DNA from: Bacteroidia bacterium
GTDB taxonomy: Bacteria; Bacteroidota; Bacteroidia; UBA8524
Direction of reading: 5' to 3'
Assembly (NCBI GenBank): GCA_037968475.1
Contig: JBBKVO010000018.1
Location: 108,603 to 172,602 of the forward strand
Length of the DNA stretch: 64,000 bases
Shown: positions 1 through 64,000 of the stretch, piece by piece
How positions within the stretch are numbered: the stretch's first letter is position 1
Layout of the letters: each line of letters begins with the position of its first letter
The notes under the pieces: model-generated
Database searches by the model: none
Seen by the model: only the letters and a program-made list of their open reading frames with translations
Told to the model about the DNA's origin: nothing
Made by a program: the position numbers and the translations under genes

Positions 1-2057
1 TTATAGGCTACTTGCACATCTAATTTGGCTAAATGATTGAACCTATATTTTAAAGTGTTAGAATTAGTATCTGAACTGCTTTTGTGATACGTAAGCGGGT
101 TCTTATTTATATCGTAGCCGTATACATTATCAGGGTCTAAGCTTTTAGGGTTCATATAAGTATACCCTCCAATAATATTCACTTCGGTTTTCCCCATTTT
201 TCCCTCACCGCCAATACTAATATCAATGCCGTTTACCCTTGCCTTACCCACATTTACCGAGCTAAAGCCCAAACCTAATAAATTCTCGAAACCTAAGTTT
301 GGCCCCCATTGCCCAAAATTAAATTCCATCATACGATTATATTCCGTCCAAAAGCCTGCAATATCAACAAACCCCATCCATTTACCTATTTTAAAACCTT
401 GTTTTACGGCTATTTCGGCATTCCACCCTGTTTCTGATTTTAGATTTGCATTGGGATATACTTGCAATGGCCCCGCCGATGTGCGCACATAACTTTCAAC
501 TATACTAGGAAAACGGTATCCTTGCCCATACGATGCACGTAAAAAAGTAGCTTTTGCAGCCTCGTAGTTTATGCCTGCCCTAAATACGGGTTTCGACTCA
601 AAATAATCATCCAACCTAAAATTCTCGTAGCGTGCGCCAACATTAGCCGTTAGTTTTTTCCACTTTTTTTCTAATTGAAGAAAGGGAGCCAAATTGGCAT
701 TTTGATGTATTCCCTGAAACAATGGCGAGTTGGATAGGGTATAATTGGCCGCCACGCCGCCTACCAAACTCAACCCTATTTTCTCAAAATTGTGCTGCAC
801 TTGATACTCTACATAATAATAATCTGAGCTATTAGATTGGTCGTTGGCTGTATCGCCGTTATCAACATTATTATCTAAATAAAAAAACCTACCGCGCAGG
901 CTATGGCGGGTTTCCCCCGTATAAAAAATAGCGTAAGGGTCAATATTAAAACGGATGCTATTGGTAAAATTAAACCCTGAATCGAGCTGTGTATAGCCTA
1001 AAGCATAACTGTGCCACAAAAGAAATGAGCCTGTATAGCTGCTCATAAAATTACCGTTAATGCCATACACCAAGTTTTTTACTTTTTTGGGAGTATAACG
1101 GGTATTGAAGCTAAAACGTCCGCGTTTTTCGGGGTCGCCCATTCTATAACCGTCATCGTTTAAATAGTTTACTGAAAATGTACCATCAAACCTTCCCCAC
1201 CGTTGCGAGTGGACTATGTTTGCCCCATTTTTAAACAGGGTGCGACCGCCTTGCCATTTAAGACCTTCACTACGCGGGTTATCGTAAACACCTGTAAATA
1301 AATTTGCGGCGGTATAGGGTTTGTCTTTTGGGCGAATTGTACGAATATTTATTACTCCGTTTAATGCTGCCGAACCATACAGCACTGATGAAGCACCTTT
1401 TATTACTTCTACTTGGTCTATATTTTCAACGGGTATTAAACTCCATTGTGCTTGTGCCGCATCACCCGATACCATAGGCATATCATCCAACAACACTAAA
1501 ACACGAGTACCAGCGCCATAACTCCATCCGCTACCGCCACGTATACTGGCTTGCCCATCAATAAAACTAACACTGGGTATTTGGTCAATACCTTCATCAA
1601 TATTTACATTATTACGGTCTTGAAAAAGGTAGGGTTTTACCATCTCCATTGATACAGTAACGTTTTTTAGCTTTTGCTCCCCCTTGCCAGCCGTTACCAC
1701 CACTTGATCGAAATATACCGAGCCGTCCTTCATTTTCACATCCAACAGTAACTCGTTATTTTGTATTTCAACCGCATTTTTTATTGGGTCGTATACATAT
1801 TCAAATGTTATATAGCCAATATACACAAAGCTAACAGTAGTTTTTTGCTTGCTATTTAACTCAAGTGAATAATTTCCGTTTATATCAGTACTAACGCCTT
1901 TTGCTTGGTCAACGTGTACAGTAACACCATACAAAGCCTCGCTAGTAGTGGCATCAGTAACTTTTCCTTTTAGGGTAAAGGTTTGTGCATACATCGAAAA
2001 GGTAGCTACAACCGTCCATAGCACTACACATACATATTGTTTTAACGAAACCGACAT
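1..2057 (-). CDS. TonB-dependent receptor, N-terminal part (gene runs off the window start). Signal peptide, CarboxypepD_reg-like domain, plug and barrel.
   Basis: The minus-strand translation from ATG (complement of 2055-2057) reads MSVSLKQYVCVVLWTVVATFSMYAQTFTLKGKVTDATTSEALYGVTVHVDQ..., then plug-like motifs (VVVTAGKGEQKLKNV..., IDQVEVIKGASSVLYGSAALNGVINI). The reading frame stays open to position 1. It is not in the ORF track because it is truncated by the window edge. Confidence 0.8.
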   Translation of the reverse strand, partial: MSVSLKQYVCVVLWTVVATFSMYAQTFTLKGKVTDATTSEALYGVTVHVDQAKGVSTDINGNYSLELNSKQKTTVSFVYIGYITFEYVYDPIKNAVEIQNNELLLDVKMKDGSVYFDQVVVTAGKGEQKLKNVTVSMEMVKPYLFQDRNNVNIDEGIDQIPSVSFIDGQASIRGGSGWSYGAGTRVLVLLDDMPMVSGDAAQAQWSLIPVENIDQVEVIKGASSVLYGSAALNGVINIRTIRPKDKPYTAANLFTGVYDNPRSEGLKWQGGRTLFKNGANIVHSQRWGRFDGTFSVNYLNDDGYRMGDPEKRGRFSFNTRYTPKKVKNLVYGINGNFMSSYTGSFLLWHSYALGYTQLDSGFNFTNSIRFNIDPYAIFYTGETRHSLRGRFFYLDNNVDNGDTANDQSNSSDYYYVEYQVQHNFEKIGLSLVGGVAANYTLSNSPLFQGIHQNANLAPFLQLEKKWKKLTANVGARYENFRLDDYFESKPVFRAGINYEAAKATFLRASYGQGYRFPSIVESYVRTSAGPLQVYPNANLKSETGWNAEIAVKQGFKIGKWMGFVDIAGFWTEYNRMMEFNFGQWGPNLGFENLLGLGFSSVNVGKARVNGIDISIGGEGKMGKTEVNIIGGYTYMNPKSLDPDNVYGYDINKNPLTYHKSSSDTNSNTLKYRFNHLAKLDVQVAY

Positions 2058-2107
2058 ACTACTTTTGAATCTGGCAATAATACAAGTTTAGTTAACCGCC
2101 GCCTATT

Positions 2108-2857
2108 ATGAAAAAAATTTACGCTGCTATTTTATTTACAGCCATTGCTTTTGGCTTAAATGCCCAATGTACACCCGATAATTCACTAAATCAACCGGGT
2201 TATTATCCTGAACAGTTAGATACTGCACAAATAGCCCAAGCCTATAATATGGTGCTACAATTGCGCATACCTGCCGACACTACAGTTACTTTTTTAGGGC
2301 AAACCATTGTTGCTGATATCGACTCTATAAAATTGGTTTCTGTAAACGGAATGCCTTCAGGGTTTACATACGTATGTAATGTGTCTAATTGTATGTTTGA
2401 ACCTACGCAAACCTATTGCGCTGTGATTAGTGGTAATGCTACAGCCCAACAACAAGGTGTGTACCCTTTAAAATTGGCTATTTTGGCTTATGCGCATGGC
2501 GTAATTTTTGGGTCTACTACTAATTTCCCTCCTCAACCTGATACAATAAAACGTTTTAGTTTGGTTGTTGGACAAGGCACGGTAGGCATACAAACTGTTG
2601 AGGCGAATAAAACTTTTAAAATATTCCCTAACCCTACCAATGACATATTACGTATTTGGATTAACGGGCAAGCGGGCGAAACTGTAACCTATACCATTAG
2701 CGATATTACAGGTAAAGTATACCGCCAAGAAACTGTTGCTCTTGAAAACGGTGAAGTGCTAATAGGCACTACCACTAAAGGATTAGCAAAAGGCATATAC
2801 ATTGTACAACTAAACACCCAAAACGGCATATATGCCGAAAGGTTGATGGTTGAGTAA
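2108..2857 (+). CDS. Secreted protein with a T9SS type-A C-terminal sorting domain
   Basis: N-terminal signal peptide (MKKIYAAILFTAIAFGLNAQ). The C-terminal ~80 aa (KIFPNPTNDILRIWINGQ...KGIYIVQLNTQNGIYAERLMVE) match the Por-secretion-tail pattern. Confidence 0.7.
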   Translation: MKKIYAAILFTAIAFGLNAQCTPDNSLNQPGYYPEQLDTAQIAQAYNMVLQLRIPADTTVTFLGQTIVADIDSIKLVSVNGMPSGFTYVCNVSNCMFEPTQTYCAVISGNATAQQQGVYPLKLAILAYAHGVIFGSTTNFPPQPDTIKRFSLVVGQGTVGIQTVEANKTFKIFPNPTNDILRIWINGQAGETVTYTISDITGKVYRQETVALENGEVLIGTTTKGLAKGIYIVQLNTQNGIYAERLMVE

Positions 2858-2878
2858 CTCTTATACATAATTTAAAAG

Positions 2879-2920
2879 AATAGCCCCAAAAGACTTTGTC
2901 TTTTGGGGCTATTCTTTTTT
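2879..2920 (+). terminator. Rho-independent terminator
   Basis: Hairpin TAGCCCCAAAAGA...TCTTTTGGGGCTA followed by a T-run, directly after the 2857 stop. Confidence 0.6.
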
Positions 2921-3168
2921 GGGCTCTCTGTCATTCTCATTTAAAATGAGAATCTGATTGTAGGGTATTTTTTTGGGTTAGCTCCCCACAGATTCCTTCT
3001 TTCGAGGGAATGACTTGATAAGTAATGGGGTTGAAAAACCATTCTATAAAAAAAATTACAGCCTGAAAGAGGACTTAAGTCCCCTTTCGCTTTGTAATAG
3101 TAACAGCAATGGGTTTTAATCTGTCGCAAATACAGAGACAATTAACTCATTTACCTCCAAACTGACGC

Positions 3169-4200
3169 TTAAATTGTATTGTACCAAGCCAGTGCTTCTT
3201 TAATTTCTTGCGGGGTACAATAATTATCAATAGTTGCGCTGCCAATTTCTTCTAACAAAGTAAAATTAATGCCTTGCACGGTATTTTTCTTATCGGCACC
3301 CATTAGCTTTATTAATTCATCCCAATTAGCATCATCAAGTTTTGGTAGGGTGTACAGGTTTTGTATACACTTAACTATGGCTTGCAATTCGCCTTCATCC
3401 AGTCCATTTTTTTGTGATAGATAGCTTTCGCACAATATACCCAAGGCTACGGCTTCGCCATGCAATAGTGATGCTTCGCTGTTTTCTAAAAACCACGACT
3501 CAACTGCATGGCCTATGGTATGCCCAAAGTTTAACAGTTTGCGCAAACCGTTTTCGTGTAGATCTTCTTCAACAATTTCGTTTTTTATAGCTACAGATGT
3601 AGTTATTTGATTTTTGAACCTACGAGGGTTAAACTCTTGCAACTCCACCCAATGGTCAGCATCGTATATCAACGCGTGTTTTAGCATTTCGGCATAACCT
3701 GCTTTGGTTTCCCTATCGGGTAAGGTTTTTAAAAACGGCGGATGAATAAAAACACCCAAAGGTTCTTTAAACAAACCGATATAATTTTTTAGCCCTTTAT
3801 AATCAACCCCCAGTTTGCCACCTATGGCGGCATCAACCATTGCTAAAAGACTTGTAGGTACATTAATAAAATAGATCCCGCGTTGAAAAACAGCAGCACT
3901 AAAACCACCCATATCGCCTACCACGCCGCCACCTACATTTATTAGCAGCGATTTACGGTTGGCACCCCTTTCTATCAGTATATCAAAAACACTTTCGCAC
4001 GTGCTTAGGCTTTTGTGTTCTTCGCCTGCATCAATGGTAATGGCTTCAAAATCAAAACCTTGTAGCAAGGGTACACAATGCTGCGCTGTGTTTTCATCAG
4101 ACAAAACAAATATGCCTTCAAAATCGCGCGAGTTGACAAAGTTGGCCAAATACTCTAAAGCATTATCGCTTATTACTATATGTTCGTTTATTAGCTGCAT
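3169..4200 (-). CDS. aroB: 3-dehydroquinate synthase
   Basis: Full-length 343 aa with the GGGVVGDMGGF and NVPTSLLAMVDAAIGGKLGV motifs characteristic of DHQ synthase. Confidence 0.9.
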   Translation of the reverse strand: MQLINEHIVISDNALEYLANFVNSRDFEGIFVLSDENTAQHCVPLLQGFDFEAITIDAGEEHKSLSTCESVFDILIERGANRKSLLINVGGGVVGDMGGFSAAVFQRGIYFINVPTSLLAMVDAAIGGKLGVDYKGLKNYIGLFKEPLGVFIHPPFLKTLPDRETKAGYAEMLKHALIYDADHWVELQEFNPRRFKNQITTSVAIKNEIVEEDLHENGLRKLLNFGHTIGHAVESWFLENSEASLLHGEAVALGILCESYLSQKNGLDEGELQAIVKCIQNLYTLPKLDDANWDELIKLMGADKKNTVQGINFTLLEEIGSATIDNYCTPQEIKEALAWYNTI

Positions 4201-4306
4201 ATTTTTTATTGATTGATTTGTTGATTGATTTGTTGATTTTGAGATTAACTGATTTTAAATCTATTAATTTTTTGTCATAGTTCGAGAACCTCACTATAAC
4301 AAAAAA

Positions 4307-5317
4307 TTAATACCCCCTTTTCACAACTCCCCAACCTATGCGTGCACCTGTATATTGGTCGGTAGGGGCATTGTTTAGTAATTCTTCAATATGAATATCA
4401 ATTTCAGGGGTTAGTTGCACTTCTATTGCTTTACAATTGGCATCCACTTGTTCAGGACGTGATGCGCCAATAATAAGCGATGTAACAGGAGGTTTGTTTA
4501 GTGCCCAAGCCAATGCCAATGCAGCTTGTGTGCAATTTAAGCCATCAGCAATTTTTTTAAGCTCATTTTGCATATCAAAAAACTCATCTGTCATTCGTTT
4601 GCGGGGGAAATATGCTCCTAAATCCTCGCTGCTCATGCGCGAATCATCGGGCACATTATCGCGTGTGTATTTACCTGTTAGTAAACCTTGCGCCAATGGC
4701 GAGTAGCACACCAAACCCAAACCATCTTTGTGGCATACATCCATCACATCTACTTCAAGGCTACGGTTTAGCATATTGTATACGGGTTGGTTGCTTATAG
4801 GTTTGCGCCATCCGTTTTTTTCGCAAATGCGTAAAGCATCAACTATTTGCACGGCACTCCATTGGCTCACTCCCCAATGTAGTATATAGCCACGATCTAC
4901 CAAGTTGTGCATGGCATAGCAGGTTTCTTCTAGCGGGGTGTCAATATCGTAGCGGTGGCATTGGTATAAATCGATGTAATCGGTACGCAGGCGCAACAAA
5001 CTAGCCTCGCAGGCGGTGCGTATATGGCGCATAGATAACCCTTGTGCCATCCAATGATTACTCATTGGGCCAAAAACTTTGGTAGCCACCACAAACTCGC
5101 TACGGACTTTCCCGTGCAGCCATTCGCCAAGTACTTTTTCGCTTTCGCCCATATAATACATATCGGCAGTGTCATAAAAGTTAATACCGTTTTCTAAGGC
5201 TTTATCTAAGGTGGCTATCATATTTTGCCTATTTCCTTTTAGCTGAAAATTCAGCCACATCCCCATCCCTATTTCTGATATATAAATGCCTGTATTGCCC
5301 AGTTGCCTGTATTTCAT
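4307..5317 (-). CDS. Aldo/keto reductase family oxidoreductase (Tas/Kv-beta-like)
   Basis: 336 aa with the typical AKR N-terminus (MKYRQLGNTGIYISEIGMG) and an AKR fold pattern throughout. Confidence 0.85.
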   Translation of the reverse strand: MKYRQLGNTGIYISEIGMGMWLNFQLKGNRQNMIATLDKALENGINFYDTADMYYMGESEKVLGEWLHGKVRSEFVVATKVFGPMSNHWMAQGLSMRHIRTACEASLLRLRTDYIDLYQCHRYDIDTPLEETCYAMHNLVDRGYILHWGVSQWSAVQIVDALRICEKNGWRKPISNQPVYNMLNRSLEVDVMDVCHKDGLGLVCYSPLAQGLLTGKYTRDNVPDDSRMSSEDLGAYFPRKRMTDEFFDMQNELKKIADGLNCTQAALALAWALNKPPVTSLIIGASRPEQVDANCKAIEVQLTPEIDIHIEELLNNAPTDQYTGARIGWGVVKRGY

Positions 5318-5384
5318 AAGTTTATCTTTTTAAGGTAGTCGTTTTGCCAGTAAGCAATTTAAGCACTTTAGCTATAAACAAAAA

Positions 5385-5408
5385 ATGGCCTTTTTAGGCC
5401 ATTTAATA
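5385..5408 (-). terminator. Putative rho-independent terminator on the minus strand
   Basis: Stem ATGGCCT/AGGCCAT with a 5-nt loop. On the minus strand it is followed by a T-run. It lies between the lipoprotein gene and the AKR start. Confidence 0.35.
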
Positions 5409-5576
5409 TTCATTGGTTTAAAAACCGGTGCTACTCATGCCTATCGGAAATCCCGATAGGGTATCAGTGGTAGGTTTTAACCCATCAAGGGATTATCAAA
5501 AATCTTGTGCTCAGGCCTTAAACAGTTTTTGAACAATTAATGTTAGATGTAAAACAGTTATTTTTTTATGTATCAA

Positions 5577-6077
5577 CTACTCTTGCCTTGTCCAAACAAT
5601 CTCACCGCTTAGGCATTCTTCTTTTTTTAGTGAGGTCTCTATTTGAGTACGTAAGCTTTCCGTTGATTTTACGGCTTCAGTACCTCCATCAAGCAAACCA
5701 ACATCGTAGGTATACATTTTTCCATTATTGTACTCGTAGCAATACAAATAGTAGCTATTATCGTCTTTTGGAAGAGAGTATATAAACGTTTTGCCACTAA
5801 TTTTAGTTACCCACCCTATAAATTCATTGGTTTCAAGGCTATACATTGTGCCCGTATTTTCTACTTTAATAGAATAGCTATTGGCAGAAGCTTTTGTTAT
5901 AGTTACTTTACCAAATTCAGGGTCTTCCTCGTTGTTCGTCCATGTACCCAAAAGGTTAGGGTCGATTTTTTCAGTGCCCGTGTTTCCGGCAGGGTAGTCT
6001 AAACCAATTGGGCAACCGCTAAGTAATACCATTACCGGCAGCAGCATTATTATTACAAATTTTGTAGTTTTCATCAT
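5577..6077 (-). CDS. Hypothetical lipoprotein
   Basis: Signal peptide with a lipobox-like LLSGC motif. No recognisable domain. Confidence 0.5.
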   Translation of the reverse strand: MMKTTKFVIIMLLPVMVLLSGCPIGLDYPAGNTGTEKIDPNLLGTWTNNEEDPEFGKVTITKASANSYSIKVENTGTMYSLETNEFIGWVTKISGKTFIYSLPKDDNSYYLYCYEYNNGKMYTYDVGLLDGGTEAVKSTESLRTQIETSLKKEECLSGEIVWTRQE

Positions 6078-6160
6078 TTAGGTTAATACACCAAATATCA
6101 TCATAAGTAAATTATTTTTTCTACGATTTTTTTTAACCCGCTCGCACCTATTTTTGCACC

Positions 6161-6865
6161 ATGCAAAAACGCACTAAAATACCTGTATGGATAAAAACAG
6201 TTTGGGGCTATACAAAACCAATTGCTGTTTTATTGATGCAACTGTTTTTGCTGTTTACCATTGTGTTTAGGGTAGTGCCTATCCCTTTATCACCATTGAT
6301 GGTATTGCGCCCTTCGCCCATAAAAAAAGATTGGGTGGCGTATGAAAAAATTAATAAAAATGTGCTGGTAGCAGCTCTGACTGCCGAAGACCCACACTTT
6401 GCCACCCATTGGGGGTTTGAGTTTGAGGCAATGGTAGATGCTGTTGAGGATAATATTGAAGGAAAAAAGAAACACCTACGCGGTGGTAGTACTATTAGCC
6501 AGCAAACAGCAAAAAATGTATTTCTTTTTCCGGGTAATGGTATTACACGTTATATACGCAAGGGGTTTGAGTTTCCGCTAACGGCTTGGCTTGAACTAAT
6601 GTGGAACAAACGCCGCATATTGGAGGTATACTTAAATATTATTGAAATGGGCGATGGTATTTATGGTATTGAGGCCGCTGCACAGCATTATTATAAAACC
6701 ACAGCAGCAAAACTAACGGCGCAGCAAGCTGCTTCAATTGTGGTTTGTTTTCCTAATCCTTTGAAAAGAAATCCATTGAAGCTAACGCCCCGTTTGCAAA
6801 AAAGGCGAAACAAATATGTGCGCTGGATGGCAGGCTATAAGTTGCCCGCCAACCTGCAACCCTAA
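6161..6865 (+). CDS. mtgA: Monofunctional biosynthetic peptidoglycan transglycosylase (GT51)
   Basis: 234 aa with an N-terminal TM helix and GT51 motifs ([26 protein letters not shown]). Confidence 0.85.
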
Positions 6866-7731
6866 AACATTTGCTCCATTATTTTTATAAGGTAGCGGCC
6901 ATAGCCACTTTTCATAAGCGGATGGGCTAGTTTTTCAAGCTGCTCTTTATTAATAAAGCCCATACGGTAAGCTATTTCTTCAGGGCAACCGATTTTTAGG
7001 CCTTGCCTTTCTTCAATCACCTGTACAAATGTGCCTGCTTGTATTAGCGAGTCTATAGTACCTGTATCTAACCATGCCGTTCCCCTGTTCATCAGGGCTA
7101 CTTTTAGGCGATTGCGTTGCAGGTATATTTTATTAATATCGGTTATTTCCAACTCGCCGCGTGGCGATGGTTTTAGGCTGCGGGCATAGGCCACCACATC
7201 GTTATCGTAGTAGTAAAGGCCGGGTACTGCATAGTTTGATTTTGGTTTTTCGGGTTTCTCTTCAATGCTTAGCACGTTCATATCCTCGTCAAAATCAACC
7301 ACACCGTAACGCTCAGGGTCGTTTACGTGGTAGGCGAAAACTATACCGCCTTCAGGGTCGTTACAGGCCTGCAAAGTGCGCGAAAAGCCCGAACCATAAA
7401 ATATATTATCACCCAAAATAAGGGCTACTTTTTCTTTACCGATAAAATCAGCACCTATGGTAAATGCTTGCGCAAGTCCTTTTGGTTCTGGTTGTTCAGC
7501 ATAGCTAAACTCGCAGCCAAACTGCTTACCATCGCCCAAAAGTTGACGAAAAAGGGGTAAATCGTGCGGGGTAGATATAATAAGTATTTCGCGTATGCCC
7601 GATAGCATTAGGGTGCTGAGGGGATAGTATATCATGGGTTTATCGTACACAGGCATTAGCTGTTTGCTAACGGCAATTGTAAGTGGATGCAAGCGTGTAC
7701 CCGAACCTCCTGCTAATATTATACCTTTCAT
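6862..7731 (-). CDS. rfbA: Glucose-1-phosphate thymidylyltransferase
   Basis: [19 protein letters not shown]-terminus, 289 aa. Canonical RmlA. Confidence 0.9.
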
Positions 7732-7996
7732 TCTACAATTATACTAAGTTTGGGCTGAATTGCCTTACAGTATGGCGTTACTAATTTTTTGTTTGCCAGT
7801 ATGAGCGTCCGCTTGTGCTAAACAATAGGGTAGCATCCGCTACCTGCTTAAATGTTTCATCCACAATGCCTGCCGCACTCCTTCAACTTCATCCAGAAAA
7901 AACCACTTGTTATCCCGTCATGCCGACGCAGGTCGGCATCTCGTTGCCCAATAAAGTTTACACAGATTGAGATCCTGAAACAAGTTCAGGATGACA

Positions 7997-8030
7997 GCCA
8001 CACAAGGTGACAATGGTTAGTTTAGGCATT
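7997..8030. repeat. Short dispersed repeat CAGGATGACAG.CACAAGG.ACAATGGTTAG (copy 1)
   Basis: Near-identical to 39999-40032. A partial match (ATGACAGCCGCGCA) lies at 9425-9438. Confidence 0.5.
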
Positions 8031-8052
8031 GCTTAAAACTGTAAACCAAAAA

Positions 8053-8105
8053 CTTAAAACTGTTTACAAATCCTCAGCACGCTCGACCAACTTAAGGTCG
8101 GGTTG
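8053..8105 (-). pseudogene. Displaced, diverged copy of the rmuC 3' end (last ~11 codons plus stop)
   Basis: The minus-strand translation of 8062-8097 reads ...PDLKLVERAEDL*, the same as the true RmuC C-terminus (DPKLVERAEDL*) at 9464-9499. The DNA is about 85% identical to 9453-9510. Confidence 0.65.
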
Positions 8106-8185
8106 TTTTAAATTTTATAATTTAAGTTATCATTATTTTGTAGAGATAATATAAATTATTAAATTGCTTCAAACTATCGTAAATT

Positions 8186-8956
8186 ATGTGGAAAGGATTT
8201 AATTTAAAATTGGAAGGCTTTGAAAATTTAGATCAGTACGAAACTATTGGCAAAAGTCTCTATACCGCAAATAAAAATCAAGCTATGAAAGGGCTTGAGG
8301 AATATACTACTAAAAATGGTCGAATTAATGGTACCGAAATGAAAAAAGATTGGTTTCCTGAAATTATGGCCGATATTTTTATTTCGCATTCACATAGTGA
8401 TGAAAAAATTGCTGTTGCTTTGTCTGGGTATCTTCATGATAATTTTGGTTTAAATACATTTATCGACTCTTGTGTATGGGGGTACGCAAACGACCTACTG
8501 TTTGAAATTGATAAAAAAAACTGTTCTTCTGGTGATAATCTTTTCAGCTATGAGGCCAGAAATTATTCAACTAGTAATGTTCACATGATGTTAGCTACAG
8601 CAATATCTAAAATGATGGATAAAACAGAGTGTGTATTCTTTTTGAATACACAAAACTCAATTACCACTAACGTAGCTCTGATCTCTCAAACTGAATCACC
8701 ATGGATTTATTTCGAATTAGCGATGACGAAAATCCTTAGAGCTAATATTCCAAATAGATTAAAAGAGGAAACTAGAACCATGTCTGAATCTCTTAATAAG
8801 AAATCTACATTTGTTTATGAGTTAGATTTGAGTGACTTGATAGAAATTAGTTTTACTCACTTATTAAGATGGGAAAGGGAAAATAAGCTTACAGCTGCAT
8901 CAGCACTCGATAAACTATATGAAATAACGAATAGTAATGGCATTATCAGAGGATAA
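8186..8956 (+). CDS. TIR-domain protein (candidate NADase-type immune TIR)
   Basis: Residues 63-98 are DIFISHSHSDEKIAVALSGYLHDNFGLNTFIDS, the betaA-alphaA-betaB TIR signature. Residues 139-178 are AISKMMDKTECVFFLNTQNSITT...SPWIYFEL, matching the vvvlS.ny..S.WC..EL block with a candidate catalytic Glu at residue 177. The gene is AT-rich. Confidence 0.6.
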   Translation: MWKGFNLKLEGFENLDQYETIGKSLYTANKNQAMKGLEEYTTKNGRINGTEMKKDWFPEIMADIFISHSHSDEKIAVALSGYLHDNFGLNTFIDSCVWGYANDLLFEIDKKNCSSGDNLFSYEARNYSTSNVHMMLATAISKMMDKTECVFFLNTQNSITTNVALISQTESPWIYFELAMTKILRANIPNRLKEETRTMSESLNKKSTFVYELDLSDLIEISFTHLLRWERENKLTAASALDKLYEITNSNGIIRG

Positions 8957-9359
8957 AATCAAACATTTAGAGTTTATACAGAACATAATTACTCGTATGA
9001 ACTCTAATTCATTTCAGATTAAAGGCTTGGCAGTCACCCTAACAACTGGTTTATTGGCAGTTTATGGTGCAAATCCAAAAGTGATTTTTATATTCATAGG
9101 GATACTACCCAATATACTTTTTTGGCTCTTGGATACTTATTACCTACAAATGGAGTGGAAATTTAGAGGGCTGTATAATGATATTATAAACCCAGATAAT
9201 ACTATACCTTCATTTAGTATGGATATTATCAAATACAAAGGAAAAGAGTACTCGTTTGTTAATGTACTATGCTCTAAATCAATACTTCCTTTGTACCTAT
9301 CAATTATTGTTATTTTACTTTTGCTTGGTATTGGAATTCAATATAATTCCTGTGCTTAA
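8937..9359 (+). CDS. Small membrane protein with three predicted TM helices; candidate effector partner of the TIR protein
   Basis: 140 aa. It overlaps the upstream gene by 20 nt, which suggests translational coupling. Hydrophobic segments lie at about residues 28-47, 50-70 and 116-136. Confidence 0.5.
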   Translation: MALSEDKIKHLEFIQNIITRMNSNSFQIKGLAVTLTTGLLAVYGANPKVIFIFIGILPNILFWLLDTYYLQMEWKFRGLYNDIINPDNTIPSFSMDIIKYKGKEYSFVNVLCSKSILPLYLSIIVILLLLGIGIQYNSCA

Positions 9360-9463
9360 AAGATACTTGAATTATACTTTCTGATAAAAATCCCCTACCC
9401 GCCCATGTTTCGACTTCGCTCAACATGACAGCCGCGCAGCCATTAGTTATTACTTAAAACTGT

Positions 9464-10804
9464 TTACAAATCTTCTGCACGCTCTACCAACTTAGGGTCT
9501 AGCTGTTTAGATACTTTTGCTCCCAACTCGCGCAAAGTTTCGGCACGGCGTATAAGGTTTCCGCGCCCTTCGTAAAGCTTTTTCATACTGTCTTCATAAG
9601 CTCCCTGTGCCGATTTCATTTTCTTGCCCAAATCAATAAGGTCTTCGGTAAAGTTTACAAATTTATCGTACAAATCGCCGCCTTGCCTTGCTATCTCCAG
9701 CACGTTACGGTTTTGGTATTCTTGCTTCCAAATATTGGCTATGGTGCGCAGGGTGGCCAGCAGGGTACTACTGGTTACTATTACTATATTTTGATCGAAG
9801 GCATCATTAAATATTTCCGAATCGCTTTGCACTGCAACCGCAAAGGCCGATTCTATGGGGATAAACAACAATACAAAATCAGGCGTATCAATCTCGTACA
9901 ATTGGTGGTAGCGTTTTTCGCCCAGTTGTTTTATATGCTCGCGAACCGATTTTATATGCGCCTTTAGCCACGTTTGTTGCTCTTCTTGCGTATTGGCCGA
10001 TGAGTACCTTTCATACGCCGTTAGCGATACTTTTGAATCGACAATTATATTTTTATTGTCGGGCAGTTTTATAATAACGTCGGGCTGTTGGCGGCGACCT
10101 TCATCATTCACAAAACTTTCTTGCACACTATACTCTTGCCCCTTGGTAAGTCCGCTTTTCTCCAATACTTTCTCTAAAATCAGCTCACCCCAATTACCCT
10201 GTGTTTTGCTTTCGCCTTTCAGGGCTTTGGTTAGTCGGTTAGCATCCTCACGCATCCCTTGGTTTAGTTCGGTAAGTCCACGTATTTGCTCGGCTAGTCG
10301 GCTTTGCTCCTTGCTATTTTCAAGGTGGGTATCTTCCACCTTTTTCTTAAACTCATCCATCTTCTCCTTCAACGGGTTTAGCACTATATCTAAACTATCA
10401 CGGTTTTGACGAACAAATTTTTCGCTTTTCTCTTCAAATATTCTATTGGCAAGGTTTTCAAACTCTTTAGCTAAACGCTGCTGTAAGGCTTCAACCTCTT
10501 GTTTCTGTTCAGTAAGTTTTTGTTCAAGGTTTTGCAACTGGTTAGCCAGTCGGCTATTATCAGCCGTTAGGCTTAGGCTTTGTTTCTGGGCATCTTCAAA
10601 CTGGGTTTTAGCATCAAATAAAGTAGCCTGTAATGAGTTGGCTTTCTCTTCCAATCCTGCCTTCTCGGCAGTAATACGCGATATTTCTTGCCCACGCATA
10701 TCAAAATCGGTACGGGGCACCATTTGGGCTATTTTGTTTTTACCCAAAAGCCAGCCAATAAAAGCTCCTGCTACTAATCCCACCACTACAAACAGTATTT
10801 CCAT
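9464..10804 (-). CDS. rmuC: DNA recombination protein RmuC
   Basis: Coiled-coil N-terminal half and a conserved RmuC C-terminal nuclease-like domain (YHQLYEIDTPDFVLLFIPIESAF...). The ORF track extends to 10903. The start at MEILFVVVGLV (10804) is more likely, giving an N-terminal TM helix. Confidence 0.9.
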   Translation of the reverse strand: MEILFVVVGLVAGAFIGWLLGKNKIAQMVPRTDFDMRGQEISRITAEKAGLEEKANSLQATLFDAKTQFEDAQKQSLSLTADNSRLANQLQNLEQKLTEQKQEVEALQQRLAKEFENLANRIFEEKSEKFVRQNRDSLDIVLNPLKEKMDEFKKKVEDTHLENSKEQSRLAEQIRGLTELNQGMREDANRLTKALKGESKTQGNWGELILEKVLEKSGLTKGQEYSVQESFVNDEGRRQQPDVIIKLPDNKNIIVDSKVSLTAYERYSSANTQEEQQTWLKAHIKSVREHIKQLGEKRYHQLYEIDTPDFVLLFIPIESAFAVAVQSDSEIFNDAFDQNIVIVTSSTLLATLRTIANIWKQEYQNRNVLEIARQGGDLYDKFVNFTEDLIDLGKKMKSAQGAYEDSMKKLYEGRGNLIRRAETLRELGAKVSKQLDPKLVERAEDL

Positions 10805-10877
10805 ATTTTTGCCGCTTAATTTTTTATTACACCAATGCTTACCAAAGGGCAATATTCGTACTAATTTTGGACTTTTT

Positions 10878-12242
10878 ATGCTGAAAACACCCACAAAACC
10901 CACTCGCGCTATTACCCTAAAAGGTAGACTGTTGGCTCGTTTTGTGTGGTTACTACTGCTTTGCGTGCATTTTTTTAAGTGGAAAAAATGGCAATACCCG
11001 CCTGCGGGTTTTCACGATGACCCTTTGCATTTTAAACTTAAAGACATTCTGTTTTTTGCATATAAATACTATTTCCGCACGCTAGAAAAGGCCGAAAAAA
11101 ACTCTGGTATCGAAGATTATTTTAAAACTCAAAACTTTTCTTTTCCCGAAAAACCTTTGGGTGCAACTACCATTACACTGAGTGCAGGTGGCGATTTGAT
11201 GCCCTACGAATGGATAAACCCCAACAGCACAAAACACTTGTGGGACGAGGTGGGCGACTTTTTTTTTAACAGTGATATTGTTTTTGCCAACCTTGAAACA
11301 CCAATGGTTTTAAGCGAAAAACCTTCACTAACACCAGAAGTTATGCTTAACGATATGTATTTTAACGGTTCGGAAGAGTTGTACTCCATTTTTAGTGGAA
11401 ACAGAAAATACAAGGGCTACGATATTCTAAGCACTGCCAACAACCACATGTTGGATATGGGTGAAAAGGGACTAAAAACCAATTTAGATTTTTTAAAAGG
11501 AAAAGCCCTTGCCGTAGGTTCAGCATACGATAAAGAGGGACAAGATGATTTTCCTATTGTTGAACGAGACGGAATACAAGTAGCATTTTTGGCCTATACA
11601 TATAGCCTTAATAAACTACAACCTATTGAGGGCAAAGAATACCTTACCAACTACTTGCCTCTAAACCAAGACGGTTGCGATATTAGCTTGATTATTCATC
11701 ATGCAAAGTTGGCAAAACAGCGCGGGGCTGATATGGTAGTATGCTCGCTACACTGTGGTTGTGCCTACCAAGCCTATCCTGCCAATCATACGGTTGATTT
11801 GTACCATCGTGTTTTTGATGAGGCGGGCGTTGATGTAATTTTAGGGCACCACCCACACAACCCGCAACCTATGGAGCAATACCCTTTTACTGATCCTTTT
11901 ACAGGTAAAGATAAGCTGGGCTTTGCCATATACTCGCTAGGCGATTTTGTAGCGTACGATTTAAGTATTTTTTGCCGTATGCCTTTGCTTTTAAAGTTTG
12001 AAATAACAAAAACTTACGAGCATACTTTTGTCTCGGGCTTACAAATTTTACCCGCCTACCTTGCCGGTAAAAAAACTGCACAGGGTATGGATGTGCGCTT
12101 ACTAAACCTAGATAAAATTGCCCAAGAAAACTATACACATCCGTTTTTAAACAAGGCATTAAAAAAAGAAGCTGGCACTCTTTACAGCTTTTTACAAAAC
12201 CATATTATACGGCCACAACACGAAATATGGCTGAAACATTAA
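10878..12242 (+). CDS. CapA/PgsA-family protein (poly-gamma-glutamate synthesis-type metallophosphatase)
   Basis: The LSAGGDLMPYEW...DIVFANLETP motif matches the PGA_cap family. The ORF-track N-terminus (10446-10877) overlaps rmuC on the opposite strand and is judged spurious. The start was chosen at MLKTPTKP. Confidence 0.75.
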   Translation: MLKTPTKPTRAITLKGRLLARFVWLLLLCVHFFKWKKWQYPPAGFHDDPLHFKLKDILFFAYKYYFRTLEKAEKNSGIEDYFKTQNFSFPEKPLGATTITLSAGGDLMPYEWINPNSTKHLWDEVGDFFFNSDIVFANLETPMVLSEKPSLTPEVMLNDMYFNGSEELYSIFSGNRKYKGYDILSTANNHMLDMGEKGLKTNLDFLKGKALAVGSAYDKEGQDDFPIVERDGIQVAFLAYTYSLNKLQPIEGKEYLTNYLPLNQDGCDISLIIHHAKLAKQRGADMVVCSLHCGCAYQAYPANHTVDLYHRVFDEAGVDVILGHHPHNPQPMEQYPFTDPFTGKDKLGFAIYSLGDFVAYDLSIFCRMPLLLKFEITKTYEHTFVSGLQILPAYLAGKKTAQGMDVRLLNLDKIAQENYTHPFLNKALKKEAGTLYSFLQNHIIRPQHEIWLKH

Positions 12243-12326
12243 AATTTAACTGTATAATTCTTTATTTTGCGACTCGTTTTTAAAACTAAATAACATACAG
12301 CCAATTTTATAATACACCACACAGTT

Positions 12327-12887
12327 ATGGAAGATGTAAAAACTATACTTGACGAAACTAAAATGAGCATGGATAAATGCATACAACACACTGAGGTTGA
12401 GTTTGCAAATATTAGGGCAGGAAAAGCCAGCCCGAATATGCTTGATGGTATAAGTATAGACTACTACGGTGCAATGACACCCTTAGCACAAGCCGCCAAT
12501 ATTACCACCCCCGATGCACGCACTTTAGTGATACAACCTTGGGATAAAGGGTTGATTAGTGCTGTAGAGAAAGCAATTATAGACTCTAACCTTGGCCTAA
12601 ACCCACAAAACGATGGTATAGTGGTGCGCCTAAATATACCACCACTTACTGAAGACAGACGTAAAGGGTTGGTGAAAACCGTGAAAGCTGAAGGCGAAAA
12701 TGCCAAGGTAACTATACGTAACATACGCAAAGAAGGAAACGAGCAAATTAAAAAAGCACAAAAAGACGGACTTGCCGAAGATTTGGCAAAAGACGGTGAA
12801 GCAAAAGTGCAAATACTTACTGACCAGTACATTAAGAAAATTGATGAACTGCTAGTACTAAAAGAAAAAGAAATAATGACCGTTTAA
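12327..12887 (+). CDS. frr: Ribosome recycling factor
   Basis: 186 aa, collinear with RRF throughout (VRAGKASPNMLDGI..., TIRNIRKE...). Confidence 0.95.
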   Translation: MEDVKTILDETKMSMDKCIQHTEVEFANIRAGKASPNMLDGISIDYYGAMTPLAQAANITTPDARTLVIQPWDKGLISAVEKAIIDSNLGLNPQNDGIVVRLNIPPLTEDRRKGLVKTVKAEGENAKVTIRNIRKEGNEQIKKAQKDGLAEDLAKDGEAKVQILTDQYIKKIDELLVLKEKEIMTV

Positions 12888-12891
12888 GCCT

Positions 12892-14871
12892 TTGCAAAAA
12901 GCATTTAAAAAAATAGCATCTTTTAAAACGCTGAAATATGTAGTTATTACAATTTCAGCGTTTTTAGTTTTAGGCATTGTAGCATACTTTGCTCTGCGTA
13001 ACTATGTTTTGCAAAAAGCCTTGCAAAAAGTAAAAGGCAAGGTTGAAAATAGTACTCATCTAAGTTTTGCTGTGGGTAATGCCCAATTTAAAGGGTTAAA
13101 TACCATACAGCTTACCCAAATAAGTCTTGTGCCACAGGGTAAAGACACACTTTTTACTACCGATAGCGTACAAGTATCTATAAAACTATTACCTATTGTT
13201 TTTGGTAAAATACGTCTTAGTAAACTGCAAGTGGCCAATACCCATGTGTATTTGCGTAAAGACAGTTTGCAAACTAATTTTAGAGGACTTCTAAAACCTC
13301 GTAAAAAGACGGAAAAGAAAGAAAATGCAGACAGGGATGTATCAAAAAGCACCTTTGAAGCTATAAAAACTCTTTTACGTTACTTGCCCGATGAGGTAGA
13401 TGTAAAAAATGCTCGCCTTAGCTTAAAGTATAATGATAGCCTACGCTACATCACCCTAAAAAAACTGGATTGGGACAATAGTAAATTTGCAGCACTAATT
13501 GAACCCCAAAAAGAATTTGGACAAAGCGATTGGATAGCAGAAGGTTATTTTGATAAACACGAAATTAAAGGCGAGCTAAACCTATCAAGTTCTGAGGGAA
13601 TAGATATTTACCTTGCTTCGCTATTCAACTCAGGTTTAGGATTTAAAAAACTACACCTGCAAATAGATCAACTGGATTATAAAAACAAAACCCTTGTGTT
13701 TGATGCCAAGGGAGATATAGACAGTTTGCGTATATATAACGAACGCCTTGCATTGGATACGGTACGCATAGCCAAAACCGGTGGCAATCTTGCCCTGCAA
13801 ATAAACCGCAACTTTGTAGTTTTAGATTCATCATCAACCTTTAGTATTAATGATATTCGCCTTAGTGCTTTTGCCCAATACCCCTTGGGAAAAGAAAAGC
13901 AATATGCCCTAGCACTTAATATGCCCAGCACCAATGCGCAAAACTTTTTCAACTCGCTGCCACAAGGCATGTTTAGAAAGTTCGATGGTATAGAGGTAAA
14001 AGGTAATTTATCGTACAGGCTTAATTGTGCTATGGATGGTGCCATGCCCGATAGCTTGCAGTTTACATCTGAACTTAAAAAAGAAGATTTTGAAATTGTA
14101 AAATATGGTGCTGAAAACTTTGCCCGTATTAACGGTGCTTTCACCCAAACGGTGTTTGAAGGTGGAAAACCCATACGCAGTTTTGTGGTAGGAGAAGACA
14201 ATCCATACTTTACCCATAGCGAGGCAGTGAGCCCGTTTTTTAAAAATGCCTTGCTGATTAATGAAGATCCTTCATTTTTTTACCATCACGGTTTTATACC
14301 GCAATCGTTTAGAGATGCTATTGTAGCGGTGTATAAAGCAGGGTTTAAGTTTGTACGTGGCGGTAGCACCATAAGTATGCAATTGGTTAAAAATGTGTAC
14401 TTAGAACGCCGCAAAACCATATCGCGCAAAGCCGAAGAAGCCCTTATTGTTTGGCTGATAGAAAACAACCGAGTGAGTAGCAAAGAACGTATGTTTGAGG
14501 TATACGTTAATATTATTGAGCTTGCACCAGGTGTGTATGGTATTGGCGAGGGTGCACAATTTTATTTTAACAAACGTCCTGCCGATTTAACCCTTGCCGA
14601 AGGCATATACCTATCAAACATTATCCCACGTCCAAAAGCCTTTAAATACGGGTTTGAAAAAGACGGTAGTATGAAACATTGGCTGCAAGAAAAAGCCAAC
14701 CTTGTAGTGCGCCGTATGGTGCAGCGCGAGTGGTTACCCGCTACGGACACTATTGGTTTTAGCCCGCAAGTAGTACTAAAAGGAGCTGCAAAAAACTTTA
14801 TCATTCCTGATAGTGTGGCCATAGAACCTATGGATACTTTGCCTGACACATTAAAGATTTTTGAAGAGTAA
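12892..14871 (+). CDS. Membrane protein with a C-terminal GT51 transglycosylase domain
   Basis: N-terminal TM helix and a ~430 aa domain of unknown function. The C-terminal ~200 aa carry GT51 motifs (EDPSFFYHHGF, RGGSTISMQLVKNVYL). The gene starts 4 nt after frr. Confidence 0.7.
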   Translation: MQKAFKKIASFKTLKYVVITISAFLVLGIVAYFALRNYVLQKALQKVKGKVENSTHLSFAVGNAQFKGLNTIQLTQISLVPQGKDTLFTTDSVQVSIKLLPIVFGKIRLSKLQVANTHVYLRKDSLQTNFRGLLKPRKKTEKKENADRDVSKSTFEAIKTLLRYLPDEVDVKNARLSLKYNDSLRYITLKKLDWDNSKFAALIEPQKEFGQSDWIAEGYFDKHEIKGELNLSSSEGIDIYLASLFNSGLGFKKLHLQIDQLDYKNKTLVFDAKGDIDSLRIYNERLALDTVRIAKTGGNLALQINRNFVVLDSSSTFSINDIRLSAFAQYPLGKEKQYALALNMPSTNAQNFFNSLPQGMFRKFDGIEVKGNLSYRLNCAMDGAMPDSLQFTSELKKEDFEIVKYGAENFARINGAFTQTVFEGGKPIRSFVVGEDNPYFTHSEAVSPFFKNALLINEDPSFFYHHGFIPQSFRDAIVAVYKAGFKFVRGGSTISMQLVKNVYLERRKTISRKAEEALIVWLIENNRVSSKERMFEVYVNIIELAPGVYGIGEGAQFYFNKRPADLTLAEGIYLSNIIPRPKAFKYGFEKDGSMKHWLQEKANLVVRRMVQREWLPATDTIGFSPQVVLKGAAKNFIIPDSVAIEPMDTLPDTLKIFEE

Positions 14872-14924
14872 TTCTTTATTTATTAGTAATTATATTCTTC
14901 TAAAAATCGACATTTGCCCTCGGT

Positions 14925-16016
14925 TTGCAAAACATGAAAATATATCTGCTATTGGCATTGCTATGCTTTGGTATACCGTGTATTGCTCAAAAAATAGTTG
15001 TTGATTCCTCTTTACTTGATGCCCCTCCTTCCCCACCATTAACTTACGACACTAATTATATACACCGATTTGGCGATGTAATAGCTATTGAGCCATGGAT
15101 ATCCGCACCAACATTTTCATTCAGACTTGAACCAAAAACCGATAGTTTAGCCGTAAAAGGCAACGATTACCAACCGCACTTACGAGATGTAGTTGGATTT
15201 GATATTAGCTATCGTGCCTTTACCGTCTCTATTGGTTTTAAAGGCCGTGTTGTGGAAGAGGATAATGAGGTATATGGGAAAACCAACTATTCAATTATTA
15301 AAATTAGGCTAAATAGTAAACCCTTTGTGTACGAGTTTTACCACAATACTTTTAATGGCTTTGCCGATTATAATACATCATCGTACGATAGTAGCCATCC
15401 ACAATCCACACCTTTAATAAAACGAGGTGATATACGTGTGCAATACACCAAACTAAAAGCCATTTATATTTTCAGCAGAAAGAAGTTTTCGTATGGTGGT
15501 GCATATAGTTTTACCGAGCGACAAAAAAAGACTAGAGCCACAGCATTGGCCGTTGCCCATGTATACCGCATGAGTACAAGTGCCGATTCGACTTTTTTTA
15601 ACTACGGACAACAAGGTTTGTTTAGCAAATACGATAGTCTTAAACATTTGCGAGTGTATTCAATAGGATTAGGGCCCGGTTTTGCTGCTACTTTTGTAAA
15701 AAAGAAATGGTTTTTTTCTATCGGGGCATATATAATGGGCGATTTGCAATACCACAGCTCACACAATACCCATAACGAGATTATTAGCCAAGGTTGGAGG
15801 GCTGCCCTATTTGGCGACGTTTTTGTTTCGGGAGGATATAATGGCAATACATTTTATGCGGGCTTTGTAGCTCGGGGAGACCGTAATTTTGTATCACTAC
15901 CCAATGTAAATGCCTCAACTACTTTTTACAATACCGTATTAAGCATAGGTTTTAGGTTCAATCCACCTAAAATTATTTCTAAATTGTACGATGCCAGTCC
16001 ACTAAGATATTTATAA
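14925..16016 (+). CDS. Hypothetical secreted protein
   Basis: Signal peptide. No recognisable domain. Confidence 0.4.
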   Translation: MQNMKIYLLLALLCFGIPCIAQKIVVDSSLLDAPPSPPLTYDTNYIHRFGDVIAIEPWISAPTFSFRLEPKTDSLAVKGNDYQPHLRDVVGFDISYRAFTVSIGFKGRVVEEDNEVYGKTNYSIIKIRLNSKPFVYEFYHNTFNGFADYNTSSYDSSHPQSTPLIKRGDIRVQYTKLKAIYIFSRKKFSYGGAYSFTERQKKTRATALAVAHVYRMSTSADSTFFNYGQQGLFSKYDSLKHLRVYSIGLGPGFAATFVKKKWFFSIGAYIMGDLQYHSSHNTHNEIISQGWRAALFGDVFVSGGYNGNTFYAGFVARGDRNFVSLPNVNASTTFYNTVLSIGFRFNPPKIISKLYDASPLRYL

Positions 16017-16021
16017 CACAA

Positions 16022-16046
16022 AAGGGGGCTATTAGCCCCCTTTCAC
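16022..16046. terminator. Bidirectional hairpin terminator
   Basis: AAGGGGGCTATTAGCCCCCTT lies between convergent genes. Confidence 0.5.
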
Positions 16047-16067
16047 GTTTATTCTTCATACAAACAA

Positions 16068-16673
16068 CTACATAGCTTTTGCGTGCAACACTTTTGCATT
16101 TTCATCCAACTGGTATACAATAGGTCGTGCAGTGCCTAATTCTTTCTTCAAAATTTCATCGGGAGTAAGGTTCTCCAAATACATTATCAAAGCACGCAGG
16201 CTATTACCATGTGCTGATATTATAATGTTTTTACCTTGCTTCAATAAAGGCTCAATATTCTCTTTGTAGTAGGGTAATACCCTTTCGGCAGTGTCTTTAA
16301 GGCTTTCACCGTTTGGAGGTGGTACATCAAAACTTCTACGCCAAATATGCACCTGCTCGTCACCATATTTCAGTGCAGTTTCAGCTTTATCAAGCCCTTG
16401 CAAATCGCCATACATACGCTCGTTCAACGCTTCGTTTTTGGTAACAGGTATATCTGTTTGTCCGCTAATTTCTAAAATGGCATCCAATGTTTTTTGAGCA
16501 CGTTGCAAACTCGATGTAAATGCTTCATCAAACTTATAACCTTTTAGTATTTCTCCCGCTTGTTTAGCTTCTTCAATACCTTTGGTCGAAAGTTCAACAT
16601 CAACCCAACCCGTAAAACGGTTTTCTAAATTCCATTGCGATTGCCCGTGCCTAATAATTACTAATTGTGCCAT
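16068..16673 (-). CDS. gpmA: 2,3-bisphosphoglycerate-dependent phosphoglycerate mutase
   Basis: The [20 protein letters not shown]-terminus gives the catalytic His motif. Confidence 0.9.
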
Positions 16674-16867
16674 TGTTAAAAATTTGCTACAAATATAGGT
16701 GTATTGCTTTTTTTAAAAACCTGTAAATGCAATATGTACCTGCAAACTAAACAAAATCAGTACAAATAGCCCATAAATACAAGGCCACAATACTATACAC
16801 CCATACTATTTCCGTTTATAAAGATAGACTGGCTTTTATTACTTTTGCCATGGCTTATTGTATACAC

Positions 16868-17113
16868 ATGACAAACGAGGAAATAAAAGAAAAAACAAAC
16901 TCCATTTTTCATAAAGTTTTTAGCGACGAGAGTATAGGAATACACCCTGAAATGACTGCAAAGGATGTGGAGCGTTGGGACTCGCTAAACCATCTCACCC
17001 TTATAACATCGGTAGAAGAAGCCTTTGGGATAAAATTTAAGCTGAAAGAACTAATAAGTATGAAAAACGTAGGTGATTTACTTCGCTTAATAGAAGCCAA
17101 AACAAACGGCTAA
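16868..17113 (+). CDS. Acyl/D-alanyl carrier protein-like
   Basis: ~81 aa with a DSL(N) phosphopantetheine-attachment-like motif (WDSLNHLTLI). It is the first gene of a tight operon. Confidence 0.65.
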   Translation: MTNEEIKEKTNSIFHKVFSDESIGIHPEMTAKDVERWDSLNHLTLITSVEEAFGIKFKLKELISMKNVGDLLRLIEAKTNG

Positions 17114-17122
17114 TACAATACC

Positions 17123-18721
17123 ATGAATAAAATTTGGCAATCGGTAGCTATACTTTTTACACTCAATGCAGCCCTATTGGGCTTTGCCTTTGTGTATGAA
17201 AATACTTTTGCCGCTTGGGATAGTGAAGCCAACACCAAAGACGGACGTTTTCGCTTTATTACCCTTAGTCAAATACTTACGCCCGATACCCTTTCCATCA
17301 ATCAAAATGCCGAACAGATAGCTGAGGACTTGCTAAAAAGCGATATGCTTGAGATTGTTAAGATGGAGAAAAAAGGTAAACTAGATTCGGCATTTTTAGA
17401 TAAACCGGGTGATACAACCATAAAATCAAACCTGATTATTAACCCCCAAGCATTAGACGATTTTTTTGCTACGCTTATACAAGAAAAAGACAATACATTG
17501 GTACGCGTAGCCCATTACGGAGACTCGCAACTTGAGGGAGATAGGGTAACAGCACATATACGCAGAAACCTACAAGCTAAATTTGGCGGTGGTGGTTTGG
17601 GCTATGTGCCTTTTGACGATGTAGCCAGTAACTCAAACTATACCCGCACCAATACAGGCAAATGGTGGCGGTACAACGTGTTTAATATGCGCCGCAAAAA
17701 CAACAGTTACTACGGACTTAGTGGTAGCGTGTTTAGGTTTGCAAAAGGCAGTAATACACCCGATAGCGCTAAGGCTTCAAAAAGCATAAAAATCATTAAA
17801 CCTGATAGCACTATAAAGATAAAAAAAGACACTGTAAAGCTAATTGCCAAAGCCGACACCGTTAAAAAAGCTAAAAAAGATACCAATAGTACCCAAACTG
17901 CAAAGGCATTACCACAAAATGGGATACTAAAAAATGCTTCGGTTACTTATAAATTAGCTAAATGGGTAAACTACCAGCGTGTATCGTTGATGTATGGACA
18001 GGCTAAAGAAAGTTTTGGGGTTAAATGCTTTACTTTAGATAATGAGTTGATATATACCGATAGTATAGTACCTCTTATGGGTTTTGCCAGCAAAAAACTT
18101 AACATCCCCGCTGGGTTAAAAGGTTTTAAACTAGAGTTTACAGGTACTACCAGCCCTGATTTGTATGGGCTGCAAATTGATGATACCACAGGTATTATTG
18201 TAGATAACTATGCCATACGCGGCCACAGTGGCGATGGCCTTTTTAGAATAAACGACGAATATTTGGCGCAGCAATTGCAAGGTACTAATACAAAGCTTAT
18301 TATATTTCAGTACGGTGCCAATATGCTGCCCTACTTAGAAAGCGAAAAAGAGTGCAAGTATTACGAAGATGCCTTTTATCGTTTGTTTAGAAAATTTAAA
18401 AAAGCTGCCCCAAATGCTGCTATATTGGTAATAGGTAACGGCGATATGGGGTTTGTAAAAGAAGGCGAAGAACAATCGTACCCGTTTGTGCGCTGCCTTA
18501 GCGATGTACAAAAAAATGCAGCCACACGCGCAGGTTGTGCATTTTGGAGTTTACTAGATGCAATGGGTGGCGAAAACGCTATATTGACATGGAATAGAAA
18601 AGGCTTGTGCGCGCTTGATGGGCATTTATCGCCCAAAGGGCAAAAAATAATAGCCAACCTTATATTCAAATCGATAATGCGCGAATACAATAACTTTATA
18701 CTAAAACAACAAAATAGTTAA
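17123..18721 (+). CDS. SGNH/GDSL-like hydrolase or acyltransferase (DltD/AlgX-like)
   Basis: Block I motif HYGDSQLEGD, an N-terminal TM/signal segment, and a 10-nt gap from the ACP gene. Confidence 0.5.
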   Translation: MNKIWQSVAILFTLNAALLGFAFVYENTFAAWDSEANTKDGRFRFITLSQILTPDTLSINQNAEQIAEDLLKSDMLEIVKMEKKGKLDSAFLDKPGDTTIKSNLIINPQALDDFFATLIQEKDNTLVRVAHYGDSQLEGDRVTAHIRRNLQAKFGGGGLGYVPFDDVASNSNYTRTNTGKWWRYNVFNMRRKNNSYYGLSGSVFRFAKGSNTPDSAKASKSIKIIKPDSTIKIKKDTVKLIAKADTVKKAKKDTNSTQTAKALPQNGILKNASVTYKLAKWVNYQRVSLMYGQAKESFGVKCFTLDNELIYTDSIVPLMGFASKKLNIPAGLKGFKLEFTGTTSPDLYGLQIDDTTGIIVDNYAIRGHSGDGLFRINDEYLAQQLQGTNTKLIIFQYGANMLPYLESEKECKYYEDAFYRLFRKFKKAAPNAAILVIGNGDMGFVKEGEEQSYPFVRCLSDVQKNAATRAGCAFWSLLDAMGGENAILTWNRKGLCALDGHLSPKGQKIIANLIFKSIMREYNNFILKQQNS

Positions 18722-18742
18722 CGCTACGTTTAACACACAAAT

Positions 18743-20515
18743 TTGAAACTAATAAAAAACATATTACCCCTACTACTGCTATTGGCAGGGCAAATTGCCC
18801 AAGCCCAAAACAGCGGTATGAAAAGTAGTTTGTATAACGATACGTTTGCCGATGAAAGCTATGTATCGCGTTTTGTGCGCTATCAAAAATATTATTCGTT
18901 TATAAAATACGACGAGAACTATTTTGAGTGGGCAGATGTAACAGCTGTTGATAATATATATGCCAAACTGGCTCGCGCCAACAGCAAAAAAGTAAACATA
19001 TTACATATTGGCGACTCGCATATACAAGCCGATTTTTATACAGGTTATGTACGCGAGAATATTCAAAAAGTATTTGGCTATGGCGGTAGGGGCTTTATAT
19101 TTCCCTATGCGTGCGCAGGCACACACTCTACCTACGATTATCGTACTTGGAAATACGGCAACTGGGATGGTGCCCGTAACGTGAAAAATCCTAACCTGAT
19201 GGATATTGGTATTACAGGTGCTGTAGCCCGTACTACCGATGAAAAAGCAGGTTTTAAATTTGGTTTTAAAGAAGGCATACTTATGCCTGAATTTACAACA
19301 CTAAAAATCTATTGTAAAAAAGACAGCCAAAGTTTTAACCTGAAACTGAAACTTGCCAACTACCCCGATACCATATACCTAAACACTAACGCCCGACCCA
19401 ACAGCCCATACATACGTGTTGATTTACCCGTAGTATCTGATACATTTGAAGTATTTGTTGATAAAACCGACAGCACACAAACCTTTTTTGAGTGTTACGG
19501 CCTAATGATAGAAAGCTGCAAAGACAAGGGCGTAACTTATAGCAGTGTGGGTATTAACGGTGCTGGTTTTGGCAATGTTCTAGCCCAAACCTTGTTTGAA
19601 GGGCAGGTACAAGAACTAAAACCTGATTTGGTGGTAATAGATTTGGGTGCCAACGATTTTTATGGTTTTAACTATAACGAATTTGAACTGCGTACCAACC
19701 TAGAGAGTCTTATAAACACTATTAAAAAAGCATCACCTAAAGCATCAATACTTATATCTTGTTCGCAAGATATTTACTATCGTCGCCGTAAAAATGTATA
19801 TGCTACACACCCGTTTTCAAAACTTATACAGACCACCGCAAAAGCTAACGGAGCTATTTGGTACGATTATTTTGCCATATCGGGCGGGCAATATTCTATG
19901 CAAAAGTGGAGGCGTTACCATTTGGCAAAAAATGATAAAGTACACCTTACCACAGCGGGTTATAACCTTAAAGGCGACTTATTTCTAAATGCTTTGTTAA
20001 ACTCGTACTTAGAGTATCTGAAAGGGCGTCCCGAAAGCCTTATAGTAGCTAATGGCGGGCTAAAAAGTAAAAGTGTTATAGATAACCTTTTTAGTGATAA
20101 AAATAGTGTTACCGACCCTGAAAACGACAGCACCAAAACCCAAATAGTGTACAGAGTTAAAAAAGGCGAATACCTTAGCAGCATAGCCAAACGGTATGAT
20201 GTAGATATTGAGGATATTATGGATTGGAACGGGCTGGAAAAAACCTACCTGTACTATGGTCAAAAACTAACCTTATATGTAGATAAAACCGTAGCCACCA
20301 AACCACAGGTTACCGCTACTACACAGACTGAACCTAAAACTACCCCTAAAAAATCCACAACAACCGGTGGTGGGGTAAAATACAAAGTAAAATCAGGCGA
20401 TACACTTTGGGATATTGCAAACCGCAATGGAGTTAGCGTAGCAGAAATTAAAAAACTTAACAACCTGCGCGGAGATGCCATCAGGGCGGGACAAACCTTA
20501 GTTATCAGCAAATAA
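18743..20515 (+). CDS. SGNH/GDSL-like protein with two C-terminal LysM domains
   Basis: Signal peptide and a LHIGDSHIQAD block. Two LysM repeats (YRVKKGEYLSSIAKRYDVDIEDIMDWN..., YKVKSGDTLWDIANRNGVSVAEIKKLNNL...). TTG start as annotated in the track. Confidence 0.55.
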   Translation: MKLIKNILPLLLLLAGQIAQAQNSGMKSSLYNDTFADESYVSRFVRYQKYYSFIKYDENYFEWADVTAVDNIYAKLARANSKKVNILHIGDSHIQADFYTGYVRENIQKVFGYGGRGFIFPYACAGTHSTYDYRTWKYGNWDGARNVKNPNLMDIGITGAVARTTDEKAGFKFGFKEGILMPEFTTLKIYCKKDSQSFNLKLKLANYPDTIYLNTNARPNSPYIRVDLPVVSDTFEVFVDKTDSTQTFFECYGLMIESCKDKGVTYSSVGINGAGFGNVLAQTLFEGQVQELKPDLVVIDLGANDFYGFNYNEFELRTNLESLINTIKKASPKASILISCSQDIYYRRRKNVYATHPFSKLIQTTAKANGAIWYDYFAISGGQYSMQKWRRYHLAKNDKVHLTTAGYNLKGDLFLNALLNSYLEYLKGRPESLIVANGGLKSKSVIDNLFSDKNSVTDPENDSTKTQIVYRVKKGEYLSSIAKRYDVDIEDIMDWNGLEKTYLYYGQKLTLYVDKTVATKPQVTATTQTEPKTTPKKSTTTGGGVKYKVKSGDTLWDIANRNGVSVAEIKKLNNLRGDAIRAGQTLVISK

Positions 20516-20518
20516 TAC

Positions 20519-22003
20519 ATGGATTTTTCTGGCTTTTTGCAGCAGTTTGCCTACAACCCTATAAAAATACTTCAGTTCAATTCGGTCTTCTTTTTTGGCC
20601 TATTCTCCATATTCTATGTGCTGTATGCTGCTTTCTTCAATCGCATACAAGTTCGCAATGGTTTACTACTACTCTTTAGCCTGTTTATCTATTACAAACT
20701 AAGCGGTTTGTATATAGTGCTAATGTGCCTAGTAGCACTCAGCGATTTTTTAATAGGTAAGCAAATACTAAAAACACAAAACGAAGGAAAAAAGAAATGG
20801 TGGCTGCTGCTATCCCTTATTATTAGTGTGGGTTCGCTTATTTATTTTAAATACACCCCGTTTATATTAGAAAATGTAAACACACTTTTAGGTTCAAACT
20901 TTACCCCACCCACAGGCTTTTTAATGCCTATTGGTATATCTTTTTACATATTCAAAACCATCAGCTATGTAATGGATTGCTATAACGAGATGATTGAAGA
21001 GCCTGAAAAAAATTACTTCGATTATCTATTATACTTATCACTATTTACCACACTAATAGCAGGCCCCATAGTTCGTGCCCGCGACGTATTGCCCCAACTA
21101 AAACAAAAACTTGTAGTAAGTAAGGAGTTTATGGGACAAGGCTTTTATTTAATACTGATTGGAGCTGTAAAAAAATACCTAATTGCCGATTTTTTGTGGG
21201 TCAACTTTATCGAGCGTGTGTTTACCTCGCCCACAATATTTTCTGGCTTCGATAATCTGATGGCCATGCTAATGGGCACCATACAGTTTTATTACGATTT
21301 TGCAGGATACACTGATATGATGCTGGGCATATCGCTACTACTAGGGTTACAATTGCAGGGTAATTTTAACCGTCCGTTTATGGCACAAAACATTAGCGAT
21401 TTTTGGCGCAGGTGGCACATAACCCTATCTACTTGGCTAAACGAGTACGTGTTTATGCCCATGTCGTTCGCGTGGCGTAGCGGTGGCAAGGCGGGAGTGG
21501 TTTTTGCCAGTTTATTCACCTTTGTAATATCGGGAATTTGGCATGGACCAAAATATACGTACATACTTTGGGGCACACTTCACGGTGCAGCAATAGCATG
21601 GGATGTTGCCAGCCAAAACTGGCGTTTTAAGCTAAAAAAGAAGATAAACAGTACTTTGTACAAGGTAGTAAGCATAATCATCACCTTTGCCTTTATAAGC
21701 CTTACTATGGTGATTTTTAATGTGAAGCAATTGCCAATGGCTTGGGATATGTACGAAATGATATTTGCCAAAATGAATTGGGCATTAGCGCCTGAGTGGT
21801 TTAGCATATACTACAAAGAGTTTATCATTTTTGCATTGGCTGCCTTAGTACATTTTTTACCGTTAAAAATTAAAACATACTCAATGCAGCAATACACACT
21901 ATTGCCTTGGCCGCTAAAATCGATAGTAGGTTTGGTGGTTATTATATTTATATACCAGTTCTTCTCAGCAGAAACACAGCCTTTTATTTACTTGCAGTTT
22001 TAG
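20519..22003 (+). CDS. MBOAT-family membrane O-acyltransferase (DltB/AlgI/PatA-like)
   Basis: Multi-TM protein with an FYIFKTISYVMDCY motif and a conserved His (RRWHITLSTWLNEY). Confidence 0.85.
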   Translation: MDFSGFLQQFAYNPIKILQFNSVFFFGLFSIFYVLYAAFFNRIQVRNGLLLLFSLFIYYKLSGLYIVLMCLVALSDFLIGKQILKTQNEGKKKWWLLLSLIISVGSLIYFKYTPFILENVNTLLGSNFTPPTGFLMPIGISFYIFKTISYVMDCYNEMIEEPEKNYFDYLLYLSLFTTLIAGPIVRARDVLPQLKQKLVVSKEFMGQGFYLILIGAVKKYLIADFLWVNFIERVFTSPTIFSGFDNLMAMLMGTIQFYYDFAGYTDMMLGISLLLGLQLQGNFNRPFMAQNISDFWRRWHITLSTWLNEYVFMPMSFAWRSGGKAGVVFASLFTFVISGIWHGPKYTYILWGTLHGAAIAWDVASQNWRFKLKKKINSTLYKVVSIIITFAFISLTMVIFNVKQLPMAWDMYEMIFAKMNWALAPEWFSIYYKEFIIFALAALVHFLPLKIKTYSMQQYTLLPWPLKSIVGLVVIIFIYQFFSAETQPFIYLQF

Positions 22004-22234
22004 CCTATACTAAAGTCCTCTATGGTAAATATGATTTTTATCATAGCCTAATTGTTAACCTTTAGCTAACCTTGCAGGTAAAACATCAACATTAGTGTAC
22101 TTTATACACTAATTAATATAGTTTAATATACTGAAAAACAATACCTTAAATCGCTACATATTCAAGGGTTGTTTTGAAATATTTAGTACTTTTGTAGCTT
22201 TAATTTTTTTGAAATTTCAACCAATTAAATCCAA

Positions 22235-23824
22235 ATGAACCAAGTAATTGAGAAAGTTTTGGGAAAAGCAGGTAAGGTATACAACAACCTTAGTCCTGCT
22301 GAACTTGTAGAAGCCGCTTTAAAAAGGGGTGAAGGTGTTTTAGCCGATAGCGGAGCTCTTGCCGCAGATACCGGAGAGTTTACAGGTCGTTCGCCAAAAG
22401 ACAAATTCTGTGTGAAGGATGCCAAAACTGAAAATACAGTATGGTGGGGTGATGTGAACCAACCGTTTGACGGGGATAAATTTGAAAAACTACTTAATAA
22501 AGTTATAGCCCATCTTGAAGGAAAAGAAATTTTTGCTCGTGATGCTTATGCTTGTGCCGACCCTAACTACCGCCTTACTGTTAAGGTGTTTACAGAAACT
22601 GCATACAACAACTTATTTTGCCACAACCTTTTCTTACGTCCAACTGCCGAAGAGTTGAAAAACTTTGATAGCGAATGGGTGATAATAAATGCTCCTAGTT
22701 TCCATGCCGATCCTGCTGTTGATGGCACACGTCAACACAATTTCTCTATGTTAGACTTTACCCGCAAAATTATTTTGATTGGCGGTAGCGGCTATACTGG
22801 TGAGATGAAGAAAGGTATTTTTACAGTTCTTAACTACATTTTGCCCGAAGAGAAAAACGTGCTTTCTATGCACTGCTCGGCAAATATTGGTAATGAAACT
22901 GATGATACTGCTATTTTCTTTGGATTGAGCGGTACTGGTAAAACTACTTTGAGTGCCGACCCTAATCGCCGTTTGATTGGTGATGATGAGCACGGCTGGA
23001 GCGGTAATACCGTATTTAACTTTGAAGGTGGTTGCTATGCTAAATGTATAGACCTTACCAAAGAAAAAGAGCCTCAAATTTTTGATGCCATCAAATTCGG
23101 TACTTTGCTTGAAAACATCCGTTTTAATGACGGTACACGTACACCAGATTATACCAATACATCGGTAACTGAAAATACGCGTGCAGCATACCCAATCTAC
23201 TCAGTAGATAATATTGCTACTCCTTCTATCGGCTCTACTCCAAAAAATATATTTTTCCTTACGGCTGATGCCTTTGGTGTATTGCCTCCAATATCAAAAC
23301 TAACGCCTGAACAAGCTATGTACCACTTCATATCTGGATATACTGCAAAGGTTGCAGGTACTGAAGCAGGTGTTACTGAGCCACAAGCTACATTTTCAGC
23401 TTGTTTTGGTAAAGCATTTTTACCATTACACCCGGGCAAATACGCTAAACTTTTGGGAGAAAAACTAAAAGAAAGCGGTGCTAATGTATGGTTGGTAAAC
23501 ACAGGATGGAGCGGTGGCCCTTACGGTGTTGGTAACCGTATGAAACTTAGCTTTACCCGTGCAATGATAACCGCTGCACTTAAAGGCGAACTAAGCAATG
23601 TGGGCTATACTACACACAAAGTGTTTGGTTTAGCTATGCCAAACAGTTGCCCTGCTGTACCAACTGAAATTTTGCACCCACGTACTACTTGGGCAGATTC
23701 AAATGCCTACGACCAAAAAGCAAACCAATTGGCCGAATTGTTTATTAAAAACTTTAGCCAATATGCTGATGGAGTTACAGAAGATATACTTTCTGCTGCC
23801 CCAAAAGCGCATGCTACTGCATAA
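22235..23824 (+). CDS. pckA: Phosphoenolpyruvate carboxykinase (ATP)
   Basis: GLSGTGKTTLS P-loop and collinear throughout. A TAcTTTTG (-7-like) element lies at 22187-22194 upstream. Confidence 0.95.
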   Translation: MNQVIEKVLGKAGKVYNNLSPAELVEAALKRGEGVLADSGALAADTGEFTGRSPKDKFCVKDAKTENTVWWGDVNQPFDGDKFEKLLNKVIAHLEGKEIFARDAYACADPNYRLTVKVFTETAYNNLFCHNLFLRPTAEELKNFDSEWVIINAPSFHADPAVDGTRQHNFSMLDFTRKIILIGGSGYTGEMKKGIFTVLNYILPEEKNVLSMHCSANIGNETDDTAIFFGLSGTGKTTLSADPNRRLIGDDEHGWSGNTVFNFEGGCYAKCIDLTKEKEPQIFDAIKFGTLLENIRFNDGTRTPDYTNTSVTENTRAAYPIYSVDNIATPSIGSTPKNIFFLTADAFGVLPPISKLTPEQAMYHFISGYTAKVAGTEAGVTEPQATFSACFGKAFLPLHPGKYAKLLGEKLKESGANVWLVNTGWSGGPYGVGNRMKLSFTRAMITAALKGELSNVGYTTHKVFGLAMPNSCPAVPTEILHPRTTWADSNAYDQKANQLAELFIKNFSQYADGVTEDILSAAPKAHATA

Positions 23825-23857
23825 ACAGAAAAAACGATAACAGAGTTTTTATACTAA

Positions 23858-23892
23858 AAAATCCCGACCCGAAAGGTTGGGATTTTTTGTTT
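23858..23892 (+). terminator. Rho-independent terminator
   Basis: AAATCCCGACCCGAAAGGTTGGGATTT followed by a T-run. Confidence 0.6.
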
Positions 23893-23897
23893 TCCAC

Positions 23898-23946
23898 TAT
23901 TTCAATGATTTGTCAAATTTTAAAAATTTGACAAATCATTGAAATA
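23898..23946. repeat. Perfect ~23-bp-stem palindrome
   Basis: TATTTCAATGATTTGTCAAATTT-TA-AAATTTGACAAATCATTGAAATA. Confidence 0.7.
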
Positions 23947-23983
23947 TCGCCCTAATCCCTCTCCCTCTTTCTTGCTTATTAGT

Positions 23984-24042
23984 GTCGTGAAGTTTTGAAT
24001 TTGACAAACTTTTAAAGTTTGTCAAATTCAAAACTTTACGAC
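23984..24042. repeat. Near-perfect ~28-bp-stem palindrome
   Basis: GTCGTGAAGTTTTGAATTTGACAAACTT-TTAA-AAGTTTGTCAAATTCAAAACTTTACGAC has one mismatch. It abuts the sulfatase stop codon. Confidence 0.7.
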
Positions 24043-25367
24043 TATTGCCTTATTCTAGCTATTTCAACCTCTAAAGCCAGTTTAGCCGCTATTTGCTCTG
24101 CACTTAGGGTGCTTTGCAGCAAATTAGTGTTTTCGTAAGAGTCGGTGCTAAGGTCGTATAGCTCTTTAGTGCCCGTGCTATATTCAATCAGTTTGTATTT
24201 TGTATTGCGCACCGTCCAATAATCTTTTCCGTTACCTTTAAGTTCATCGTACACAAACTCTCTAAAATTGGTTTGGGTTTGGATAAACAAAGGGCGTATG
24301 CTTTTGCTATCATTAATTTGTGTACTCCCCGCCCCTGCAACATCAGCAATAGTGGCAAATAAATCAGTACTGTTTATTAAAGCTGCTTCTCGCTCACCTT
24401 TTCTGCTCACACCACTGCCACTAACTATCATAGGCACTGCTACACCACCCTGATATATAGTACTCTTGGCTTTTAGTTTACTGTATGGCGTTTGTATTAC
24501 CTCTCGGGTAGTGCCGTTATCTCCAATAAAAATAATAAGGGTATTGTTGCGCTCCGCTTCACTCATCGATGCCAACAACCTGCCTATTTCAGTATCCATT
24601 GCTTCCATCATAGCAAAAAAGTAAGGCTGTGGGTTAGCACTTATCGAGGTACTATCAGCAGGCAAATTATCCCTATCGTGTAAGTCAACAGGAGGTAAGT
24701 GAAAAGGAGTATGTGGCGCGGTATAAGCCAACCACAAAAACCAAGGTTGTTTTTGCGCACCTATCCAATCAATTGCCAAATTCGTAAATTTTGTAGTAGC
24801 ATAGTCGGTACAATTTTGCTGTGCCCCATTAATAGTAAGCTGCCAATTGCTATAATCTTGCATAGCTCCTATTAAAAAACCTGCATAGTAGCCTACCCCC
24901 ATATTGGCGGGATTATTTTTACCTCCATTACTTGCCCCTCCCAAATGCCATTTTCCTATAACAGCATGACTATATGCTGCATTGGTTTTATCGTCTAAAT
25001 ATTTCTGAATAGAGGTTTCGCTAAGTGGTATTTCATTATTTTCTGATACGCTGAGAACGCCTGTGTGGTAGCCGTACCTGCCTGTAAGTATTGATGCTCG
25101 TGTGGGTGAACACTCAGGGTATGCCCATACATTATCAAAGGTGATTCCGTTTTGCATTAAACTTTGCAATACAGGTAAATTGGGTTTTGAAGCTCCTACA
25201 CTGTAATTGGGAGTGGCATCCAGCCCCATATCATCAGCTATTATTAGTAATATATTAGGTTGTGATACAGCGGGAAGAGTAATACTGCCATCACTATTTT
25301 TTTTACAAGCCGCAAGAGTTATTAATACACCAAATGCCACTGTACATATTCTCCACTGTATCTTCAT
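24042..25367 (-). CDS. Sulfatase (Cys-type, formylglycine-dependent)
   Basis: Lipoprotein signal peptide, LIIADDMGLD, and the active-site CSPTRAS motif. Confidence 0.85.
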   Translation of the reverse strand: MKIQWRICTVAFGVLITLAACKKNSDGSITLPAVSQPNILLIIADDMGLDATPNYSVGASKPNLPVLQSLMQNGITFDNVWAYPECSPTRASILTGRYGYHTGVLSVSENNEIPLSETSIQKYLDDKTNAAYSHAVIGKWHLGGASNGGKNNPANMGVGYYAGFLIGAMQDYSNWQLTINGAQQNCTDYATTKFTNLAIDWIGAQKQPWFLWLAYTAPHTPFHLPPVDLHDRDNLPADSTSISANPQPYFFAMMEAMDTEIGRLLASMSEAERNNTLIIFIGDNGTTREVIQTPYSKLKAKSTIYQGGVAVPMIVSGSGVSRKGEREAALINSTDLFATIADVAGAGSTQINDSKSIRPLFIQTQTNFREFVYDELKGNGKDYWTVRNTKYKLIEYSTGTKELYDLSTDSYENTNLLQSTLSAEQIAAKLALEVEIARIRQ

Positions 25368-25407
25368 GTTTATTTTGACTGCACTTTTTACAAATGGTTT
25401 AAAAATA

Positions 25408-26004
25408 CTAAAATCTATACCCTATGCCCACACCCGTGGGTTGCACGCCAAGGGTTAACCCTTTTGGTTGTTTGGTATAATCTAAATAGCGTTGGGCTTT
25501 TATAAGGTTATTGCCTGCTGATAAATTACAAATAAAGGCCGCTAAATACGCACCTCCTGCAATAATATACCCTGCTGTGCGGCCTGCATTATCGTTTTTA
25601 CTAGCGATAATTATACCTCCGCCTACCAAAGTACCTGCAATGGGTAATGTAGTACCCAGTATAAGATTTGTACCCGCTTTTTCTAAGTATGCTTGATAAG
25701 GGGCGTAAAATGTATTTTTTGAAAGTGAATCAATAGCAACTTTTGCAGTAGAAACAGTATCCCCTACTGCCCCCCTTAGTGAGTCCACATCCATCCATCT
25801 ACCATTATAATATAACTGCTTAATATTATCCCAGTCCATCCGATACAGAGCCTCTTGAGGCGGAAGGGTAAAGGTTACCCCTTCGGCTTCAACCTTCTGT
25901 ATTGCGCAGTTGGTGGTTACATTTTGAATATTTACTAAAATGTCTTGTGCTTGTGCAAATACTACTGAGCAAATAACGGCAAGGCAGGCAAATAGATTTT
26001 TCAT
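25408..26004 (-). CDS. Hypothetical secreted/membrane protein
   Basis: Signal peptide and a Gly-rich hydrophobic C-terminal half. Confidence 0.4.
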   Translation of the reverse strand: MKNLFACLAVICSVVFAQAQDILVNIQNVTTNCAIQKVEAEGVTFTLPPQEALYRMDWDNIKQLYYNGRWMDVDSLRGAVGDTVSTAKVAIDSLSKNTFYAPYQAYLEKAGTNLILGTTLPIAGTLVGGGIIIASKNDNAGRTAGYIIAGGAYLAAFICNLSAGNNLIKAQRYLDYTKQPKGLTLGVQPTGVGIGYRF

Positions 26005-26262
26005 TAATCAAATAAACAATTTTTAGGTTAACAAACTCATAAACAGTCTGTTTTTTATGTTCTACTCAATAAAAAACAGACTGCTGAGTAACGTATATTT
26101 AGGATAAGAAATCCCTGTTTTCAATAATTTGTGGTGGATTTAAACCCGCTGTATTTGACAAAATCGATTTTCATACCTATTTAAGAAAACTCTGCCAATC
26201 CATCAGCTCCAAACAAAACAAGCCTATATTTGTAGTTATTATTAGATTATTTAACACTAATT

Positions 26263-27084
26263 ATGGATATAGATTTTAACAAAGTAAGCGAACTAATTAC
26301 AGCACTAATAATAGATTACGGACTGAGAGTAGTTTTTGCTGTTATTATACTTTTTGTGGGTTGGCGAGTGATAAAGATAATTACCAATCAATTAGCAAAA
26401 ATTCTTAAAAAACGTGAGATTGATGATACTGTTAGAATTTTCTTGGGTGATTTAACCTCGTGGATGCTAAAGGCTATGTTGCTAATTAGCATTGCACAAA
26501 TGTTTGGCATTGCTACAACATCGTTTATTGCTGTATTAGGAGCAATGGGTTTGGCAATTGGCTTGGCTTTGCAGGGTACACTGGGCAATTTTGCAGGGGG
26601 TATTTTGCTGTTAACATTTAAACCTTATAAAGTGGGTGATGTAGTGGAAATAATGGGGCATACCGGTACAGTGAAAAAAATAGAGCTGTTTACAACTGTT
26701 GTTGGTGGCTTTGACGGGAAAACACATATATGTCCCAATGGGGCTGTTATGAATAGTGATATAACAAATATTAGCGCACAAGGAATACTTAGGGCGGAGG
26801 TAAAAGTTGGTATATCGTACAATGCTAATATTAAACAAGCTAAAGAAGTGCTTACCAATATAATAACAGGTGATGAAAGAATATTGCAAGACCCTGCCCC
26901 ATTTGTGGGTGTAGTAGAGTTGGGTAATAGTTCTGTAAATCTTGTAGCTAGGGGTTGGTGTGATGCTAGTATTAAATTTGGCGTTGAAACCGACTTGATT
27001 GAAAAATGTAAAGTGGCACTAGATGAGGCCAATATAGAGATACCATTCCCTCAAATGGATGTACACGTATCAAAAAATCTATAA
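26263..27084 (+). CDS. mscS: Small-conductance mechanosensitive channel
   Basis: Three N-terminal TM helices followed by the MscS beta-domain pattern. Confidence 0.85.
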   Translation: MDIDFNKVSELITALIIDYGLRVVFAVIILFVGWRVIKIITNQLAKILKKREIDDTVRIFLGDLTSWMLKAMLLISIAQMFGIATTSFIAVLGAMGLAIGLALQGTLGNFAGGILLLTFKPYKVGDVVEIMGHTGTVKKIELFTTVVGGFDGKTHICPNGAVMNSDITNISAQGILRAEVKVGISYNANIKQAKEVLTNIITGDERILQDPAPFVGVVELGNSSVNLVARGWCDASIKFGVETDLIEKCKVALDEANIEIPFPQMDVHVSKNL

Positions 27085-27139
27085 TTAATTTATCCGTTGT
27101 GGTAGTACCATAACGGATAAATTATTATTTTACAAAAAG

Positions 27140-28369
27140 TTATTCAATACTAATTTTTTGGTTTATCAAACCTTCGGCTGTTGTAATTTGGACGGTATAA
27201 ATGCCTTTGGCAACATTGCCTATATTTAATTGTAATACGGGGTTGGTAATTATTTTATTTGTATACACTACTTGCCCAATAGCATTGCTAACAGTTACTT
27301 GTTGAGCATTTGTATTCTCCAGCAATTCTAAAGTAAAAATACCGCTACTAGGATTGGGATAAATACTTACCGCACTATTATTTTTTACTGATTTAATACC
27401 TGTGATAACTTCGGCAGTTGGCCTGCGCCATACTGTGCTATCAGTACCTATAAGCAAAAAATGTCCGTTGGTAGCCACAGAAAACACTTGTGTTGATGCA
27501 GGTAATCCAATACTGATATCAACCCAAGTAGCTGCATTATCTTTTGATAAAAAAATACCGCTATTGGTACCAGCCAGTATATTTTTACCGCTAACAAAAA
27601 GATTATTTACGCCCAAATTGGTGAGGCCGCTATTAGAGATAGTCCAACTATCACCATTATTAGTAGAAATATAAACACCACCCCCACCTTTAGTCGCGGC
27701 TATAAGTGTAGTACCACTTTGTTGTATTGAGGTAAAGTTTTTATTGGTGATACCTGTGTTTTTGTTTTCCCAAGTAGTTCCATTATTAATAGAGCGAAAA
27801 ATCCCTTCCCCGCCTACACTGCTGCTGCTAACACCTGCGAAAATAGTATCACCTTTGGCAAACAGTGCTGTAACAGAGGCATTTGATGGTAGACCTGTAG
27901 TAGGCAGTGTAGCCCATTTATCTCCATTATCGGTTGATTTTGCTACTCCAAACCATGTGCCTGCCAATAAATCGTTTCCTTGTTCAACCATACAGAATAA
28001 ATAACCTGAGTAGGGACTGGTGGGTACATCCCAAGTATCGCCCTGATCTTTTGATACAAACACTGCAGCACCAAACCCACTAACACCAAGTATTACAACT
28101 GTATCTTTTATTATAACCGAACTCACGTTTTTATTAGAAAGCCCTACGTTTTTCTCCGTCCAAGAATATCCAAAGTCGGTGGATATATATACTCCCCCAG
28201 TATCTGTACCTGCAAAAACAGTTGAACCTTTTGAGCTAATGGCATTTACTTTACCAATGGAGAAATTTTGAGCTTGCGTCCACTGCGCTTGAGTAGATTG
28301 TGTAGATAGTAAAAGTGCAGTAATTGTAATTAATGCCACCAGTGTGTAGCGCGTGTAGTTGTTTTTCAT
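27140..28369 (-). CDS. BNR/Asp-box repeat protein with a T9SS type-A C-terminal domain
   Basis: Several S.D.G.TW Asp-box repeats (SKDQGDTW, STDNGDKW, SINNGTTW, STNNGDSW) and a C-terminal sorting domain (SIYPNPSSGIFTLEL...KGIYTVQITTAEGLINQKISIE). Confidence 0.65.
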   Translation of the reverse strand: MKNNYTRYTLVALITITALLLSTQSTQAQWTQAQNFSIGKVNAISSKGSTVFAGTDTGGVYISTDFGYSWTEKNVGLSNKNVSSVIIKDTVVILGVSGFGAAVFVSKDQGDTWDVPTSPYSGYLFCMVEQGNDLLAGTWFGVAKSTDNGDKWATLPTTGLPSNASVTALFAKGDTIFAGVSSSSVGGEGIFRSINNGTTWENKNTGITNKNFTSIQQSGTTLIAATKGGGGVYISTNNGDSWTISNSGLTNLGVNNLFVSGKNILAGTNSGIFLSKDNAATWVDISIGLPASTQVFSVATNGHFLLIGTDSTVWRRPTAEVITGIKSVKNNSAVSIYPNPSSGIFTLELLENTNAQQVTVSNAIGQVVYTNKIITNPVLQLNIGNVAKGIYTVQITTAEGLINQKISIE

Positions 28370-28537
28370 TTTAATCTTTTTAAAACTGTATCAGTAAAAT
28401 TACTGATACAGACAACAAAAAGGCAGGGTTCGTCCCAAGTGTTGTGTAAATTTATGTGGATTGATATAATTTATAGCGTAAAAAACTGTTATATATAGCA
28501 TTTAAGCATGATTTAATACCTATATTTATCGTAAATA

Positions 28538-29098
28538 GTGTGCAAATTATCTTTATATTTTATCGGGTTATTGCTGTTGCTATATAGCGGCAAAGCAAAC
28601 GCTAATTTGGCTGATACCATTGCAAAACCAACATGGATAAAGCAGACAGGCTGGAACTGGGCAGTGGGTTATACACGGAACAATTACAATAGTTTTTCGG
28701 TTGATATTGGTAGATACAAAACTTACCGCAAAAGTTTTCCTTCACCAATGTGTGCATTCTCATCACCTCCTTTTGTAATTAGAGGTATTGGCTTTGATTA
28801 TATATACAAAGGTACTAGCCAAGCCTACGCCATACGGGCTTATGCACAGCTTAATATACTCTCGACTATAGGTATGCGGCTTGATATAGTAAATGTATTT
28901 GAAAATGGGAAGTATAGCCCCAAAATTCGCCCAAGTATTGGTATATCGGCAGGAGATATGCTTGATATACACCTAAACTATACTATTGGGGTGTATAATA
29001 CTGACGTAATGAAACAAGGATTGGGTGTGAGTGTAAGGCTTAATTTTAATAAATTTCTTCTTGATAGAAGAGGTCCTAGCCCCAACTACAATTGGTAA
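28538..29098 (+). CDS. Hypothetical protein (GTG start; may be an outer-membrane protein)
   Basis: Hydrophobic N-terminus only. Weak evidence. Confidence 0.3.
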   Translation: MCKLSLYFIGLLLLLYSGKANANLADTIAKPTWIKQTGWNWAVGYTRNNYNSFSVDIGRYKTYRKSFPSPMCAFSSPPFVIRGIGFDYIYKGTSQAYAIRAYAQLNILSTIGMRLDIVNVFENGKYSPKIRPSIGISAGDMLDIHLNYTIGVYNTDVMKQGLGVSVRLNFNKFLLDRRGPSPNYNW

Positions 29099-29175
29099 TT
29101 TACCTGAATAATACTTTACACTCCCTAATACCGACTTATCCATTTTAAGCTAAGTTTGCACAAACGTTTCTCCTA

Positions 29176-30366
29176 TTGGCAAACCGTATTATAACCCGCC
29201 GTGTATGGATGCTTTCGCTTATCAGCTTGTTTACTGATATGGCCAGCGAAATGCTATACCCTGTTATGCCCCTTTATCTTAAAAGCATTGGTTTTACCAT
29301 GGTTTTTATTGGTTTTTTGGAAGGCGCAGCAGAGTTTACGGCAGGTGTGAGTAAAGGGTATTTTGGCCAACTATCAGACAAATGGCAAAAACGTGTGCCG
29401 TTTATCCGTTGGGGATATACACTTAGTGCAGCTGCAAAACCTATGGTAGTGCTGTTTCGCAATCCTTTTTGGGTATTGTTTATGCGTGTTGGCGACCGCT
29501 TGGGTAAAGGGCTACGCACGGGTGCTCGCGATGCTCTTTTGGCAGATGAATGCACGCCTCAAAATCGGGGGCGTGTTTTTGGCTTGCACAGAGGCATGGA
29601 TACATTGGGTGCAACTTTGGGGGCATTATCTGCATTTTTAATCCTAACCGTTCAGCCCCAAGATTTTGAGAATGTATTTGTATGGGCTATCGTGCCTGGT
29701 ATTGTAGCTATTTTTCTTAGTTTTTTGCTGACAGAAAGCAAACGCAACAACGATTTTATCGCATCAAAAGAAAAGGTAGGATTTCTCTCGTACTTTAAAT
29801 ATTGGAAAACGGCCACCCCACAATACAGAAAACTAACAGGAGGCATAATTCTGTTTTATTTATTTAATACCTCAGACGTGTTTTTATTATTGTTTTTAAA
29901 ACATCAGGGATTTAGCGCAACGTTTATTATTGGCGCATATATACTTTACAATGCCTTTTATGCGCTGCTTTCATATCCTTTTGGGCATTTATCAGATAAA
30001 ATAGGCTACCAAAAAGTATATATGTTGGGCTTATTGTGTTTTGTAATTACGTATGCACTGCTGCCCTTCTCTACCCAATATTGGCAGGTGATAGTACTTT
30101 TTTCTATTTACGGAGCATTTTCAGCATTAACCGACGGTATTAGCAAAGCATGGATGAGCCAGCATTGCAAGCCCAATGAAAAAGGTACTGCTTATGGTTT
30201 TTTGGGGAGTAGTATTAGCATAGCTCTTGTCATCTCTAATACCCTAATAGGTTTTATTTGGGATGGCTTTACACCCGCCTACGCTCTTTTACTTTCAGCA
30301 GTGGGAGCACTGGCCTGCTTTGTCTATTTTTTGAGGTGGAAAGAAACTACACCCTTACCTAAATAA
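29176..30366 (+). CDS. MFS transporter
   Basis: 12-TM pattern with an MFS signature loop (GDRLGKGLR). Confidence 0.8.
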   Translation: MANRIITRRVWMLSLISLFTDMASEMLYPVMPLYLKSIGFTMVFIGFLEGAAEFTAGVSKGYFGQLSDKWQKRVPFIRWGYTLSAAAKPMVVLFRNPFWVLFMRVGDRLGKGLRTGARDALLADECTPQNRGRVFGLHRGMDTLGATLGALSAFLILTVQPQDFENVFVWAIVPGIVAIFLSFLLTESKRNNDFIASKEKVGFLSYFKYWKTATPQYRKLTGGIILFYLFNTSDVFLLLFLKHQGFSATFIIGAYILYNAFYALLSYPFGHLSDKIGYQKVYMLGLLCFVITYALLPFSTQYWQVIVLFSIYGAFSALTDGISKAWMSQHCKPNEKGTAYGFLGSSISIALVISNTLIGFIWDGFTPAYALLLSAVGALACFVYFLRWKETTPLPK

Positions 30367-33300
30367 TAATACCGTGCCTCTGTAATGGCTTCGGCGGTAA
30401 AAATAATCCATAATACTTATCTCGTAAACATATACTCCTTCAGGGGCAAACGCACCTCTATAATTACCGTCCCACTTATGTAATACCGAGTTTGACTCGA
30501 ACATTTTTTCACCCCAACGATTATAAATACGCATCTGGTACTCCCGTATCCCCTTAAAAATACCCTCAGCACCAAAAGTTGGGTTTAAGTCGCCTTCATC
30601 AGGAGTGAAAGCCGTAGGAATAAACAATGTATAATCAGGTGAGATAAAAATACGTTTCTGTGCGCTGTCAAAACACCAATTTTGGTTTCTCACCACCAAG
30701 TCTACCCAATACCTGCCTGTATCGTTATACTCATATACAAGATTTTGTGCATTAGAAGTACTTCCGTCTCCCATTCGCCAATCCCATGCCACTACATCAG
30801 TACTAGAAGCATCGGTAAAGGTAATTTGTGCCGTAAAAAACGATACCGAATCAGGCTTGGCGGTGAAATCAGCAACAGGTAGCTGGTACACGGTTATGAA
30901 ATTAGTAAAAGTAGAATCGTGTCTACACCCTTTATCCGTAAGTATTGTTAAAATGGGCGAATATGTGCCCCATTTGGTGTATGTATGTGTAGGGTTTTGC
31001 AAGGTATCTGAATACTTATCGCCAAACTGCCACGACCATTTGGTGATAGTGGTTTGAGGCACTTTGCTCTGGTCGGTAAATACTACTTCAAAAGGCTGGC
31101 ATCCATCAGGAGTAGGTGTAAAAATTTCTGCCTGAGGCAAAGGGTTTACACTTACAGTATTTTTTACGTTACCTATACACCCTTTATCACTGGTAACTAT
31201 TAACTCAACATTATAATCGCCCCAATTGTTATAGGCATGGGTAGGTCTTTTACCACTGCCTGTATAGCCGTCGTCAAAAATCCATTGGTAGCTTGTTGTG
31301 CTGCCACTACTTAGGGTTACATTGTCTGTAAACTGTGTTGTATCAAGTAGGCACACTTCGGTTGCAGTAAAGGCTGCTTTAGGTTCAGGGTGAATGGTAA
31401 TCTTTTTTATAGCAGTGTCTTTACAACCAAACTGCGACGCTACAATAAGTTGTATGTTTTTGTTTCCCTCAACAAAATAGATATTACTAATTACTTTTCC
31501 TGTATCGGTTTTGCCACTCAAATCCCAATCACGACTAACAATTGATCCAACATTTACTGTTGAAGAATCAGTAAATGTAGCAGGTAGTTTCACGCATTGG
31601 TCATTAAAATAAAAGTTAGCCTTGGGACGTGGATATATAGTAATGGTTTTTTGTGCACTATCTACACAATGCCCGCTAACTTCAACTTTTAGCTTTACTA
31701 AGTAGCTGCCTAGTACACTGTATTTGTGTTTGGGGGCTATGGAAGTGTCTGTATACCCATCACCCAATTGCCAAAACCTTGCCGTAGTAGTACCGTTTGA
31801 GAATGTACTATAATCAGAGAAAACTGCGGTATCGTACACACAAACATCGTTTATATCAAATTTCACATTGGGCATATCAAATGCTTCAATGGTTTTGCCT
31901 GCTGTATCGCTACACCCCTTATCGCTAATGGTTATCAATTGTGTTTGGTAAGTACCTGCTATACTATAGTTTTTTGGAGGTTTAGTAGTATTTAATGCCC
32001 CCGAACCATCTCCAAACGACCACAAACGTTTATCTATATACCCTTCATCAATGGTACTTCCATCTATAAATATTGCAGTATCTATATAGCAAATATCTCC
32101 AATGGCATAGGCTGCTTTGGGGTTTGAGTACACATCAACCACAGTGGTTTGGGTATCGGTACAGCCAAAATTGTTTTCTACCCAAAGCAGTATAGTATGA
32201 AGGCCTGTATCAACAGGTAACCATTTTTGAACTTGATTGGTATCAATAAAATATACGCCCTCCCACCATTGACGTTGCACCAAAGTATCGGTTGTGGGTT
32301 GCGTTAAATCAGTTAGTACAACCGTATCACCCTTGCAAACATTTGCAGTTTGTACTTTTGCCAAAGGGCGTGGGTATATTACAATAGCATTGCTAGTATC
32401 GTTCTTACACCCCATATCTGATATGGCTGTGTGCTTAACTACAAAAGTATCGGCGTATGGGTACAGGTATTTTGCGTGTTGTAAGCTATCGGTTTGCCCA
32501 TCACCATACTCCCATAAATATTTAAGTATTTGGGTGCTGTCAATTGAGCTCGTATCTGTAAAAGTAGCACTATCGGCATAGCATACATTAGCCAATGTAA
32601 AGCCTACTTTTGGCACAGGAAACACGGGCACTTGCTTAGTTACGGTGTCTACACAGCCGTGATTGGTAGTAGCTATCAGTTTAACTATGAAGTTGTACGC
32701 ACTATCGTAGTGTTTTATCGGGTTCTTGCTTGTACTAATGCTTCCATCGCCAAATTCCCACCGCCATTTGTTTATTGTTGAAGTTGTGCCTTCTATCACA
32801 CTACTATCAATAAATTTAATGGTATCGTTTTGGCAAAAATGCGGGACTAAAAACCTTGCCTCAAGTTGTTGGCGAACGGTAATAGTTGTTGTGCTAGAAT
32901 CTTGCGATTCGCAATCGTTTTGGTTATTGTTTATAGTTACTAAAGCCAAATTAAACGTACCCAAAGTATCGAAGGTTATTACCGGCCTAGCACTGTCTGA
33001 GTAAAAAGTATCGGCCAAATACCATCGGTATTCATCAGGTGTATAGTTGGTGTTGGGTATAAAAGTAGTGGGCACCCCTTTGCAAACCGCAGCAGTAGAA
33101 GTACTTATATAATGGGTAAGATTGCGAATGTTTGCCCCCGCTGCATAGCCATACGATTCTACATTTCCAAACCCATACGCCAAAGCATTAAAACCACTAT
33201 CGGCAGTTAAACTGTGGTTGCCTGCGGCAACAGTAGTTTGCGAGTACATATAGGTGGGATTTGAAGATACAAAAGACCATTGCACACTATTGTTATCCAA

Positions 33301-34428
33301 TCTAAACGTACCCGTATCGGCACGTTTCATCACAATATTAATATGATGATTAGTAATATTTTGATAGGGTGATGAGTACAAGGTAATCTCGTTGAGTTGT
33401 TGCTCAATTGGGCTTAAAATAGTCATCGAAGGGTCGCCTGTAATACCATCACAATTTTGAGTACGCTGAAATTGAGCCATTTTTGCAGGTTTGGTGCAGC
33501 GTACATAATTTGCTGTTGAACTTAAAAACTCGTGGTATTGCCCTTTTTGTAGATTTTTTTGAAAGGTATTATTTACATACACCTGTGTATTATCCGCTCC
33601 TGCCAATACCCTAAAATAATCACCGCCTGTGCGGGTTTTCATTGGTACGGTAATAAACTCTTTTCCCCACGCACTTACAGGGTACATTTGTTGGTATAGA
33701 TTATCTCCACTACCTGCACCTGTGCAGCCTAATACCGTAAACGAACTACCCGAAAATACAGAAATACGTTTGCACCCACCACTACCACTTGAAACTGAAA
33801 GAAGTCTTGAACCTGTAATATCAGAAGTAGAACGATACTGATATGCCTCGCCTTTATTAAGACTTATAGTAAAAGTGGTGTTTGCTTGCCTAAAGCCTGT
33901 TGTATTGTTTGCAGTAGGGGTAATTTCTACCAAAGTACTATCTTCAGTGGCTAATACCATGAACTGATTGCGATGGGCACTACCAGTTGAAGCCTGAGTA
34001 AAACTCATAGCATAATATTCTCTACCCAATGTAGCTGTGGGTAGTACTAAGGTAGCATCAGAACGTGCATTGGCGTGTATGTGTGAGTATACCACCACGG
34101 GATCGTTTGCAATAAGTTTAATCCCTTTGTTTTCTATACAATCATCGCACCCCACATAAGCTGAGGCGGGGGGTATATTTAATACGGTTACTGAGTTTGC
34201 CGATACACTAAAGTTTTGCGACCAACTTTGCCCCGGAATGCTTACTACACCTGAAGTAGATACATCAGAAGTAACATATAATTTCATATTTGATCCCGTA
34301 CCGTCTATATGTCCCATATAGCCAATCCAAAAATCAGTACCCTTGTTTGATGTTACTTGTGAAAAAGCACTAAATGATAGTAGCAATACAATTGCACTAA
34401 GCACTAGCCCTATATGTCTACCTCTCAT
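30355..34428 (-). CDS. Large PKD-repeat adhesin with a T9SS type-B (gliding motility-associated) C-terminal domain
   Basis: 1357 aa. Many PKD-like repeats (WEFGDGS...S...NP.H.Y). The C-terminal ~90 aa (YTLFIPTAFTPDEGDLNPTF...EGVYVYEISIMDYF...GTVLLFR) fit the type-B sorting domain. Its 3' end overlaps the MFS gene by 12 nt. Confidence 0.8.
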   Translation of the reverse strand: MRGRHIGLVLSAIVLLLSFSAFSQVTSNKGTDFWIGYMGHIDGTGSNMKLYVTSDVSTSGVVSIPGQSWSQNFSVSANSVTVLNIPPASAYVGCDDCIENKGIKLIANDPVVVYSHIHANARSDATLVLPTATLGREYYAMSFTQASTGSAHRNQFMVLATEDSTLVEITPTANNTTGFRQANTTFTISLNKGEAYQYRSTSDITGSRLLSVSSGSGGCKRISVFSGSSFTVLGCTGAGSGDNLYQQMYPVSAWGKEFITVPMKTRTGGDYFRVLAGADNTQVYVNNTFQKNLQKGQYHEFLSSTANYVRCTKPAKMAQFQRTQNCDGITGDPSMTILSPIEQQLNEITLYSSPYQNITNHHINIVMKRADTGTFRLDNNSVQWSFVSSNPTYMYSQTTVAAGNHSLTADSGFNALAYGFGNVESYGYAAGANIRNLTHYISTSTAAVCKGVPTTFIPNTNYTPDEYRWYLADTFYSDSARPVITFDTLGTFNLALVTINNNQNDCESQDSSTTTITVRQQLEARFLVPHFCQNDTIKFIDSSVIEGTTSTINKWRWEFGDGSISTSKNPIKHYDSAYNFIVKLIATTNHGCVDTVTKQVPVFPVPKVGFTLANVCYADSATFTDTSSIDSTQILKYLWEYGDGQTDSLQHAKYLYPYADTFVVKHTAISDMGCKNDTSNAIVIYPRPLAKVQTANVCKGDTVVLTDLTQPTTDTLVQRQWWEGVYFIDTNQVQKWLPVDTGLHTILLWVENNFGCTDTQTTVVDVYSNPKAAYAIGDICYIDTAIFIDGSTIDEGYIDKRLWSFGDGSGALNTTKPPKNYSIAGTYQTQLITISDKGCSDTAGKTIEAFDMPNVKFDINDVCVYDTAVFSDYSTFSNGTTTARFWQLGDGYTDTSIAPKHKYSVLGSYLVKLKVEVSGHCVDSAQKTITIYPRPKANFYFNDQCVKLPATFTDSSTVNVGSIVSRDWDLSGKTDTGKVISNIYFVEGNKNIQLIVASQFGCKDTAIKKITIHPEPKAAFTATEVCLLDTTQFTDNVTLSSGSTTSYQWIFDDGYTGSGKRPTHAYNNWGDYNVELIVTSDKGCIGNVKNTVSVNPLPQAEIFTPTPDGCQPFEVVFTDQSKVPQTTITKWSWQFGDKYSDTLQNPTHTYTKWGTYSPILTILTDKGCRHDSTFTNFITVYQLPVADFTAKPDSVSFFTAQITFTDASSTDVVAWDWRMGDGSTSNAQNLVYEYNDTGRYWVDLVVRNQNWCFDSAQKRIFISPDYTLFIPTAFTPDEGDLNPTFGAEGIFKGIREYQMRIYNRWGEKMFESNSVLHKWDGNYRGAFAPEGVYVYEISIMDYFYRRSHYRGTVLLFR

Positions 34429-34582
34429 TAACTACCTAATAAACAAAAATTTGCTTTGTTGCAAAGTTCAACCCACAACAAAGCAAGTTAACTAAATTTT
34501 ACTCTAAACACACTTACTATTGTTTTAATATCACTTTAACTAAACCAAAAGCATCATTAAGTAAAAAGATGTTTGTAAAAGT

Positions 34583-36595
34583 GTGAGCAAATTTGCTGTA
34601 CTTTTGCGCCCATTATCTATGAAATTCGACCGTAAGCACTATACCGACGACACACTTTTACAGTTGTATAAAGCCATTCTTTATCCCCGAATGATAGAGG
34701 AAAAAATGTTGATTCTACTGCGCCAAGGTAAAATAAGCAAATGGTTTAGCGGCATTGGACAAGAAGCTATTTCGGCAGGACTTACTGCTGCACTGCATTC
34801 TGACGAATATATAATGCCATTGCATCGCAACTTGGCGGTGTTTACAGGTAGAAAAATACCTTTTACCAAACTGTTTGCTCAATGGCAAGGCAAAAAAGAA
34901 GGATTTACAAAAGGACGCGATCGTAGTTTCCATTTTGGCACTAACGAGTACCATATAGTAGGTATGATATCTCACCTAGGTGCAATGCTGGGTGTAGCGG
35001 ATGGTATTGCCCTTGCACATAAATTAAAAGGAGAGAAAAAAATTGCTGTTGCCTTTAGTGGTGATGGTGGAGCCAGTGAAGGCGATTTTCACGAGGCTAT
35101 AAACGTAGCAGCCGTATGGGATTTACCCGTAATATTTGTGGTAGAAAACAACGGCTACGGATTATCAACCCCAAGCAACCAACAGTTTCGCCAAAAACAG
35201 TTTATTGATAAAGCCATAGGCTTTGGTATTGAAGCGATGCAGGTGGATGGTAATAATGTACTTGAAGTATACCATGCTATAAACACCATTGCCGAAGATA
35301 TGCGCAATAACCCTCGCCCGATATTGTTTGAGGCAATGACCTTTAGGATGCGCGGCCACGAGGAAGCATCGGGCACTAAATATGTACCCCAAGAGTTGTT
35401 TGATGAATGGGGCAAAAAAGACCCATTGCTAAACTATCAAAACTACCTTAAAGAAATTGGTCTTTTAACAGACGAGAAAATAGCCGCATTAAAAACGGTA
35501 ATAAAAAGCACTATGGATGCTGAGCTTGAAGAAGTTTTTGCCATGCCTGAAATAGTAGCCAACACCGCCGAAGAGTTGGCCGATATGTACCACCCCGTGC
35601 AAAGCACATCTATGGCGCCGATAAGCCAAACCAAAACTGAAAAACGTTTGGTAGATGCCATAAGCGATGGCCTACGCCAAAGCATGGAACGCCACGACAA
35701 TTTGGTGTTGATGGGACAAGATATTGGTGCGTATGGTGGTGTATTTAAAATAACACAAGGTTTTGTAGAACAATTTGGTACAGATAGGGTGCGCAATACT
35801 CCCTTGTGCGAATCGGCAATTGTGGGTGCTGCCTACGGCCTTTCTGTTAAAGGCTTTAAAGCAATGATGGAAATGCAGTTTGCCGATTTTGTAACCTGCG
35901 GATTTAACCAAATAATAAATAACCTAGCTAAAAGCCATTACCGTTGGGGGCAAAATGCCGATGTGGTAATACGTATGCCCACAGGTGCTGGTGTAAATGC
36001 AGGGCCATTCCATAGCCAAAGTAACGAAGCTTGGTTTTTTCATACCCCCGGCCTAAAAGTGGTATACCCTTCTACCCCATCGGATGCTAAAGGATTGCTT
36101 TGTGCTGCCTTTAACGACCCTAACCCCATACTGTTTTTTGAGCATAAAGCACTATACCGCAGCCTTGAAGAAGATGTATTTGACGATTACTATACCATAG
36201 AAATTGGCAAAGCACGTACAGTAACCGAAGGCGAAAAGCTTAGTATAATTACCTATGGTGCAGCAGTGCATTGGGCAGTAGCAGAGTGTAAAAAACAGAA
36301 TATTGATGCCGAAATTGTAGACCTGCGTACCCTATTGCCTTGGGACAAAGAAGCTGTTGAAGCCGCTGTGAAAAAAACAGGCCGTGTGCTTATAGTACAC
36401 GAAGACACACTAACAGGTGGTATTGGTGCTGAAATAGCAGCATGGATAAGTGAAAATTGCTTCACCCACCTTGATGCACCAGTAATGCGTATAGGCAGCC
36501 TTGATACTGCCGTGCCAATGGCAAAAGATCTTGAAGAACACTTTTTGGCCAAGCATTGGCTAGGTGATGCTCTTGAAAAATTAAGAGCTTATTAA
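34583..36595 (+). CDS. 2-oxoacid dehydrogenase E1 component, fused alpha/beta subunits
   Basis: N-terminal TPP-binding alpha-like half (GDGGASEGDFHEAINVAAVW) and a C-terminal transketolase-like beta half. Confidence 0.85.
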   Translation: MSKFAVLLRPLSMKFDRKHYTDDTLLQLYKAILYPRMIEEKMLILLRQGKISKWFSGIGQEAISAGLTAALHSDEYIMPLHRNLAVFTGRKIPFTKLFAQWQGKKEGFTKGRDRSFHFGTNEYHIVGMISHLGAMLGVADGIALAHKLKGEKKIAVAFSGDGGASEGDFHEAINVAAVWDLPVIFVVENNGYGLSTPSNQQFRQKQFIDKAIGFGIEAMQVDGNNVLEVYHAINTIAEDMRNNPRPILFEAMTFRMRGHEEASGTKYVPQELFDEWGKKDPLLNYQNYLKEIGLLTDEKIAALKTVIKSTMDAELEEVFAMPEIVANTAEELADMYHPVQSTSMAPISQTKTEKRLVDAISDGLRQSMERHDNLVLMGQDIGAYGGVFKITQGFVEQFGTDRVRNTPLCESAIVGAAYGLSVKGFKAMMEMQFADFVTCGFNQIINNLAKSHYRWGQNADVVIRMPTGAGVNAGPFHSQSNEAWFFHTPGLKVVYPSTPSDAKGLLCAAFNDPNPILFFEHKALYRSLEEDVFDDYYTIEIGKARTVTEGEKLSIITYGAAVHWAVAECKKQNIDAEIVDLRTLLPWDKEAVEAAVKKTGRVLIVHEDTLTGGIGAEIAAWISENCFTHLDAPVMRIGSLDTAVPMAKDLEEHFLAKHWLGDALEKLRAY

Positions 36596-36597
36596 GA

Positions 36598-37143
36598 TTA
36601 CTTAGCCACTAAAAAAATAAGTGTTGTGGCTGCCAAGCCAACACCAAAACCACCTAGTCCCCAACGTAGGCGGTCTTTCCATTGGTTTTTCTTTTCTTGT
36701 TCTAGCAGCATCTGGGTTTGTGTTAGCAAGGCTTTTGTATCGTTTATATTTTTAGCCACTGCACCCAACGTATCGTTTAGCTGGCTAAGGGTGCTTTGTG
36801 TGATAGATAGAAACTGCCCCGTATTGTTACCCAAACTGTCAAACTTATCCCTAAGCTCATTAAAGCGTTGGTTTTGTTGGCCTATCATACTGTCTTGTGT
36901 GTTTGATAGTGCTGCATAAGTTTTAACTATCTCAGTACAATTGCGGTTATTTTGCAGTGTTTTGCGGTAATTATCTATTACATTTTGGTTTAATATGTAC
37001 GCAGCATTACACCCTATAATTACCGTATCACCCATATTTACTTTTTTAATAGTATCGGCACTATTGCAAATATCAAAGGTTTTAAGTTGAGCCGTTGTGC
37101 ACAAACAAGCAAGCGATAGCAAAAAAGAAAAAAGTATTTTCAT
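36598..37143 (-). CDS. Hypothetical coiled-coil protein with signal peptide and C-terminal TM anchor
   Basis: Composition and hydrophobicity only. Confidence 0.4.
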   Translation of the reverse strand: MKILFSFLLSLACLCTTAQLKTFDICNSADTIKKVNMGDTVIIGCNAAYILNQNVIDNYRKTLQNNRNCTEIVKTYAALSNTQDSMIGQQNQRFNELRDKFDSLGNNTGQFLSITQSTLSQLNDTLGAVAKNINDTKALLTQTQMLLEQEKKNQWKDRLRWGLGGFGVGLAATTLIFLVAK

Positions 37144-37178
37144 CTTAATTTTAGATAATAGTTTTTTGAAGCATTAAG

Positions 37179-37562
37179 TTAATTGGTAACTACAAAATCA
37201 GGCAAATTATCTGCTGTAGTATCTACATTATGGTATAAATCGTTGAGGCGACTTTTCAGACTGTCTTTATATTTAGTATAGGTGCGCATACCGCTACGGT
37301 TTTCCAGATCCAAAATCTCAACCCTGCTTTGTATATCTTTTATATAGCTTTTAAACACCTGTATATCATTTCGTATCGAGTCTATTTTAGTACGGGTATA
37401 GTTTATCTGCGCTAATGAAGAATCGAGTTTTTGCTGGCTTTTATTAATATTTTCAATGGCTTGATTTAGGTTATTATCCCCGCTATTAAATAATCCCCTT
37501 ACTAAAGTTATAAGAAGTAGTACAGCCAGTGCAATCAATACGTATTTCAAATATTTATCCAT
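37179..37562 (-). CDS. Hypothetical coiled-coil membrane protein
   Basis: N-terminal TM helix. No recognisable domain. Confidence 0.4.
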   Translation of the reverse strand: MDKYLKYVLIALAVLLLITLVRGLFNSGDNNLNQAIENINKSQQKLDSSLAQINYTRTKIDSIRNDIQVFKSYIKDIQSRVEILDLENRSGMRTYTKYKDSLKSRLNDLYHNVDTTADNLPDFVVTN

Positions 37563-37717
37563 GTTAAAGATAGTTTATAGTTAGCCCAAATATATTAATT
37601 TAATGTTTTTAATGCAGCTATTAAGCACTAATTTAATATTTGCTTGTTTGTGCCACTAAAAAATAAAGCCCGTATTGTTTACAATACGAGCTTTATAAAT
37701 TCTTATCTCAACCTAGA

Positions 37718-38527
37718 TTATGGTATCAGGTTATTTTTAAAGTTAGCATAGTCGGCATCAAAAGTTTGAGTACCACTGCAATTTAAGGTTGCTTTTTCGT
37801 CGTGTATATTTTTCACACGTTCATCAGGACTAGGGTGTGTGCTAAAAAACGCATCTATTTTACCACTGTTTTGTCCATCGGCAGCCAGTTTATCAAAAAA
37901 GTTGGCAAAGCCATCTGCTTTGTAATCGGTGGGGCAAAGGTACGTTACACCGTATTTATCGGCTTCGCGTTCTGCATCACGCCCGTATTTTAGCAGCAAC
38001 ATATTCTCGGCTATTTTAGTTAGCGTACCTTGATTGTTACCTATCACAATACTTAGCATAAGTTCTATACCGTATTGTTTGGTCATTTGGTCGGTACTGT
38101 GGCGACGGTCGGCGTGAGCCATCTCGTGTCCCATAACTCCCGCAAGCTCGTCTTCACTTTCCAAATATTTTATTAAACCTGTATACACGTACATATAACC
38201 ACCAGGTACACAAAAGGCATTGATAACATTGTCATCTTTTATTATATAGGTTTCCCAAACAAATTTATCTTTATAAAACACTTTATTACCAGCAAGTATT
38301 TTACTCACTATTCCGCGCAAATAGGTGTGTGCTGCTGCGTATTGTGTTTCATCTAATAAAGGATATTCAGTAGGGTTTCCTGCTATTTCTACTTTTACTT
38401 GTTGTCCAAGTTTTATATCATCATCAATAGAAAATATATTAATGCTATTATCATCGGGGTTTTTGCTACAGTTGCTCAAAAACGCCAAAGAAAGGGCGGC
38501 AAAACTCAAAACGAGTATTTTTTTCAT
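37718..38527 (-). CDS. M48-family zinc metallopeptidase lipoprotein
   Basis: HEMAH zinc-binding motif (GVMGHEMAHADRRH) and a signal peptide. Confidence 0.8.
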   Translation of the reverse strand: MKKILVLSFAALSLAFLSNCSKNPDDNSINIFSIDDDIKLGQQVKVEIAGNPTEYPLLDETQYAAAHTYLRGIVSKILAGNKVFYKDKFVWETYIIKDDNVINAFCVPGGYMYVYTGLIKYLESEDELAGVMGHEMAHADRRHSTDQMTKQYGIELMLSIVIGNNQGTLTKIAENMLLLKYGRDAEREADKYGVTYLCPTDYKADGFANFFDKLAADGQNSGKIDAFFSTHPSPDERVKNIHDEKATLNCSGTQTFDADYANFKNNLIP

Positions 38528-38577
38528 AGGGTGGCTTTTGTACGAAATTAAAACAAAAACCCTGCTAAACCTATTGC

Positions 38578-39924
38578 CTAGCGAAACACATTTTCGTTTT
38601 TAAGTAAAATTTTCTCATCTCCATCACGATAAGGTAAAACTAATATCACCAAACGCATCATTTCGTCTTTATCGTCCATGCCTCGTTCAAAAAAAAGATC
38701 TTTTGGCGGACTGTGTGGGTTGGCAAAGTTGTTTGCTGTGTTATCGTACACTGCATCAACCCTTAGCACACTGCCTTTGGGTAGTTTTACCATGGTATCA
38801 AAACGATAAAACTCTTGCCAGTTAAAATCCCAATCGGTTATTTCTACCAAAGGTATTGTATCACCAACGGGAGGTATACAGTATGCTTTAAAGTACTTGC
38901 CCAACTTGTGCATATGCGGGTTAATGGCCAGTAGCGATATATCATCGTGTATCTTAATGTTGATATGAAAGTTTTTGATACTATCTGCAGGAATCATCCA
39001 ATCTTGCTGAGGATTGGGGTTTGTGGGTTTAAAGGTTACAAAACCAATGGTTCTATCTACAGGCTTTTTTGAAAAATAGATATGTATTTTTGATTTATCG
39101 CTTTGCTCAATAGGGCTTGGGGCGTATTGCAAATTACGTATCATTAATATGCCACGTTTGGGTAGCTTAAAACCTATACCGTGATTAAATATTTGTGGTG
39201 ATGTGCCTGGCAAATACCCGCTATGGAAAACCTCATAAGGCATATTTCCGTTAGAATCTATCAAGTTAAAATAGCTGTAATCGTGCTCATCGTTTATAAA
39301 ACTACTATCACCAAAAATAAAATAATCGGGACTGTTGTATATATCTACTCCATGGGGAACGGCAAGTAATTGGTAGCTGGCATGGTGCACCAATGTAGGG
39401 TTACCCGCTATAAATTCTATACCGCTAACAAAAGTATCGTTGGCCAACTCGTAGGGTATTTTATAGCAGATATAGGTTTCTTTATTATTACCTTTAACTG
39501 TAAAAGGTTCTTTCATCTCCAATACCAAATCAGGCTTACCCAGTATTTGTGAGCCACTAGGAAATTGAGGCTTTGCAGGTAGTTTATCAGCATTGCCTTC
39601 TTTTGCACCACTTTGTACCCATTGCTTTATTTGCTGTTTTTCTTTTTCTGTTAGATACTTTTCGTTGGCAAAGCTGCGGTAATGTGGGTTGGCTTTCCAC
39701 GGGGGCATATACCCTGCTTCGGTAACGTATTGTATAAATTTACCTTTCTGCTTCACCTGCTTATAGGTTTCAAGCGCAAAAGGAGCTGATCCGCCTGCGC
39801 GATGGCAAGGCAAACAGTTTTTGTATACAATAGGTGCAATGTGTTCTGTGTAGGTTACCGCTTCTGTTTGACCAAAAGCAAAGTTTACGCAAACAAAAAT
39901 TAGTAGTAAAACAATATATCTCAT
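38578..39924 (-). CDS. Cytochrome c domain fused to a copper type II ascorbate-dependent monooxygenase-like (PHM/DBH-like) domain
   Basis: N-terminal CLPCH haem-binding motif (HIAPIVYKNCLPCHRAGGSAPF). Downstream His clusters (VHHASY, HMHKLGK) and Met positions resemble the PHM CuH/CuM sites. Confidence 0.5.
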   Translation of the reverse strand: MRYIVLLLIFVCVNFAFGQTEAVTYTEHIAPIVYKNCLPCHRAGGSAPFALETYKQVKQKGKFIQYVTEAGYMPPWKANPHYRSFANEKYLTEKEKQQIKQWVQSGAKEGNADKLPAKPQFPSGSQILGKPDLVLEMKEPFTVKGNNKETYICYKIPYELANDTFVSGIEFIAGNPTLVHHASYQLLAVPHGVDIYNSPDYFIFGDSSFINDEHDYSYFNLIDSNGNMPYEVFHSGYLPGTSPQIFNHGIGFKLPKRGILMIRNLQYAPSPIEQSDKSKIHIYFSKKPVDRTIGFVTFKPTNPNPQQDWMIPADSIKNFHINIKIHDDISLLAINPHMHKLGKYFKAYCIPPVGDTIPLVEITDWDFNWQEFYRFDTMVKLPKGSVLRVDAVYDNTANNFANPHSPPKDLFFERGMDDKDEMMRLVILVLPYRDGDEKILLKNENVFR

Positions 39925-39998
39925 CTATATAGCTGTGTTTGTTTCATCCCCCTACCCCCTTCTCTCATGCGCTTTATCCTTCTACTCCGCTCAGGATG

Positions 39999-40032
39999 AC
40001 AGTGCACAAGGGGAACAATGGTTAGGATGGAT
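39999..40032. repeat. Short dispersed repeat (copy 2)
   Basis: CAGGATGACAGTGCACAAGGGGAACAATGGTTAG compared with 7997-8030 CAGGATGACAGCCACACAAGGTGACAATGGTTAG. Confidence 0.5.
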
Positions 40033-40230
40033 TAATTTATTATTCTTAACATATCATTTTATCCACTCGCAACTGAAAAAATAACCTAGTACTCCCCTCC
40101 TATTACACGTTCATTCAGTTCGGGGTAGTTTCAAATTTAGGCAAAGAGTTATTGAATTTTATGAAGAAGTGCGCCATAAATTTTTACAAAAGTTTTATGG
40201 TAGGCATAGTTTTTGTAAATTTGAATTACT

Positions 40231-40626
40231 GTGATTAAAGGTATAGCCACCATATTATTAATAGTATATACTACCGTACAGGCCATTGGCCTATCGGTAA
40301 ACCTACACTATTGTGGCAATTACCTATCAGATATAACTTTATATAATACTTCGCAAAACTGCTGTGGCGATATTGAATCGAAAGACAAAGATTGCTGCGA
40401 AAATCACGAGGTGTATTTAAAAGTAAGTACTGAACACGCGGTAGCACAAGCCCACCAAGCACCAAAAAACAATATTTTATTGTGGTTGCCCCATTTTACA
40501 GGCAATAAAGCAAATACAATCCCTACAAAATTATCCCAATACAGCGCCCACTTGTATGCTGATAGAGGCTCACCGCCCAAATCACAACCAAATACATGGC
40601 TGCTCCTCTGCACACTTAGGTTATGA
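40231..40626 (+). CDS. Hypothetical small Cys-rich membrane protein (may be spurious)
   Basis: N-terminal TM helix followed by CGNY...CCGD...DCCENHE cysteine clusters. It lies upstream of the TonB-dependent receptor. Confidence 0.25.
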   Translation: MIKGIATILLIVYTTVQAIGLSVNLHYCGNYLSDITLYNTSQNCCGDIESKDKDCCENHEVYLKVSTEHAVAQAHQAPKNNILLWLPHFTGNKANTIPTKLSQYSAHLYADRGSPPKSQPNTWLLLCTLRL

Positions 40627-40704
40627 TATAAGGTTTTCTAAAACCTATGGTATAGCTATGCTATGCCCTTATCATATTTAATTTTCTTAAAACCTGAGTA
40701 ACAA

Positions 40705-42993
40705 ATGAATTTGAAACAACTTAAGGCATTAATCCTGCTTTTAGTACTTATTGCTTGCACTAACGTCCTACAAGCCCAACATATAATTAAAGGTGTTGTG
40801 GTTGAAAAAACCAAGAAGGACAAATTGGTACCAATACAACTGGCAACGGTGTACTGGGCAAACAGTACTATAAATACTTATACGGATAGTAATGGGATAT
40901 TTAGAATACCGCATACAGAAGAACACAAATATTTAGTAGTTAGTTTTATAGGTTATCAGTCGGATACTATTGAGATAACCCCACAAAACATGAACAATAT
41001 ACAGGTAGTACTAAAAACTGAAGCCACACTAAAACTAAGTGAGGTAGAAGTAACTGCCGAAACAAAATCTATGACTATTGACCGCCTAAGCGGGATAAAG
41101 GCCAATATAATGACGGAGAAAGAACTTTTTAAGGCAGCTTGTTGTAACCTATCAGAAAGTTTTGAAACTAACCCCGCCATTGATGTTACGTATAGTGATG
41201 CTGTAACAGGCACTAAGCAAATACAAATGCTAGGGTTAGCAGGAAATTACACCCTGATAACTGCTGAGAATTTACCTGCCGTTCGCGGTTTGGCATCATC
41301 ATACGGATTGGGTTATTTACCCGGTTCATGGATAGAAAGTATACAAGTAACCAAAGGTATAGGCAGCGTTGCTAATGGATACGAAAGTATTACAGGACAA
41401 ATAAATGTTGAACTACGCAAACCAGAGGGTAAAGACCGTGTTTTTGCTAATGTGTATGCCAACCAACAAGGCCGCTACGAGGCCAACTTGGTAGTTACCC
41501 AAAAAGTAAACAGTAAATGGAGCACTGCTTTGCTGATGCACAGCAGCACCCGCAACCAAAAGCTTGACCAAAACAAGGATGGTTTTGTTGATATGCCCAC
41601 CGGCTACCAACATAATATTATAAACCGCTGGAAATACAGTAATGGTAAAGGACTTGAAGGCCAAATAGGTGTGAAAGCATTGGTTGAAAACCGTATTGGA
41701 GGCTCAACCAAATATAATGGCGAAAGTCAAACTGAATCCATTTTAAATAATGCCTACGGGGTTAATATTGCAACAGAACGCTTTGAAGTTTTTGGTAAAA
41801 CAGGCTACGTATTTCCACAAGAGAAATACAAAAGCATTGGTTTTATGTGGAGCGCACTCACGCACAAACAAAATAGTTTTTTTGGCGAAAGTGCCATTAA
41901 CTCAAGAGAACAAAGCGTGTATGCAAATCTTATTTTTCAATCTATCATCGGCAATACTCACCACAAATACCGCACAGGCTTTAGCTTTCTACACGATATA
42001 TATAGTGAACAAATTTCATCACCAAATTTAAACTTTAGCGGTAATGTAGGCAGAGTCGAAAACGTGCCGGGTGCATTTTTTGAATATACTTGGACAGTTA
42101 ACGATAAGTGGCTGGTTATAGGCGGGCTACGTGGTGATTACCACAATTTATTTGGCTTTTTTGCTACCCCACGCATAAATGCCCGTTATGATAGAGGTGA
42201 TGGAACTGTACTACACTTTACCGCAGGACGCGGACAGCGTACTGCCAATATATTTGCTGAGAATATGCAGCTATTGGTTACATCACGTCAATTTGTGTTA
42301 CCTGCCAATTGGCAAACACAATCGGCTTACGGGTTACAACCCGAAGTAGCGTGGAATATGGGAGTAAGCCTTACTACAGACGTAAAAATAGGTCGCCGCT
42401 ATGCCACACTTGAAGCCGATTTATTTTCTACACAATTCCAAAATCAAGTAGTGGTTGATTTAGACAATAGTGCTCGCCAAGTATCTATGTATAATCTAAA
42501 AGGAAAATCGTTTGCCAATAGTGCTCAACTACAAATAAGCTACGAGCCTATACGTAGATTGGAAACCCGTATAGCCTACCGCTATTACGATGTACGTACA
42601 CAATACCAAAGCGGCACATTGCAACGCTATTTGCTATCACCACACCGTGCCTTTATTAATGTAGCTTATAAAACCCGCAAAAAATGGGTATTTGATGTTA
42701 CCCTAAACTGGTTTGGCCCTAAACGTTTACCTACTACCGAAGACAATCCTGAAGACTTGCAGTTGGGTAAAAAATCGCCCGGTTTTGCTATGGTTAATGC
42801 ACAAATAACCAAAAGCATAGGTAAAAAATGGGAGGTGTATACAGGCATAGAAAATGCTTTTGATTTCCGCCAAACTCGTTTGATAGTTGACCCTTCAAAC
42901 CCTTTTGGGTCAAATTTTGATGCTTCAATAGTATGGGGGCCTGTACAAGGGCGTATGATATATGTAGGCGCTAGGTTTAGAATTAAAAATTAA
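40705..42993 (+). CDS. TonB-dependent receptor
   Basis: Signal peptide, CarboxypepD_reg-like N-terminal domain, plug and barrel, with a C-terminal ...GARFRIKN. Confidence 0.85.
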   Translation: MNLKQLKALILLLVLIACTNVLQAQHIIKGVVVEKTKKDKLVPIQLATVYWANSTINTYTDSNGIFRIPHTEEHKYLVVSFIGYQSDTIEITPQNMNNIQVVLKTEATLKLSEVEVTAETKSMTIDRLSGIKANIMTEKELFKAACCNLSESFETNPAIDVTYSDAVTGTKQIQMLGLAGNYTLITAENLPAVRGLASSYGLGYLPGSWIESIQVTKGIGSVANGYESITGQINVELRKPEGKDRVFANVYANQQGRYEANLVVTQKVNSKWSTALLMHSSTRNQKLDQNKDGFVDMPTGYQHNIINRWKYSNGKGLEGQIGVKALVENRIGGSTKYNGESQTESILNNAYGVNIATERFEVFGKTGYVFPQEKYKSIGFMWSALTHKQNSFFGESAINSREQSVYANLIFQSIIGNTHHKYRTGFSFLHDIYSEQISSPNLNFSGNVGRVENVPGAFFEYTWTVNDKWLVIGGLRGDYHNLFGFFATPRINARYDRGDGTVLHFTAGRGQRTANIFAENMQLLVTSRQFVLPANWQTQSAYGLQPEVAWNMGVSLTTDVKIGRRYATLEADLFSTQFQNQVVVDLDNSARQVSMYNLKGKSFANSAQLQISYEPIRRLETRIAYRYYDVRTQYQSGTLQRYLLSPHRAFINVAYKTRKKWVFDVTLNWFGPKRLPTTEDNPEDLQLGKKSPGFAMVNAQITKSIGKKWEVYTGIENAFDFRQTRLIVDPSNPFGSNFDASIVWGPVQGRMIYVGARFRIKN

Positions 42994-43007
42994 ACAGAAT
43001 TACACAC

Positions 43008-43544
43008 ATGAAAAATTTTATAATACTGCTGCTTATTTCAATAGCATTTGGGGCAACAGCACAAGACACAGCCATAAAAGATTACAGCAAAGCCGATAAA
43101 AAAACAAAAAAAGGCATTGATGAGGCTTTAGTATCGTACTTAAAAGTAAAAGATGCTTTAGTAGCCACTAACAAAGTTGAAGTACAAACTGCTGCTGCCG
43201 AACTAAAAACCGCTATAGTAAGTATACCCGCCGATAAACTTACCGATGAGCAAAAACAATATCTTAATACACACCGCACCTATATAGTGCTACAAAGCAC
43301 CTCAATACAAAACGACAGTATAGATATAGAACAAAAAAGAGTGGCTTTTGAAAAAGTAACCCAAAGTATGTATGCCCTTATAAAAAGTTTTAAGGCTAAC
43401 AAAGTAGGTGTATACCTGCAATACTGCCCAATGGCTATGAACTATAATGGTGCATTTTGGCTAAGCGATAGGGAAACTATAATGAATCCCTATTTTGGAG
43501 ACCTAATGCTTCACTGCGGTGATGTTGAGGAAGTTATAGAGTAA
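43008..43544 (+). CDS. DUF3347-like periplasmic protein
   Basis: Signal peptide. The C-terminal YCPMAMNYNGAFWLS...NPYFGDLMLHCGD motif is reminiscent of DUF3347, which is often found in metal-homeostasis loci. Confidence 0.4.
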   Translation: MKNFIILLLISIAFGATAQDTAIKDYSKADKKTKKGIDEALVSYLKVKDALVATNKVEVQTAAAELKTAIVSIPADKLTDEQKQYLNTHRTYIVLQSTSIQNDSIDIEQKRVAFEKVTQSMYALIKSFKANKVGVYLQYCPMAMNYNGAFWLSDRETIMNPYFGDLMLHCGDVEEVIE

Positions 43545-44138
43545 CTACTCTTGTCCAAACACATCAAACACTGCATACATTTCATCAAAATCACGTATGC
43601 CGGGGGCTGTTTCAAAGCCCCCGCTTATGTTTATACCATAAGGGGTTAATCCTTTTAGTTGTTCCAACTCGTTTTGAGACAAGCCTTCAACATCAAACAA
43701 AACAAATGGGTATTGTTCTTTAATTTCAGCTATTTTACCTATAGGGCATTTTTTTATCAAAAATGCTTTAACCGCATTTGATGGTGATTGTAAATGTTGT
43801 TCAAAATCCGGTGCTGTAGCATCCAACTCTAAAATCACTTGTATATCACTTCCTTCAAAATAGTGCACCATAGCAGGTTCGGCCAATTGTATCCAATCAA
43901 ACCCTAAAAGGCGTACTATATCTTCAATTTCACCCAAGCTCTGTTTAGCAGCAAACTCTGCAACAGGCTGTGGCCCCGATAGCCAACCAATAATGGCTTC
44001 AGCCTGCACTGGTGATATATATAAAGGGTTTGTACTATCAAAATTAAAACCAATCCACTCGGCACCTCCGGCAGCACCAAAACGTGCATCGGTAAGGTTG
44101 TTTACATTACCAAGTTTTATCTTGCAACTATTATCCAT
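43545..44138 (-). CDS. trpF: Phosphoribosylanthranilate isomerase
   Basis: IKLGNVNNLTDARFGAAGGAEWIGFNF...SPVQA matches the PRAI pattern. Confidence 0.75.
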   Translation of the reverse strand: MDNSCKIKLGNVNNLTDARFGAAGGAEWIGFNFDSTNPLYISPVQAEAIIGWLSGPQPVAEFAAKQSLGEIEDIVRLLGFDWIQLAEPAMVHYFEGSDIQVILELDATAPDFEQHLQSPSNAVKAFLIKKCPIGKIAEIKEQYPFVLFDVEGLSQNELEQLKGLTPYGINISGGFETAPGIRDFDEMYAVFDVFGQE

Positions 44139-44169
44139 GCTTCACTTTTTATAAAACGCTGCAAATGTA

Positions 44170-44508
44170 ATGGAAAACAAAGATTTAAGCTTTTTTGATA
44201 TGGTGCACCAAGTAGCAAGGCTAATCCCTTATGGTCGTGTAACTAGTTATGGAGCCATAGCACGCTATTTGGGTAGCGGAAAATCGGCACGTATGGTAGG
44301 TTGGGCTATGAATGCGGCTCACAATATACCCAATGTCCCTGCACACCGTGTTGTAAATAGTTCAGGCTTACTTAGCGGTAAGCACCATTTTGGACACCCC
44401 AACCGTATGCAAGAACTTTTGGAAGCTGAAGGGATTATTGTTGAAGATAATCAAGTTAAAGATTTTGAACATTTACTTTGGGAACCTCTAAAAGAGCTTC
44501 GACTTTGA
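44170..44508 (+). CDS. MGMT-family alkyltransferase-like protein (ATL; active-site Cys replaced by Ala)
   Basis: YGRVTSYGAIA helix-turn-helix region. The PAHRVV motif stands in place of the catalytic PCHRVV. Confidence 0.7.
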   Translation: MENKDLSFFDMVHQVARLIPYGRVTSYGAIARYLGSGKSARMVGWAMNAAHNIPNVPAHRVVNSSGLLSGKHHFGHPNRMQELLEAEGIIVEDNQVKDFEHLLWEPLKELRL

Positions 44509-44629
44509 TTACTCAAAATTTTAAGGCAAATACTAATTATTTATAATGAAAACTTGTCTAATCGCCGAATTCTATAAAAATTGCAACTGAGTTTATAAAA
44601 AAATTACTACTCTATCATTTGTATTTATT

Positions 44630-46390
44630 ATGAAAAAACTACTACTAACAGCAGTTGTGCTGGTTGCAGGTATTGCAGCGCATGCACAGTATTTCCAAAA
44701 TCTTTACGGCGTTCCCGTAAATGAAACTCTAACATCAGGTATCAATACTACAGCTTCGGGAAACGGCTATTTTATGGCTAGTTCTAACAGCGGCTTTGCT
44801 TTTGGTACTCCTTCAATTTCAGCTGCATTTGCAGACGTTACAGGTAATATACCCGGTGGCCCTTACTTTACTAACGAGTACATGGTAGTAAGCAATGCAG
44901 GTAATCCATTACAAACCCAAGACCCACAGGTATTTGAGTTTGACAACGGTTCTGGCTTTGGTATTATAGGCAGGTATACCGACCCTACAATGGCTAGCCC
45001 AAACACTGGAATTTATTTTCTTCAATTAGACCCTTCGGGAAATGTACTAAATTCTTTTAACTATACTGTTAACCCTAATGGCAGTAGCTTTTGGGATGTT
45101 ATAAAAGTGAGTGCTATTGCCGAATCGGCCACTGGTAAAGAAATATACGTTACAGGCTGGTTACAACCCAATTTTGCACAAGTAAACAGCTTTGTATTAA
45201 AAATTGACGCTGCCTCTGGAGCAATAATTTGGGGTTATGTATACGATGTTATCAACCCTAGCTTCTCGTCAAAAGATTTGTTTAACGACATTGTAGAAAG
45301 CCCTTATTCTAGTGAAGTTATTGTTGTGGGTCAAACTTATGATGGCACTACAACTTCTGATGGCTTGTTTATGCGTATTAATTCAAATACAGGAGCTGCT
45401 TTTCCTATCGTAAACCTTCACGGAACAGCAACCTCATGGGATGCTTTTAATGCTATAACCGTAGCTAACAGCCCTGCCGCTGGTGGCCCTGGTTTTGCAA
45501 TTGGTGGTACAAGCGATGCTAACGGTACTAATGATTTTTGGTTTACTTTAGTTGATCCTACAGGTACTTTTATCACTTCAACCCTACACGATTATAGTAT
45601 AAACCCAGGCGCCAACGATATTTGCGAAGATATAATTGAGCGCAAAAACACATTTGGCAAATATGAATACTACATGGCTGGCAGCACCTTTAAAGGAGCA
45701 TTTGGCAAGTACGATGTATTAGTAATAAAAACTGATGCTAAGGGTAATGGTGTTGCCAATGGAGAATTTACTTATGGTAGCGCAGGTAACGATTTTGGTA
45801 AAAGCATTGACCAATATAACGGTACAGGTAATGATGGCCTAAGCATATTTGGCACTTATGATGATAATGTTATAGGCGGTTCTGATATGTACTTGGTAAG
45901 AGCTTATTTTAATGGCGCATCAGGTTGTAACGAAAAATTTAGCACACCAACCCCAAAAAGTGGCCCTAAACTATACTTACGCTATGATGTAAAAGATATA
46001 GCCAAGTTTAAAGACAACAAATTCTTATGGAAACAAACTACTGCCAAAGACAAAAATCTTTGCTTTGCTTGGACAATAACAGGTGGCAGTAACGCCCGTG
46101 TAGCTCCAGCCGAACCTAGCGGAGATAAAGAAGCAAAAGTCAGCCCTAACCCAATTGCACAAGGCACACAATATGCCGCCCTTGAAGTTGAAGTAGAAAA
46201 CCCGACCACAGCACAAGTGGCTATTTATGATATGCTTGGCCGTACCTACTATGCTCAAACCTTTACATTAGTAAAAGGTAAAAACAACATAGTGCTTGAT
46301 ATTAACAACGTTAATATGGCACAAGGTATGTATACTGTTAAAGTACAAGGTGAAAACCTAAACCAAAACATTATATGGTTAGTAAAATAG
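44630..46390 (+). CDS. T9SS type-A C-terminal-domain secreted protein, paralog 1 of 4
   Basis: Signal peptide ending ...AHAQYFQNLYG. Conserved C-terminal block GGSNARVAPAEP.GDKEAKVSPNPIAQG... plus a sorting-domain tail. Confidence 0.7.
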   Translation: MKKLLLTAVVLVAGIAAHAQYFQNLYGVPVNETLTSGINTTASGNGYFMASSNSGFAFGTPSISAAFADVTGNIPGGPYFTNEYMVVSNAGNPLQTQDPQVFEFDNGSGFGIIGRYTDPTMASPNTGIYFLQLDPSGNVLNSFNYTVNPNGSSFWDVIKVSAIAESATGKEIYVTGWLQPNFAQVNSFVLKIDAASGAIIWGYVYDVINPSFSSKDLFNDIVESPYSSEVIVVGQTYDGTTTSDGLFMRINSNTGAAFPIVNLHGTATSWDAFNAITVANSPAAGGPGFAIGGTSDANGTNDFWFTLVDPTGTFITSTLHDYSINPGANDICEDIIERKNTFGKYEYYMAGSTFKGAFGKYDVLVIKTDAKGNGVANGEFTYGSAGNDFGKSIDQYNGTGNDGLSIFGTYDDNVIGGSDMYLVRAYFNGASGCNEKFSTPTPKSGPKLYLRYDVKDIAKFKDNKFLWKQTTAKDKNLCFAWTITGGSNARVAPAEPSGDKEAKVSPNPIAQGTQYAALEVEVENPTTAQVAIYDMLGRTYYAQTFTLVKGKNNIVLDINNVNMAQGMYTVKVQGENLNQNIIWLVK

Positions 46391-46416
46391 TTTAGATAAA
46401 ACACTAAATTAATTTA

Positions 46417-46447
46417 AAGCTACCCCTTTTGGGGTAGCTTTTTTTTT
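46417..46447 (+). terminator. Rho-independent terminator (module copy 1)
   Basis: AAAGCTACCCC-TTTT-GGGGTAGCTTT followed by a T-run. Confidence 0.7.
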
Positions 46448-46466
46448 GTAAAACCAAAAAGGGTAG

Positions 46467-46517
46467 TTCACAAAGTCAAAAGGGTAGTTCACAAATTCAA
46501 AATGGTATTTCACAAAG
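46467..46517 (+). promoter_or_regulatory. Three TTCACAAA(G/T) direct repeats phased at 21 bp
   Basis: Repeats start at 46467, 46488 and 46508/9. They are upstream of the conserved CAAATTGTATACACA promoter-proximal block. Confidence 0.5.
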
Positions 46518-46582
46518 TGAACATGTTTTAACAAATAGTATTTGTGCAAATTGTATACACAAATTTTAAAACACTATCTATT

Positions 46583-48340
46583 ATGAAAAACATTATTCTA
46601 ATTGTCTTTTTACTAGCCGGTTTCACTAGCAAGGCTCAGTATTTCCAACATCTTTACGGTCAAGACCCCGCTATTGGCAGCTTAATAGGAAATGGCATGA
46701 ACACCAAAGCAACAGGGCCCGGACATTTAATAGGGGGTTTACATATAAAAGATTTATTAATACCCCCCGGTCCGTATGATTTTTACAACTTTGCTCTGCA
46801 TGTTATTAGAACCGATGCTGACGGCAGGTTTGCTTCTCCAAACGATTTTAATAATACTTATAGGCTAACTAACTCAGCTGGTGCTGCTATCCGTTTCTCA
46901 GCAGGTTCTGTTGTCGAGTTTAGTGATGGCAGTGGCTATGGTGCTATAGGTACTTATTTTTACGAGCCTCTGCCTCGCTCGTTTGGTATTGCCTACATCC
47001 GCTTAGATGTACTCGGTAATGTAATTAGTTCACAAGGCTACGCTTTACCTTATAGGGGCGGTAGCTATATTGATTTGAGGGGAATGAAAGAATCAGTATC
47101 AAACCCCGGCGATCTATTTGCTACAGGCACATCTGCAAATTCAAATGGTGATGAGTATATGTGGGCACTTAAAATTGACCAAACCGGCACTCTTTTATGG
47201 GGGAATTTATATGATTTTGGATTAGGTATTATTGAAGATCCAGCTGATTTAATTGAAAGCCCTTATGCCTCAGAACTTATTGTTGTAGGAGGGGTGAAAT
47301 CATCGTTAAGAGCCTTATGGATGGTTTTAGACCCTAACACAGGCAGTGTGATTTCAGCCGATGAGATGTCGTCTTTTTACGGTACAACTGAGATTTTAAA
47401 CTCCATTGATGTAAGTGATGACCCTTTAATGCCCGGTTTTATACTTTCAGGTGTAGTGGATGAAAAGGTATGGGTAGTAAAAACCGACCAAATGGGCACT
47501 TACCAATGGGGAGGAATATATCAACCCTCATTTAGTCAAGTAGAATATATGTATGGTTTTGATGCCGTTGGTCGCCTAAAAGAAGATGGCTCTGATGGCT
47601 ATAATTATGAATACTTTATTACTGGAGCGATATATGTTACATCTGCACCAAACCCTGATGCTTTTGTTTTTAAACTAGACCGTTGGGGCAACCCCGTCAA
47701 CCCAAATGCATTATTTATTTATAACTATGGTATTGAAGAAACAGGATTGGATGTAGATGTAAATATAAGTGGCAGTGGCGATGGTGTTACTATGTATGGT
47801 ATTGGTGAAGATAACAATATCCCTACCAAAGAAATATATGTTGTTAAGGCCTATTTTAATGGTGTTTCTGGTTGCAATGAGCGGTTTGAAGATTTACAAC
47901 AAAATGTAGGAGAACTTTTTCCTGTTAATTCGTTAGGCGTTGCATTAACTCCACTAAGCACAGAAATTCTTACATTATACAATATCGAGAATGAATTAGA
48001 TAAAGAGATTTGCTATAACACTACAATACCCAGTGGTAGCAATGCACGCGTAGCTCCTGCTGAACCTAAAGGTGATAAAGAAGCAAAAATTAGCCCTAAC
48101 CCTATTGCACAAGGCGTTCAATATGCTAATATAGACGTTGATATTGAACAACCTACAACTGCACAAGTATCGGTTTACGATATGCTAGGCCGTACCTACT
48201 ACTCGCAAACATTTACTTTGGTAAAAGGCAAAAACAACCTAGTGCTTGATATTAGTAATATTAACATGGCACAAGGTATGTATACTGTGAAAATACAAGG
48301 TGATAACCTAAACCAAAATATAGCATTACTTGTAAAATAA
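46583..48340 (+). CDS. T9SS type-A C-terminal-domain secreted protein, paralog 2 (start chosen at MKNIILIVF)
   Basis: The ORF-track start at 46544 lies inside the conserved promoter block. A signal peptide begins at 46583. The C-terminal ~100 aa are ~90% identical to the other paralogs. Confidence 0.7.
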   Translation: MKNIILIVFLLAGFTSKAQYFQHLYGQDPAIGSLIGNGMNTKATGPGHLIGGLHIKDLLIPPGPYDFYNFALHVIRTDADGRFASPNDFNNTYRLTNSAGAAIRFSAGSVVEFSDGSGYGAIGTYFYEPLPRSFGIAYIRLDVLGNVISSQGYALPYRGGSYIDLRGMKESVSNPGDLFATGTSANSNGDEYMWALKIDQTGTLLWGNLYDFGLGIIEDPADLIESPYASELIVVGGVKSSLRALWMVLDPNTGSVISADEMSSFYGTTEILNSIDVSDDPLMPGFILSGVVDEKVWVVKTDQMGTYQWGGIYQPSFSQVEYMYGFDAVGRLKEDGSDGYNYEYFITGAIYVTSAPNPDAFVFKLDRWGNPVNPNALFIYNYGIEETGLDVDVNISGSGDGVTMYGIGEDNNIPTKEIYVVKAYFNGVSGCNERFEDLQQNVGELFPVNSLGVALTPLSTEILTLYNIENELDKEICYNTTIPSGSNARVAPAEPKGDKEAKISPNPIAQGVQYANIDVDIEQPTTAQVSVYDMLGRTYYSQTFTLVKGKNNLVLDISNINMAQGMYTVKIQGDNLNQNIALLVK

Positions 48341-48372
48341 AATAGTATTTATAATCATCATATCTGTTTTAT

Positions 48373-48406
48373 AAAAGCTACCTCAAAAGGGTAGCTTTTT
48401 TTTCAC
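48373..48406 (+). terminator. Rho-independent terminator (module copy 2)
   Basis: AAAGCTACC-TCAAAA-GGGTAGCTTT followed by a T-run. Confidence 0.7.
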
Positions 48407-48473
48407 AAACCCAAAATAGTGTTTCACAAAACAGAAACTGCATTTCACAAAGTCAAATGCCCATTTCACAAAG
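48401..48473 (+). promoter_or_regulatory. Four TTTCACAAA(C/A/G) direct repeats at exactly 21-bp spacing
   Basis: Repeats start at 48401, 48422, 48443 and 48464. Confidence 0.55.
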
Positions 48474-48537
48474 TAATCACACTGTTGCAGTTAATATTCT
48501 ACAAATTGTATGTACTAATATTAAAATACTATCTACA

Positions 48538-50292
48538 ATGAAAAAAATCTTTTTAATCACCTTAGCCTTTGCTTCTATTGGTGCAAGTGCTCAATTCTTT
48601 CAACACAACTATGGCACTAAAGACAGTGAGAATGCAAGCAATGGGTTAAACACCACTGCAACAGGGTTGGGACATTTTATTGTCTCAAGTACTTTTAATT
48701 CTCCAACAAATGAAATTTTAGCGGTTAATACCGATATTAATGGAAATGTTGCCGCCTTTAATAATTTATATACTTTAACTCATTCATCTGGAGTATTGCT
48801 AGATATTGACAATACTTTACCTATCGAATTTAGTAACGGAAGCGGTTATGGTATTTTTGGCAGATTTCACGACCCAGGTCTTAGCATACCTACAGGTATT
48901 TTTTACCTTGAAATTGATCCCGCAGGAAACATTTTAAATGTTACTGAATACAATCCTATTAGCACTGTCGGCACAAATTATTATGTAGTAGAAGTTGCTG
49001 ATGTAACCGAATCATTAGGTGGTGGTTTCTTTTATATTACGGGGACTGTTGACCCCAGTATTATGGGTAACTTTTGGATTTTTGTTATAAAAATTGACCA
49101 AGCAGGAAATATAATATGGTCTATTGTAGACGACCTAGTAAACTCAACATCGGTATCACGTGATTGGGCAAAAGGGATTGTCGAAAGTCCGTATTCTCCT
49201 TCGGGTACTCCTGAATTGGTGGTTGTAGGACAAACCTATGATGGAGGAGGTTCAGCAGATGCATTTCTCGTAAGGCTTGATGCCAATAGCGGAACATCAC
49301 TAGCACCTGTAAATTTATATGGCACTACTACCAGTAATGAGATTTTTAATTCTATTAAGATAGCAAACAACACTATATCAGGTGCGCCCGGCTTTATTAT
49401 TGGCGGTAGTAGTGATATAAATAGTGGTGGTGCAAATCGTGATTTTTGGCTACTTCAAACAGATGACCAAGGTAATCCATTTTGGAGCTACACTTATGAT
49501 TATAATGGTAGTTCAGGCAATAACGATTACAGTACAGATGTAATTGAAAGGCTTAATACTGGGGGATTATATGAATACTATCTTGGCGGGCATACCAATA
49601 ATGGAAACCTTGGTGGTGCCGATTTGGTAGTTATAAAAACTGATAATTTAGGTAATGCCGTTGGTCAATTTACTTATGGTAGCCCTTCTGATGATGTTGG
49701 CACTTATCTTGACTATTACGACCTCGTGGGGCCTGATGGCTTAAGCGTTTTTGGTACATACAATGGAGGTGGTATAGGTTTAATGGATACATACCATGTA
49801 AAAGCTTATTTTAATGGTTTATCTGGTTGTAATGAAAATCTTGGTATGACCCATAATTTAATAGGCCCCGGCCTATTTATGAACTTACAGGATAGATTAA
49901 AAACAACATTTAAAAATGTTTCTATGACATCCGCCCTATCTAGTGCGAAAGATGCTAACCTTTGTTTCAACTTCTCTATACCCGGTGGTAGCAATGCACG
50001 CGTTGCTCCTGCTGAACCCAAAGGAGATAAAGAAGCAAAAATTAGCCCTAACCCAATTGCTCAAGGTGTACAATATGCCAATGTAGAAATTGATATTGAA
50101 AAACCTACAACCGCCCAAGTATCGGTGTACGATATGCTTGGTCGTAGCTACTATGCACAAACCTTTACTTTGGTAAAAGGCAAAAACAACCTAGTGCTTG
50201 ATATTAGTAATATTAACATGGCACAAGGTATGTATACTGTGAAAATACAAGGTGAAAACCTTAACCAAAACATAGCATTACTTGTGAAATAG
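48538..50292 (+). CDS. T9SS type-A C-terminal-domain secreted protein, paralog 3 (start at MKKIFLITLAF)
   Basis: The signal peptide starts at 48538. The ORF-track 5' extension covers the promoter region. Confidence 0.7.
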   Translation: MKKIFLITLAFASIGASAQFFQHNYGTKDSENASNGLNTTATGLGHFIVSSTFNSPTNEILAVNTDINGNVAAFNNLYTLTHSSGVLLDIDNTLPIEFSNGSGYGIFGRFHDPGLSIPTGIFYLEIDPAGNILNVTEYNPISTVGTNYYVVEVADVTESLGGGFFYITGTVDPSIMGNFWIFVIKIDQAGNIIWSIVDDLVNSTSVSRDWAKGIVESPYSPSGTPELVVVGQTYDGGGSADAFLVRLDANSGTSLAPVNLYGTTTSNEIFNSIKIANNTISGAPGFIIGGSSDINSGGANRDFWLLQTDDQGNPFWSYTYDYNGSSGNNDYSTDVIERLNTGGLYEYYLGGHTNNGNLGGADLVVIKTDNLGNAVGQFTYGSPSDDVGTYLDYYDLVGPDGLSVFGTYNGGGIGLMDTYHVKAYFNGLSGCNENLGMTHNLIGPGLFMNLQDRLKTTFKNVSMTSALSSAKDANLCFNFSIPGGSNARVAPAEPKGDKEAKISPNPIAQGVQYANVEIDIEKPTTAQVSVYDMLGRSYYAQTFTLVKGKNNLVLDISNINMAQGMYTVKIQGENLNQNIALLVK

Positions 50293-50324
50293 TATTTGTG
50301 CTGATAAATATTCATCACTTTATA

Positions 50325-50350
50325 AAAGCTACCTCAAAAGGGTAGCTTTT
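50325..50350 (+). terminator. Rho-independent terminator (module copy 3)
   Basis: AAAAGCTACC-TCAAAA-GGGTAGCTTTT. Confidence 0.65.
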
Positions 50351-50351
50351 A

Positions 50352-50408
50352 TTTTACAAACCCAAAACAGTATTTCACAAAACAGAAAGCTTATTTCACA
50401 AAGTGAAG
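50352..50408 (+). promoter_or_regulatory. Three TTT(C/T)ACAAA repeats at 21-bp spacing
   Basis: Repeats start at 50352 (degenerate), 50373 and 50394. Confidence 0.5.
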
Positions 50409-50467
50409 TCTTTTTTCCCCATTCCATTTATTCAAATTGTATACACATATTTTAAAAAACTATCATT

Positions 50468-52234
50468 ATGAAAAAACTATTTCTAATTGTATTTGCATTA
50501 ACCTCAATTGGAGCCAATGCACAGTATTTCCAACATCTGTATGGAAGCGTTGACGAAGAGCGCGATATATCAGGAGTGAACACCTTTATACAGCCACAGG
50601 GACATCTTATGGCATCAAACAATATTAACAACCAACTAGGTACATCAAACCTTATTGTTACCTACACTGATATAGATGGAAGAATACTAGGAGCACCAAA
50701 CTTTAATAATGAGTATGTGATAACCTCACCTATTTCGGGAAACGCAGTATCAATATCATCGGCCAAAGTATTTGAGCTTGAAAATGGCAGTGGCTTTGGC
50801 GTAGTTGGCTTATACAGAGACAATTTATTACCCCAACCCGGTATTTTTTATTTACAGCTTGACCCTATGGGTAATGCGCTAACTATATACGATTATACAC
50901 CCAACTCGGGTATTATAGCTTGGTATAGCCTATTAAATGTGGGAGCAGTATCAAAATCACCCGGTACTGATGATTTGTACATTACAGGTGGAACAGAATC
51001 TAGCGCCGCAGCAAATTTTTTATACGCTTTAAAAATAAATACTATGACAGGTACTATACTTTGGTCGAGTTTTTATGATATAGTGCAACCAAATTCCCCC
51101 AAAAAAGAATCGGCTGCAGATATTATAGAAAGCCCCTATATGCCATTAGGTCAAACTGAAGTAATAATTGTAGGTAGCGGATATGATGTAACTTCAACTA
51201 GTATTGATGGATTCCTTATCCGCTTAAATGCAAATACGGGGATCCCTATGGTGGGTTGGGCTAACTACTATGGTACCACAGCAACTTCTGAAAAATTTTC
51301 AAGTATCGATATTGCCAGCAGCACCGCAGGTGGCTCAGATGGTTTTATTATTGGCGGAACAGCAGCAGGGGGCGATTTTTGGCTAATAAAAGTTGATCCT
51401 ACGGGCTCAACCATTTGGTCTCACGTATACGATAACAGCTTATTACCGGGTAATAGTGATGAATGCCACGATGTAAAAGAAAGACTTAATACATCAGGTA
51501 ATTATGAGTATTACGCTTGTGGAACAACGGGAAACATTAGCGGAAGCTCTGATATAATGGTAATAAAAACCGATGATTTGGGAAATGGAGTAGCAAACGG
51601 AGAGTTCACCTACAACAGCGGCATAGGTGTGGTTGATATGGGATATGCGCTTGACCAATATAATGGTACTGGAGCTGATGGACTAAGCATTTATGGTATA
51701 TCCTTCAACGGCAGTATTGGTCTAGCCGATCAATATCTTATCAAAGCATACTTTAATGGTAAATCAGGCTGTAACGAATCATTTAGCACTCCTAACGCAC
51801 AACTGGGAGCTGATTGGTATAGCGAAACTACATTGGATTATTTTGACAACTTCTCAGTAAGTACAATGTTATCAACCCAAGGTTCTGTTAGCGATTTTAA
51901 CCTTTGCTATAGGCGCAGAATAATCGGTGGTAGCAATGCACTAGTAGCTCCCGATGAACCTAAAGGTGATAAAGAAGCAAAAGTTAGCCCTAACCCTATT
52001 GCACAAGGCACACAATATGCGGCTCTTGAAGTTGAGATTGAGCAGCCTACAACCGCCCAAGTATCAGTGTACGATATGCTTGGCCGTAGCTACTATGCAC
52101 AAACCTTTACATTAGTAAAAGGCAAAAACAACTTAATGCTTGATATTAGCAATATCAATATGGCACAAGGAATGTATACAGTGAAAATACAAGGAGAAAA
52201 CCTTAATAAAAATATAGTACTGCTGGTAAAATAA
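50468..52234 (+). CDS. T9SS type-A C-terminal-domain secreted protein, paralog 4
   Basis: Same architecture and conserved C-terminal block as paralogs 1-3. Confidence 0.7.
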   Translation: MKKLFLIVFALTSIGANAQYFQHLYGSVDEERDISGVNTFIQPQGHLMASNNINNQLGTSNLIVTYTDIDGRILGAPNFNNEYVITSPISGNAVSISSAKVFELENGSGFGVVGLYRDNLLPQPGIFYLQLDPMGNALTIYDYTPNSGIIAWYSLLNVGAVSKSPGTDDLYITGGTESSAAANFLYALKINTMTGTILWSSFYDIVQPNSPKKESAADIIESPYMPLGQTEVIIVGSGYDVTSTSIDGFLIRLNANTGIPMVGWANYYGTTATSEKFSSIDIASSTAGGSDGFIIGGTAAGGDFWLIKVDPTGSTIWSHVYDNSLLPGNSDECHDVKERLNTSGNYEYYACGTTGNISGSSDIMVIKTDDLGNGVANGEFTYNSGIGVVDMGYALDQYNGTGADGLSIYGISFNGSIGLADQYLIKAYFNGKSGCNESFSTPNAQLGADWYSETTLDYFDNFSVSTMLSTQGSVSDFNLCYRRRIIGGSNALVAPDEPKGDKEAKVSPNPIAQGTQYAALEVEIEQPTTAQVSVYDMLGRSYYAQTFTLVKGKNNLMLDISNINMAQGMYTVKIQGENLNKNIVLLVK

Positions 52235-52265
52235 ACCACAGCATGCCTCTCAAACCTACCTATAT

Positions 52266-52295
52266 ATGTATGCTGAAAAGGGGGCTTTTGTCCCC
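52266..52295. terminator. Hairpin terminator between convergent genes
   Basis: AAAAGGGGGC-TTTTG-TCCCCTTTTT. Confidence 0.5.
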
Positions 52296-52328
52296 TTTTT
52301 CTTTTATCTCAATTGTTGATTAATCCAA

Positions 52329-52697
52329 CTAGCGATTCATATCCCAAGCTGCAAACAGCTTATCTATCAATCGGCTTTCGTCGTCAGTCATTTGCTTATC
52401 GGCCATTACTACCTTCATAGCAAACTCAACCAATTTATTTCTTTCCTTTGTGTCCGATATAGAATAAAACTTATCACATACCTCTTCAAAGTGTGTGTAA
52501 TGTTCTGATGGAGGCAAAGCAGTAAGAAATGCTTGTTCTTTTATCAAGTCCATCTCTTCATCAAAATTCTTCTCTAAAAAATCAAGAATGACTCTTTTTT
52601 CTTTACTATCAGAAGAACCATCGGCACGAGAAAGAATGCCTAGTAAGTGAAATGCCGACTCGCATTTATTTAGTTTTGCTATAAAATTGGTGCTCAT
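52329..52697 (-). CDS. TerB-like (tellurite-resistance / DjlA N-domain-like) small protein
   Basis: 122 aa. The helical pattern resembles TerB. Weak evidence. Confidence 0.4.
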   Translation of the reverse strand: MSTNFIAKLNKCESAFHLLGILSRADGSSDSKEKRVILDFLEKNFDEEMDLIKEQAFLTALPPSEHYTHFEEVCDKFYSISDTKERNKLVEFAMKVVMADKQMTDDESRLIDKLFAAWDMNR

Positions 52698-52722
52698 AAA
52701 CTCTTGTCAAATCTAACTAAAA

Positions 52723-53769
52723 TTAAAAAATTGTCCACCCTTTTGTGAGTACATAGCTAATATAACCATTTTGCATTTGCAAAGGGCTTTCAAAATTATT
52801 TGTAAACAACTGCCCTGTGCCCAGTCCCTGCGGCATTGTTACCTTATACTGCGAGGTAAATTGTGCAATGGCATTTAAGCCCACATTACTCTCTAAAGCT
52901 GATGTTACCCACCAACCTATATTGTTTTTATTAGCTAAATCTATCCATTGTTTGCTTGCTTCAAAGCCACCAAGCAAACCAGGTTTAAGTATTATATATG
53001 CAGGTTTTATAAAGGTTAGCAGTTTTTGCCCTTGTGTGCTCACAGGTATGCCTATTAGTTCTTCATCTAAAGCAACATGTATTTTACTTTTAGCACAAAT
53101 TTCTTGCATAGCATCCCATTGGCCTTGTTTTATGGGCTGCTCAATACTGTGCACCTCAAAACGGGCAAGTTCTTTCAACTGCTCTAAAGCCATATCAGGT
53201 GCAAAAGCACCATTAGCATCTAGGCGTATTTCTACTTCAAAAGCATTGTGCTTTTTACGCAATGCCTCTAGCATTCGGCACTCTTCGTCAAAGTCAAGTG
53301 CTCCAATCTTAAATTTTATACAGGTAAACCCCTCTGCAATTTTCTCTTTAGCTTGTTGCAGCATACCGGCACTATCACTCATCCAAACAAGCCCGTTTAT
53401 GGGCAACTTTGTTCCTTTAGTGTAGAAAGAAGTATCAAATATTTTTCGTGTACCACCGTTTTTCAAATCGAGCATAGCTGTTTCTATACCGAAATTGATA
53501 GAAGGCCATTGCTCTAAGCTTAAATCAAATGGAGATATACCATCGTTTATAAGTTGAACAGTTTGGTTTAGTTTATCTTCAAAACCATCAACATCATCAA
53601 TACTCAGGCTTTTTAATGGGCTGATTTCGCCAATACCTTTAGTATCAGGTTGTTTTTCGTTGTATAGCTGTATTAGCCACAATGGTTTTTGGGTAAGTGT
53701 GTTGCGCGATGTTTTAGCAGGACTTTTAAACTCAAGATTATGTTTTGAAACTACAGCAGCTAACTTCAT
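52723..53769 (-). CDS. menC: o-Succinylbenzoate synthase-like enolase-superfamily enzyme
   Basis: Enolase-superfamily metal-ligand pattern (IRLDANGAF, VALDEEL). It is immediately downstream of menA. Confidence 0.6.
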   Translation of the reverse strand: MKLAAVVSKHNLEFKSPAKTSRNTLTQKPLWLIQLYNEKQPDTKGIGEISPLKSLSIDDVDGFEDKLNQTVQLINDGISPFDLSLEQWPSINFGIETAMLDLKNGGTRKIFDTSFYTKGTKLPINGLVWMSDSAGMLQQAKEKIAEGFTCIKFKIGALDFDEECRMLEALRKKHNAFEVEIRLDANGAFAPDMALEQLKELARFEVHSIEQPIKQGQWDAMQEICAKSKIHVALDEELIGIPVSTQGQKLLTFIKPAYIILKPGLLGGFEASKQWIDLANKNNIGWWVTSALESNVGLNAIAQFTSQYKVTMPQGLGTGQLFTNNFESPLQMQNGYISYVLTKGWTIF

Positions 53770-53772
53770 TAT

Positions 53773-54696
53773 CTAAACAAAAAAACTAATAATAAATAGC
53801 CCCACAGCCAACAATGCTGAACCTAACGAAGTGAATTTTAGCTCTTTATTAAGTGCTAACTCCTCCCCTTCTTTATTTTTTTGTACTCTTTTAAAGCTGA
53901 AAAATAATGGTATCCACAAAACAGTCATTGCCATAAACACCCAAAGACTATCAATATTACGACTCACAAAAAAAGCGATTGAATTATACCCTACTAAAAA
54001 GAGTATTAATTGATATCGTTTAGCTTTATGCCTACCCAAACGCACGGCTACAGTTATTTTGTTGCTGGCTTTATCATTCTCAATATCGCGGATATTATTA
54101 ATGTTTAGCACACTTACCGATAAGCAACCCATACAAATGGCAGGCAAAAGTATTTGCCAATCAAGCTGGCCTGTGATAAGAAAGTATGTTCCGCCAACGG
54201 CAACAAAACCAAAAAATATAAACACAAAAATATCGCCCAAACCGCTATAGCCATAGGCACTTTTACCTATTGTATATTTTATAGCCGCTGCAATAGCGGC
54301 TAATCCTATGCCTATCATGGCAAAAGTTTGCCAACTACTAAAGTTTTTCAAACCAAGCCATATCACCCATATTCCGCAAGCAAGGCTGAGTACTGAAAAA
54401 AGTACTACGGCACGTAGCATGGCTTTTTCTGTTATTATACCTGATTGCAATGCTCGTGCAGGACCTTTGCGTTGGTCGTTATCAGTTCCTTTTTTAAAAT
54501 CGCCATAATCATTGGCAAGGTTAGAGAGTATTTGTAAAAAAATAGCGGTAACAAGACATAGTATATATATATCCCATTGAAAAACACCATTAACTTTAGC
54601 GGTAAAAGCGCCCATGGTAATAGCCCCAAGGGCAAGGGGAAGCGTGCGTAGCCTAAATGCTTGTAGCCAGTTTTTTAGCATAAATTGGACACGCAA
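53773..54696 (-). CDS. menA: 1,4-dihydroxy-2-naphthoate polyprenyltransferase
   Basis: UbiA-family multi-TM protein with an NDYGDFKKGTD Asp-rich motif. Confidence 0.85.
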   Translation of the reverse strand: MRVQFMLKNWLQAFRLRTLPLALGAITMGAFTAKVNGVFQWDIYILCLVTAIFLQILSNLANDYGDFKKGTDNDQRKGPARALQSGIITEKAMLRAVVLFSVLSLACGIWVIWLGLKNFSSWQTFAMIGIGLAAIAAAIKYTIGKSAYGYSGLGDIFVFIFFGFVAVGGTYFLITGQLDWQILLPAICMGCLSVSVLNINNIRDIENDKASNKITVAVRLGRHKAKRYQLILFLVGYNSIAFFVSRNIDSLWVFMAMTVLWIPLFFSFKRVQKNKEGEELALNKELKFTSLGSALLAVGLFIISFFV

Positions 54697-54722
54697 TTTA
54701 CACTTTGCGGCTGTAAAGGACT

Positions 54723-55391
54723 TTATTTTTTCTTCTTAAAATCGCCGTTTTTCCACGCCTTTATAAACTGTGCCCACGCAAACGGATTAAGAATGTTGAT
54801 GGGAGGGGCTTGGCCTGCATAGTAGTATTTTGCAGCCTCGCGACGTATCATATAATCCTGATTTTCTGGCCCATCAGCTCCCATAGCGGCAGCTTGTTGA
54901 CGTAGTAATTCGCTTTCTAAATTCCTTTTGGCCAACACGTCCATTTCATCTTCGGGCAGGTTTAGTGTTGCAAAATAATAGGGTAATAATGCACTGCTAA
55001 TAAATGGAGTAACGATAACAGTGGATACGGTAAATGTATCAGCCGTTAAAGTGATTATCATTGAATACAGTTTACTTTTTAAATTATTGGGTACAACATA
55101 CTCGTTGCGTTTATACCCTATGCGAGTAAACAAAACAGTATCACCCGGGTGGGTTACAAGTGTAAATATACCTTGCATGTTACTTATAGTTCCAAAAATC
55201 CTTCCTTTCACACGTATATTAACATCTTCTAACCCAATAAGGCTATCGCTGCTTAGTACAATACCCGAAAATTGAATTAGCGAATCATTCTTCTTGTTTG
55301 ATTGTGCCCAAAGTTGATTGGTCATAGCCAATAACAACAACAGCACAAGCGAAATATTTTTATAACCGAACCTCATTTGTATATATAACAA
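54723..55391 (-). CDS. Hypothetical secreted protein with a CarboxypepD_reg-like beta-sandwich
   Basis: Signal peptide and a FSGIVLSSDSLIGLEDVNIRVKG... segment. Confidence 0.4.
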   Translation of the reverse strand: MLYIQMRFGYKNISLVLLLLLAMTNQLWAQSNKKNDSLIQFSGIVLSSDSLIGLEDVNIRVKGRIFGTISNMQGIFTLVTHPGDTVLFTRIGYKRNEYVVPNNLKSKLYSMIITLTADTFTVSTVIVTPFISSALLPYYFATLNLPEDEMDVLAKRNLESELLRQQAAAMGADGPENQDYMIRREAAKYYYAGQAPPINILNPFAWAQFIKAWKNGDFKKKK

Positions 55392-55419
55392 AGTTAATAT
55401 ATTGTATTCTTTGTATTCA

Positions 55420-56643
55420 CTAAATTATAAAACCCAAAACCAGCGTTAGTACAACTACCAATGGCGATGGTATTTTGGTATATAACAATAATAGTACCGT
55501 AGCCACTATTACTAGTATGTTTTGCCATTCATAATACTCTATACCTCTAAAAAGTAAATAGGCTGCGGCCAAAATTAATCCTGCCGATGCTGCTGCAATA
55601 CCATCAAAGGCACGAGTAACTAACGGATGTTTCTTTACTTTATTCCAAATAGGGTACAAAAACATTATAAATAATGCCCCAGGTAAAAATATAGCAATGG
55701 TGCCAATAAGGCCACCCAAAATTTGCCAAGGTATGCCCCAATCTTTCATTATCATACTACCAGTATAGGCTGAAAGGCTAAATACGGGGCCTGGTATAGC
55801 TTGCACAAAACCTACACCTGTAATAAACTCTTCAGAAGTAAGGTAGTGTTTAAACGATACAAATTGTTCATACATCATGGGTATAAGCACATTGCCGCCT
55901 CCAAATACCAAACTACCAAAGCGGTACGAGTTTTCAAAAACTAAAAACGGCCGTGCCTCATCAATACCATCGGTCATTTTTACAATGGCTGCTGATACAA
56001 CAGCGACTATGAAAACAACAAAAAAGTAGGTTAAGTTTCTCCAGCGTATTTTTATTTTGGGTTTTTTATACACAATACCACCTTGTTTGTTGTAACGCAT
56101 AGCTATAGCCCCACCCAAAAGTATGATAAGCGGGTAGGCGTAAGGGCCTAAAAACTGTAGCGATGCTAACAAGGCTGCCCCAAAAAACAAGAAAATATTG
56201 AGGCGTTTGGTTTTTATGATTTTAAAAATTTTAATAGCCGCAACTAATATAAACCCCACTGCCATAGGTTGCAGATATTTCAAAAAGTCTTTGTTAGGCG
56301 ATACTTCTTGATAGTATTTATAAGAGATGCCCAAAAAAGTCATAATAATACTTGCAGGCAAAATCCATATCAGTAAGGTGGTAAATGCCCTAATAGGGCC
56401 TCCCATACGGTAGCCTATTGCTGTAATTGTTTGTGTTGATGTTGGCCCTGGTAGTATTTGACAAAAGGCATAAATATCTAAAAACTCTTTCTGAGTAAGG
56501 TATTGCTTTTCATCAACTAAGCGTTTAATAAACAAGGCTAAATGTGTACCAGGCCCGCCTACACAAGTGAGGGCAAGTATTAAAATATCTTTGTAGTAGA
56601 TATTTTTTTTTATTTGCTTTACTTTGGCAGAAGGTAAGTGCAC
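55420..56643 (-). CDS. chrA: Chromate transporter (two CHR repeats)
   Basis: Internally duplicated multi-TM protein of ChrA size. Confidence 0.7.
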   Translation of the reverse strand: MHLPSAKVKQIKKNIYYKDILILALTCVGGPGTHLALFIKRLVDEKQYLTQKEFLDIYAFCQILPGPTSTQTITAIGYRMGGPIRAFTTLLIWILPASIIMTFLGISYKYYQEVSPNKDFLKYLQPMAVGFILVAAIKIFKIIKTKRLNIFLFFGAALLASLQFLGPYAYPLIILLGGAIAMRYNKQGGIVYKKPKIKIRWRNLTYFFVVFIVAVVSAAIVKMTDGIDEARPFLVFENSYRFGSLVFGGGNVLIPMMYEQFVSFKHYLTSEEFITGVGFVQAIPGPVFSLSAYTGSMIMKDWGIPWQILGGLIGTIAIFLPGALFIMFLYPIWNKVKKHPLVTRAFDGIAAASAGLILAAAYLLFRGIEYYEWQNILVIVATVLLLLYTKIPSPLVVVLTLVLGFII

Positions 56644-56670
56644 CAGCGGGTAGATACTAAAGAATTATAA

Positions 56671-57228
56671 TTGGCAACAAAAATAGAATTTATTAACCAT
56701 AGCATGAATTTTTTTAAGGTAACAATTGGTATAGGCTTGTTTTTTTTTATTGTTGCGGGGCAATGGGCTTGCAGTGAGCCTATTACTGATTATACACGTG
56801 AAAAAGTTTTTTTAGATAGTATTGATAATACACTAAAAGCTACTGAACTAAGTTTAAATATTGATGAGAAAGAGCTTGAAACACGTATAGCCACCATTAA
56901 TACTTGGTATATAAAACTTAGCGATACTACCTATGATGTAGCTAAGAAAATGCAGGTAGATTTTAATGGTTTTAAGATAGTGTATAGTAGATATATAGAA
57001 AACTTTTTTGCATACAGCACAGCCACAAACCTACACAAAAACAGTTTTGAACAGCTAAAAGCCGATGTTGAGAAACAAAAAATAACCCGCGATGATTTTA
57101 AGCAACGCTATACTATACTGAAAAGAGAGGTTGACGCTACTCATACTGCTGCTAAAAGCATAGCCAAACCGGTATACGATTTAGAATTTAGCTGGAAAAG
57201 ATATTATAAAACGATGAACAGTTGGTAA
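56671..57228 (+). CDS. Hypothetical protein (possible lipoprotein)
   Basis: N-terminal hydrophobic segment with Cys (WACSEP). Confidence 0.4.
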   Translation: MATKIEFINHSMNFFKVTIGIGLFFFIVAGQWACSEPITDYTREKVFLDSIDNTLKATELSLNIDEKELETRIATINTWYIKLSDTTYDVAKKMQVDFNGFKIVYSRYIENFFAYSTATNLHKNSFEQLKADVEKQKITRDDFKQRYTILKREVDATHTAAKSIAKPVYDLEFSWKRYYKTMNSW

Positions 57229-57234
57229 TAACAG

Positions 57235-57846
57235 CTATTCACCATTTGAAGCAGAAGTATTTAATTGCTTTTGCTTATCGCTTAAAATAGTTTCAGCATG
57301 GGCTTTTATGTGCATATCTGAAAATGGCACATATTCTTCAGGAGTTTCGGGGTGTTTCTTCAAAATGCGGTGTACCCAAAGTACGTCGTGCCATTGATTA
57401 TTTTTATAACCTACCTTTTTGTATACACCAACAGGCGTAAATCCCAGTTTTATATGAAACATTGTGCTGCTTTCATTAGGCTGTGCTATTCCTGCATACA
57501 CATTTATCACATTTTGATGGTTCAGTATTTCTAGCAATGCTTCATAAAGCAATTTAGCTAATCCCCTACCCTGATAATCGTTGTGTACATATATGGAACT
57601 TTCGGCACACCAACGGTATGCTGTTCTATCACGGTGTTTTTTTGCATAGGAATACCCTACTATTTTTCCTTCGTATTCTGCTATAATCCAAGGGAATTCA
57701 ATAAGCATTTCATCAATTTGCTGGCAAAATACCTTTGCCTCTTCTACATCATAATCAAATGTTACGTTTGTTTCTTTCACATACGGAGTATATATAGCCA
57801 ATATCCCCTCGGCATCTTCACTGCGAGCTATTCTTAGATTTATCAT
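57235..57846 (-). CDS. GNAT-family N-acetyltransferase
   Basis: Q/RGRGLAKLLYEAL acetyl-CoA-binding motif. Confidence 0.8.
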   Translation of the reverse strand: MINLRIARSEDAEGILAIYTPYVKETNVTFDYDVEEAKVFCQQIDEMLIEFPWIIAEYEGKIVGYSYAKKHRDRTAYRWCAESSIYVHNDYQGRGLAKLLYEALLEILNHQNVINVYAGIAQPNESSTMFHIKLGFTPVGVYKKVGYKNNQWHDVLWVHRILKKHPETPEEYVPFSDMHIKAHAETILSDKQKQLNTSASNGE

Positions 57847-57988
57847 TAAGTTAAACTACCAACTAAAAAATGTAAACTATTAAAAAACAAGTACTTAAGC
57901 GCAATGTAAAAAAATCATTTTTAAGCCTAAACTATTTTTTTACATAAATTTTAACTATGATATAGTAATCATAGTTACAAAACTAGAG

Positions 57989-59062
57989 TCAGACCCTCTC
58001 TATCCAACCAAAAATATCTTCTTCCCTACCGGTTTTTATACCTGTAAGTATTTTGCTTAGCTTATTAGCATATTCCCAGTTTTCATGTCCGTTTATTGCA
58101 TAGTCTATCCCCTCATATCCTATGGTTACAATGGGTACTAACGTAGCCGCAGTTCCTGCTGCAAATACCTCAGTTACTGTACCATTATTTATCCCTTCTA
58201 CTACCTCGTTTATGCTCACTTTGCGTTCTTCCACCTCAATACCCCAATGCTTCAAAAGTTGTATTATACTATCACGAGTTATACCTGCCAATATAGTACC
58301 ATCTAGCTCAGGAGTAACAACTTTATCTCCAATACGAACAAAAACATTAGTAGTTCCCGTTTCTTCAATATACTTATGTTCATGTGCATTAGTCCAAAGT
58401 ACTTGTGTATACCCTTCTGATTGTGCTTGGCGGGTAGCATACATTTGTGAGCCATAATTGCCTGCACATTTAGCAAAACCAACACCTCCTTCAACTGCAC
58501 GTACAAAATTGGTTTCTACTTTCACCTTAAGTGGTTGCAAATAATATGCATTTACAGGGCAAGTAAAAATACTGAAACGGTAAGTATCGCTTGGGCGCAC
58601 ACCTATAAAAGCATCGGTAGCAAACATAAATGGTCGTATATACAACCCGCTACCCTGTTTTGTTGGTATCCATCCCTTATCCAAACGTACCAATTGCTTT
58701 AGGCTTTCTATAAAGTATTCCTCAGGCAACTGTTGCATACACATACGTTCGGCAGAAACATTAAGTCGCTTTAAATTATCTTTAGGACGAAACAAAAGAG
58801 GCGTTCCATCAGGAGCCATCTGAGCCTTCATTCCTTCAAAAATGGCTTGCCCATAATGTATGGCCGATATGGCCAAACTCATAGGTAATTCACCATATTG
58901 CATAATTTTGGCATTCTGCCATTCACCATTAATAAAATCAATTATCAACTGGTGGTCAGAAAAAACCCGTCCAAACTGAATATTGTCAAAATCCATTTCA
59001 GCCAATCGGCTTTTTACCGTTGGCTCAATTTCCACGTTAAACTTCGATGCATTCACACTCAT
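57989..59062 (-). CDS. ilvE: Branched-chain amino acid aminotransferase (fold-type IV)
   Basis: 357 aa, collinear with class IV BCAT (GTILAGITRDSIIQL...). Confidence 0.9.
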   Translation of the reverse strand: MSVNASKFNVEIEPTVKSRLAEMDFDNIQFGRVFSDHQLIIDFINGEWQNAKIMQYGELPMSLAISAIHYGQAIFEGMKAQMAPDGTPLLFRPKDNLKRLNVSAERMCMQQLPEEYFIESLKQLVRLDKGWIPTKQGSGLYIRPFMFATDAFIGVRPSDTYRFSIFTCPVNAYYLQPLKVKVETNFVRAVEGGVGFAKCAGNYGSQMYATRQAQSEGYTQVLWTNAHEHKYIEETGTTNVFVRIGDKVVTPELDGTILAGITRDSIIQLLKHWGIEVEERKVSINEVVEGINNGTVTEVFAAGTAATLVPIVTIGYEGIDYAINGHENWEYANKLSKILTGIKTGREEDIFGWIERV

Positions 59063-59201
59063 ATCTCAAAATTATTGCACCCCAGGGGTCAGGAAAGAAC
59101 GATAATTTACCCAATAAGGAAAACCTGTGTATAACCTTAGGCAAGGGTAAGTAACTTTGCGTGCAATTTTACATATTTTCACTTGAATACAAACCTAAAC
59201 T

Positions 59202-59675
59202 ATGTTAAAAATTGAAGGGAACGCCCTAAAATATTTATTCAACGGTCAAACTTTATATATACCTAAAGCTAGTACTACGCAAGCTCCGCTTGTATTTGAC
59301 TATGATGGGGGTAACAATAAATATATTTTAATGCTGTTTAGCCATAGTGGAAAAAGCGGTGTTCCACAGCCTCAAAAACAGTTTTTAGAGAAGATATTGG
59401 GGGCTACCAAGCTAAGTTTTGACGATGTAGCTATGGCAAACCTGCAAACTATTGGCAATGCTTCTTTCGATGATTTGAAAGGCTTTTTTGCACCATCATC
59501 ATTATTTTTATGGGGTATAAGCCCAAATCAATTGGGTATAAAAGCTGATTTGTACCAACCCATAATACATAACAAAGTAAAAGTAATTTGTGTTGATGCT
59601 ATTGATGCTGTAGAGAACGACAAAGCACTGAAAGCTAAACTTTGGGGTATTTTACAAACACATTTTCTTAAATAA
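59202..59675 (+). CDS. Hypothetical protein
   Basis: No recognisable domain. Its stop overlaps the rdgB start. Confidence 0.4.
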   Translation: MLKIEGNALKYLFNGQTLYIPKASTTQAPLVFDYDGGNNKYILMLFSHSGKSGVPQPQKQFLEKILGATKLSFDDVAMANLQTIGNASFDDLKGFFAPSSLFLWGISPNQLGIKADLYQPIIHNKVKVICVDAIDAVENDKALKAKLWGILQTHFLK

Positions 59676-60250
59676 TGGAATTAGTATTTGCCACACAAAA
59701 CCCCAACAAAGCCAAAGAAATTGAAGCTAAACTAGGCACTGGCTTTAGCATAATAGGTTTAGATGCTTTGGGAATAACCGAGGAAATACCCGAAACCGCA
59801 CCAAACCTTGAAGGTAATGCCCTGCAAAAAGCCCGCTACGTATACCAAAAAACGCAACGCAATTGCTTTGCCGATGATACAGGGCTAGAGGTAGAAGCAC
59901 TAAATGGCAAACCGGGTGTACTTAGTGCGCGATATGCAGGCTTGCAAAAAAATGCTGAGGATAATATGGCCTTGCTGCTTGCTAATCTTAAAGGCAAGCC
60001 CAACCGCAAGGCACAGTTTAGAACTGTAATAGCATTGATTGTTGATGGCAAAGAACTTTTGTTTGAAGGTATAGCCACAGGAACTATTATTACAGAAAAA
60101 CACGGCACCGAAGGTTTTGGCTACGACCCGATTTTTGTACCTGATGGACATACCCGCACCTTTGCACAAATGGGCTTGGACGAGAAAAACCAATTGAGCC
60201 ACCGCGCCAAAGCCTTTGACAAAATGAAGGAGTTTTTGAAAACCAAATAA
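59675..60250 (+). CDS. rdgB: dITP/XTP pyrophosphatase (Ham1/RdgB)
   Basis: MELVFATQNPNKAKEI N-terminus and a ...FGYDPIF motif. Confidence 0.9.
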   Translation: MELVFATQNPNKAKEIEAKLGTGFSIIGLDALGITEEIPETAPNLEGNALQKARYVYQKTQRNCFADDTGLEVEALNGKPGVLSARYAGLQKNAEDNMALLLANLKGKPNRKAQFRTVIALIVDGKELLFEGIATGTIITEKHGTEGFGYDPIFVPDGHTRTFAQMGLDEKNQLSHRAKAFDKMKEFLKTK

Positions 60251-60257
60251 ACACGAG

Positions 60258-61346
60258 TTGGGATTAGAGCAAAAATATTATGCTATAATAGGCGTGCCAC
60301 CATCGGCTACACTTGCTGATGTGAAAAAGGCATACCGCTATAAGGCTAAAAAACTTCACCCCGATCTTAATCCCTCACCAAATGCTGAGGCTGAATTTAT
60401 TGATCTGCAAGAAGCCTACGAGTATTTGTGTGCAGTGAAGCAGGGTAAAAAAAGTTTTACTACCGACCCACAAATTGATGAGTTTGAAAAATGGTGGAGG
60501 GCTGCCGCACAAGAGGCGCAACGCAAAGAAAAACAAAAACGTAATGCACAAATAAGGTATGAAGAGTACATTAACTCTGAAGAGTATAAACTTTCAGCAG
60601 CTATTAACGATGTAGGCAATCTGCTTAGGTTACTCTTTGCCATTGCTGTATTTATAGTCATCCCTCCCCTTGCATTTATATACAACGGTTGGTTAGGTCT
60701 TTTTACCAGTCTGTTTATAATGGCTGCCACTATACCTGTAACTTGGCCAATTATTACCGAACTTAAAAGTTTAAAGAAAAATTTAAGTGCGTTAAAAAAC
60801 TCTTTTGCCACCATCCGAAATCACGATTGGTTTTATAGTATTTCCAATACTCCAAAAGTTCTGTTTATTATTTTCCTTCCTGTAAACTTGCTTATACTTT
60901 TCAAAGTAGCATTCAATACACTAATTCCTTTAAGCAAATTATTTATAATATACTTAGCAGCAATACTATTAGGGGTTATTGTAACTTATTCAGTAAAAAA
61001 AATAAACAAAAAGTACCTCACTTTTTTATCGCTCTGCCTTGCCCCTTTTGTAATAAACATCTTCTTTCTTATCAATTTTGCAATCAGTTTTAATCCAAAA
61101 ACAGAAAGCTACTCATATTTTCATACTACACATCTTTCGCGATCGGGGAGCAGCTATGAATCCAGTAGTTTTATTTATTTAGAAAACAAAGCATACGAAG
61201 AGTATTATGGGCTACGATCATTTTCTGATTACACTGCACTAGAAGAGAATAACCGCATCACCTTCACTTTTAAAGAGGGTTTGTTTGGGTTGAGGGTAAT
61301 GACAGACTACACACTTGAAAATAGTATTATTGAATACGATTATTAA
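60258..61346 (+). CDS. J-domain (DnaJ-like) membrane protein
   Basis: N-terminal J-domain with HPD (YYAIIGV...AYRYKAKKLHPDLNP). Central TM helices. Confidence 0.6.
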   Translation: MGLEQKYYAIIGVPPSATLADVKKAYRYKAKKLHPDLNPSPNAEAEFIDLQEAYEYLCAVKQGKKSFTTDPQIDEFEKWWRAAAQEAQRKEKQKRNAQIRYEEYINSEEYKLSAAINDVGNLLRLLFAIAVFIVIPPLAFIYNGWLGLFTSLFIMAATIPVTWPIITELKSLKKNLSALKNSFATIRNHDWFYSISNTPKVLFIIFLPVNLLILFKVAFNTLIPLSKLFIIYLAAILLGVIVTYSVKKINKKYLTFLSLCLAPFVINIFFLINFAISFNPKTESYSYFHTTHLSRSGSSYESSSFIYLENKAYEEYYGLRSFSDYTALEENNRITFTFKEGLFGLRVMTDYTLENSIIEYDY

Positions 61347-61349
61347 AAC

Positions 61350-62369
61350 ATGAATCCAATATTAGTAGAAGTATACAGAGAAGGCGTATTAGAAAGTTTC
61401 CATCGCGGGGTGATTTGTGTGGTAGATAAAGACGGTAAAATACTTTATAGCGAGGGCGATGTGCAACAAATATGTTATCCGCGCTCAGCACTAAAACTAA
61501 TACAAGTTTTGCCTTTGCTTGAGCATGGCGGAATGGAACATTTTGGTTTTACCCTGCAAGAAATTGCCATAATGTGCGGCAGCCACAATGGTGAAGAAGA
61601 ACACCAACAGGTAGTAAACTCAATTCTACAAAAAATAGGATTGGATAAAGAACACTTGTTTTGCGGTGTACAATACCCTAGCGATAGAAAAACAGCAAAT
61701 ACCCTAATTAAAACCGACCAAAAACCCCACCACATCCACAACAATTGCAGCGGCAAACACGCAGGCTTTTTAGCCTACGCAGTACTTAGGGGTTGGGATA
61801 CTAAAGATTATATCAATCCGCAGCATCCTATGCAGCAAGAAATATTGCAAACCACTGCCGAGATGTACGAGTACCCCAAAGAAAAAATGACCATTGCCTA
61901 CGATGGTTGTTCCGCCCCAATATTTTCAGTCCCCGTATACAACCAAGCTGTTGGATATAAAAATTTGGTGCACCCTGTGCAGTTTAGCCCACAAAGGCAA
62001 AAAGCCTGTGCCACAATAGTTGAAGCCATCAGCCAATACCCATATATGGTAGCAGGGCGTGGCCGTTATTGCACTGATTTGATGCAAATAACAGCTCCCC
62101 GTATAATAGGAAAAACGGGTGCAGAAGGCATTTTTAGCCTAGGTTTGACAGAGGAAAAAATGGGTGTAACTATAAAAATTGACGACGGCAAAATGCTGCC
62201 CCAATACAATGTAGCCCAACGTTTTGTACAAGCTACAGGCATTTTTACTACCGAACAACTTGCCCCGTTAAAACATTACGAACGCGAAGAACTTAGCAAT
62301 TTTAACAAATTTGTAACGGGCGAAATAAAAACACGTGAAGGTTTGTTTGATAGCTTGGTTATAAAATAG
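61350..62369 (+). CDS. Asparaginase-II-family protein
   Basis: The pattern matches L-asparaginase II (PF06089-like): YPRSALKLIQ, CSGKHAGFLAYA. Confidence 0.65.
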   Translation: MNPILVEVYREGVLESFHRGVICVVDKDGKILYSEGDVQQICYPRSALKLIQVLPLLEHGGMEHFGFTLQEIAIMCGSHNGEEEHQQVVNSILQKIGLDKEHLFCGVQYPSDRKTANTLIKTDQKPHHIHNNCSGKHAGFLAYAVLRGWDTKDYINPQHPMQQEILQTTAEMYEYPKEKMTIAYDGCSAPIFSVPVYNQAVGYKNLVHPVQFSPQRQKACATIVEAISQYPYMVAGRGRYCTDLMQITAPRIIGKTGAEGIFSLGLTEEKMGVTIKIDDGKMLPQYNVAQRFVQATGIFTTEQLAPLKHYEREELSNFNKFVTGEIKTREGLFDSLVIK

Positions 62370-63268
62370 TGAATATTTTAAAAACCATATCTATTAGCGG
62401 GTTAAAACAACCTTTGCCCCTACCCCAATACCTACTGCACCATGTAAAAGGCTATAACAAGCAAAAGGTGCAAATGCTAATGCACAAAAAATGGGTAACT
62501 GTAAATAACATACCCAGTGGCGAAGATGCAGTGGTTAAAAACGGAGATGTACTACAAATAACCTCGCCCTATACTACCCATCAAAAAGTATTTGCAGAGG
62601 ATATCCCCCTTGAGATTTTAGAAGAAAACGAAGATTGGCTTGTGGTAAACAAACCACCAAAAATGGCCTGTCATGGTGGTTTGGGCAATTACCACGGCAC
62701 GCTGCTAAATGCCCTTGCCTATCATTATCAAAATACCAACCAAACGCCTGAATTAAATAATGGTTTGGTACACCGATTGGACAAGGAAACATCAGGACTA
62801 ATGGTAGTGGCAAAAACCAAAAAAGGGCTCGATTTTCTATCACCACAGTTTCAAAACAAAACAGCAAAACGCAAGTATATAGCTAAAGTACACGGCATAA
62901 TATCACCACAAAAAGGGACTATAAATGTGCCCATAGGTCGCCACCCACACGAAGAACTTACTATAATGGCCAACCCACCTCAAAATACGGGTAAAGAAGC
63001 CATAACTCACTATAAAGTTTTAGAGCAAAACAAAAATCATTCTATTGTAGAGTGCGAATTGGAAACAGGTCGCACCAACCAAATACGCATCCACTTGCAA
63101 TACATAGGTCATAGCATAGTAGGTGATAAACGTTATCCGCCTATAAATGGGGTTGATGAAAGTGCTGAAAGAATGATGCTACACGCCCATCAATTGATAT
63201 TTAACAGCTTTTCGGGAGAAATAAAAACCTACAAATGCCCCGCCCCTTTTATCGAAAACCTATCCTAA
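62369..63268 (+). CDS. RluA-family pseudouridine synthase
   Basis: Catalytic-Asp motif LVHRLDKETSGLMVVAKT. Confidence 0.85.
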   Translation: MNILKTISISGLKQPLPLPQYLLHHVKGYNKQKVQMLMHKKWVTVNNIPSGEDAVVKNGDVLQITSPYTTHQKVFAEDIPLEILEENEDWLVVNKPPKMACHGGLGNYHGTLLNALAYHYQNTNQTPELNNGLVHRLDKETSGLMVVAKTKKGLDFLSPQFQNKTAKRKYIAKVHGIISPQKGTINVPIGRHPHEELTIMANPPQNTGKEAITHYKVLEQNKNHSIVECELETGRTNQIRIHLQYIGHSIVGDKRYPPINGVDESAERMMLHAHQLIFNSFSGEIKTYKCPAPFIENLS

Positions 63269-63315
63269 GTGATTGATAATAATCAAACTGGCATTATTTT
63301 AGCTAAAAATTTCTT

Positions 63316-64000
63316 ATGCGTATAATCATCATTTGTATAATTGGTTTGTTATCACTGGCTTCTTGTAGCAAAAAATACATACAGGTAGCCACTGTAAAAT
63401 CTAATATTTTACAAAATGACACCCTGCTACGGTTTGAAAATGACACATTTGAGATTGTATACAATCTTTTTAGCGAAAACGGCCTATTAGCCTTTACCAT
63501 CTACAACAAATCAAATGTACCCCTGTATATAGATTGGAAACGAAGTGCCTACATTAAAGGCACAGAAAAATTTGCCTATTGGGAAGATAAATCAAATATT
63601 TATACTGTAACCGAAGGCAGCTCAGTACGTTGGTTGCGCGATTATAGTTCAAATAGAAATTATAGTACTAGCGTGCTAACAAAACCTGAGCAGATTACCT
63701 TTATTCCTCCAAAAACAGCCGTCAGCATGGCTAGATATAGCCTAAGTAGTTCGGTTTGGAGAGACGGTTTAAGTGAAGATACAATTGCTTCATCTTTAAA
63801 AAAGGGCAATACCAAAATTTGGAGAAAATCGTTCGATGCAAGTACATCACCTTTTGCATTTCGTAATTTCCTTACCTTATCACAAAAACATGATTTTTCT
63901 ACCGAATTTTATATCGACCATAGTTTTTGGATAAGTGATATTATGAAAATACAAGATAAAGAATTTGGCGGGTCGTTAATTATAATAAATACCAATGAAT
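63316..64000 (+). CDS. Hypothetical lipoprotein, N-terminal part (runs off the window end)
   Basis: The reading frame is open from ATG 63316 (MRIIICIIGLLSLASCSKK...) to the window end. It is not in the ORF track because it is truncated. Confidence 0.4.
   Translation, partial: MRIIIICIIGLLSLASCSKKYIQVATVKSNILQNDTLLRFENDTFEIVYNLFSENGLLAFTIYNKSNVPLYIDWKRSAYIKGTEKFAYWEDKSNIYTVTEGSSVRWLRDYSSNRNYSTSVLTKPEQITFIPPKTAVSMARYSLSSSVWRDGLSEDTIASSLKKGNTKIWRKSFDASTSPFAFRNFLTLSQKHDFSTEFYIDHSFWISDIMKIQDKEFGGSLIIINTNE

Follow-up and report, generated by a model that had tools for sequence, protein, structure and literature searches.

When a gene for a small carrier protein stands directly ahead of two SGNH proteins and an MBOAT acyltransferase, does it mark a Dlt-type system, or does the carrier serve an acylation pathway of another kind? 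The operon that raises this question lies in the window, the whole 64-kb stretch of DNA analysed here, and its existence is confirmed. Four co-directional plus-strand ORFs span positions 16850-22003 and encode, in order, the carrier (87 aa as first called), the SGNH proteins S1 (532 aa) and S2 (590 aa) and the MBOAT (494 aa). A sequence-only reading of this DNA had described four tightly spaced genes, and the ORFs were found where it placed them, each with the motif ascribed to it (WDSLNH, HYGDSQLEGD, LHIGDSHIQAD and RRWHITLS). Its gaps of 21 and 3 bp (S1-S2 and S2-MBOAT) were borne out, whereas the first, between carrier and S1, amounts to 9 untranslated nucleotides and not 10. The profile searches that it proposed returned PP-binding, Lipase_GDSL_2 in both SGNH proteins, LysM twice and MBOAT; both parts of the MBOAT-plus-SGNH extracytoplasmic acylation system that it envisaged are thus present.

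Table 1. Features of the operon and positions of the residues and segments discussed
Feature	Positions	Strand	Basis or remark
Candidate promoter box TACTTTTG	16840-16847	+	Read from sequence; fits TAnnTTTG
Acyl carrier protein, 81 aa	16868-17113	+	PF00550; 2LML match; conserved Ser
Carrier Ser39 (WDSLNH)	16982-16984		Phosphopantetheine-attachment site
S1, Ape1-family SGNH protein	17123-18721	+	PF13472; Ape1 match by sequence and predicted fold
S1 Ser135	17525-17527		
S1 His501	18623-18625		
S2, secreted Ape1-family SGNH protein	18743-20515	+	PF13472, E 4e-15; LysM, E 1.7e-33
S2 Ser92 (GDSH)	19016-19018		
S2 Asp398/His401 (DKVH)	19934-19945		
S2 LysM repeats	20141-20272 and 20381-20506		
PatA-type MBOAT	20519-22003	+	PF03062, E 9e-24; C-terminal FIYLQF
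MBOAT His300 (RRWHITLS)	21416-21418		Aligned to DltB position 289
MBOAT remodelled cytoplasmic segment	21455-21496		Aligned to DltC-docking helix of DltB
MBOAT His342 (GIWHGP)	21542-21544		Aligned to DltB His336
MBOAT extra C-terminal helices	21821-21952		Hydropathy; aa 435-453 and 460-478
MBOAT shuttle motif FIYLQF	21983-22000		Contains Tyr491

The carrier probably starts at the ATG at 16868 (81 aa) rather than at 16850 (87 aa), because all homologues begin with MT..EEIK and a TAnnTTTG-like box lies just ahead, at 16840-16847. We take TAnnTTTG to be the Bacteroidetes-type -7 promoter box consensus, and the resemblance makes this box a possible promoter of the operon. By profile, the carrier sits at the edge of its family: it scores 20.8 bits against PF00550, exactly equal to the cut-off, and NCBIfam acyl carrier protein models reach E 5e-7, all under their cut-offs. 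Nevertheless, its closest solved relative is PDB 2LML, a putative acyl carrier protein (E 8e-16), and the attachment serine is kept in all of ~40 homologues. The first ORF had been called carrier-protein-like from its WDSLNH motif, and this description stands, the Ser-phosphopantetheine context being present on alignment. The carrier is under purifying selection, with dN/dS of 0.08-0.09 (window against the related loci L008 and L006), equal to that of S1. Because it adjoins the SGNH-MBOAT core in ~36 related loci from many species, lies 9 nt from S1, retains its serine and shows low dN/dS, the carrier is best explained as a working part of the acylation system.

The MBOAT departs from DltB in its architecture. 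His300, the conserved histidine that the sequence-only reading picked out in RRWHITLS, is invariant in 50 homologues, as are His342, Phe489 and Tyr491; however, it is His342 that aligns to the universally conserved MBOAT catalytic histidine. The protein ends in an acyl-shuttle motif carried on two extra transmembrane helices, and an FxYxxF-type motif is C-terminal in all ~55 related MBOATs. Precisely this feature, an acyl-tyrosine shuttle of the FxYxxF type that two additional helices bear at the C-terminus, has been described for PatA (PMC12148441). A DltX, sought as a small ORF ending in a shuttle motif, was not found. Against the DltB model TIGR04091 the MBOAT scores 184.5 where the cut-off is 375, and DltB 6BUG aligned to its residues 106-400 only. 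The earlier description of a DltB-like MBOAT is therefore not upheld.

Neither SGNH protein is DltD-like, as the label given to the operon had implied. S1 has an N-terminal transmembrane helix (aa 4-24, from hydropathy), a GDSQ motif, a block V shortened to DGH ([DN]GH), a beta-sandwich insert that separates block I from block II, and a Lys-rich, low-confidence stretch at aa ~180-266. Its family profile (A1) matches Ape1 4K3U at E 1e-21, and the best Foldseek matches of its AF2 model (pLDDT 75, pTM 0.72) are the Ape1 structures 4K3U (E 2e-20, TM-target 0.74), 8GLD and 8GKD. The 50 best fold matches of this model did not include DltD, and PatB was missing from both sequence and fold matches. 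S2, a paralogue of S1 (BLASTP 4e-10), has a signal-peptide-like N-terminus and canonical motifs (GDSH, GING, GAND and DKVH), and matches 4K3U by sequence at E 2.8e-15, in two halves either side of an insert. The two LysM repeats reported at its C-terminus are indeed there, and recur on S2 in every carrier-associated locus. From these matches both proteins are assigned to the Ape1 family of O-acetyl-peptidoglycan esterases rather than to DltD-like proteins, S1 also on the strength of its predicted fold. Catalytic residues are intact in both: Ser92, Gly273, Asn304, Asp398 and His401 of S2 are invariant in 58 homologues, and Ser135, Gly367, Asn400 and His501 of S1 in 79, although Asp499 of S1 is kept in only 62 of the 79. 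The block II glycine typical of esterases (Gly367 and Gly273) is among these residues, and neither protein shows the atypical form that block II takes in PatB and OatA, both proven transferases. Any transferase role for S1 or S2 is thus an assumption, because both keep the esterase-type glycine. Indeed, S1-like genes at L064 and L072 are accompanied by a lytic transglycosylase only, with no MBOAT nearby, an arrangement consistent with members of the S1 family acting as esterases.

Which enzyme might load the carrier is best approached through the relatives. The operon had been noted to lack an adenylating ligase, and tblastn with two ligase types extends this to the 64-kb window, where AMP-binding enzymes gave chance matches only (E > 1); within +/-10 kb, none of 9 close relatives has a loader gene either. 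Elsewhere among the relatives the loader genes differ, comprising a DltA-like adenylase with a GNAT (fused in one protein in L045), a GNAT by itself, or an acetyl-CoA-synthetase-like ligase with a carrier gene next in line (NF003313, 683 with the cut-off at 729; PDB 9G79, 499 bits). The adenylase passes TIGR01733 (320 against 317) and keeps the Asp of the A4 motif FDLS, but reaches 290 against the 476 of the DltA equivalog NF003417; its 213 bits to DltA 3E7W make it as similar to DltA as to any other A domain.

In sister species this stand-alone adenylase is encoded immediately 5' of the carrier orthologue, so the Dlt analogy has some substance. Both systems have a small carrier that presumably passes a thioester-bound acyl group to the MBOAT, and the MBOAT segment that aligns to the DltC-docking helix is hydrophobic, as it is in DltB; moreover, DltB is the only NCBIfam match of the MBOAT and supplies its only solved MBOAT relatives. 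These points would suit a true Dlt-type system, with DltC-, DltB- and DltD-like proteins esterifying D-alanine to an anionic polymer, teichoic-acid-like or otherwise, and DltA encoded elsewhere. Yet every Dlt equivalog scores well below its cut-off (the carrier reaches 13.6 against the 68 of DltC, NF003464), the MBOAT itself bears the shuttle tyrosine that Dlt places on DltX, Ape1-like proteins stand in place of DltD, and other relatives use the acetyl-CoA-synthetase-like ligase. The LysM repeats and lytic-transglycosylase links, in a Gram-negative envelope, point to peptidoglycan instead, and teichoic acids are not known from Bacteroidota. We consider a true Dlt-type system very improbable. 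In favour of the Dlt label given to the operon are the presence of a carrier protein and the adenylase in relatives, whereas the SGNH proteins, the MBOAT architecture, the missing DltX and the equivalog scores speak against it.

With two Ape1-family SGNH proteins and a PatA-type MBOAT, the core matches the ape1b-ape1c-pat O-acetyl-peptidoglycan cluster, in which two ape1-type genes precede pat; it was predicted in 2005 by Weadge, Pfeffer and Clarke for Bacteroides and Porphyromonas, with proteins named from B. thetaiotaomicron, B. fragilis and P. gingivalis, and peptidoglycan O-acetylation there was measured at 27-69% (PMC1199599). This cluster, itself a prediction, is the closest described gene arrangement as judged from the published description by family, gene order and the motifs of S2. 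The two share a phylum, a pair of Ape1-family genes immediately 5' of the gene for the MBOAT, and a beta-rich insert after motif I. Of the published motif definitions, GDS(H/F) for motif I and Dx(V/T)H for motif VII (PMC1199599), S2 conforms to both with GDSH and DKVH, and S1, with GDSQ and the shortened [DN]GH, to neither. S2 also differs in its LysM repeats, and the description mentions no carrier gene, whereas here one lies 5' of the core. A profile search with the carrier-less S1 branch gave 3,062 proteins, with no Bacteroides names in the best 120.

The PatA/PatB/Ape1 system of Neisseria and Campylobacter (PMC12148441; 4K3U, 8GKD) is alike in its conserved MBOAT histidine, fused shuttle with two extra helices, Ape1-fold SGNH protein (here S1, by model) and, probably, peptidoglycan target. 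It differs in that PatB (Ape2) replaces the block II glycine with Ser or Asn, where our operon has two Ape1 paralogues. Peptidoglycan had been suggested as target or anchor, and on the analogy with Ape1 and the LysM repeats it is the likely target; carrier-less sister loci, including that of the isolate Maribellus comscasis, add an SLT-LysM lytic transglycosylase gene directly 5' of S1. What is new is the joining of a carrier protein to an O-acetyl-peptidoglycan core, a mixed design that we did not find described in the literature searched.

MBOAT-SGNH pairs do acylate several polymers, and the target could be some other extracytoplasmic glycan or lipid, such as exopolysaccharide, LPS or capsule, with LysM serving only to tether S2. 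AlgI/AlgJ/AlgF/AlgX and WssF-I (WssH among them) likewise combine an MBOAT bearing a fused shuttle with two SGNH-type partners, and an anchored S1 beside a soluble S2 with a glycan-binding module recalls AlgJ and AlgX; the window, L006 and L007 also have a PGA_cap gene upstream of the operon. Against this, AlgJ and AlgX are absent from the sequence matches of S1 and S2 and from the fold matches of S1, where the relatives are peptidoglycan O-acetylesterases only; alginate and cellulose acetylation, moreover, have no counterpart to the carrier. The operon neighbours in the window are frr, a GT51 transglycosylase, DUF4421, a phosphoglycerate-mutase-like gene and pckA. No conserved polysaccharide synthase or export genes were found beside the operon, whose flanks vary among close relatives, and the lytic transglycosylase occupies the same operon position in sister loci. 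A target other than peptidoglycan is hence, in our estimate, quite unlikely.

The proposed donor would set the operon apart from PatA, for which use of acetyl-CoA has been demonstrated (PMC12148441). The segment of related MBOATs that may read GGNR aligns to the helix on which DltB docks DltC (PMC11035591). GGN[RK], which the MBOAT encoded here lacks, occurs in none of 36 MBOATs with a carrier or ligase at the locus, and all 11 GGNR-type MBOATs are without a carrier (Fisher p = 3e-7, a value that ignores phylogeny and draws on few independent lineages). Seven non-GGNR MBOATs likewise have no carrier nearby, and a separate MBOAT lineage beside an adenylase-GNAT-carrier module (L102, L106) is also without GGNR. 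By sequence alignment, carrier presence thus appears to go with loss of the GGNR segment, at the site that corresponds to DltC docking. This bears on a simpler proposal: that the operon is an ordinary acetyl-CoA-dependent O-acetyl-peptidoglycan cluster in which the small upstream gene is a bystander, a regulator or part of another pathway. The precedent of PatA, the lack of a loader gene in the operon, the threshold score of the carrier and three loci of the same MBOAT clade with no carrier nearby (L016, L040 and L043) are in keeping with it. It sits poorly, however, with a carrier whose position, serine and purifying selection are held across distant species, and whose presence tracks a specific change in the putative docking segment, and with the ligase-carrier pairs inserted into the same operons of relatives. 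We regard it as unlikely.

We think it probable, if far from certain, that the operon is a Bacteroidota-type O-acyl-peptidoglycan cluster with a dedicated acyl carrier protein as donor, instead of or besides acyl-CoA. What the analysis shows is gene content, motifs, homology, fold, synteny, selection and the association of carrier presence with the MBOAT docking segment; the chemistry of every step, the acyl group, the acceptor atom and the parts played by S1 and S2 are inferred. The cytoplasmic holo-carrier, with phosphopantetheine on Ser39, would receive a small acyl group from a loading enzyme encoded outside the operon and would dock on the remodelled MBOAT segment. The active site (His342, His300) would pass the acyl group to Tyr491 at the periplasmic face, from which an SGNH serine, with Ser135 of membrane-anchored S1 favoured, could take it and move it onto peptidoglycan, most likely at the MurNAc 6-OH. 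S2, held on peptidoglycan by its LysM repeats and bearing canonical Ape1 motifs, might then remove the ester, as Ape1 does, or act as the last transferase. Acetyl is a tentative candidate for the acyl group, with a chance not far below even; an aminoacyl or N-acetyl-aminoacyl group is possible but rather unlikely.

It is tempting to speculate, though we hold this doubtful, that Bacteroidota possess a second, unrecognised carrier-dependent MBOAT-SGNH pathway acting on peptidoglycan, with interchangeable donor modules. If so, the acetyl-CoA-synthetase-like ligase would yield acetyl-carrier, and the DltA-like adenylase with GNAT aminoacyl- or N-acetyl-aminoacyl-carrier. Some lineages, possibly including that of the window, would then attach an amino acid to the cell wall by an ester bond as a Gram-negative counterpart of D-alanylation, and a single cytoplasmic MBOAT segment would reveal whether acyl-CoA had given way to acyl-carrier (GGNR versus S-[FYI]-x-[FLW]-R).

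Finally, the operon might be a decaying remnant that lost its adenylase and GNAT, in which the carrier, perhaps together with the other genes, has ceased to function. In the MBOAT tree the clade of the window is sister to the adenylase-GNAT-carrier loci, and the empty search for a loader within 64 kb would agree with such a loss. However, none of the four genes is disrupted in the window or in 8 relatives (65-94% identity) whose flanks differ, the catalytic residues are all kept, dN/dS is ~0.06-0.09 for carrier and S1, and a second, unrelated clade (L023-L039) shares the ligase-less layout. Decay is accordingly a most improbable explanation. In one relative, L014, the ORFs of S1 and the MBOAT are split, but the frameshifts of this long-read MAG may be sequencing errors.

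The operon in the window is best described as a Bacteroidota O-acyl-peptidoglycan cluster that combines a fused acyl shuttle of the PatA type with a recruited, dedicated carrier protein. The modules that charge this carrier (loaders) vary by lineage, and the window locus is without one. The four-gene observation from which the analysis started is real: four co-directional ORFs, with intergenic gaps of 9, 21 and 3 nt, encode a small acyl-carrier-like protein, two SGNH proteins (S1, which is membrane-anchored, and S2, which bears LysM repeats) and an MBOAT protein, as the Pfam domains confirm. The two LysM repeats of S2 (E 1.7e-33) and the MBOAT domain (E 9e-24) are strong matches, and the PP-binding score of the carrier, 20.8 bits, is exactly the cut-off value. 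NCBIfam returned only generic, weak ACP matches for the carrier and a single match for the MBOAT, DltB TIGR04091, whose 184.5 bits fall below the cut-off of 375. Since the homologues of the carrier begin MT..EEIK and a TACTTTTG box lies upstream, ATG 16868 is the most likely start of its gene. The sequence-only reading had proposed a DltB/DltC/DltD-like operon without DltA. The missing ligase is borne out, as no AMP-binding enzyme was found in the 64-kb window by tblastn when two different ligases of related loci served as queries. The Dlt analogy itself stands in part: the carrier, and an adenylase in relatives, speak for it, but the SGNH family and the MBOAT architecture do not.

Coordinates of features in the window
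Feature	Position	Strand	Description
RmuC ORF	9464-10903	-	
PGA_cap ORF	10446-12242	+	listed start TTG
GT51 protein	12892-14871		659 aa
TACTTTTG box	16840-16847		5' of carrier ATG 16868
Carrier ORF	16850-17113	+	87 aa as listed; PP-binding match (Pfam)
S1	17123-18721	+	532 aa; GDSL-type SGNH domain (Pfam)
S1 Lys-rich insertion	17660-17920		aa ~180-266 of S1
S2	18743-20515	+	590 aa; GDSL-type SGNH domain and two LysM repeats (Pfam)
MBOAT	20519-22003	+	494 aa; MBOAT match (Pfam)
Relative of second GNAT of locus L003	57235-57846	-	weak relative

S1 and S2 are paralogous (BLASTP 4e-10 and 3e-7 across the two SGNH halves) and both resemble Ape1. A profile of S1 built from 20 homologues matched Neisseria meningitidis Ape1 (4K3U, an O-acetyl-peptidoglycan esterase; E 1e-21) and Campylobacter jejuni Ape1 (8GKD, 8GLD; ~E 6e-12), with nothing beyond the Ape1 structures under E 0.5; S2 matched 4K3U and the C. 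jejuni structures at 2.8e-15 and 3e-10. When an AlphaFold2 model of S1 (pLDDT 75, pTM 0.72) was compared with the PDB by Foldseek, the best five matches were all Ape1 (E 2e-20 to 2e-16, TM-target 0.71-0.75) and the next followed at E 1e-6; PatB, DltD, AlgX and AlgJ were absent among the top 50. SGNH blocks I and II are separated by a beta-sandwich insert, a feature shared with Ape1. The N-terminus is a membrane anchor in S1 and signal-peptide-like in S2. The SGNH catalytic residues hold up on checking: Ser92, Asp398 and His401 of S2, together with Gly273 and Asn304, are invariant in 58 homologues, and Ser135 and His501 of S1, together with Gly367 and Asn400, are invariant in 79, with Asp499 present in 62/79. 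Block V of S1 reads [DN]GH in the carrier-associated clade, one residue short of the canonical DxxH, which the carrier-less branch keeps. Within its inserted domain, S1 also has a Lys-rich low-complexity insertion (…KASKSIKIIKPDSTIKIKKDTVKLIAKADTVKKAKKDTNSTQTAK…) that is confined to the window's clade and modelled at pLDDT <50.

The MBOAT protein departs from DltB in its architecture. DltB structures cover only residues ~106-400 (6BUG, E 7e-18), and the C-terminus has two extra hydrophobic helices (435-453 and 460-478) before it ends in ...PFIYLQF. All ~55 full-length MBOATs of related loci have this FxYxxF motif at their very C-terminal end, and F489 and Y491 are invariant among homologues. 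PatA and other non-Dlt bacterial MBOATs carry an FxYxxF acyl shuttle on two extra helices absent in DltB (Anderson et al. 2025, PMC12148441); its Tyr is auto-acylated and then acts as donor to the SGNH partner, whereas in Dlt the shuttle motif sits on the separate microprotein DltX (PMC12148441). With its C-terminal shuttle fused on two additional helices, the window MBOAT is thus like PatA and unlike Dlt, and no DltX-like small ORF was found in the window. One residue assignment needs correction: the His of RRWHITLS (H300), previously taken as the conserved MBOAT His, aligns to DltB position 289. Judged by alignment to DltB His336, H342 in GIWHGP is the predicted, universally conserved catalytic His; both are invariant in 50 homologues.

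S1 homologues are many, and the named ones are all from Bacteroidota. A scan covering a single genome for each species confirmed at least 588 loci; 80 of these were retrieved, and phmmer was used to classify every ORF in them. The layouts among these 80 species loci were roughly 10 of type A, 4 of type A', 9 of type B and 13 of type C, the type to which the window belongs.

Layouts of related loci (L numbers are fetched homologous loci; core is S1-S2-MBOAT)
Type	Gene order	Loci	Remarks
A	adenylase - 218-aa GNAT - carrier - S1 - S2(LysM) - MBOAT	L003, L012, L013, L029, L032, L041, L061; L045	adenylase and GNAT fused in L045
A'	GNAT - carrier - core	L021, L022, L038, L044	without adenylase
B	core - Acs-like ligase - carrier	L001, L030, L031, L035; L027, L054	upstream carrier too in L027 and L054
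C	carrier - core only	window; L005-L011, L014; second clade L023-L039	no loader nearby
D	no carrier; S2 without LysM	Maribellus comscasis (L088) and others	MBOAT ~505-576 aa; SLT+LysM lytic transglycosylase often directly upstream of S1

In a neighbour-joining tree of the MBOATs, the carrier-associated loci all fall in one clade, with the type A loci L012 and L013 sister to the window clade. The window carrier is a member of the "upstream" carrier subfamily and shares 63% identity with a carrier of type A and 47% with one of type B. The window lineage therefore most likely stems from a type A ancestor whose adenylase and GNAT were lost or relocated. Type C relatives L005-L011 and L014 share 65-94% S1 identity with the window and have different flanks; a Bacteroidia MAG, OZ252261.1, is a 94% identical relative. 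In L014 (OZ244977.1, a complete long-read MAG), S1 and MBOAT are each in two ORFs (10001-11562 and 13351-14834), which are either sequencing frameshifts or real pseudogenes. L010 (CALRQL020000016.1) is titled 'MAG: Agrobacterium sp.' and its locus is nearly identical to that of the Bacteroidia MAG L009; its bin is probably mislabelled or contaminated. L027 (9606-16679) and L054 (9355-16002) hold two carrier genes of different subfamilies, one lying 5' of S1 and the other behind the Acs-like ligase.

The loaders of these relatives bear on the acyl group. The type B ligase resembles acetyl-CoA synthetase (NF003313, 683 against a cut-off of 729; PDB 9G79, 499 bits), with DTWFQTETG where Acs has DTWW. 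As this Acs-like ligase gene is directly followed by its own carrier gene, the layout suggests that acetate or another short acid may be loaded onto the carrier. In type A the enzyme is a stand-alone adenylation domain of the NRPS type (TIGR01733, 320 against a cut-off of 317), about equally like DltA (3E7W, 213 bits) and the second LgrA A domain (212 bits). For its specificity, the Asp of A4 and the positions adjoining A5 were read; the Asp of A4 FDLS, which binds the alpha-amino group, is kept, and an NRPS-type domain with this residue suggests a small amino acid as the putative substrate. For the GNAT no close characterised relative was found, and we can only speculate that it N-acetylates the aminoacyl-carrier or loads acetyl from acetyl-CoA. 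In L045 (465-2672) a DltA-like adenylation domain and the GNAT form one 735-aa protein, a fusion which argues that the two share one substrate. The components also occur apart: L017 has a ligase and L026 an adenylase and GNAT, each without carrier, and L094 the GNAT alone. A metagenome scan with the GNAT family gave 21 loci, most adjoining the core, the GNAT standing alone in L094 and L095 only; these two hint weakly at loaders acting in trans. No conserved extra gene that might be an alternative loader was found beside the ligase-less loci. One type A locus, L003, has a second GNAT between S2 and MBOAT (13234-13740), which is ArsN1/phosphinothricin-acetyltransferase-like (NF040503, 144 bits; cut-off 170).

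The first ORF does have the phosphopantetheine-attachment context that its reading as a carrier implied, the Ser being kept in all ~40 carriers, and its best solved relative is the putative acyl carrier protein 2LML (E 8e-16). Compared with L008 and L006, members of the ligase-less clade at unsaturated dS, the carrier has a dN/dS of 0.08-0.09, which matches the 0.06-0.08 of S1. In DltB, residues M302, V305, I306 and M309 of the horizontal helix HC contact DltC (PMC11035591). The MBOAT segment aligned to HC contrasts sharply between clades, reading P-[LM]-S-[FYI]-x-[FLW]-R in carrier-associated MBOATs and P-L-G-G-N-R, often then with a ~45-residue insertion, in carrier-less ones. PLGGNR is typical of AlgI/PatA-type enzymes, and DltB itself lacks GGNR. 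Where the locus encodes a carrier or ligase, GGN[RK] occurs in 0/36 MBOATs, and all 11 GGNR MBOATs are without a carrier (Fisher p = 3e-7, uncorrected for phylogeny and with few independent lineages); 7 non-GGNR MBOATs have no carrier nearby. The family lends itself to testing directly how an MBOAT encodes its choice of donor. In L102 (1598-5404), L103 and L106 (2486-6665), an adenylase-GNAT-carrier module adjoins a different, shorter MBOAT (471-488 aa) that ends FIYFQF and has no GGNR; these short contigs hold no Ape1-like SGNH gene, and they may represent a second carrier-fed MBOAT system.

There being no PatB-type transferase, one Ape1 paralogue would have to take the acyl group from Tyr491. 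We favour S1 as the acceptor that would do so, since it is membrane-anchored, always present, kept when S2 is absent (L100) and divergent in blocks I and V. S2, with its canonical Ape1 motifs and LysM, could be either a de-O-acylase or a terminal transferase. Counting against S1 as acceptor, the block II Gly of esterases is kept in both proteins, and no MBOAT lies within 10 kb of the S1-like genes of the L064 and L072 group. There, the S1-family gene comes directly after two others, which encode a lytic transglycosylase (SLT+LysM) and a gatA-like amidase (L064, 7138-11404; L072, 6983-11314), which suggests a pairing of esterase and lytic transglycosylase independent of acylation machinery. This layout recurs in L053, L055-L057, L062, L063, L069, L074 and L081, from Chitinophaga-like and Flavobacteriales genomes.

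Peptidoglycan is the target pointed to by the LysM on S2 (found in every carrier-associated locus), the SLT-LysM transglycosylase of sister loci, the Ape1-only homology of S1 and S2, and the 2005 measurement of 27-69% peptidoglycan O-acetylation in two Bacteroides species (PMC1199599). No polysaccharide synthesis genes accompany the operon. O-acetyl-peptidoglycan (OAP) clusters with the order ape1b, ape1c, pat were described in Bacteroides thetaiotaomicron, B. fragilis and Porphyromonas gingivalis (Weadge et al. 2005, PMC1199599); S1-S2-MBOAT is alike in order and family membership, that cluster being itself only predicted. A profile search with the carrier-less S1 branch, aimed at the 2005 Bacteroides proteins, gave 3,062 proteins, the best 120 of which bore no Bacteroides names, only MAG proteins and Maribellus. 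Nothing later on Ape1b or Ape1c turned up in the literature that we searched, nor any relevant description of a carrier-linked OAP cluster or of Dlt in Bacteroidota. In the latest mechanistic paper on bacterial MBOAT-SGNH systems, the non-Dlt pathways are described as having no carrier protein, as acyl-CoA is used (2025, PMC12148441). An operon family that, in hundreds of Bacteroidota species, joins a PatA-type fused shuttle to a dedicated carrier, and in relatives to dedicated ligases, would sit naturally between the two MBOAT-SGNH designs known so far. It is a candidate for the still uncharacterised machinery with which Bacteroidota, having no PatB, O-acetylate their peptidoglycan, and possibly makes new peptidoglycan esters that alter lysozyme and lytic transglycosylase sensitivity in an abundant environmental and gut phylum.

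The flanks of the operon (frr, a GT51 transglycosylase, DUF4421, a phosphoglycerate-mutase-like gene and pckA) are not kept among relatives, and a sigma-70 promoter and terminator scan was uninformative. The GT51 protein has a C-terminal peptidoglycan transglycosylase domain, a weak DUF748-like N-terminal region and no transpeptidase domain; its gene lies between frr and the DUF4421 gene, an arrangement common to L006. Elsewhere in the window, the RmuC ORF and the 5' part of the PGA_cap ORF share ~460 nt. Because the PGA_cap domain begins only at residue 244, the true start of this ORF is probably much further downstream than the one listed.

Follow-up and report, generated by a model that had tools for sequence, protein, structure and literature searches.

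Two long palindromes between convergent pckA and sulfatase genes of a Bacteroidia bacterium are probable REP-type repeats with a RAYT-like partner elsewhere

REPs are repetitive palindromes that form hairpins in single-stranded DNA and that carry a conserved 5' tetranucleotide, GTAG or CGTC, as a tag (PMC3733652). In the structure 4ER8, E. coli TnpA_REP is seen in complex with a REP hairpin. Among described REP/RAYT systems, the closest to the locus reported here is the one that Quentin et al. 2018 (PMC6006769) classify as TnpA_REP subclass 2.4 and Bertels et al. 2017 as RAYT group 4. It is characterized by flanking REPs, by REPs placed in-frame within tnpA_REP, and by a patchy distribution among phyla (PMC6006769). 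Other short repeats include the Rickettsia palindromic elements (RPEs), which are specific to Rickettsia and measure ~100-150 bp, and MITEs, which consist of terminal inverted repeats with target-site duplications (PMC10969869). Bacteroidetes, Chloroflexi, and Flavobacteria go unmentioned in that 2024 review of prokaryotic MITEs (PMC10969869). A literature string search for the repeat core described below returned unrelated primers only, and this particular 33-bp repeat family was not found described.

The repeats in question, P1 and P2, lie in the gap between two convergent genes of a Bacteroidia bacterium (Table 1), within a stretch of 64 kb that was analyzed as a whole and is hereafter called the window. 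An earlier note on this DNA had reported two unusually long palindromes between pckA and a sulfatase gene, and we recovered both genes and both palindromes exactly where it had placed them. P1 is composed of 24-nt arms around one central base, 100% complementary, and P2 of 29-nt arms, again around one central base, with a lone mismatch that is a G·T on the + strand, as the G-U pair of that description implied. The stems of 23 and 28 bp given there are correct for RNA, with 3-nt loops, and the spacing of ~40 bp corresponds to a gap of 37 nt. What the two palindromes share is a 29-nt core, ATTTGWCAAA-N9-TTTGWCAAAT, to which cross-pairing between P1 and P2 is confined; the earlier claim of a common core was right as to the sharing, and its extent goes beyond the 9-nt TTTGACAAA then recognized. 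Each core arm is in itself an 11-bp palindrome, and the two lie 18 bp apart. The P1 core (23908-23936) reads ATTTGTCAAATTTTAAAAATTTGACAAAT and is enclosed by a 10-bp outer stem, TATTTCAATG/CATTGAAATA. The P2 core (23999-24027) reads ATTTGACAAACTTTTAAAGTTTGTCAAAT and sits within a 15-bp outer stem whose 3' arm reaches into the sulfatase stop codon; P2 ends on the first base of that codon (CTA, 24042-24044, minus strand) and so directly adjoins the sulfatase gene.

Table 1. Features of the pckA-sulfatase gap and its flanking genes, in window coordinates.
Feature	Position	Strand	Evidence and remarks
pckA (ATP-dependent PEP carboxykinase), convergent upstream gene	22235..23824	+	Pfam PEPCK_ATP, E 5.9e-225
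Intrinsic terminator, conventional, bidirectional in form: AAAAAATCCCGACC-CGAAA-GGTTGGGATTTTTT	23856..23888	.	Terminator calling; kept in all relatives
P1, perfect 49-bp palindrome	23898..23946	.	REP-family core + lineage-specific outer stem; orthologues L084, L124, L127; absent L119, L126
Spacer, 37 nt, deletion scar	23947..23983	.	Alignments with L084
P2, 59-bp palindrome, one G·T	23984..24042	.	REP-family core + outer stem; orthologues L084, L124, L126; absent L119, L127
Sulfatase gene, convergent downstream gene	24042..25367	-	Pfam Sulfatase, E 5.3e-44, + SGSH_C

P1 and P2 are the longest two short-loop inverted repeats of the 64 kb, and the window has two matches to the shared core pattern where 0.06 are expected, which is far beyond chance. 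The folding-energy check that had been proposed gave -86.6 kcal/mol for the 221-nt intergenic region versus -31.5 +/- 3.6 for shuffles (z = -15.5; opposite strand, z = -12.8). Elsewhere in the window, searches for further core copies (up to 3 mismatches, variable spacing, degenerate half-sites) found none, and single matches to ATTTGACAAA at 26153 and 56456 were attributed to chance. The window also contains a palindrome with 19-bp arms 3' of mscS (27086-27124). As previously proposed, a conventional terminator precedes the palindromes. It consists of an A-tract, a 14-bp stem with one mismatch, and a T-tract, is maintained by all relatives with changes in stem and loop, and encloses the sole terminator called in the gap (23868-23881). 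Neither P1 nor P2 has a U-tract or T-run beside it on either strand, and with the canonical terminator present they are not needed for termination, as had been argued. By E-value, Rfam returned only sub-threshold matches to generic hairpins (miRNA model) at the locus, and no match in the whole window reached the gathering score.

Comparison with related genomes (PckA 96-98% identical), another of the proposed checks, revealed all four combinations of the two palindromes: both present (window, L084, L124), P1 only (L127), P2 only (L126), and neither (L119). At loci of the L084, L124, and L127 type, 1.4 kb lies between P1 and P2. In the nearest relatives, this interval of ~1.4 kb holds two genes, ORF210, which encodes 210 aa and is a genuine conserved gene, and DUF559, and it is missing from the window genome. 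As read from the alignments, P1 and P2 stand side by side here because the ~1.4 kb between them has been deleted. The spacer still contains the stop codon (CTA, 23952-23954) and ~17 nt of the 3' end of the lost ORF210, together with TTGCTTATTAG (23972-23982), a fragment of a ~150-nt repeat that flanks the DUF559 gene in relatives. Across relatives the content between the two positions varies among ORF210+DUF559, ORF104+DUF559, AbiGi+ORF209, and nothing; among the ORFs of this islet, PADLOC matched only AbiGi, in L121. P1 is found only in loci with the ORF210 3' end, and may have come with that gene by inheritance instead of by an insertion of its own. Neither a clean empty site nor a precise insertion of 33 bp came to light: in relatives without P1, ORF104 replaces ORF210, and in those without P2 there is an alternative segment of ~85 nt. 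The module around the missing palindrome differs too, so that no insertion boundaries emerged. At the P1 position of L120 there is a long palindrome of unrelated sequence.

Where the palindromes are present, their stems have changed in a compensatory manner. In P1, G·C became C·G and A·T became G·C among the orthologues in L084, L124, and L127. In P2, T·A was replaced by C·G, L084 (whose left arm is imperfect) showing T·G as the intermediate, and G·C contrasts with A·T between L124 and L126. In this Bacteroidia lineage, copies retain the 29-nt core and carry copy-specific outer stems of 7-15 bp, yielding palindromes of 43-59 bp that come within 0-15 nt of a stop codon. For P1 of the relatives the distance to the ORF210 stop is 5-15 nt, and a palindrome in a related genome (L004) overlaps a stop codon as P2 does.

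The core pattern was found in at least 114 stretches among 185,579 species genomes scanned, in Bacteroidota, Chloroflexota, and a few other groups. At least 18 loci carry it in Ca. Leptovillus affinis, at least 9 in Bacteroidales EPI_MAG_00099, and at least 7 each in Saprospiraceae UBA2329 and Bacteroidota P01_D01_bin.42; in the lineage of the window copy number is low, with 2 copies at a single locus of the 64 kb and at least 3-4 in a related 3.8-Mb chromosome (at least 3 exact-pattern matches). The L084 core of P1 is matched at 29/29 positions by cores of unrelated genomes, L081 (a Saprospiraceae MAG) and L057 (a Bacteroidota MAG). The consensus of the family is a 33-bp unit, AG-ATTTGWCAAATYTT-n-AARATTTGWCAAAT-CT, with arms of 15-16 nt and a loop of 1-3 nt. 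Isolates with this canonical form include Aquirufa aurantiipilula 15D-MOB. W1 and W2 were complementary in 109 of 116 copies, though the search pattern did not demand so, and the three free inner pairs were complementary in ~90%, with covarying C·G (52) versus T·A (51). Arms are conserved across the family and the central 3-5 nt are variable. At the flanks, G..C occurs in 79 copies and A..T in 78; in 58 of 90 copies the palindrome runs on for exactly 2 bp past the core, and the AG..CT foot is present in 70-80% of copies, with WKAG (TTAG, ATAG, or TGAG) on one side in ~64 of 97. Half-sites alone were rare (~10 in 913 kb) and fell mainly within degenerate full copies. A subset of the pattern matches (Puia, Mucilaginibacter) resembles a TetR operator; it has a different centre and lies outside the 33-bp family.

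Copies are chiefly intergenic, in convergent (~16), divergent (~14), and tandem (~40) gene contexts. Some are in-frame within genes, namely HsdM (two sites), HsdR, DnaE, KdpB, and a C39-ABC exporter, where each adds a short peptide to a loop region of the protein (DLTNLQDLSNL or RFDKSSRFVKS); the unit is 11 codons long (33 bp) and can be read through in two of its three frames. KdpB does not show a clean insertion of 11 aa: at that position its close homologues carry a loop of different sequence and almost equal length, which makes it a replaced loop. At the flanks of copies we detected no direct repeats or target-site duplication, and no body enclosed by terminal inverted repeats, so that the suggestion of a MITE remnant finds no support in the strict sense. 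A phage or plasmid origin was likewise rejected, with three core matches in IMG/VR and no meaningful one in PLSDB. All-against-all clustering of 731 neighbouring ORFs produced generic families only (histidine kinases, ABC and MFS transporters, SDRs), and the lone informative small cluster was a RAYT-like gene.

This gene is a HUH/Tyr ORF of 210-230 aa that is bracketed by the TTTGWCAAA element at four independent loci (L080, L091, L102, L136). Its homologues, at 27-81% identity, have the same architecture, with 33-bp palindromes of co-varying sequence beside and inside the gene (L128-L134, L137, L139, L143, L150, L156, L158, L160, L162). A homologue search (E <= 1e-5) retrieved 2,703 proteins, several of which, among the best 120, are named RayT or putative transposase by JGI. 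The HUH motif LLPNHFHFAI (NHFH) and YIHxNPQKHG were invariant in 28 homologues. The best PDB match by sequence was the REP-associated tyrosine transposase 4ER8, and an AlphaFold model (pLDDT 87.9) had the same entry as its top fold match (E 3.7e-7, TM 0.65), followed by the IS200/IS605 transposases of ISDra2, IS200, and IS608. The NCBIfam model REP_Tyr_transpos (NF047646) was matched over positions 9-146 of 146 with E 4e-14, at a score of 52.7 bits that is below the curated cut-off of 80, and no Pfam family, Y1_Tnp included, was matched even at E <= 10. Surveys based on profiles would therefore have missed this protein. The link between repeat and gene was seen only in Chloroflexota and in unassigned metagenome contigs, and in no Bacteroidota genome with the exact core; neither a RAYT homologue nor a HUH/Y1 signature was found by tblastn and motif scan in the window or in the relatives' fragments.

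We consider it probable that P1 and P2 both belong to a REP-type repeat family whose RAYT-like transposase partner resides elsewhere. Judged by its sequence, their core belongs to the multi-copy 33-bp family, and at loci elsewhere the family is associated with the RAYT-like gene; we infer that a RAYT placed P1 and P2 here. In Chloroflexota and metagenome loci, the element brackets, and also interrupts in-frame, a single RAYT-like HUH/tyrosine (Y1) gene. By analogy with IS200/IS605 and E. coli TnpA_REP, the enzyme would bind the hairpin on single-stranded DNA, then cut and rejoin beside it, dispersing copies without target duplication; those that survive would lie mainly between genes or in-frame in protein loops. 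The copies of this Bacteroidia lineage would be derived, with the core kept and the AG/CT foot swapped for outer stems, and their arm pairing may be maintained by selection on the hairpin or by hairpin-templated (template-switch) correction, both of which fit the data. P1 and P2 are most likely neither terminators nor operators but relics of mobile DNA, presumably immobile by now, and may at present act as 3' UTR hairpins of the sulfatase mRNA.

A role in RNA could also be the main explanation. Under such a scenario P2, and then P1, would be 3' UTR structures of the sulfatase mRNA, and formerly also of the ORF210 mRNA, that block 3' exonucleases, back up termination, or stall the terminating ribosome at the stop codon; selection would retain the hairpins, and a REP origin would be incidental or absent. 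The positions of P2, of P1 in relatives, and of the L004 palindrome at or near stop codons agree with this, as do the high predicted stability of the stems, the pairing preserved by compensatory changes, and the fact that sulfatase transcripts traverse P2 and P1 ahead of the only U-tract terminator. In E. coli, REPs stabilize upstream mRNA, and REPs within ~15 nt of a stop codon lower translation. However, both strands of P1 and P2 are devoid of a U-tract, close relatives with the same flanking genes are without P1, P2, or both, and family copies have no preference for gene 3' ends, divergent contexts being about as frequent as convergent ones. Moreover, both wobbles (P2 of the window and the P2 intermediate of L084) are G·T on the + strand and become A·C on the sulfatase mRNA, and a generic need for a hairpin does not explain base-for-base conservation of a 29-nt core among phyla. 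We regard functional RNA hairpins as an unlikely account of the locus.

Conserved arms around a variable centre might instead be expected of sites recognized in duplex DNA, whether by a dimeric protein on each ATTTGWCAAAT or, given the self-palindromic arms and their spacing, as the 11-7-11 core site of a tyrosine recombinase at the edge of a variable islet, like pdif/attC. The interval between P1 and P2 is indeed a hot spot whose gene content differs among relatives, yet there are islet variants with neither palindrome (L119) or with one (L126, L127). Two independent dimer sites would need no pairing between W1 and W2, lone half-sites are rare and mostly degenerate full copies, and no regulator, recombinase, or other family recurs beside the copies; what recurs instead is an HUH enzyme, which acts on single-stranded hairpins. 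The protein-binding operators once proposed for this locus are also at odds with neighbours that are unrelated genes in every orientation and with a position downstream of both genes. A duplex site is thus highly improbable. The remaining alternative, that the palindromes grew in AT-rich intergenic DNA by template switching and are kin to no repeat family, draws on the ~38% GC of the window, on the unrelated palindrome of L120 and the one after mscS, and on outer stems that are copy-specific, with a left arm of P2 that looks remodelled toward complementarity with the conserved right arm. Template switching may account for such stems but not for the core, which fits the pattern of the family, is in some copies identical to the P1 core of a relative, and occurs in the window well above its expected frequency. 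For the core this explanation is contradicted, and it survives only as a mechanism of stem extension; as an account of the whole locus its probability is close to negligible.

If P1 and P2 are REP-type repeats and not regulatory sites, they should be annotated as repeats. The 33-bp palindrome also leads to a divergent RAYT-like clade without a Pfam match, and a repeat common to Chloroflexota and Bacteroidota nearly base for base may be a marker of horizontal exchange between phyla, one that is tolerated in-frame in dnaE, kdpB, and hsdM/R. With a hairpin of 33 nt and an enzyme of 210 aa, it would be a tractable pair for studying how RAYTs recognize and move REPs. For the question whether palindromes are kept perfect through hairpin selection or template-switch correction, the long-stem derivatives form a natural series. 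More speculatively, and with the odds rather against it, the REP core of this Bacteroidia lineage may have been turned into long, foot-less, nearly fully self-complementary hairpins at stop codons, held in pairing by recurrent compensatory changes and unlike known REPs, either domesticated as 3'-end control elements or self-extending, each hairpin serving as template for copying its flank. Independently of this, the partner may form a RAYT clade unseen by Pfam-based surveys, with a 33-bp repeat that crosses phyla and enters essential genes.

As in REP/RAYT systems, the family comprises short hairpin-forming repeats that are mostly extragenic, multi-copy in several genomes outside the window lineage, and flank and co-vary with a single HUH/Tyr gene. 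Unlike REPs, it has no GTAG/CGTC tag; its foot, AG..CT, takes the form WKAG at one side in roughly two thirds of the copies, and P1 (..AATG/CATT..) and P2 (..TTGA/TCAA..) are without that foot. The near-perfect 33-bp palindrome with arms that are palindromic themselves is a further departure, and the RAYT-like protein has FE in place of W[EQ] and YIHxNP in place of YIxNNP when compared with published RAYT subclasses. The family unit falls within the REP length of ~20-40 nt, whereas P1 and P2 (49 and 59 bp) are much longer than the 33-bp unit and have no RAYT in view. Two REP-type hairpins 37 nt apart in a convergent gap are reminiscent of a REPIN/BIME. Of the REP/BIME-like character suggested as one possibility for the locus earlier, the REP-like part holds, the core being a multi-copy family that flanks a RAYT-like gene; the BIME pair does not, since P1 and P2 are present independently and 1.4 kb apart in the nearest relatives, and their adjacency is a deletion scar rather than a mobile doublet.

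With RPEs and in-frame MITEs the family has in common the in-frame position in unrelated housekeeping genes and the short added peptide, and it differs from them in its 33-bp unit, the lack of duplication, and an HUH-type partner enzyme. Similarly, the subterminal hairpins of IS200/IS605 insertion sequences and of their derivatives without genes are recognized by a Y1 HUH enzyme on single-stranded DNA without target duplication, but here no left and right ends enclose a body, the hairpin is single and symmetric, and the partner is nearer to TnpA_REP than to TnpA_IS200 in both fold and sequence. Intrinsic terminators, like P1 and P2, are stable hairpins shortly downstream of genes in convergent gaps; the AT-rich stems of P1 and P2, two to three times the usual length, the missing U-tract, and the sequence conserved across phyla set them apart. 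This kind of element is a known one, REP/RAYT, and closest to TnpA_REP subclass 2.4, with which the family shares a repeat that lies between the HUH and Tyr motifs in the frame of the transposase gene, further in-frame copies in unrelated genes, a patchy distribution across phyla, and an NHFH motif that fits NH[IFV]H.

Three inverted repeats, a conventional terminator and two long palindromes (P1 and P2), occupy the gap between the convergent pckA and sulfatase genes of the window. The two long palindromes reported in the earlier note were confirmed in coordinates and arms, and also by RNA folding, a check that it had proposed: the 221-nt stretch folds at -86.6 kcal/mol versus -31.5 +/- 3.6 for shuffles (z = -15.5), and its opposite strand likewise falls far below them (z = -12.8). 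P1 and P2 are the longest short-loop inverted repeats across the 64 kb, lie 37 nt apart, and the sulfatase stop codon starts on the final base of P2. What they have in common is not the 9-nt core first described but a 29-nt one, ATTTGWCAAA-N9-TTTGWCAAAT, which occurs twice in the window versus 0.06 expected with three mismatches permitted. Rfam searches of the locus and window yielded only sub-threshold matches to generic hairpins.

Other structured gaps were also observed in the window. A further convergent gap holds a palindrome, TAATTTATCCGTTGTGGTA-G-TACCATAACGGATAAATTA, starting 2 nt past the mscS stop codon, where relative L084 has a different, GC-richer hairpin. In a cluster of tandem paralogues, two gaps share an identical terminator hairpin (AAAAGCTACCTCAAAAGGGTAGCTTTT); after it, close to the start of the next gene, come 3-4 TTTCACAAA boxes spaced exactly 21 bp apart. 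The first gap has two boxes. These look like a phased activator or operator array.

Coordinates of the features, counted within each stretch (L numbers are other DNA stretches retrieved for comparison)
Stretch	Feature	Position	Strand	Description
Window	pckA	22235-23824	+	Pfam PEPCK_ATP
Window	Conventional terminator	23856-23888		A-tract, 14-bp stem with one mismatch, T-tract
Window	P1	23898-23946		24-nt arms, 1 central base, perfect pairing
Window	29-nt core in P1	23908-23936
Window	P2	23984-24042		29-nt arms, 1 central base, single G·T on + strand
Window	29-nt core in P2	23999-24027
Window	Sulfatase gene	24042-25367	-
Window	Palindrome after mscS	27086-27124		19-bp arms, one mismatch
Window	Tandem paralogous genes	44630-52234		Four genes (586, 598, 611, 588 aa)
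Window	Two boxes, first gap	46508/46527
Window	Gaps with identical hairpin	48340-48457, 50292-50468
Window	Box arrays	48401-48472, 50352-50402
L120	Unrelated palindrome	4514-4558		Perfect, 22-bp arms
L084	DUF559 gene between repeats	5720-7110
L121	AbiGi in islet	5678-6469		PADLOC E 6.8e-50
L119	Unannotated ORF in islet	4440-4754		104 aa
L123	ORF210 homologue in islet	5723-6169		Truncated
L102	HsdR	1565-4849		In-frame 33-bp repeat
L080	Palindrome in RAYT-like gene	2930-3010		In-frame
L080	Tandem REP array	4307-4822		~153-bp period, four units and an overlapping extra copy

An exact scan for the 29-nt pattern across 185,579 genomes (one per species) retrieved at least 114 stretches. Several copies occur in many of these genomes: at least 18 loci in Ca. 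Leptovillus affinis (Chloroflexota), at least 9 in one Bacteroidales MAG, at least 7 copies each in Saprospiraceae UBA2329 and one Bacteroidota MAG, and 2-4 among the matches listed in several Ardenticatenaceae, Anaerolineae, Saprospiraceae and Aquirufa genomes. Viral contigs gave only three matches and plasmids no meaningful one, and a full-text literature search for the core string found nothing. Features outside the search pattern were counted in 116 distinct copies. The W positions are mutually complementary in 109 of these and the three free inner pairs in ~90%, covarying between C·G (52) and T·A (51) around a variable centre of 3-5 nt. Because the flanks are conserved (G..C in 79 copies, A..T in 78) and in 58 of 90 family-like copies the palindrome ends exactly 2 bp past the core, the family unit is a 33-bp palindrome, AG-ATTTGWCAAATYTT-n-AARATTTGWCAAAT-CT. 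Isolated half-sites are rare, which makes the hairpin, rather than the 11-mer, the unit. W class, centre and flank take a form particular to each genome, which is the pattern of within-genome amplification. In Ca. Leptovillus affinis (L007, L016, L042, L045, L069, L087, L089, L092, L115 and others) the repetitive extragenic palindrome (REP) forms part of a composite repeat of ~150 bp that has AGACCCCAAGGGTTTG / CAAACCCTTGGGGTCT as its terminal inverted repeats. A conserved stretch beside the hairpin contains a mini-ORF (MSGLTHHHE) equipped with a ribosome-binding site, and unrelated genes follow more than 10 of the copies.

In three genomes, family copies adjoin members of one small ORF cluster. 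Pfam gives no match for this cluster, which aligns over the full NCBIfam profile REP_Tyr_transpos at E 4e-14, with a score of 52.7 bits that falls short of the 80-bit cut-off. These REP-associated tyrosine transposase (RAYT)-like proteins carry the motifs LLPNHFHFAI (HUH) and YIHxNPQKHG (catalytic Tyr). Their only PDB sequence match is 4ER8 (E. coli TnpA_REP), described there as "REP-associated tyrosine transposase bound to a REP hairpin", which is also the top Foldseek match (E 3.7e-7, TM 0.65) of the AlphaFold model (pLDDT 87.9), followed by the ISDra2, IS200 and IS608 transposases. The gene has one REP copy just upstream and two downstream in L080; in L091 a slightly diverged upstream copy (AGAATTGAC...GTCAATTCT) is a compensatory variant and an exact copy overlaps the 3' end; L102 and L136 are similarly bracketed. 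Among 2,703 homologues (E <= 1e-5), several of the best 120 are named RayT or putative transposase by JGI, and metagenome homologues (27-81% identity) have 33-bp palindromes that share this build while their sequences co-vary (AGATTGGTCCAATCT, AGATTGGTTCAATCT, AGACCTGTCAGGTTT, AGCGATAGCATCACT), placed beside the gene and often in-frame inside it. The element and its bracketed gene form the REP-RAYT arrangement, and the core of P1 and P2 is homologous to this REP family; the REP-like reading was the right one of the four in the earlier note, which had also listed operators, a MITE remnant and an mRNA-stabilising structure. On the model of IS200/IS605 and E. coli TnpA_REP, the encoded transposase would recognise the hairpin on single-stranded DNA and would cut and join beside it. 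Close homologues (L080, L128, L129, L132, L136, L162) all have an in-frame REP-like palindrome at one shared position (~aa 77-110, between the HUH and Tyr motifs; pLDDT 62, low confidence), which in L080 is a hybrid, AGATTTGTCTATTCT-CAA-AGAATAGACAAATCT, retaining only the outer half of the arm. A tandem REP array lies ~1 kb from the L080 gene.

Family copies behave like inserted DNA. Their nearest-ORF contexts (~16 convergent, ~14 divergent, ~40 tandem) roughly fit random intergenic placement, and clustering of 731 neighbouring ORFs revealed no recurrent partner beyond generic families. About one-eighth of copies lie inside a long ORF, several being real genes that read straight through the element: the 33 bp equal 11 codons, with two of three frames open on both strands (DLTNLQDLSNL or RFDKSSRFVKS). 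In-frame repeats occur at two sites of HsdM in four Chloroflexota genomes (L022, L091, L102, L103), read in two different frames as DLTNLQDLSNL and RIDKSSRFVNS, and in HsdR, DnaE (L076), KdpB (L073) and a C39-ABC exporter (L100). The closest KdpB homologues have an unrelated loop of near-equal length at the repeat site, so a simple +11 aa insertion is not demonstrated there. Readings of the palindromes as operators or recombination sites found no support in the neighbour analysis, half-site statistics or islet variants. Matches in Puia and Mucilaginibacter (L020, L065, L096, L099) have a different centre, ATTTGACAAAAT-n5-ATTTTGTCAAAT. A conserved ORF of ~205 aa (TetR_N in L065) lies 11-37 nt away, and an MFS transporter gene is close by; these matches appear to be an ordinary operator of the TetR type that has no relation to the REP family.

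Among related contigs, found through PckA homologues, the ancestral order is pckA>, <ORF210, <sulfatase, ORF210 being a conserved secreted protein (68% identity, L084 vs L121). The gap is a variable islet whose content depends on the genome: ORF210 and DUF559 (L084, L124, L127), ORF104 and DUF559 (L119, L126), AbiGi and ORF209 (L121), or nothing (window). The 37-nt window spacer comprises the ORF210 stop codon with ~17 nt, plus 11 nt of a ~150-nt repeat that flanks DUF559, and is a deletion scar. P1 and P2 are adjacent solely because ~1.4 kb was lost between them, which disposes of a paired BIME/REPIN element. In the comparison with related genomes that the earlier note had proposed, the two vary independently among relatives with 96-98% identical PckA: both are present in the window, L124 and L084 (left arm of P2 imperfect), only P1 in L127, only P2 in L126 and neither in L119; the more distant L121 and L123 (88%) also have neither. 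At the P1 position, L120 (93%) has an unrelated palindrome, TATTTTACACCCTCTCTCCCTC-A-CAGGGAGAGAGGGTGTAAAATA, made from the GGGAGAG hairpin that the DUF559-flanking repeat carries, with the same TATTT/AAATA at its two ends as P1. The small DUF559 (Vsr-like endonuclease) gene and its two direct repeats (hairpins CTCTCCCTTATGGGGAGAG and CCCCCTATTAAGGGGG, string GCTTATTAGCCTTCGGCAT), present in L084, L119, L124, L126 and L127, look like a small mobile cassette.

Stem changes between relatives are compensatory in P1 (G·C to C·G, A·T to G·C) and in P2, where T·A becomes C·G, with T·G in L084 as the intermediate, and where L124 and L126 differ by G·C versus A·T. Of the two P2 arms, the right one, on the sulfatase-stop side, is conserved; the left arm in the window has several changes, all raising pairing. 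Either selection on the hairpin or hairpin-templated correction may have kept this pairing. The other two exact copies among the matches listed for a related chromosome (L004, overlapping a stop codon, and L027) have the same core within copy-specific 7-bp outer stems. Copies in the window lineage are derived forms: the AG/CT foot is missing, the outer stems are long and particular to each copy, copy number is low, and no RAYT is in view (homology and motif searches found none in the 64 kb or the relatives' fragments). P1 and P2 are probably relics that are no longer mobile. They may secondarily act as hairpins in the sulfatase 3' UTR, since P2 begins at the sulfatase stop codon and the sole U-tract terminator on that strand is past P1, but relatives without either palindrome argue against an essential role of this kind.

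REP/RAYT is an already known kind of element. In TnpA_REP subclass 2.4, REPs flank the transposase gene, sit in-frame within it between the HUH and Tyr motifs and also occur in unrelated genes, and the subclass is patchily distributed over phyla, Bacteroidetes among them (PMC6006769); these are exactly the traits of the RAYT-like clade and 33-bp repeat found here. We did not find the symmetric 33-bp unit with its Pfam-invisible clade described in the searchable literature; the clade is invisible to the Pfam profile used in the published survey (PMC6006769). Unlike published TnpA_REP it has FE instead of the W[EQ] motif, and its REPs lack the GTAG or CGTC tag of published REPs, with a WKAG foot on one side in ~2/3 of copies. 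The long-stem derivatives are an unusual variant.

Follow-up and report, generated by a model that had tools for sequence, protein, structure and literature searches.

Introduction

Concerted 3' segments have been described in the babA/babB and homA/homB genes of Helicobacter pylori (Pride & Blaser 2002, as summarised in PMC3960876), and gene conversion between paralogs is given in that summary as the accepted cause. In Porphyromonas gingivalis, rgpA/kgp/hagA share adhesin and C-terminal modules and undergo domain rearrangement and allelic exchange (PMC5266723). Here, we compare these systems with a tandem array of T9SS cargo genes in the window, i.e., the whole 64,000-nucleotide stretch of a Bacteroidia contig that was analysed.

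In kind, the array matches the 3' concerted evolution of babA/babB: as in bab/hom, the 5' and middle parts group by gene across strains and the 3' segment by genome, and strains differ in copy number and in which loci are occupied. However, bab/hom are dispersed loci encoding outer-membrane beta-barrel adhesins, with the 3' end encoding the membrane barrel, whereas the array genes stand in tandem and their exchanged part would be a cleavable T9SS sorting domain together with non-coding terminator and box DNA. Like rgpA/kgp/hagA, the array consists of Bacteroidota T9SS cargo with shared recombining modules that include a conserved CTD, for which homologous recombination or gene conversion has been invoked. 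The P. gingivalis genes, however, are dispersed, recombine large adhesin domains, lack a tandem array with junction-confined exchange, and encode proteases or adhesins rather than predicted propellers.

Array architecture and predicted products

The array comprises four neighbouring + strand genes (44630-52234), labelled A, B, C and D (g1 to g4, or W.1 to W.4; the prefixes W_, L1_ and L3_ denote the window, L001 and L003), all with intact reading frames. The ORF lengths of 586, 598, 611 and 588 aa are exactly those of the original prediction, which had described four T9SS cargo paralogs of shared architecture; the alignable signal peptides of B and C begin at internal ATGs (46583 and 48538), giving products of 585 and 584 aa. 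Gene A (44630..46390, 586 aa) has no box array upstream, B (46583..48340) lies in an ORF opening at GTG 46544, C (48538..50292) in one opening at 48457, and D (50468..52234) encodes 588 aa; these and all features below are on the + strand. The products of C and D are identical to database proteins P0009 and P0006, respectively. No sign of phase-variable repeats was seen in the array, a point of difference from bab/hom.

All four proteins follow the same order of signal peptide, predicted 7-bladed beta-propeller, small beta-sandwich, linker and T9SS type A sorting domain, and the motifs AQ(Y/F)FQ.. and GSNA(R/L)VAP.EP.GDKEAK.SPNPIAQG.QYA were found in them. TIGR04183, the T9SS type A sorting domain, was matched by four of four at 31.9-37.4 bits (cut-off, 23 bits). 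The domain itself is ordinary: the type A C-terminal sorting domain (TIGR04183 / PF18962) is a beta-sandwich CTD (PMC4804311), and the last ~80 residues of the array proteins fit the family model, with a predicted 7-stranded beta-sandwich after a disordered linker. For the propeller, a sequence-profile search returned no PDB relative. The N-terminal Ca-binding domain of CylK forms half of the CylK active site. That domain is absent from the array proteins, and their propellers share only 14-18% sequence identity with the C-terminal seven-bladed beta-propeller of CylK (PDB 7ron/7fh8), a likeness from which an enzymatic inference is not justified. The fold predictions suggest that the genes encode an uncharacterised family of 7-bladed beta-propeller proteins, which would be secreted through the T9SS.

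Divergent bodies and partly homogenised tails

Body protein identity among the four paralogs is 29-44%, whereas over the last 101 codons it reaches 81-93% (80-91% for DNA), in agreement with the predicted contrast between divergent bodies and similar 3' ends; the figure of ~90% originally proposed for the last ~100 codons holds for B and C only. Sliding-window DNA identity is not flat: it stays at 0.27-0.73 in the bodies and climbs at alignment column ~511, immediately ahead of GGSNARVAP, to 0.72-0.97. This sharp step is positioned at the linker. The homogenised tails (linker and CTD, i.e., the last 101 codons plus stop) occupy 46085..46390 in A, with the step at GSNARVAP, 48035..48340 in B, 49987..50292 in C and 51929..52234 in D. 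Synonymous sites follow the same division, with dS (NG86) of 0.36-1.02 between tails and of 2.0 to infinity, i.e., saturated, between bodies. The A tail is at dS 0.95-1.02 from the other window tails (body dS, 2 or more) and the D tail at 0.65-0.66 from those of B and C. At third codon positions, CTD identity is 0.61-0.78 within the window, compared with 0.33-0.49 against the tails of body-orthologs in L004.

For B and C, the original prediction held that the final ~120 nt are identical. A perfect run does exist, the longest extending over 92 nt (48212-48303 = 50164-50255), and the 81-mer quoted earlier has exact copies at 48220 and 50172, but there are 5 differing positions in the last 126 nt. 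This shared, conversion-like run spans 33 consecutive variable sites and is not due to chance (permutation p = 0.0012 uncorrected, ~0.04 corrected for 36 pairs), B/C being the only one of the 36 pairs that is significant after correction, and then only marginally so.

Homogenisation of the tails is only partial, and it has proceeded slowly, on a species-level timescale, the slow pace being a further difference from bab/hom. Tail dS of 0.36-1.0 is on par with the divergence between the compared genomes (flank dS 0.5-1.4), and at this level "near-identical" overstated the likeness of the 3' ends. We found no sign of ongoing conversion in this genome, homogenisation being incomplete and old.

Junction DNA

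Immediately past the stop codon, identity falls to ~65% over the first ~30-50 nt only, and it resumes at 90% over 89 nt in the terminator and boxes of IG2 and IG3 (48368-48456 vs 50319-50407). The claim that identity runs on into the terminator and control region of the next gene was overstated in that it does not hold directly after the stop. Junction repeats recovered by blastn, comprising tail, intergenic region and signal peptide, match at 81% (48026-48605 vs 49978-50535) and 73% (46076-46659 vs 49978-50544).

At each junction, a terminator is accompanied by 3-4 TTTCACAAA boxes that recur in 21-bp phase, at constant distance from the next ATG. Intrinsic terminator hairpins follow A (46416..46441, then T9; -19.3 kcal/mol, z = -5.3), B (48373..48399, then a T run; -14.3 kcal/mol, z = -4.9; inside the 90%-identical block) and C (50322..50352; -16.1 kcal/mol, z = -5.9). 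The terminator after D (52275..52300) is unlike the others in sequence; L001, L003 and L030 keep it at the end of their arrays. Upstream of B are three (G/T)TTCACAAA boxes (46466..46516) with an exact 21-bp period, starting 117, 96 and 75 nt before the ATG; C is preceded by four exact TTTCACAAA boxes (48401..48472; 21-bp period; 137, 116, 95 and 74 nt before the ATG), and D by three, namely TTTTACAAA and two copies of TTTCACAAA (50352..50402; 21-bp period; 116, 95 and 74 nt before the ATG). A promoter-proximal block, ..CAAATTGTATACACAAATTTTAAAACACTATC.. (family D5, 72-79% identity), lies directly 5' of the B ATG (46542..46582), with copies at 48497-48537 and 50428-50467, and is 70-79% identical between junctions. 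This promoter-proximal part and the signal peptide track the orthology of the downstream gene and stand outside the exchanged module. From such putative promoters, each preceded by phased TTTCACAAA boxes, B, C and D would be transcribed independently but co-regulated.

LytTR-type response-regulator sites (AgrA/ComE/PlnC) are 9-bp direct repeats with 12-bp spacers. The 9-bp boxes of the array are likewise direct repeats every 21 bp, just 5' of the promoter and at constant distance from the gene start; AgrA direct repeats are found upstream of P2/P3 (PMC4227749). However, TTTCACAAA is not the LytTR consensus, the array has 3-4 boxes versus two in LytTR-type sites, and no LytTR gene was present among the ten window ORFs scanned, and we regard the likeness as resemblance only.

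Body and tail phylogenies

All genomes compared were MAGs or metagenome contigs, in which some small-scale chimerism within repeats is improbable but conceivable. Bodies formed four orthogroups, each with 100% bootstrap support: W.3 with L003.3, L004.1 and L005.1; W.4 with L001.2, L004.3, L005.3 and L006.1; L003.2 with L004.5 and L005.5; and W.2 with L016.1. In the tail tree, all window, L001 and L003 tails fell into one clade (98% bootstrap), and the two trees are incongruent. The C body is 86% identical to its ortholog, the third L003 gene, and 67% to L004.1; the D body is 82% identical to its ortholog, the second L001 gene, and 62% to L004.3/L005.3. The B body is the most divergent, at 57% identity to L016.1 from a distant MAG and at most 33% to other compared bodies, and no B ortholog was found at the compared syntenic loci. 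The bodies form orthogroups that are ancient and have evolved under purifying selection: dN/dS between orthologous bodies is 0.07-0.14, leaving the originally proposed "diversifying" label of this surface-protein family unsupported. The contrast between body and tail arises because tails were homogenised, not because bodies evolve fast.

For the orthologs W_C/L3_C, body dS is 0.48 and tail dS 1.03 (0.60 and 0.94 for W_A/L3_A), whereas non-orthologous neighbours, with bodies 31-33% identical, have tail dS of only 0.36 (W_B/W_C) and 0.39 (L3_E/L3_C). The C tail is accordingly nearer that of B than that of its own ortholog. For W_D/L1_D, tail dS is 0.66 versus a body dS of 1.50, and the A tail has its ortholog in the L001 A tail (dS 0.52). 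The pattern was seen in at least 8 independent arrays. Within one genome, same-array tails are 70-82% identical, compared with 41-52% for different-locus tails at similar body identity. Tail swapping is seen in L026, where an A-type body (69% identical) carries a wholly different tail type (46% DNA identity). In L004 and L005, tails group with their orthologs (94-100% bootstrap), which indicates that exchange is episodic. OZ244977 is an exception to proximity: its two array tails share 38% identity, but one of them is matched at 84% by a dispersed copy.

Copy number in relatives varies. Between the same flanks, a MGMT-like gene upstream and TerB/MenC/UbiA downstream, the syntenic locus holds one, two, three or four genes of differing content: A with a junction scar in L030, A and D in L001, A, E and C in L003, and A, B, C and D in the window. 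The L030 scar is not a simple tail-to-tail crossover product.

Origin of the array pattern

We consider it very probable that the array consists of four anciently diverged paralogs whose 3' modules have been repeatedly exchanged between neighbours by recombination, resulting in segmental concerted evolution. Junction recombination is supported by the incongruent trees, by tails nearer a neighbour than an ortholog, and by the copy-number variation. The gene conversion or unequal crossing-over originally proposed for the junctions is upheld by the identity profile, by the lower tail dS and, more strongly, by the tree incongruence, with the module redrawn as tail, terminator and box array, without the promoter-proximal part. 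Such a module (linker, type A sorting domain, terminator and downstream box array) may be moved by homologous recombination, probably of RecA type, between direct repeats of ~300-580 bp lying ~1.95 kb apart, through non-reciprocal gene conversion with occasional unequal crossing-over or deletion. Tracts would be restricted to the tail, longer ones erasing body specialisation or running out of homology. Tails follow their host array, while bodies, signal peptides and core promoters follow their own orthogroup; gene number and sets would vary from 1 to 4 at the syntenic locus because the same junctions are recombination-prone.

Alternatively, DNA imported from related strains could replace alleles or cassettes by using the conserved junctions as homology arms. 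Horizontal transfer, rather than intragenomic gene conversion, would then be the main source of tail-by-array clustering and content differences. This account, which we hold to be possible but rather doubtful, has several observations in its favour: position 2 is occupied by unrelated genes, B in the window and E in L003 (bodies 25% identical), the nearest body to B sits in the distant MAG L016, W_D/L1_D body dS exceeds most flank dS values, gene order varies by lineage (C-A-D-x-E in L004 vs A-B-C-D in the window), and allelic exchange is reported to diversify P. gingivalis T9SS cargo genes (PMC5266723). However, B does not differ from its neighbouring genes in GC or GC3, and imported cassettes alone do not account for non-orthologous neighbours having closer tails than orthologs. 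Nor do they account for a recent, short tract in L003: two junctions of this one genome share 98% identity in the post-stop/terminator region, against 72-84% in their tails. Imported cassettes are complementary to exchange between neighbours rather than exclusive of it; the data fit both intragenomic conversion and recombination with imported DNA.

Purifying selection alone, with tails and intergenic elements kept alike by strong constraint on sorting signal and regulatory DNA in genes that diverged vertically since duplication with no exchange, is very improbable. Tail dN/dS is low (0.08-0.12), and boxes and terminator look functional; yet synonymous and third-position sites are also far less diverged in tails, the tail and body trees already contradict it with 98-100% support, and orthologous tails can be more diverged than their bodies, as in W_C/L3_C. 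Other T9SS cargo of the same window and genomes carries very different CTDs; that of the other window cargo gene is only ~19% identical to the array tails, and T9SS recognition therefore does not demand the array tail sequence. We give hardly any credence to the idea that the copies arose by recent tandem duplication and that diversifying selection then rapidly altered the propeller bodies, with similar tails reflecting a true young age. The layout does resemble surface-protein families whose ends are conserved and whose middles vary, but bodies have orthologs in other lineages (62-93% identity, 100% bootstrap), which contradicts it already since the paralogs predate those lineages, and both the saturated paralog body dS and the low dN/dS of orthologous bodies speak against it. 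An assembly artefact, in which repeats of co-occurring strains were collapsed or chimerised to make or blur similar junctions, is just as hard to credit: all sources are metagenomic and the short-read contigs L026 and L027 end exactly where the tail repeat starts, but the pattern recurs in independent arrays and in the closed 3.8-Mb chromosome-level MAG OZ252261, junction copies differ at 9-27% of positions and are easily resolved by assemblers, and the reading frames are all intact.

Repeated exchange of 3' modules between neighbours makes this array a real but familiar sort of concerted evolution, the unusual aspect of which is the DNA-level homogenisation of CTDs within arrays.

Identity profile of the array

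Four consecutive open reading frames (ORFs) on the forward strand constitute the array (44630-52234), and their lengths of 586, 598, 611 and 588 aa (genes A, B, C and D) are exactly those originally predicted. None of them is truncated, and every gene has a promoter region and a terminator of its own; the starts of B and C that align with the other signal peptides are internal ATGs at 46583 and 48538, giving 585 and 584 aa. Whole-protein identity among the paralogs is 39-52%, and that of the bodies alone, i.e., the part of each gene before its tail (the last 101 codons, comprising a linker and the T9SS type A C-terminal domain, CTD), is 29-44%, in line with the loose similarity that had been described. 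In a 30-codon sliding window, DNA identity in the bodies ranges from 0.27 to 0.73 and steps up to 0.72-0.97 at alignment column ~511, just ahead of GGSNARVAP, so that the profile is not flat. Between tails, protein identity is 81-93% and DNA identity 80-91%, a wider range than the ~90% first proposed for the last ~100 codons.

The final ~120 nt of B and C had been reported as identical. The 81-mer quoted in that claim does recur exactly (48220 and 50172), and the longest perfect run between the two genes is 92 nt (48212-48303 = 50164-50255), but their final 126 nt contain five mismatched sites. Likewise, the proposed continuation of identity into the terminator and control region holds for an 89-nt block of terminator and short repeats (boxes), across which the B>C and C>D intergenic regions are 90% identical, but not for the first 30-50 nt past the stop codon, which are only ~65% identical between junctions; the promoter-proximal block is 70-79% identical. 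The complete junction (tail, intergenic region and next signal peptide) is recovered by blastn as a direct repeat of ~580 bp, with 81% identity between B>C and C>D and 73% between A>B and C>D.

Synonymous divergence (NG86) among paralogous bodies is 2.0 to saturated, and tail dS is 0.36 for B/C, 0.65-0.66 for D against B and C, and 0.95-1.02 for A against the others. Equal divergence of tails and bodies had been named as the outcome speaking against conversion; since tail dS lies below body dS, these data give no grounds for rejecting it. A Sawyer-type permutation test covering 117 variable sites in nine tails (36 pairs) showed that the B/C run comprises 33 consecutive matching variable sites (p = 0.0012 uncorrected, ~0.04 corrected for 36 pairs), and no other pair among the nine tails had a significant run. 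Identity at third codon positions of the CTD is 0.61-0.78 among the window genes, versus 0.33-0.49 with the tails of the body-orthologs at L004, a related locus in another genome. The CTD of another T9SS cargo protein in the window (2108-2857, + strand, 249 aa, PF18962 at 44.8 bits) is ~19% identical to the array tails.

Related loci and exchange of tails

The array is flanked upstream by a TonB-dependent receptor, a DUF3347 gene and an MGMT-like gene, and downstream by TerB, MenC and UbiA. A search with a 13-sequence alignment recovered related loci (L-numbers), and the same flanked locus was found in related genomes, between which the dS of flanking genes is 0.5-1.4. The copy-number variation that the original prediction had proposed to look for is present at this syntenic locus, which holds one gene in L030 (A, followed by a scar), two in L001 (A, D), three in L003 (A, E, C) and four in the window (A, B, C, D). 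On the basis of body identity, A is orthologous to L001.1 (93%) and L003.1 (91%), C to L003.3 (86%), and D to L001.2 (82%), while B has no ortholog at the syntenic loci and E (L003.2) has none in the window. In the five-gene arrays of L004 and L005, the first gene is 67% identical to the C body, the third 62% to D, and the fifth 43% to E. The B body matches a single-copy gene in L016 at 57% identity; a foreign origin of B was rejected, its GC and GC3 being equal to those of its neighbours.

Neighbour-joining trees (200 bootstraps) were built separately for bodies and tails, and they are incongruent. Bodies form orthogroups that span lineages with 100% bootstrap support, whereas the tails of the window, L001 and L003, nine in total, unite at 98%, and those of L004 and L005 at 62-78%; in L004 and L005, orthologous tails still pair with each other. 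The orthologous C genes of the window and L003 have a body dS of 0.48 and a tail dS of 1.03, yet the tail of each is much closer to that of its neighbour, namely B in the window (tail dS 0.36, bodies 31% identical) and E in L003 (tail dS 0.39, bodies 33% identical). Body and tail dS are 0.60 and 0.94 for A of the window and L003, 1.50 and 0.66 for D of the window and L001, and 0.50 and 0.52 (collinear) for A of the window and L001. Within single genomes, tails from the same array are 70-82% identical, compared with 41-52% for the tails of family members at other loci with similar body identity. In a more distant lineage, L026 (10001-13688) has an A-type body (69%) joined to a tail of an altogether different type (46% DNA identity), similar to the L009.1 tail, and the next L026 gene has a window-type tail. 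These comparisons show that the tails underwent segmental exchange.

Three further observations were made at the related loci. The sole exception to proximity is in OZ244977.1, where the two tails of the L009 array are 38% identical and the tail of its second gene is 84% identical to that of a family member (L011) ~2.9 Mb away. L026 and L027, two independent short-read contigs, both break off at the very start of the second gene's tail repeat, as assemblies typically do at repeats. Finally, in L005 (15676-20661) the fifth and sixth family genes are separated by a gene of ~4.9 kb, whose product seems to be a large protein that combines a zinc-protease-like HEATHALGF motif with propeller-like repeats and a T9SS tail of its own.

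Anatomy of the junctions

When six junctions (window, L001 and L003) are aligned, the tail, terminator and box array track the upstream gene and its array, while the final ~90 nt, made up of the core promoter block and the signal peptide, track the downstream gene. Thus, the A>B junction of the window and the A>D junction of L001 are 84-92% identical through the end of the boxes and 56-67% beyond, and the B>C junction of the window and the E>C junction of L003 are 98% identical in the last ~90 nt. Between the two junctions of L003, the 50-100 nt that come after the stop codon are 90-98% identical, reaching 98% in a terminator segment, and the tails are 72-84% identical, which points to a short, recent tract. 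At L030 (2530-2880), the single family gene A is followed by a terminator, boxes, a promoter block, and an ATG with an 18-codon stub. Because the end-of-array terminator directly follows this stub, the arrangement represents a deletion scar rather than the product of a tail-to-tail crossover, and it shows that the array has contracted.

Each array gene is followed by a strong hairpin and T run (-14.3 to -19.3 kcal/mol, z -4.3 to -5.9), from which we infer four separate transcription units. Past the terminator, the three internal junctions contain 3-4 copies of (G/T)TA-TTTCACAAA-gtcAAAA with an exact 21-bp period (9-bp boxes at 46466-46516, 48401-48472 and 50352-50402, + strand), and there are none upstream of A, the first gene. 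Exact TTTCACAAA occurs seven times in the 64-kb window, always in the array junctions (1.6 expected), and in 514 kb of sequence, phased box pairs are confined to the junctions of these arrays and always point in gene orientation. Counterparts in relatives lie at 11837-11887 in L001, 11838-11867 and 13855-13905 in L003, 11905-11956 in L009, 2607-2636 in L030, and within the L026 intergenic region (11768-12011), with 2-4 copies per junction across the window and relatives. Across the nine junctions compared, which come from six genomes, the distance from the start of the promoter-proximal box to the ATG is 74-75 nt in seven and 69 or 71 nt in two, with further boxes at -96, -117 and -138; box positions 1-8 are almost invariant and the last spacer positions are free to vary. 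We regard the phased boxes as the phylogenetic footprint of a candidate regulator-binding array.

LytTR-type sites are 9-bp direct-repeat pairs separated by a 12-bp spacer. The array boxes resemble them in geometry (9 bp plus a 12-bp spacer, 21 bp start-to-start), but their sequence departs from the LytTR consensus, and a Pfam scan found neither LytTR nor another regulator among ten small ORFs of the window. A metagenome scan for TTTCACAAA-N12-TTTCACAAA returned at least 120 loci; among the matches listed, none encoded a family member, and the multi-box loci were unrelated tandem repeats. A sigma-70 scan of the array, using a model ill-suited to Bacteroidota promoters, gave fewer sites than shuffled sequences, and no convincing TAnnTTTG -7 box was located by eye. 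An Rfam match to Phe_leader over the first terminator was dismissed as chance-level (E = 0.44), and nothing else in the array matched.

An ACTATC motif 2-8 nt before the start codon is kept family-wide, including in distant arrays with otherwise unrelated intergenic regions (window 46572-46582, 48527-48537 and 50458-50467; intergenic regions of L004, L005, L007 and L008). One possibility is that it represents a 5'-UTR or translation-initiation element.

Proteins encoded by the array

The N-terminus of all four proteins reads as a signal peptide (MKK, a hydrophobic stretch and A-x-A followed by Q), and Gln would be the mature N-terminus, which fits the Bacteroidota 'Q-rule' that Bochtler et al. 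reportedly described in 2018. TIGR04183 matches all four (31.9-37.4 bits vs a cut-off of 23) and PF18962 is borderline (25.7-28.1 vs 27), and the first ~480 residues have no Pfam family. The array proteins are thereby predicted to be T9SS type A cargo and putatively secreted, which would depend on a T9SS machinery (PorK/L/M/N, SprA, PorV, PorU).

The original prediction had left the fold of the variable region between a beta-propeller and a lectin. An AlphaFold model of the A protein, computed on a 47-sequence family alignment (mean pLDDT 87.6), places 28 strands in residues ~20-430, arranged as seven four-stranded blades, so the body is predicted to fold as a 7-bladed beta-propeller. A search of the PDB with the family sequence profile returned zero matches, and among beta-propeller repeat models in Pfam (SBBP / DUF5122), the sole match was a sub-threshold DUF5122 in the C protein (E = 0.11, 13.3 bits vs a cut-off of 27). 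The model further shows a low-confidence helix at residues 3-13 in the signal peptide, a small beta-sandwich at 435-480, a disordered linker at 490-499 (pLDDT <50), and, after this flexible linker, a predicted 7-stranded small beta-sandwich for the CTD at 503-585 (pLDDT ~79-89). C433 and C478 (~45926-45928 and ~46061-46063 in A, with equivalents in B-D) are invariant across all 47 aligned family members and flank the small beta-sandwich between propeller and linker, which makes a disulfide between them probable. As to function, we infer only that the propeller body is a secreted or surface-attached binding module.

This small family comprises 54 clusters among 5.8 billion proteins, every one of them from MAGs or metagenomes of uncultured Bacteroidia/Bacteroidota. 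Two database proteins encoded on an NCBI contig (278,807 bp) equal array proteins in sequence, P0006 being identical to D and P0009 to C, and exact-protein look-ups of the A protein and P0006 returned no record. Elsewhere in the window, the largest ORF encodes 1357 aa (30355-34428, - strand).

Probable recombination between repeated junctions

The observation is real, and its interpretation as recombination at the junctions is supported, with the corrections described here, by the incongruent tail and body trees, the low tail dS and the copy-number variation. Homologous recombination between directly repeated junctions, through conversion together with unequal crossing-over or deletion, is the best-supported explanation, and we hold it with considerable confidence. 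Gene conversion would homogenise tail, terminator and boxes, while unequal crossing-over or deletion would alter copy number and content. The process is slow and episodic, as tail dS is about as large as inter-genome divergence and the tails of L004 and L005 pair by ortholog. Recombination with imported DNA, in which the junctions would serve as homology arms, probably contributes and is not separable here from intragenomic conversion.

It is also conceivable, though we think it rather improbable, that the junction is a dedicated portable module (linker-CTD, terminator, 21-bp-phased TTTCACAAA boxes and promoter) with a dual role as cassette homology adaptor and tunable enhancer. As an adaptor, it would use junction homology to permit insertion, deletion and reordering of whole propeller cassettes, both inside a strain and from one strain to another, and the uncultured Bacteroidia lineage would then have a cassette system for T9SS cargo that is driven by homology. 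As an enhancer, it would let recombination alter box number (2-4) and thereby set the expression of the downstream cassette via some regulator.

An assembly artefact is unlikely because the same pattern occurs in a closed chromosome-level MAG of a relative (OZ252261, 3.8 Mb). Plain purifying selection on the tails and recent duplication of the array genes are both excluded by the combined results on dS, trees, tail swaps and other CTDs. The idea of a diversifying surface-protein family likewise fails, because dN/dS in orthologous bodies is low (~0.07 for A, 0.14 for C and 0.07 for D) and phase-variable repeats and silent donor cassettes are absent from the array, whose runs are A7, T8-9 (terminators) and C6, with nothing longer; in addition, the orthogroups are kept across lineages. 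Over long evolutionary times, the functional bodies of the array genes remain distinct.

The array tails follow the same pattern as the 3' segments of Helicobacter pylori babA/babB and homA/homB, in which the 5' and middle segments are similar between strains and the 3' segments within a strain (PMC3960876). The modular recombination of T9SS cargo genes in Porphyromonas gingivalis (PMC5266723) is related to the tail exchange seen here. Our literature search found no paper joining T9SS with concerted evolution, so the present case is apparently undescribed, while concerted evolution itself is well known; the array leaves the understanding of concerted evolution and of the T9SS unchanged. It provides a clean and quantified example of recombination homogenising a secretion-sorting domain along with the adjoining terminator and regulatory DNA of tandem paralogs. 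In practice, CTD sequences of T9SS cargo are unfit for inferring gene phylogeny or orthology, and short-read metagenome assemblies break, and may mis-join, at such tails, as the breaks in L026 and L027 illustrate. The analysis also defines an uncharacterised family of ~50 members, restricted to uncultured Bacteroidia, whose copy number varies by strain and whose predicted secreted 7-bladed propellers are accompanied by a strongly position-conserved candidate cis-regulatory array.
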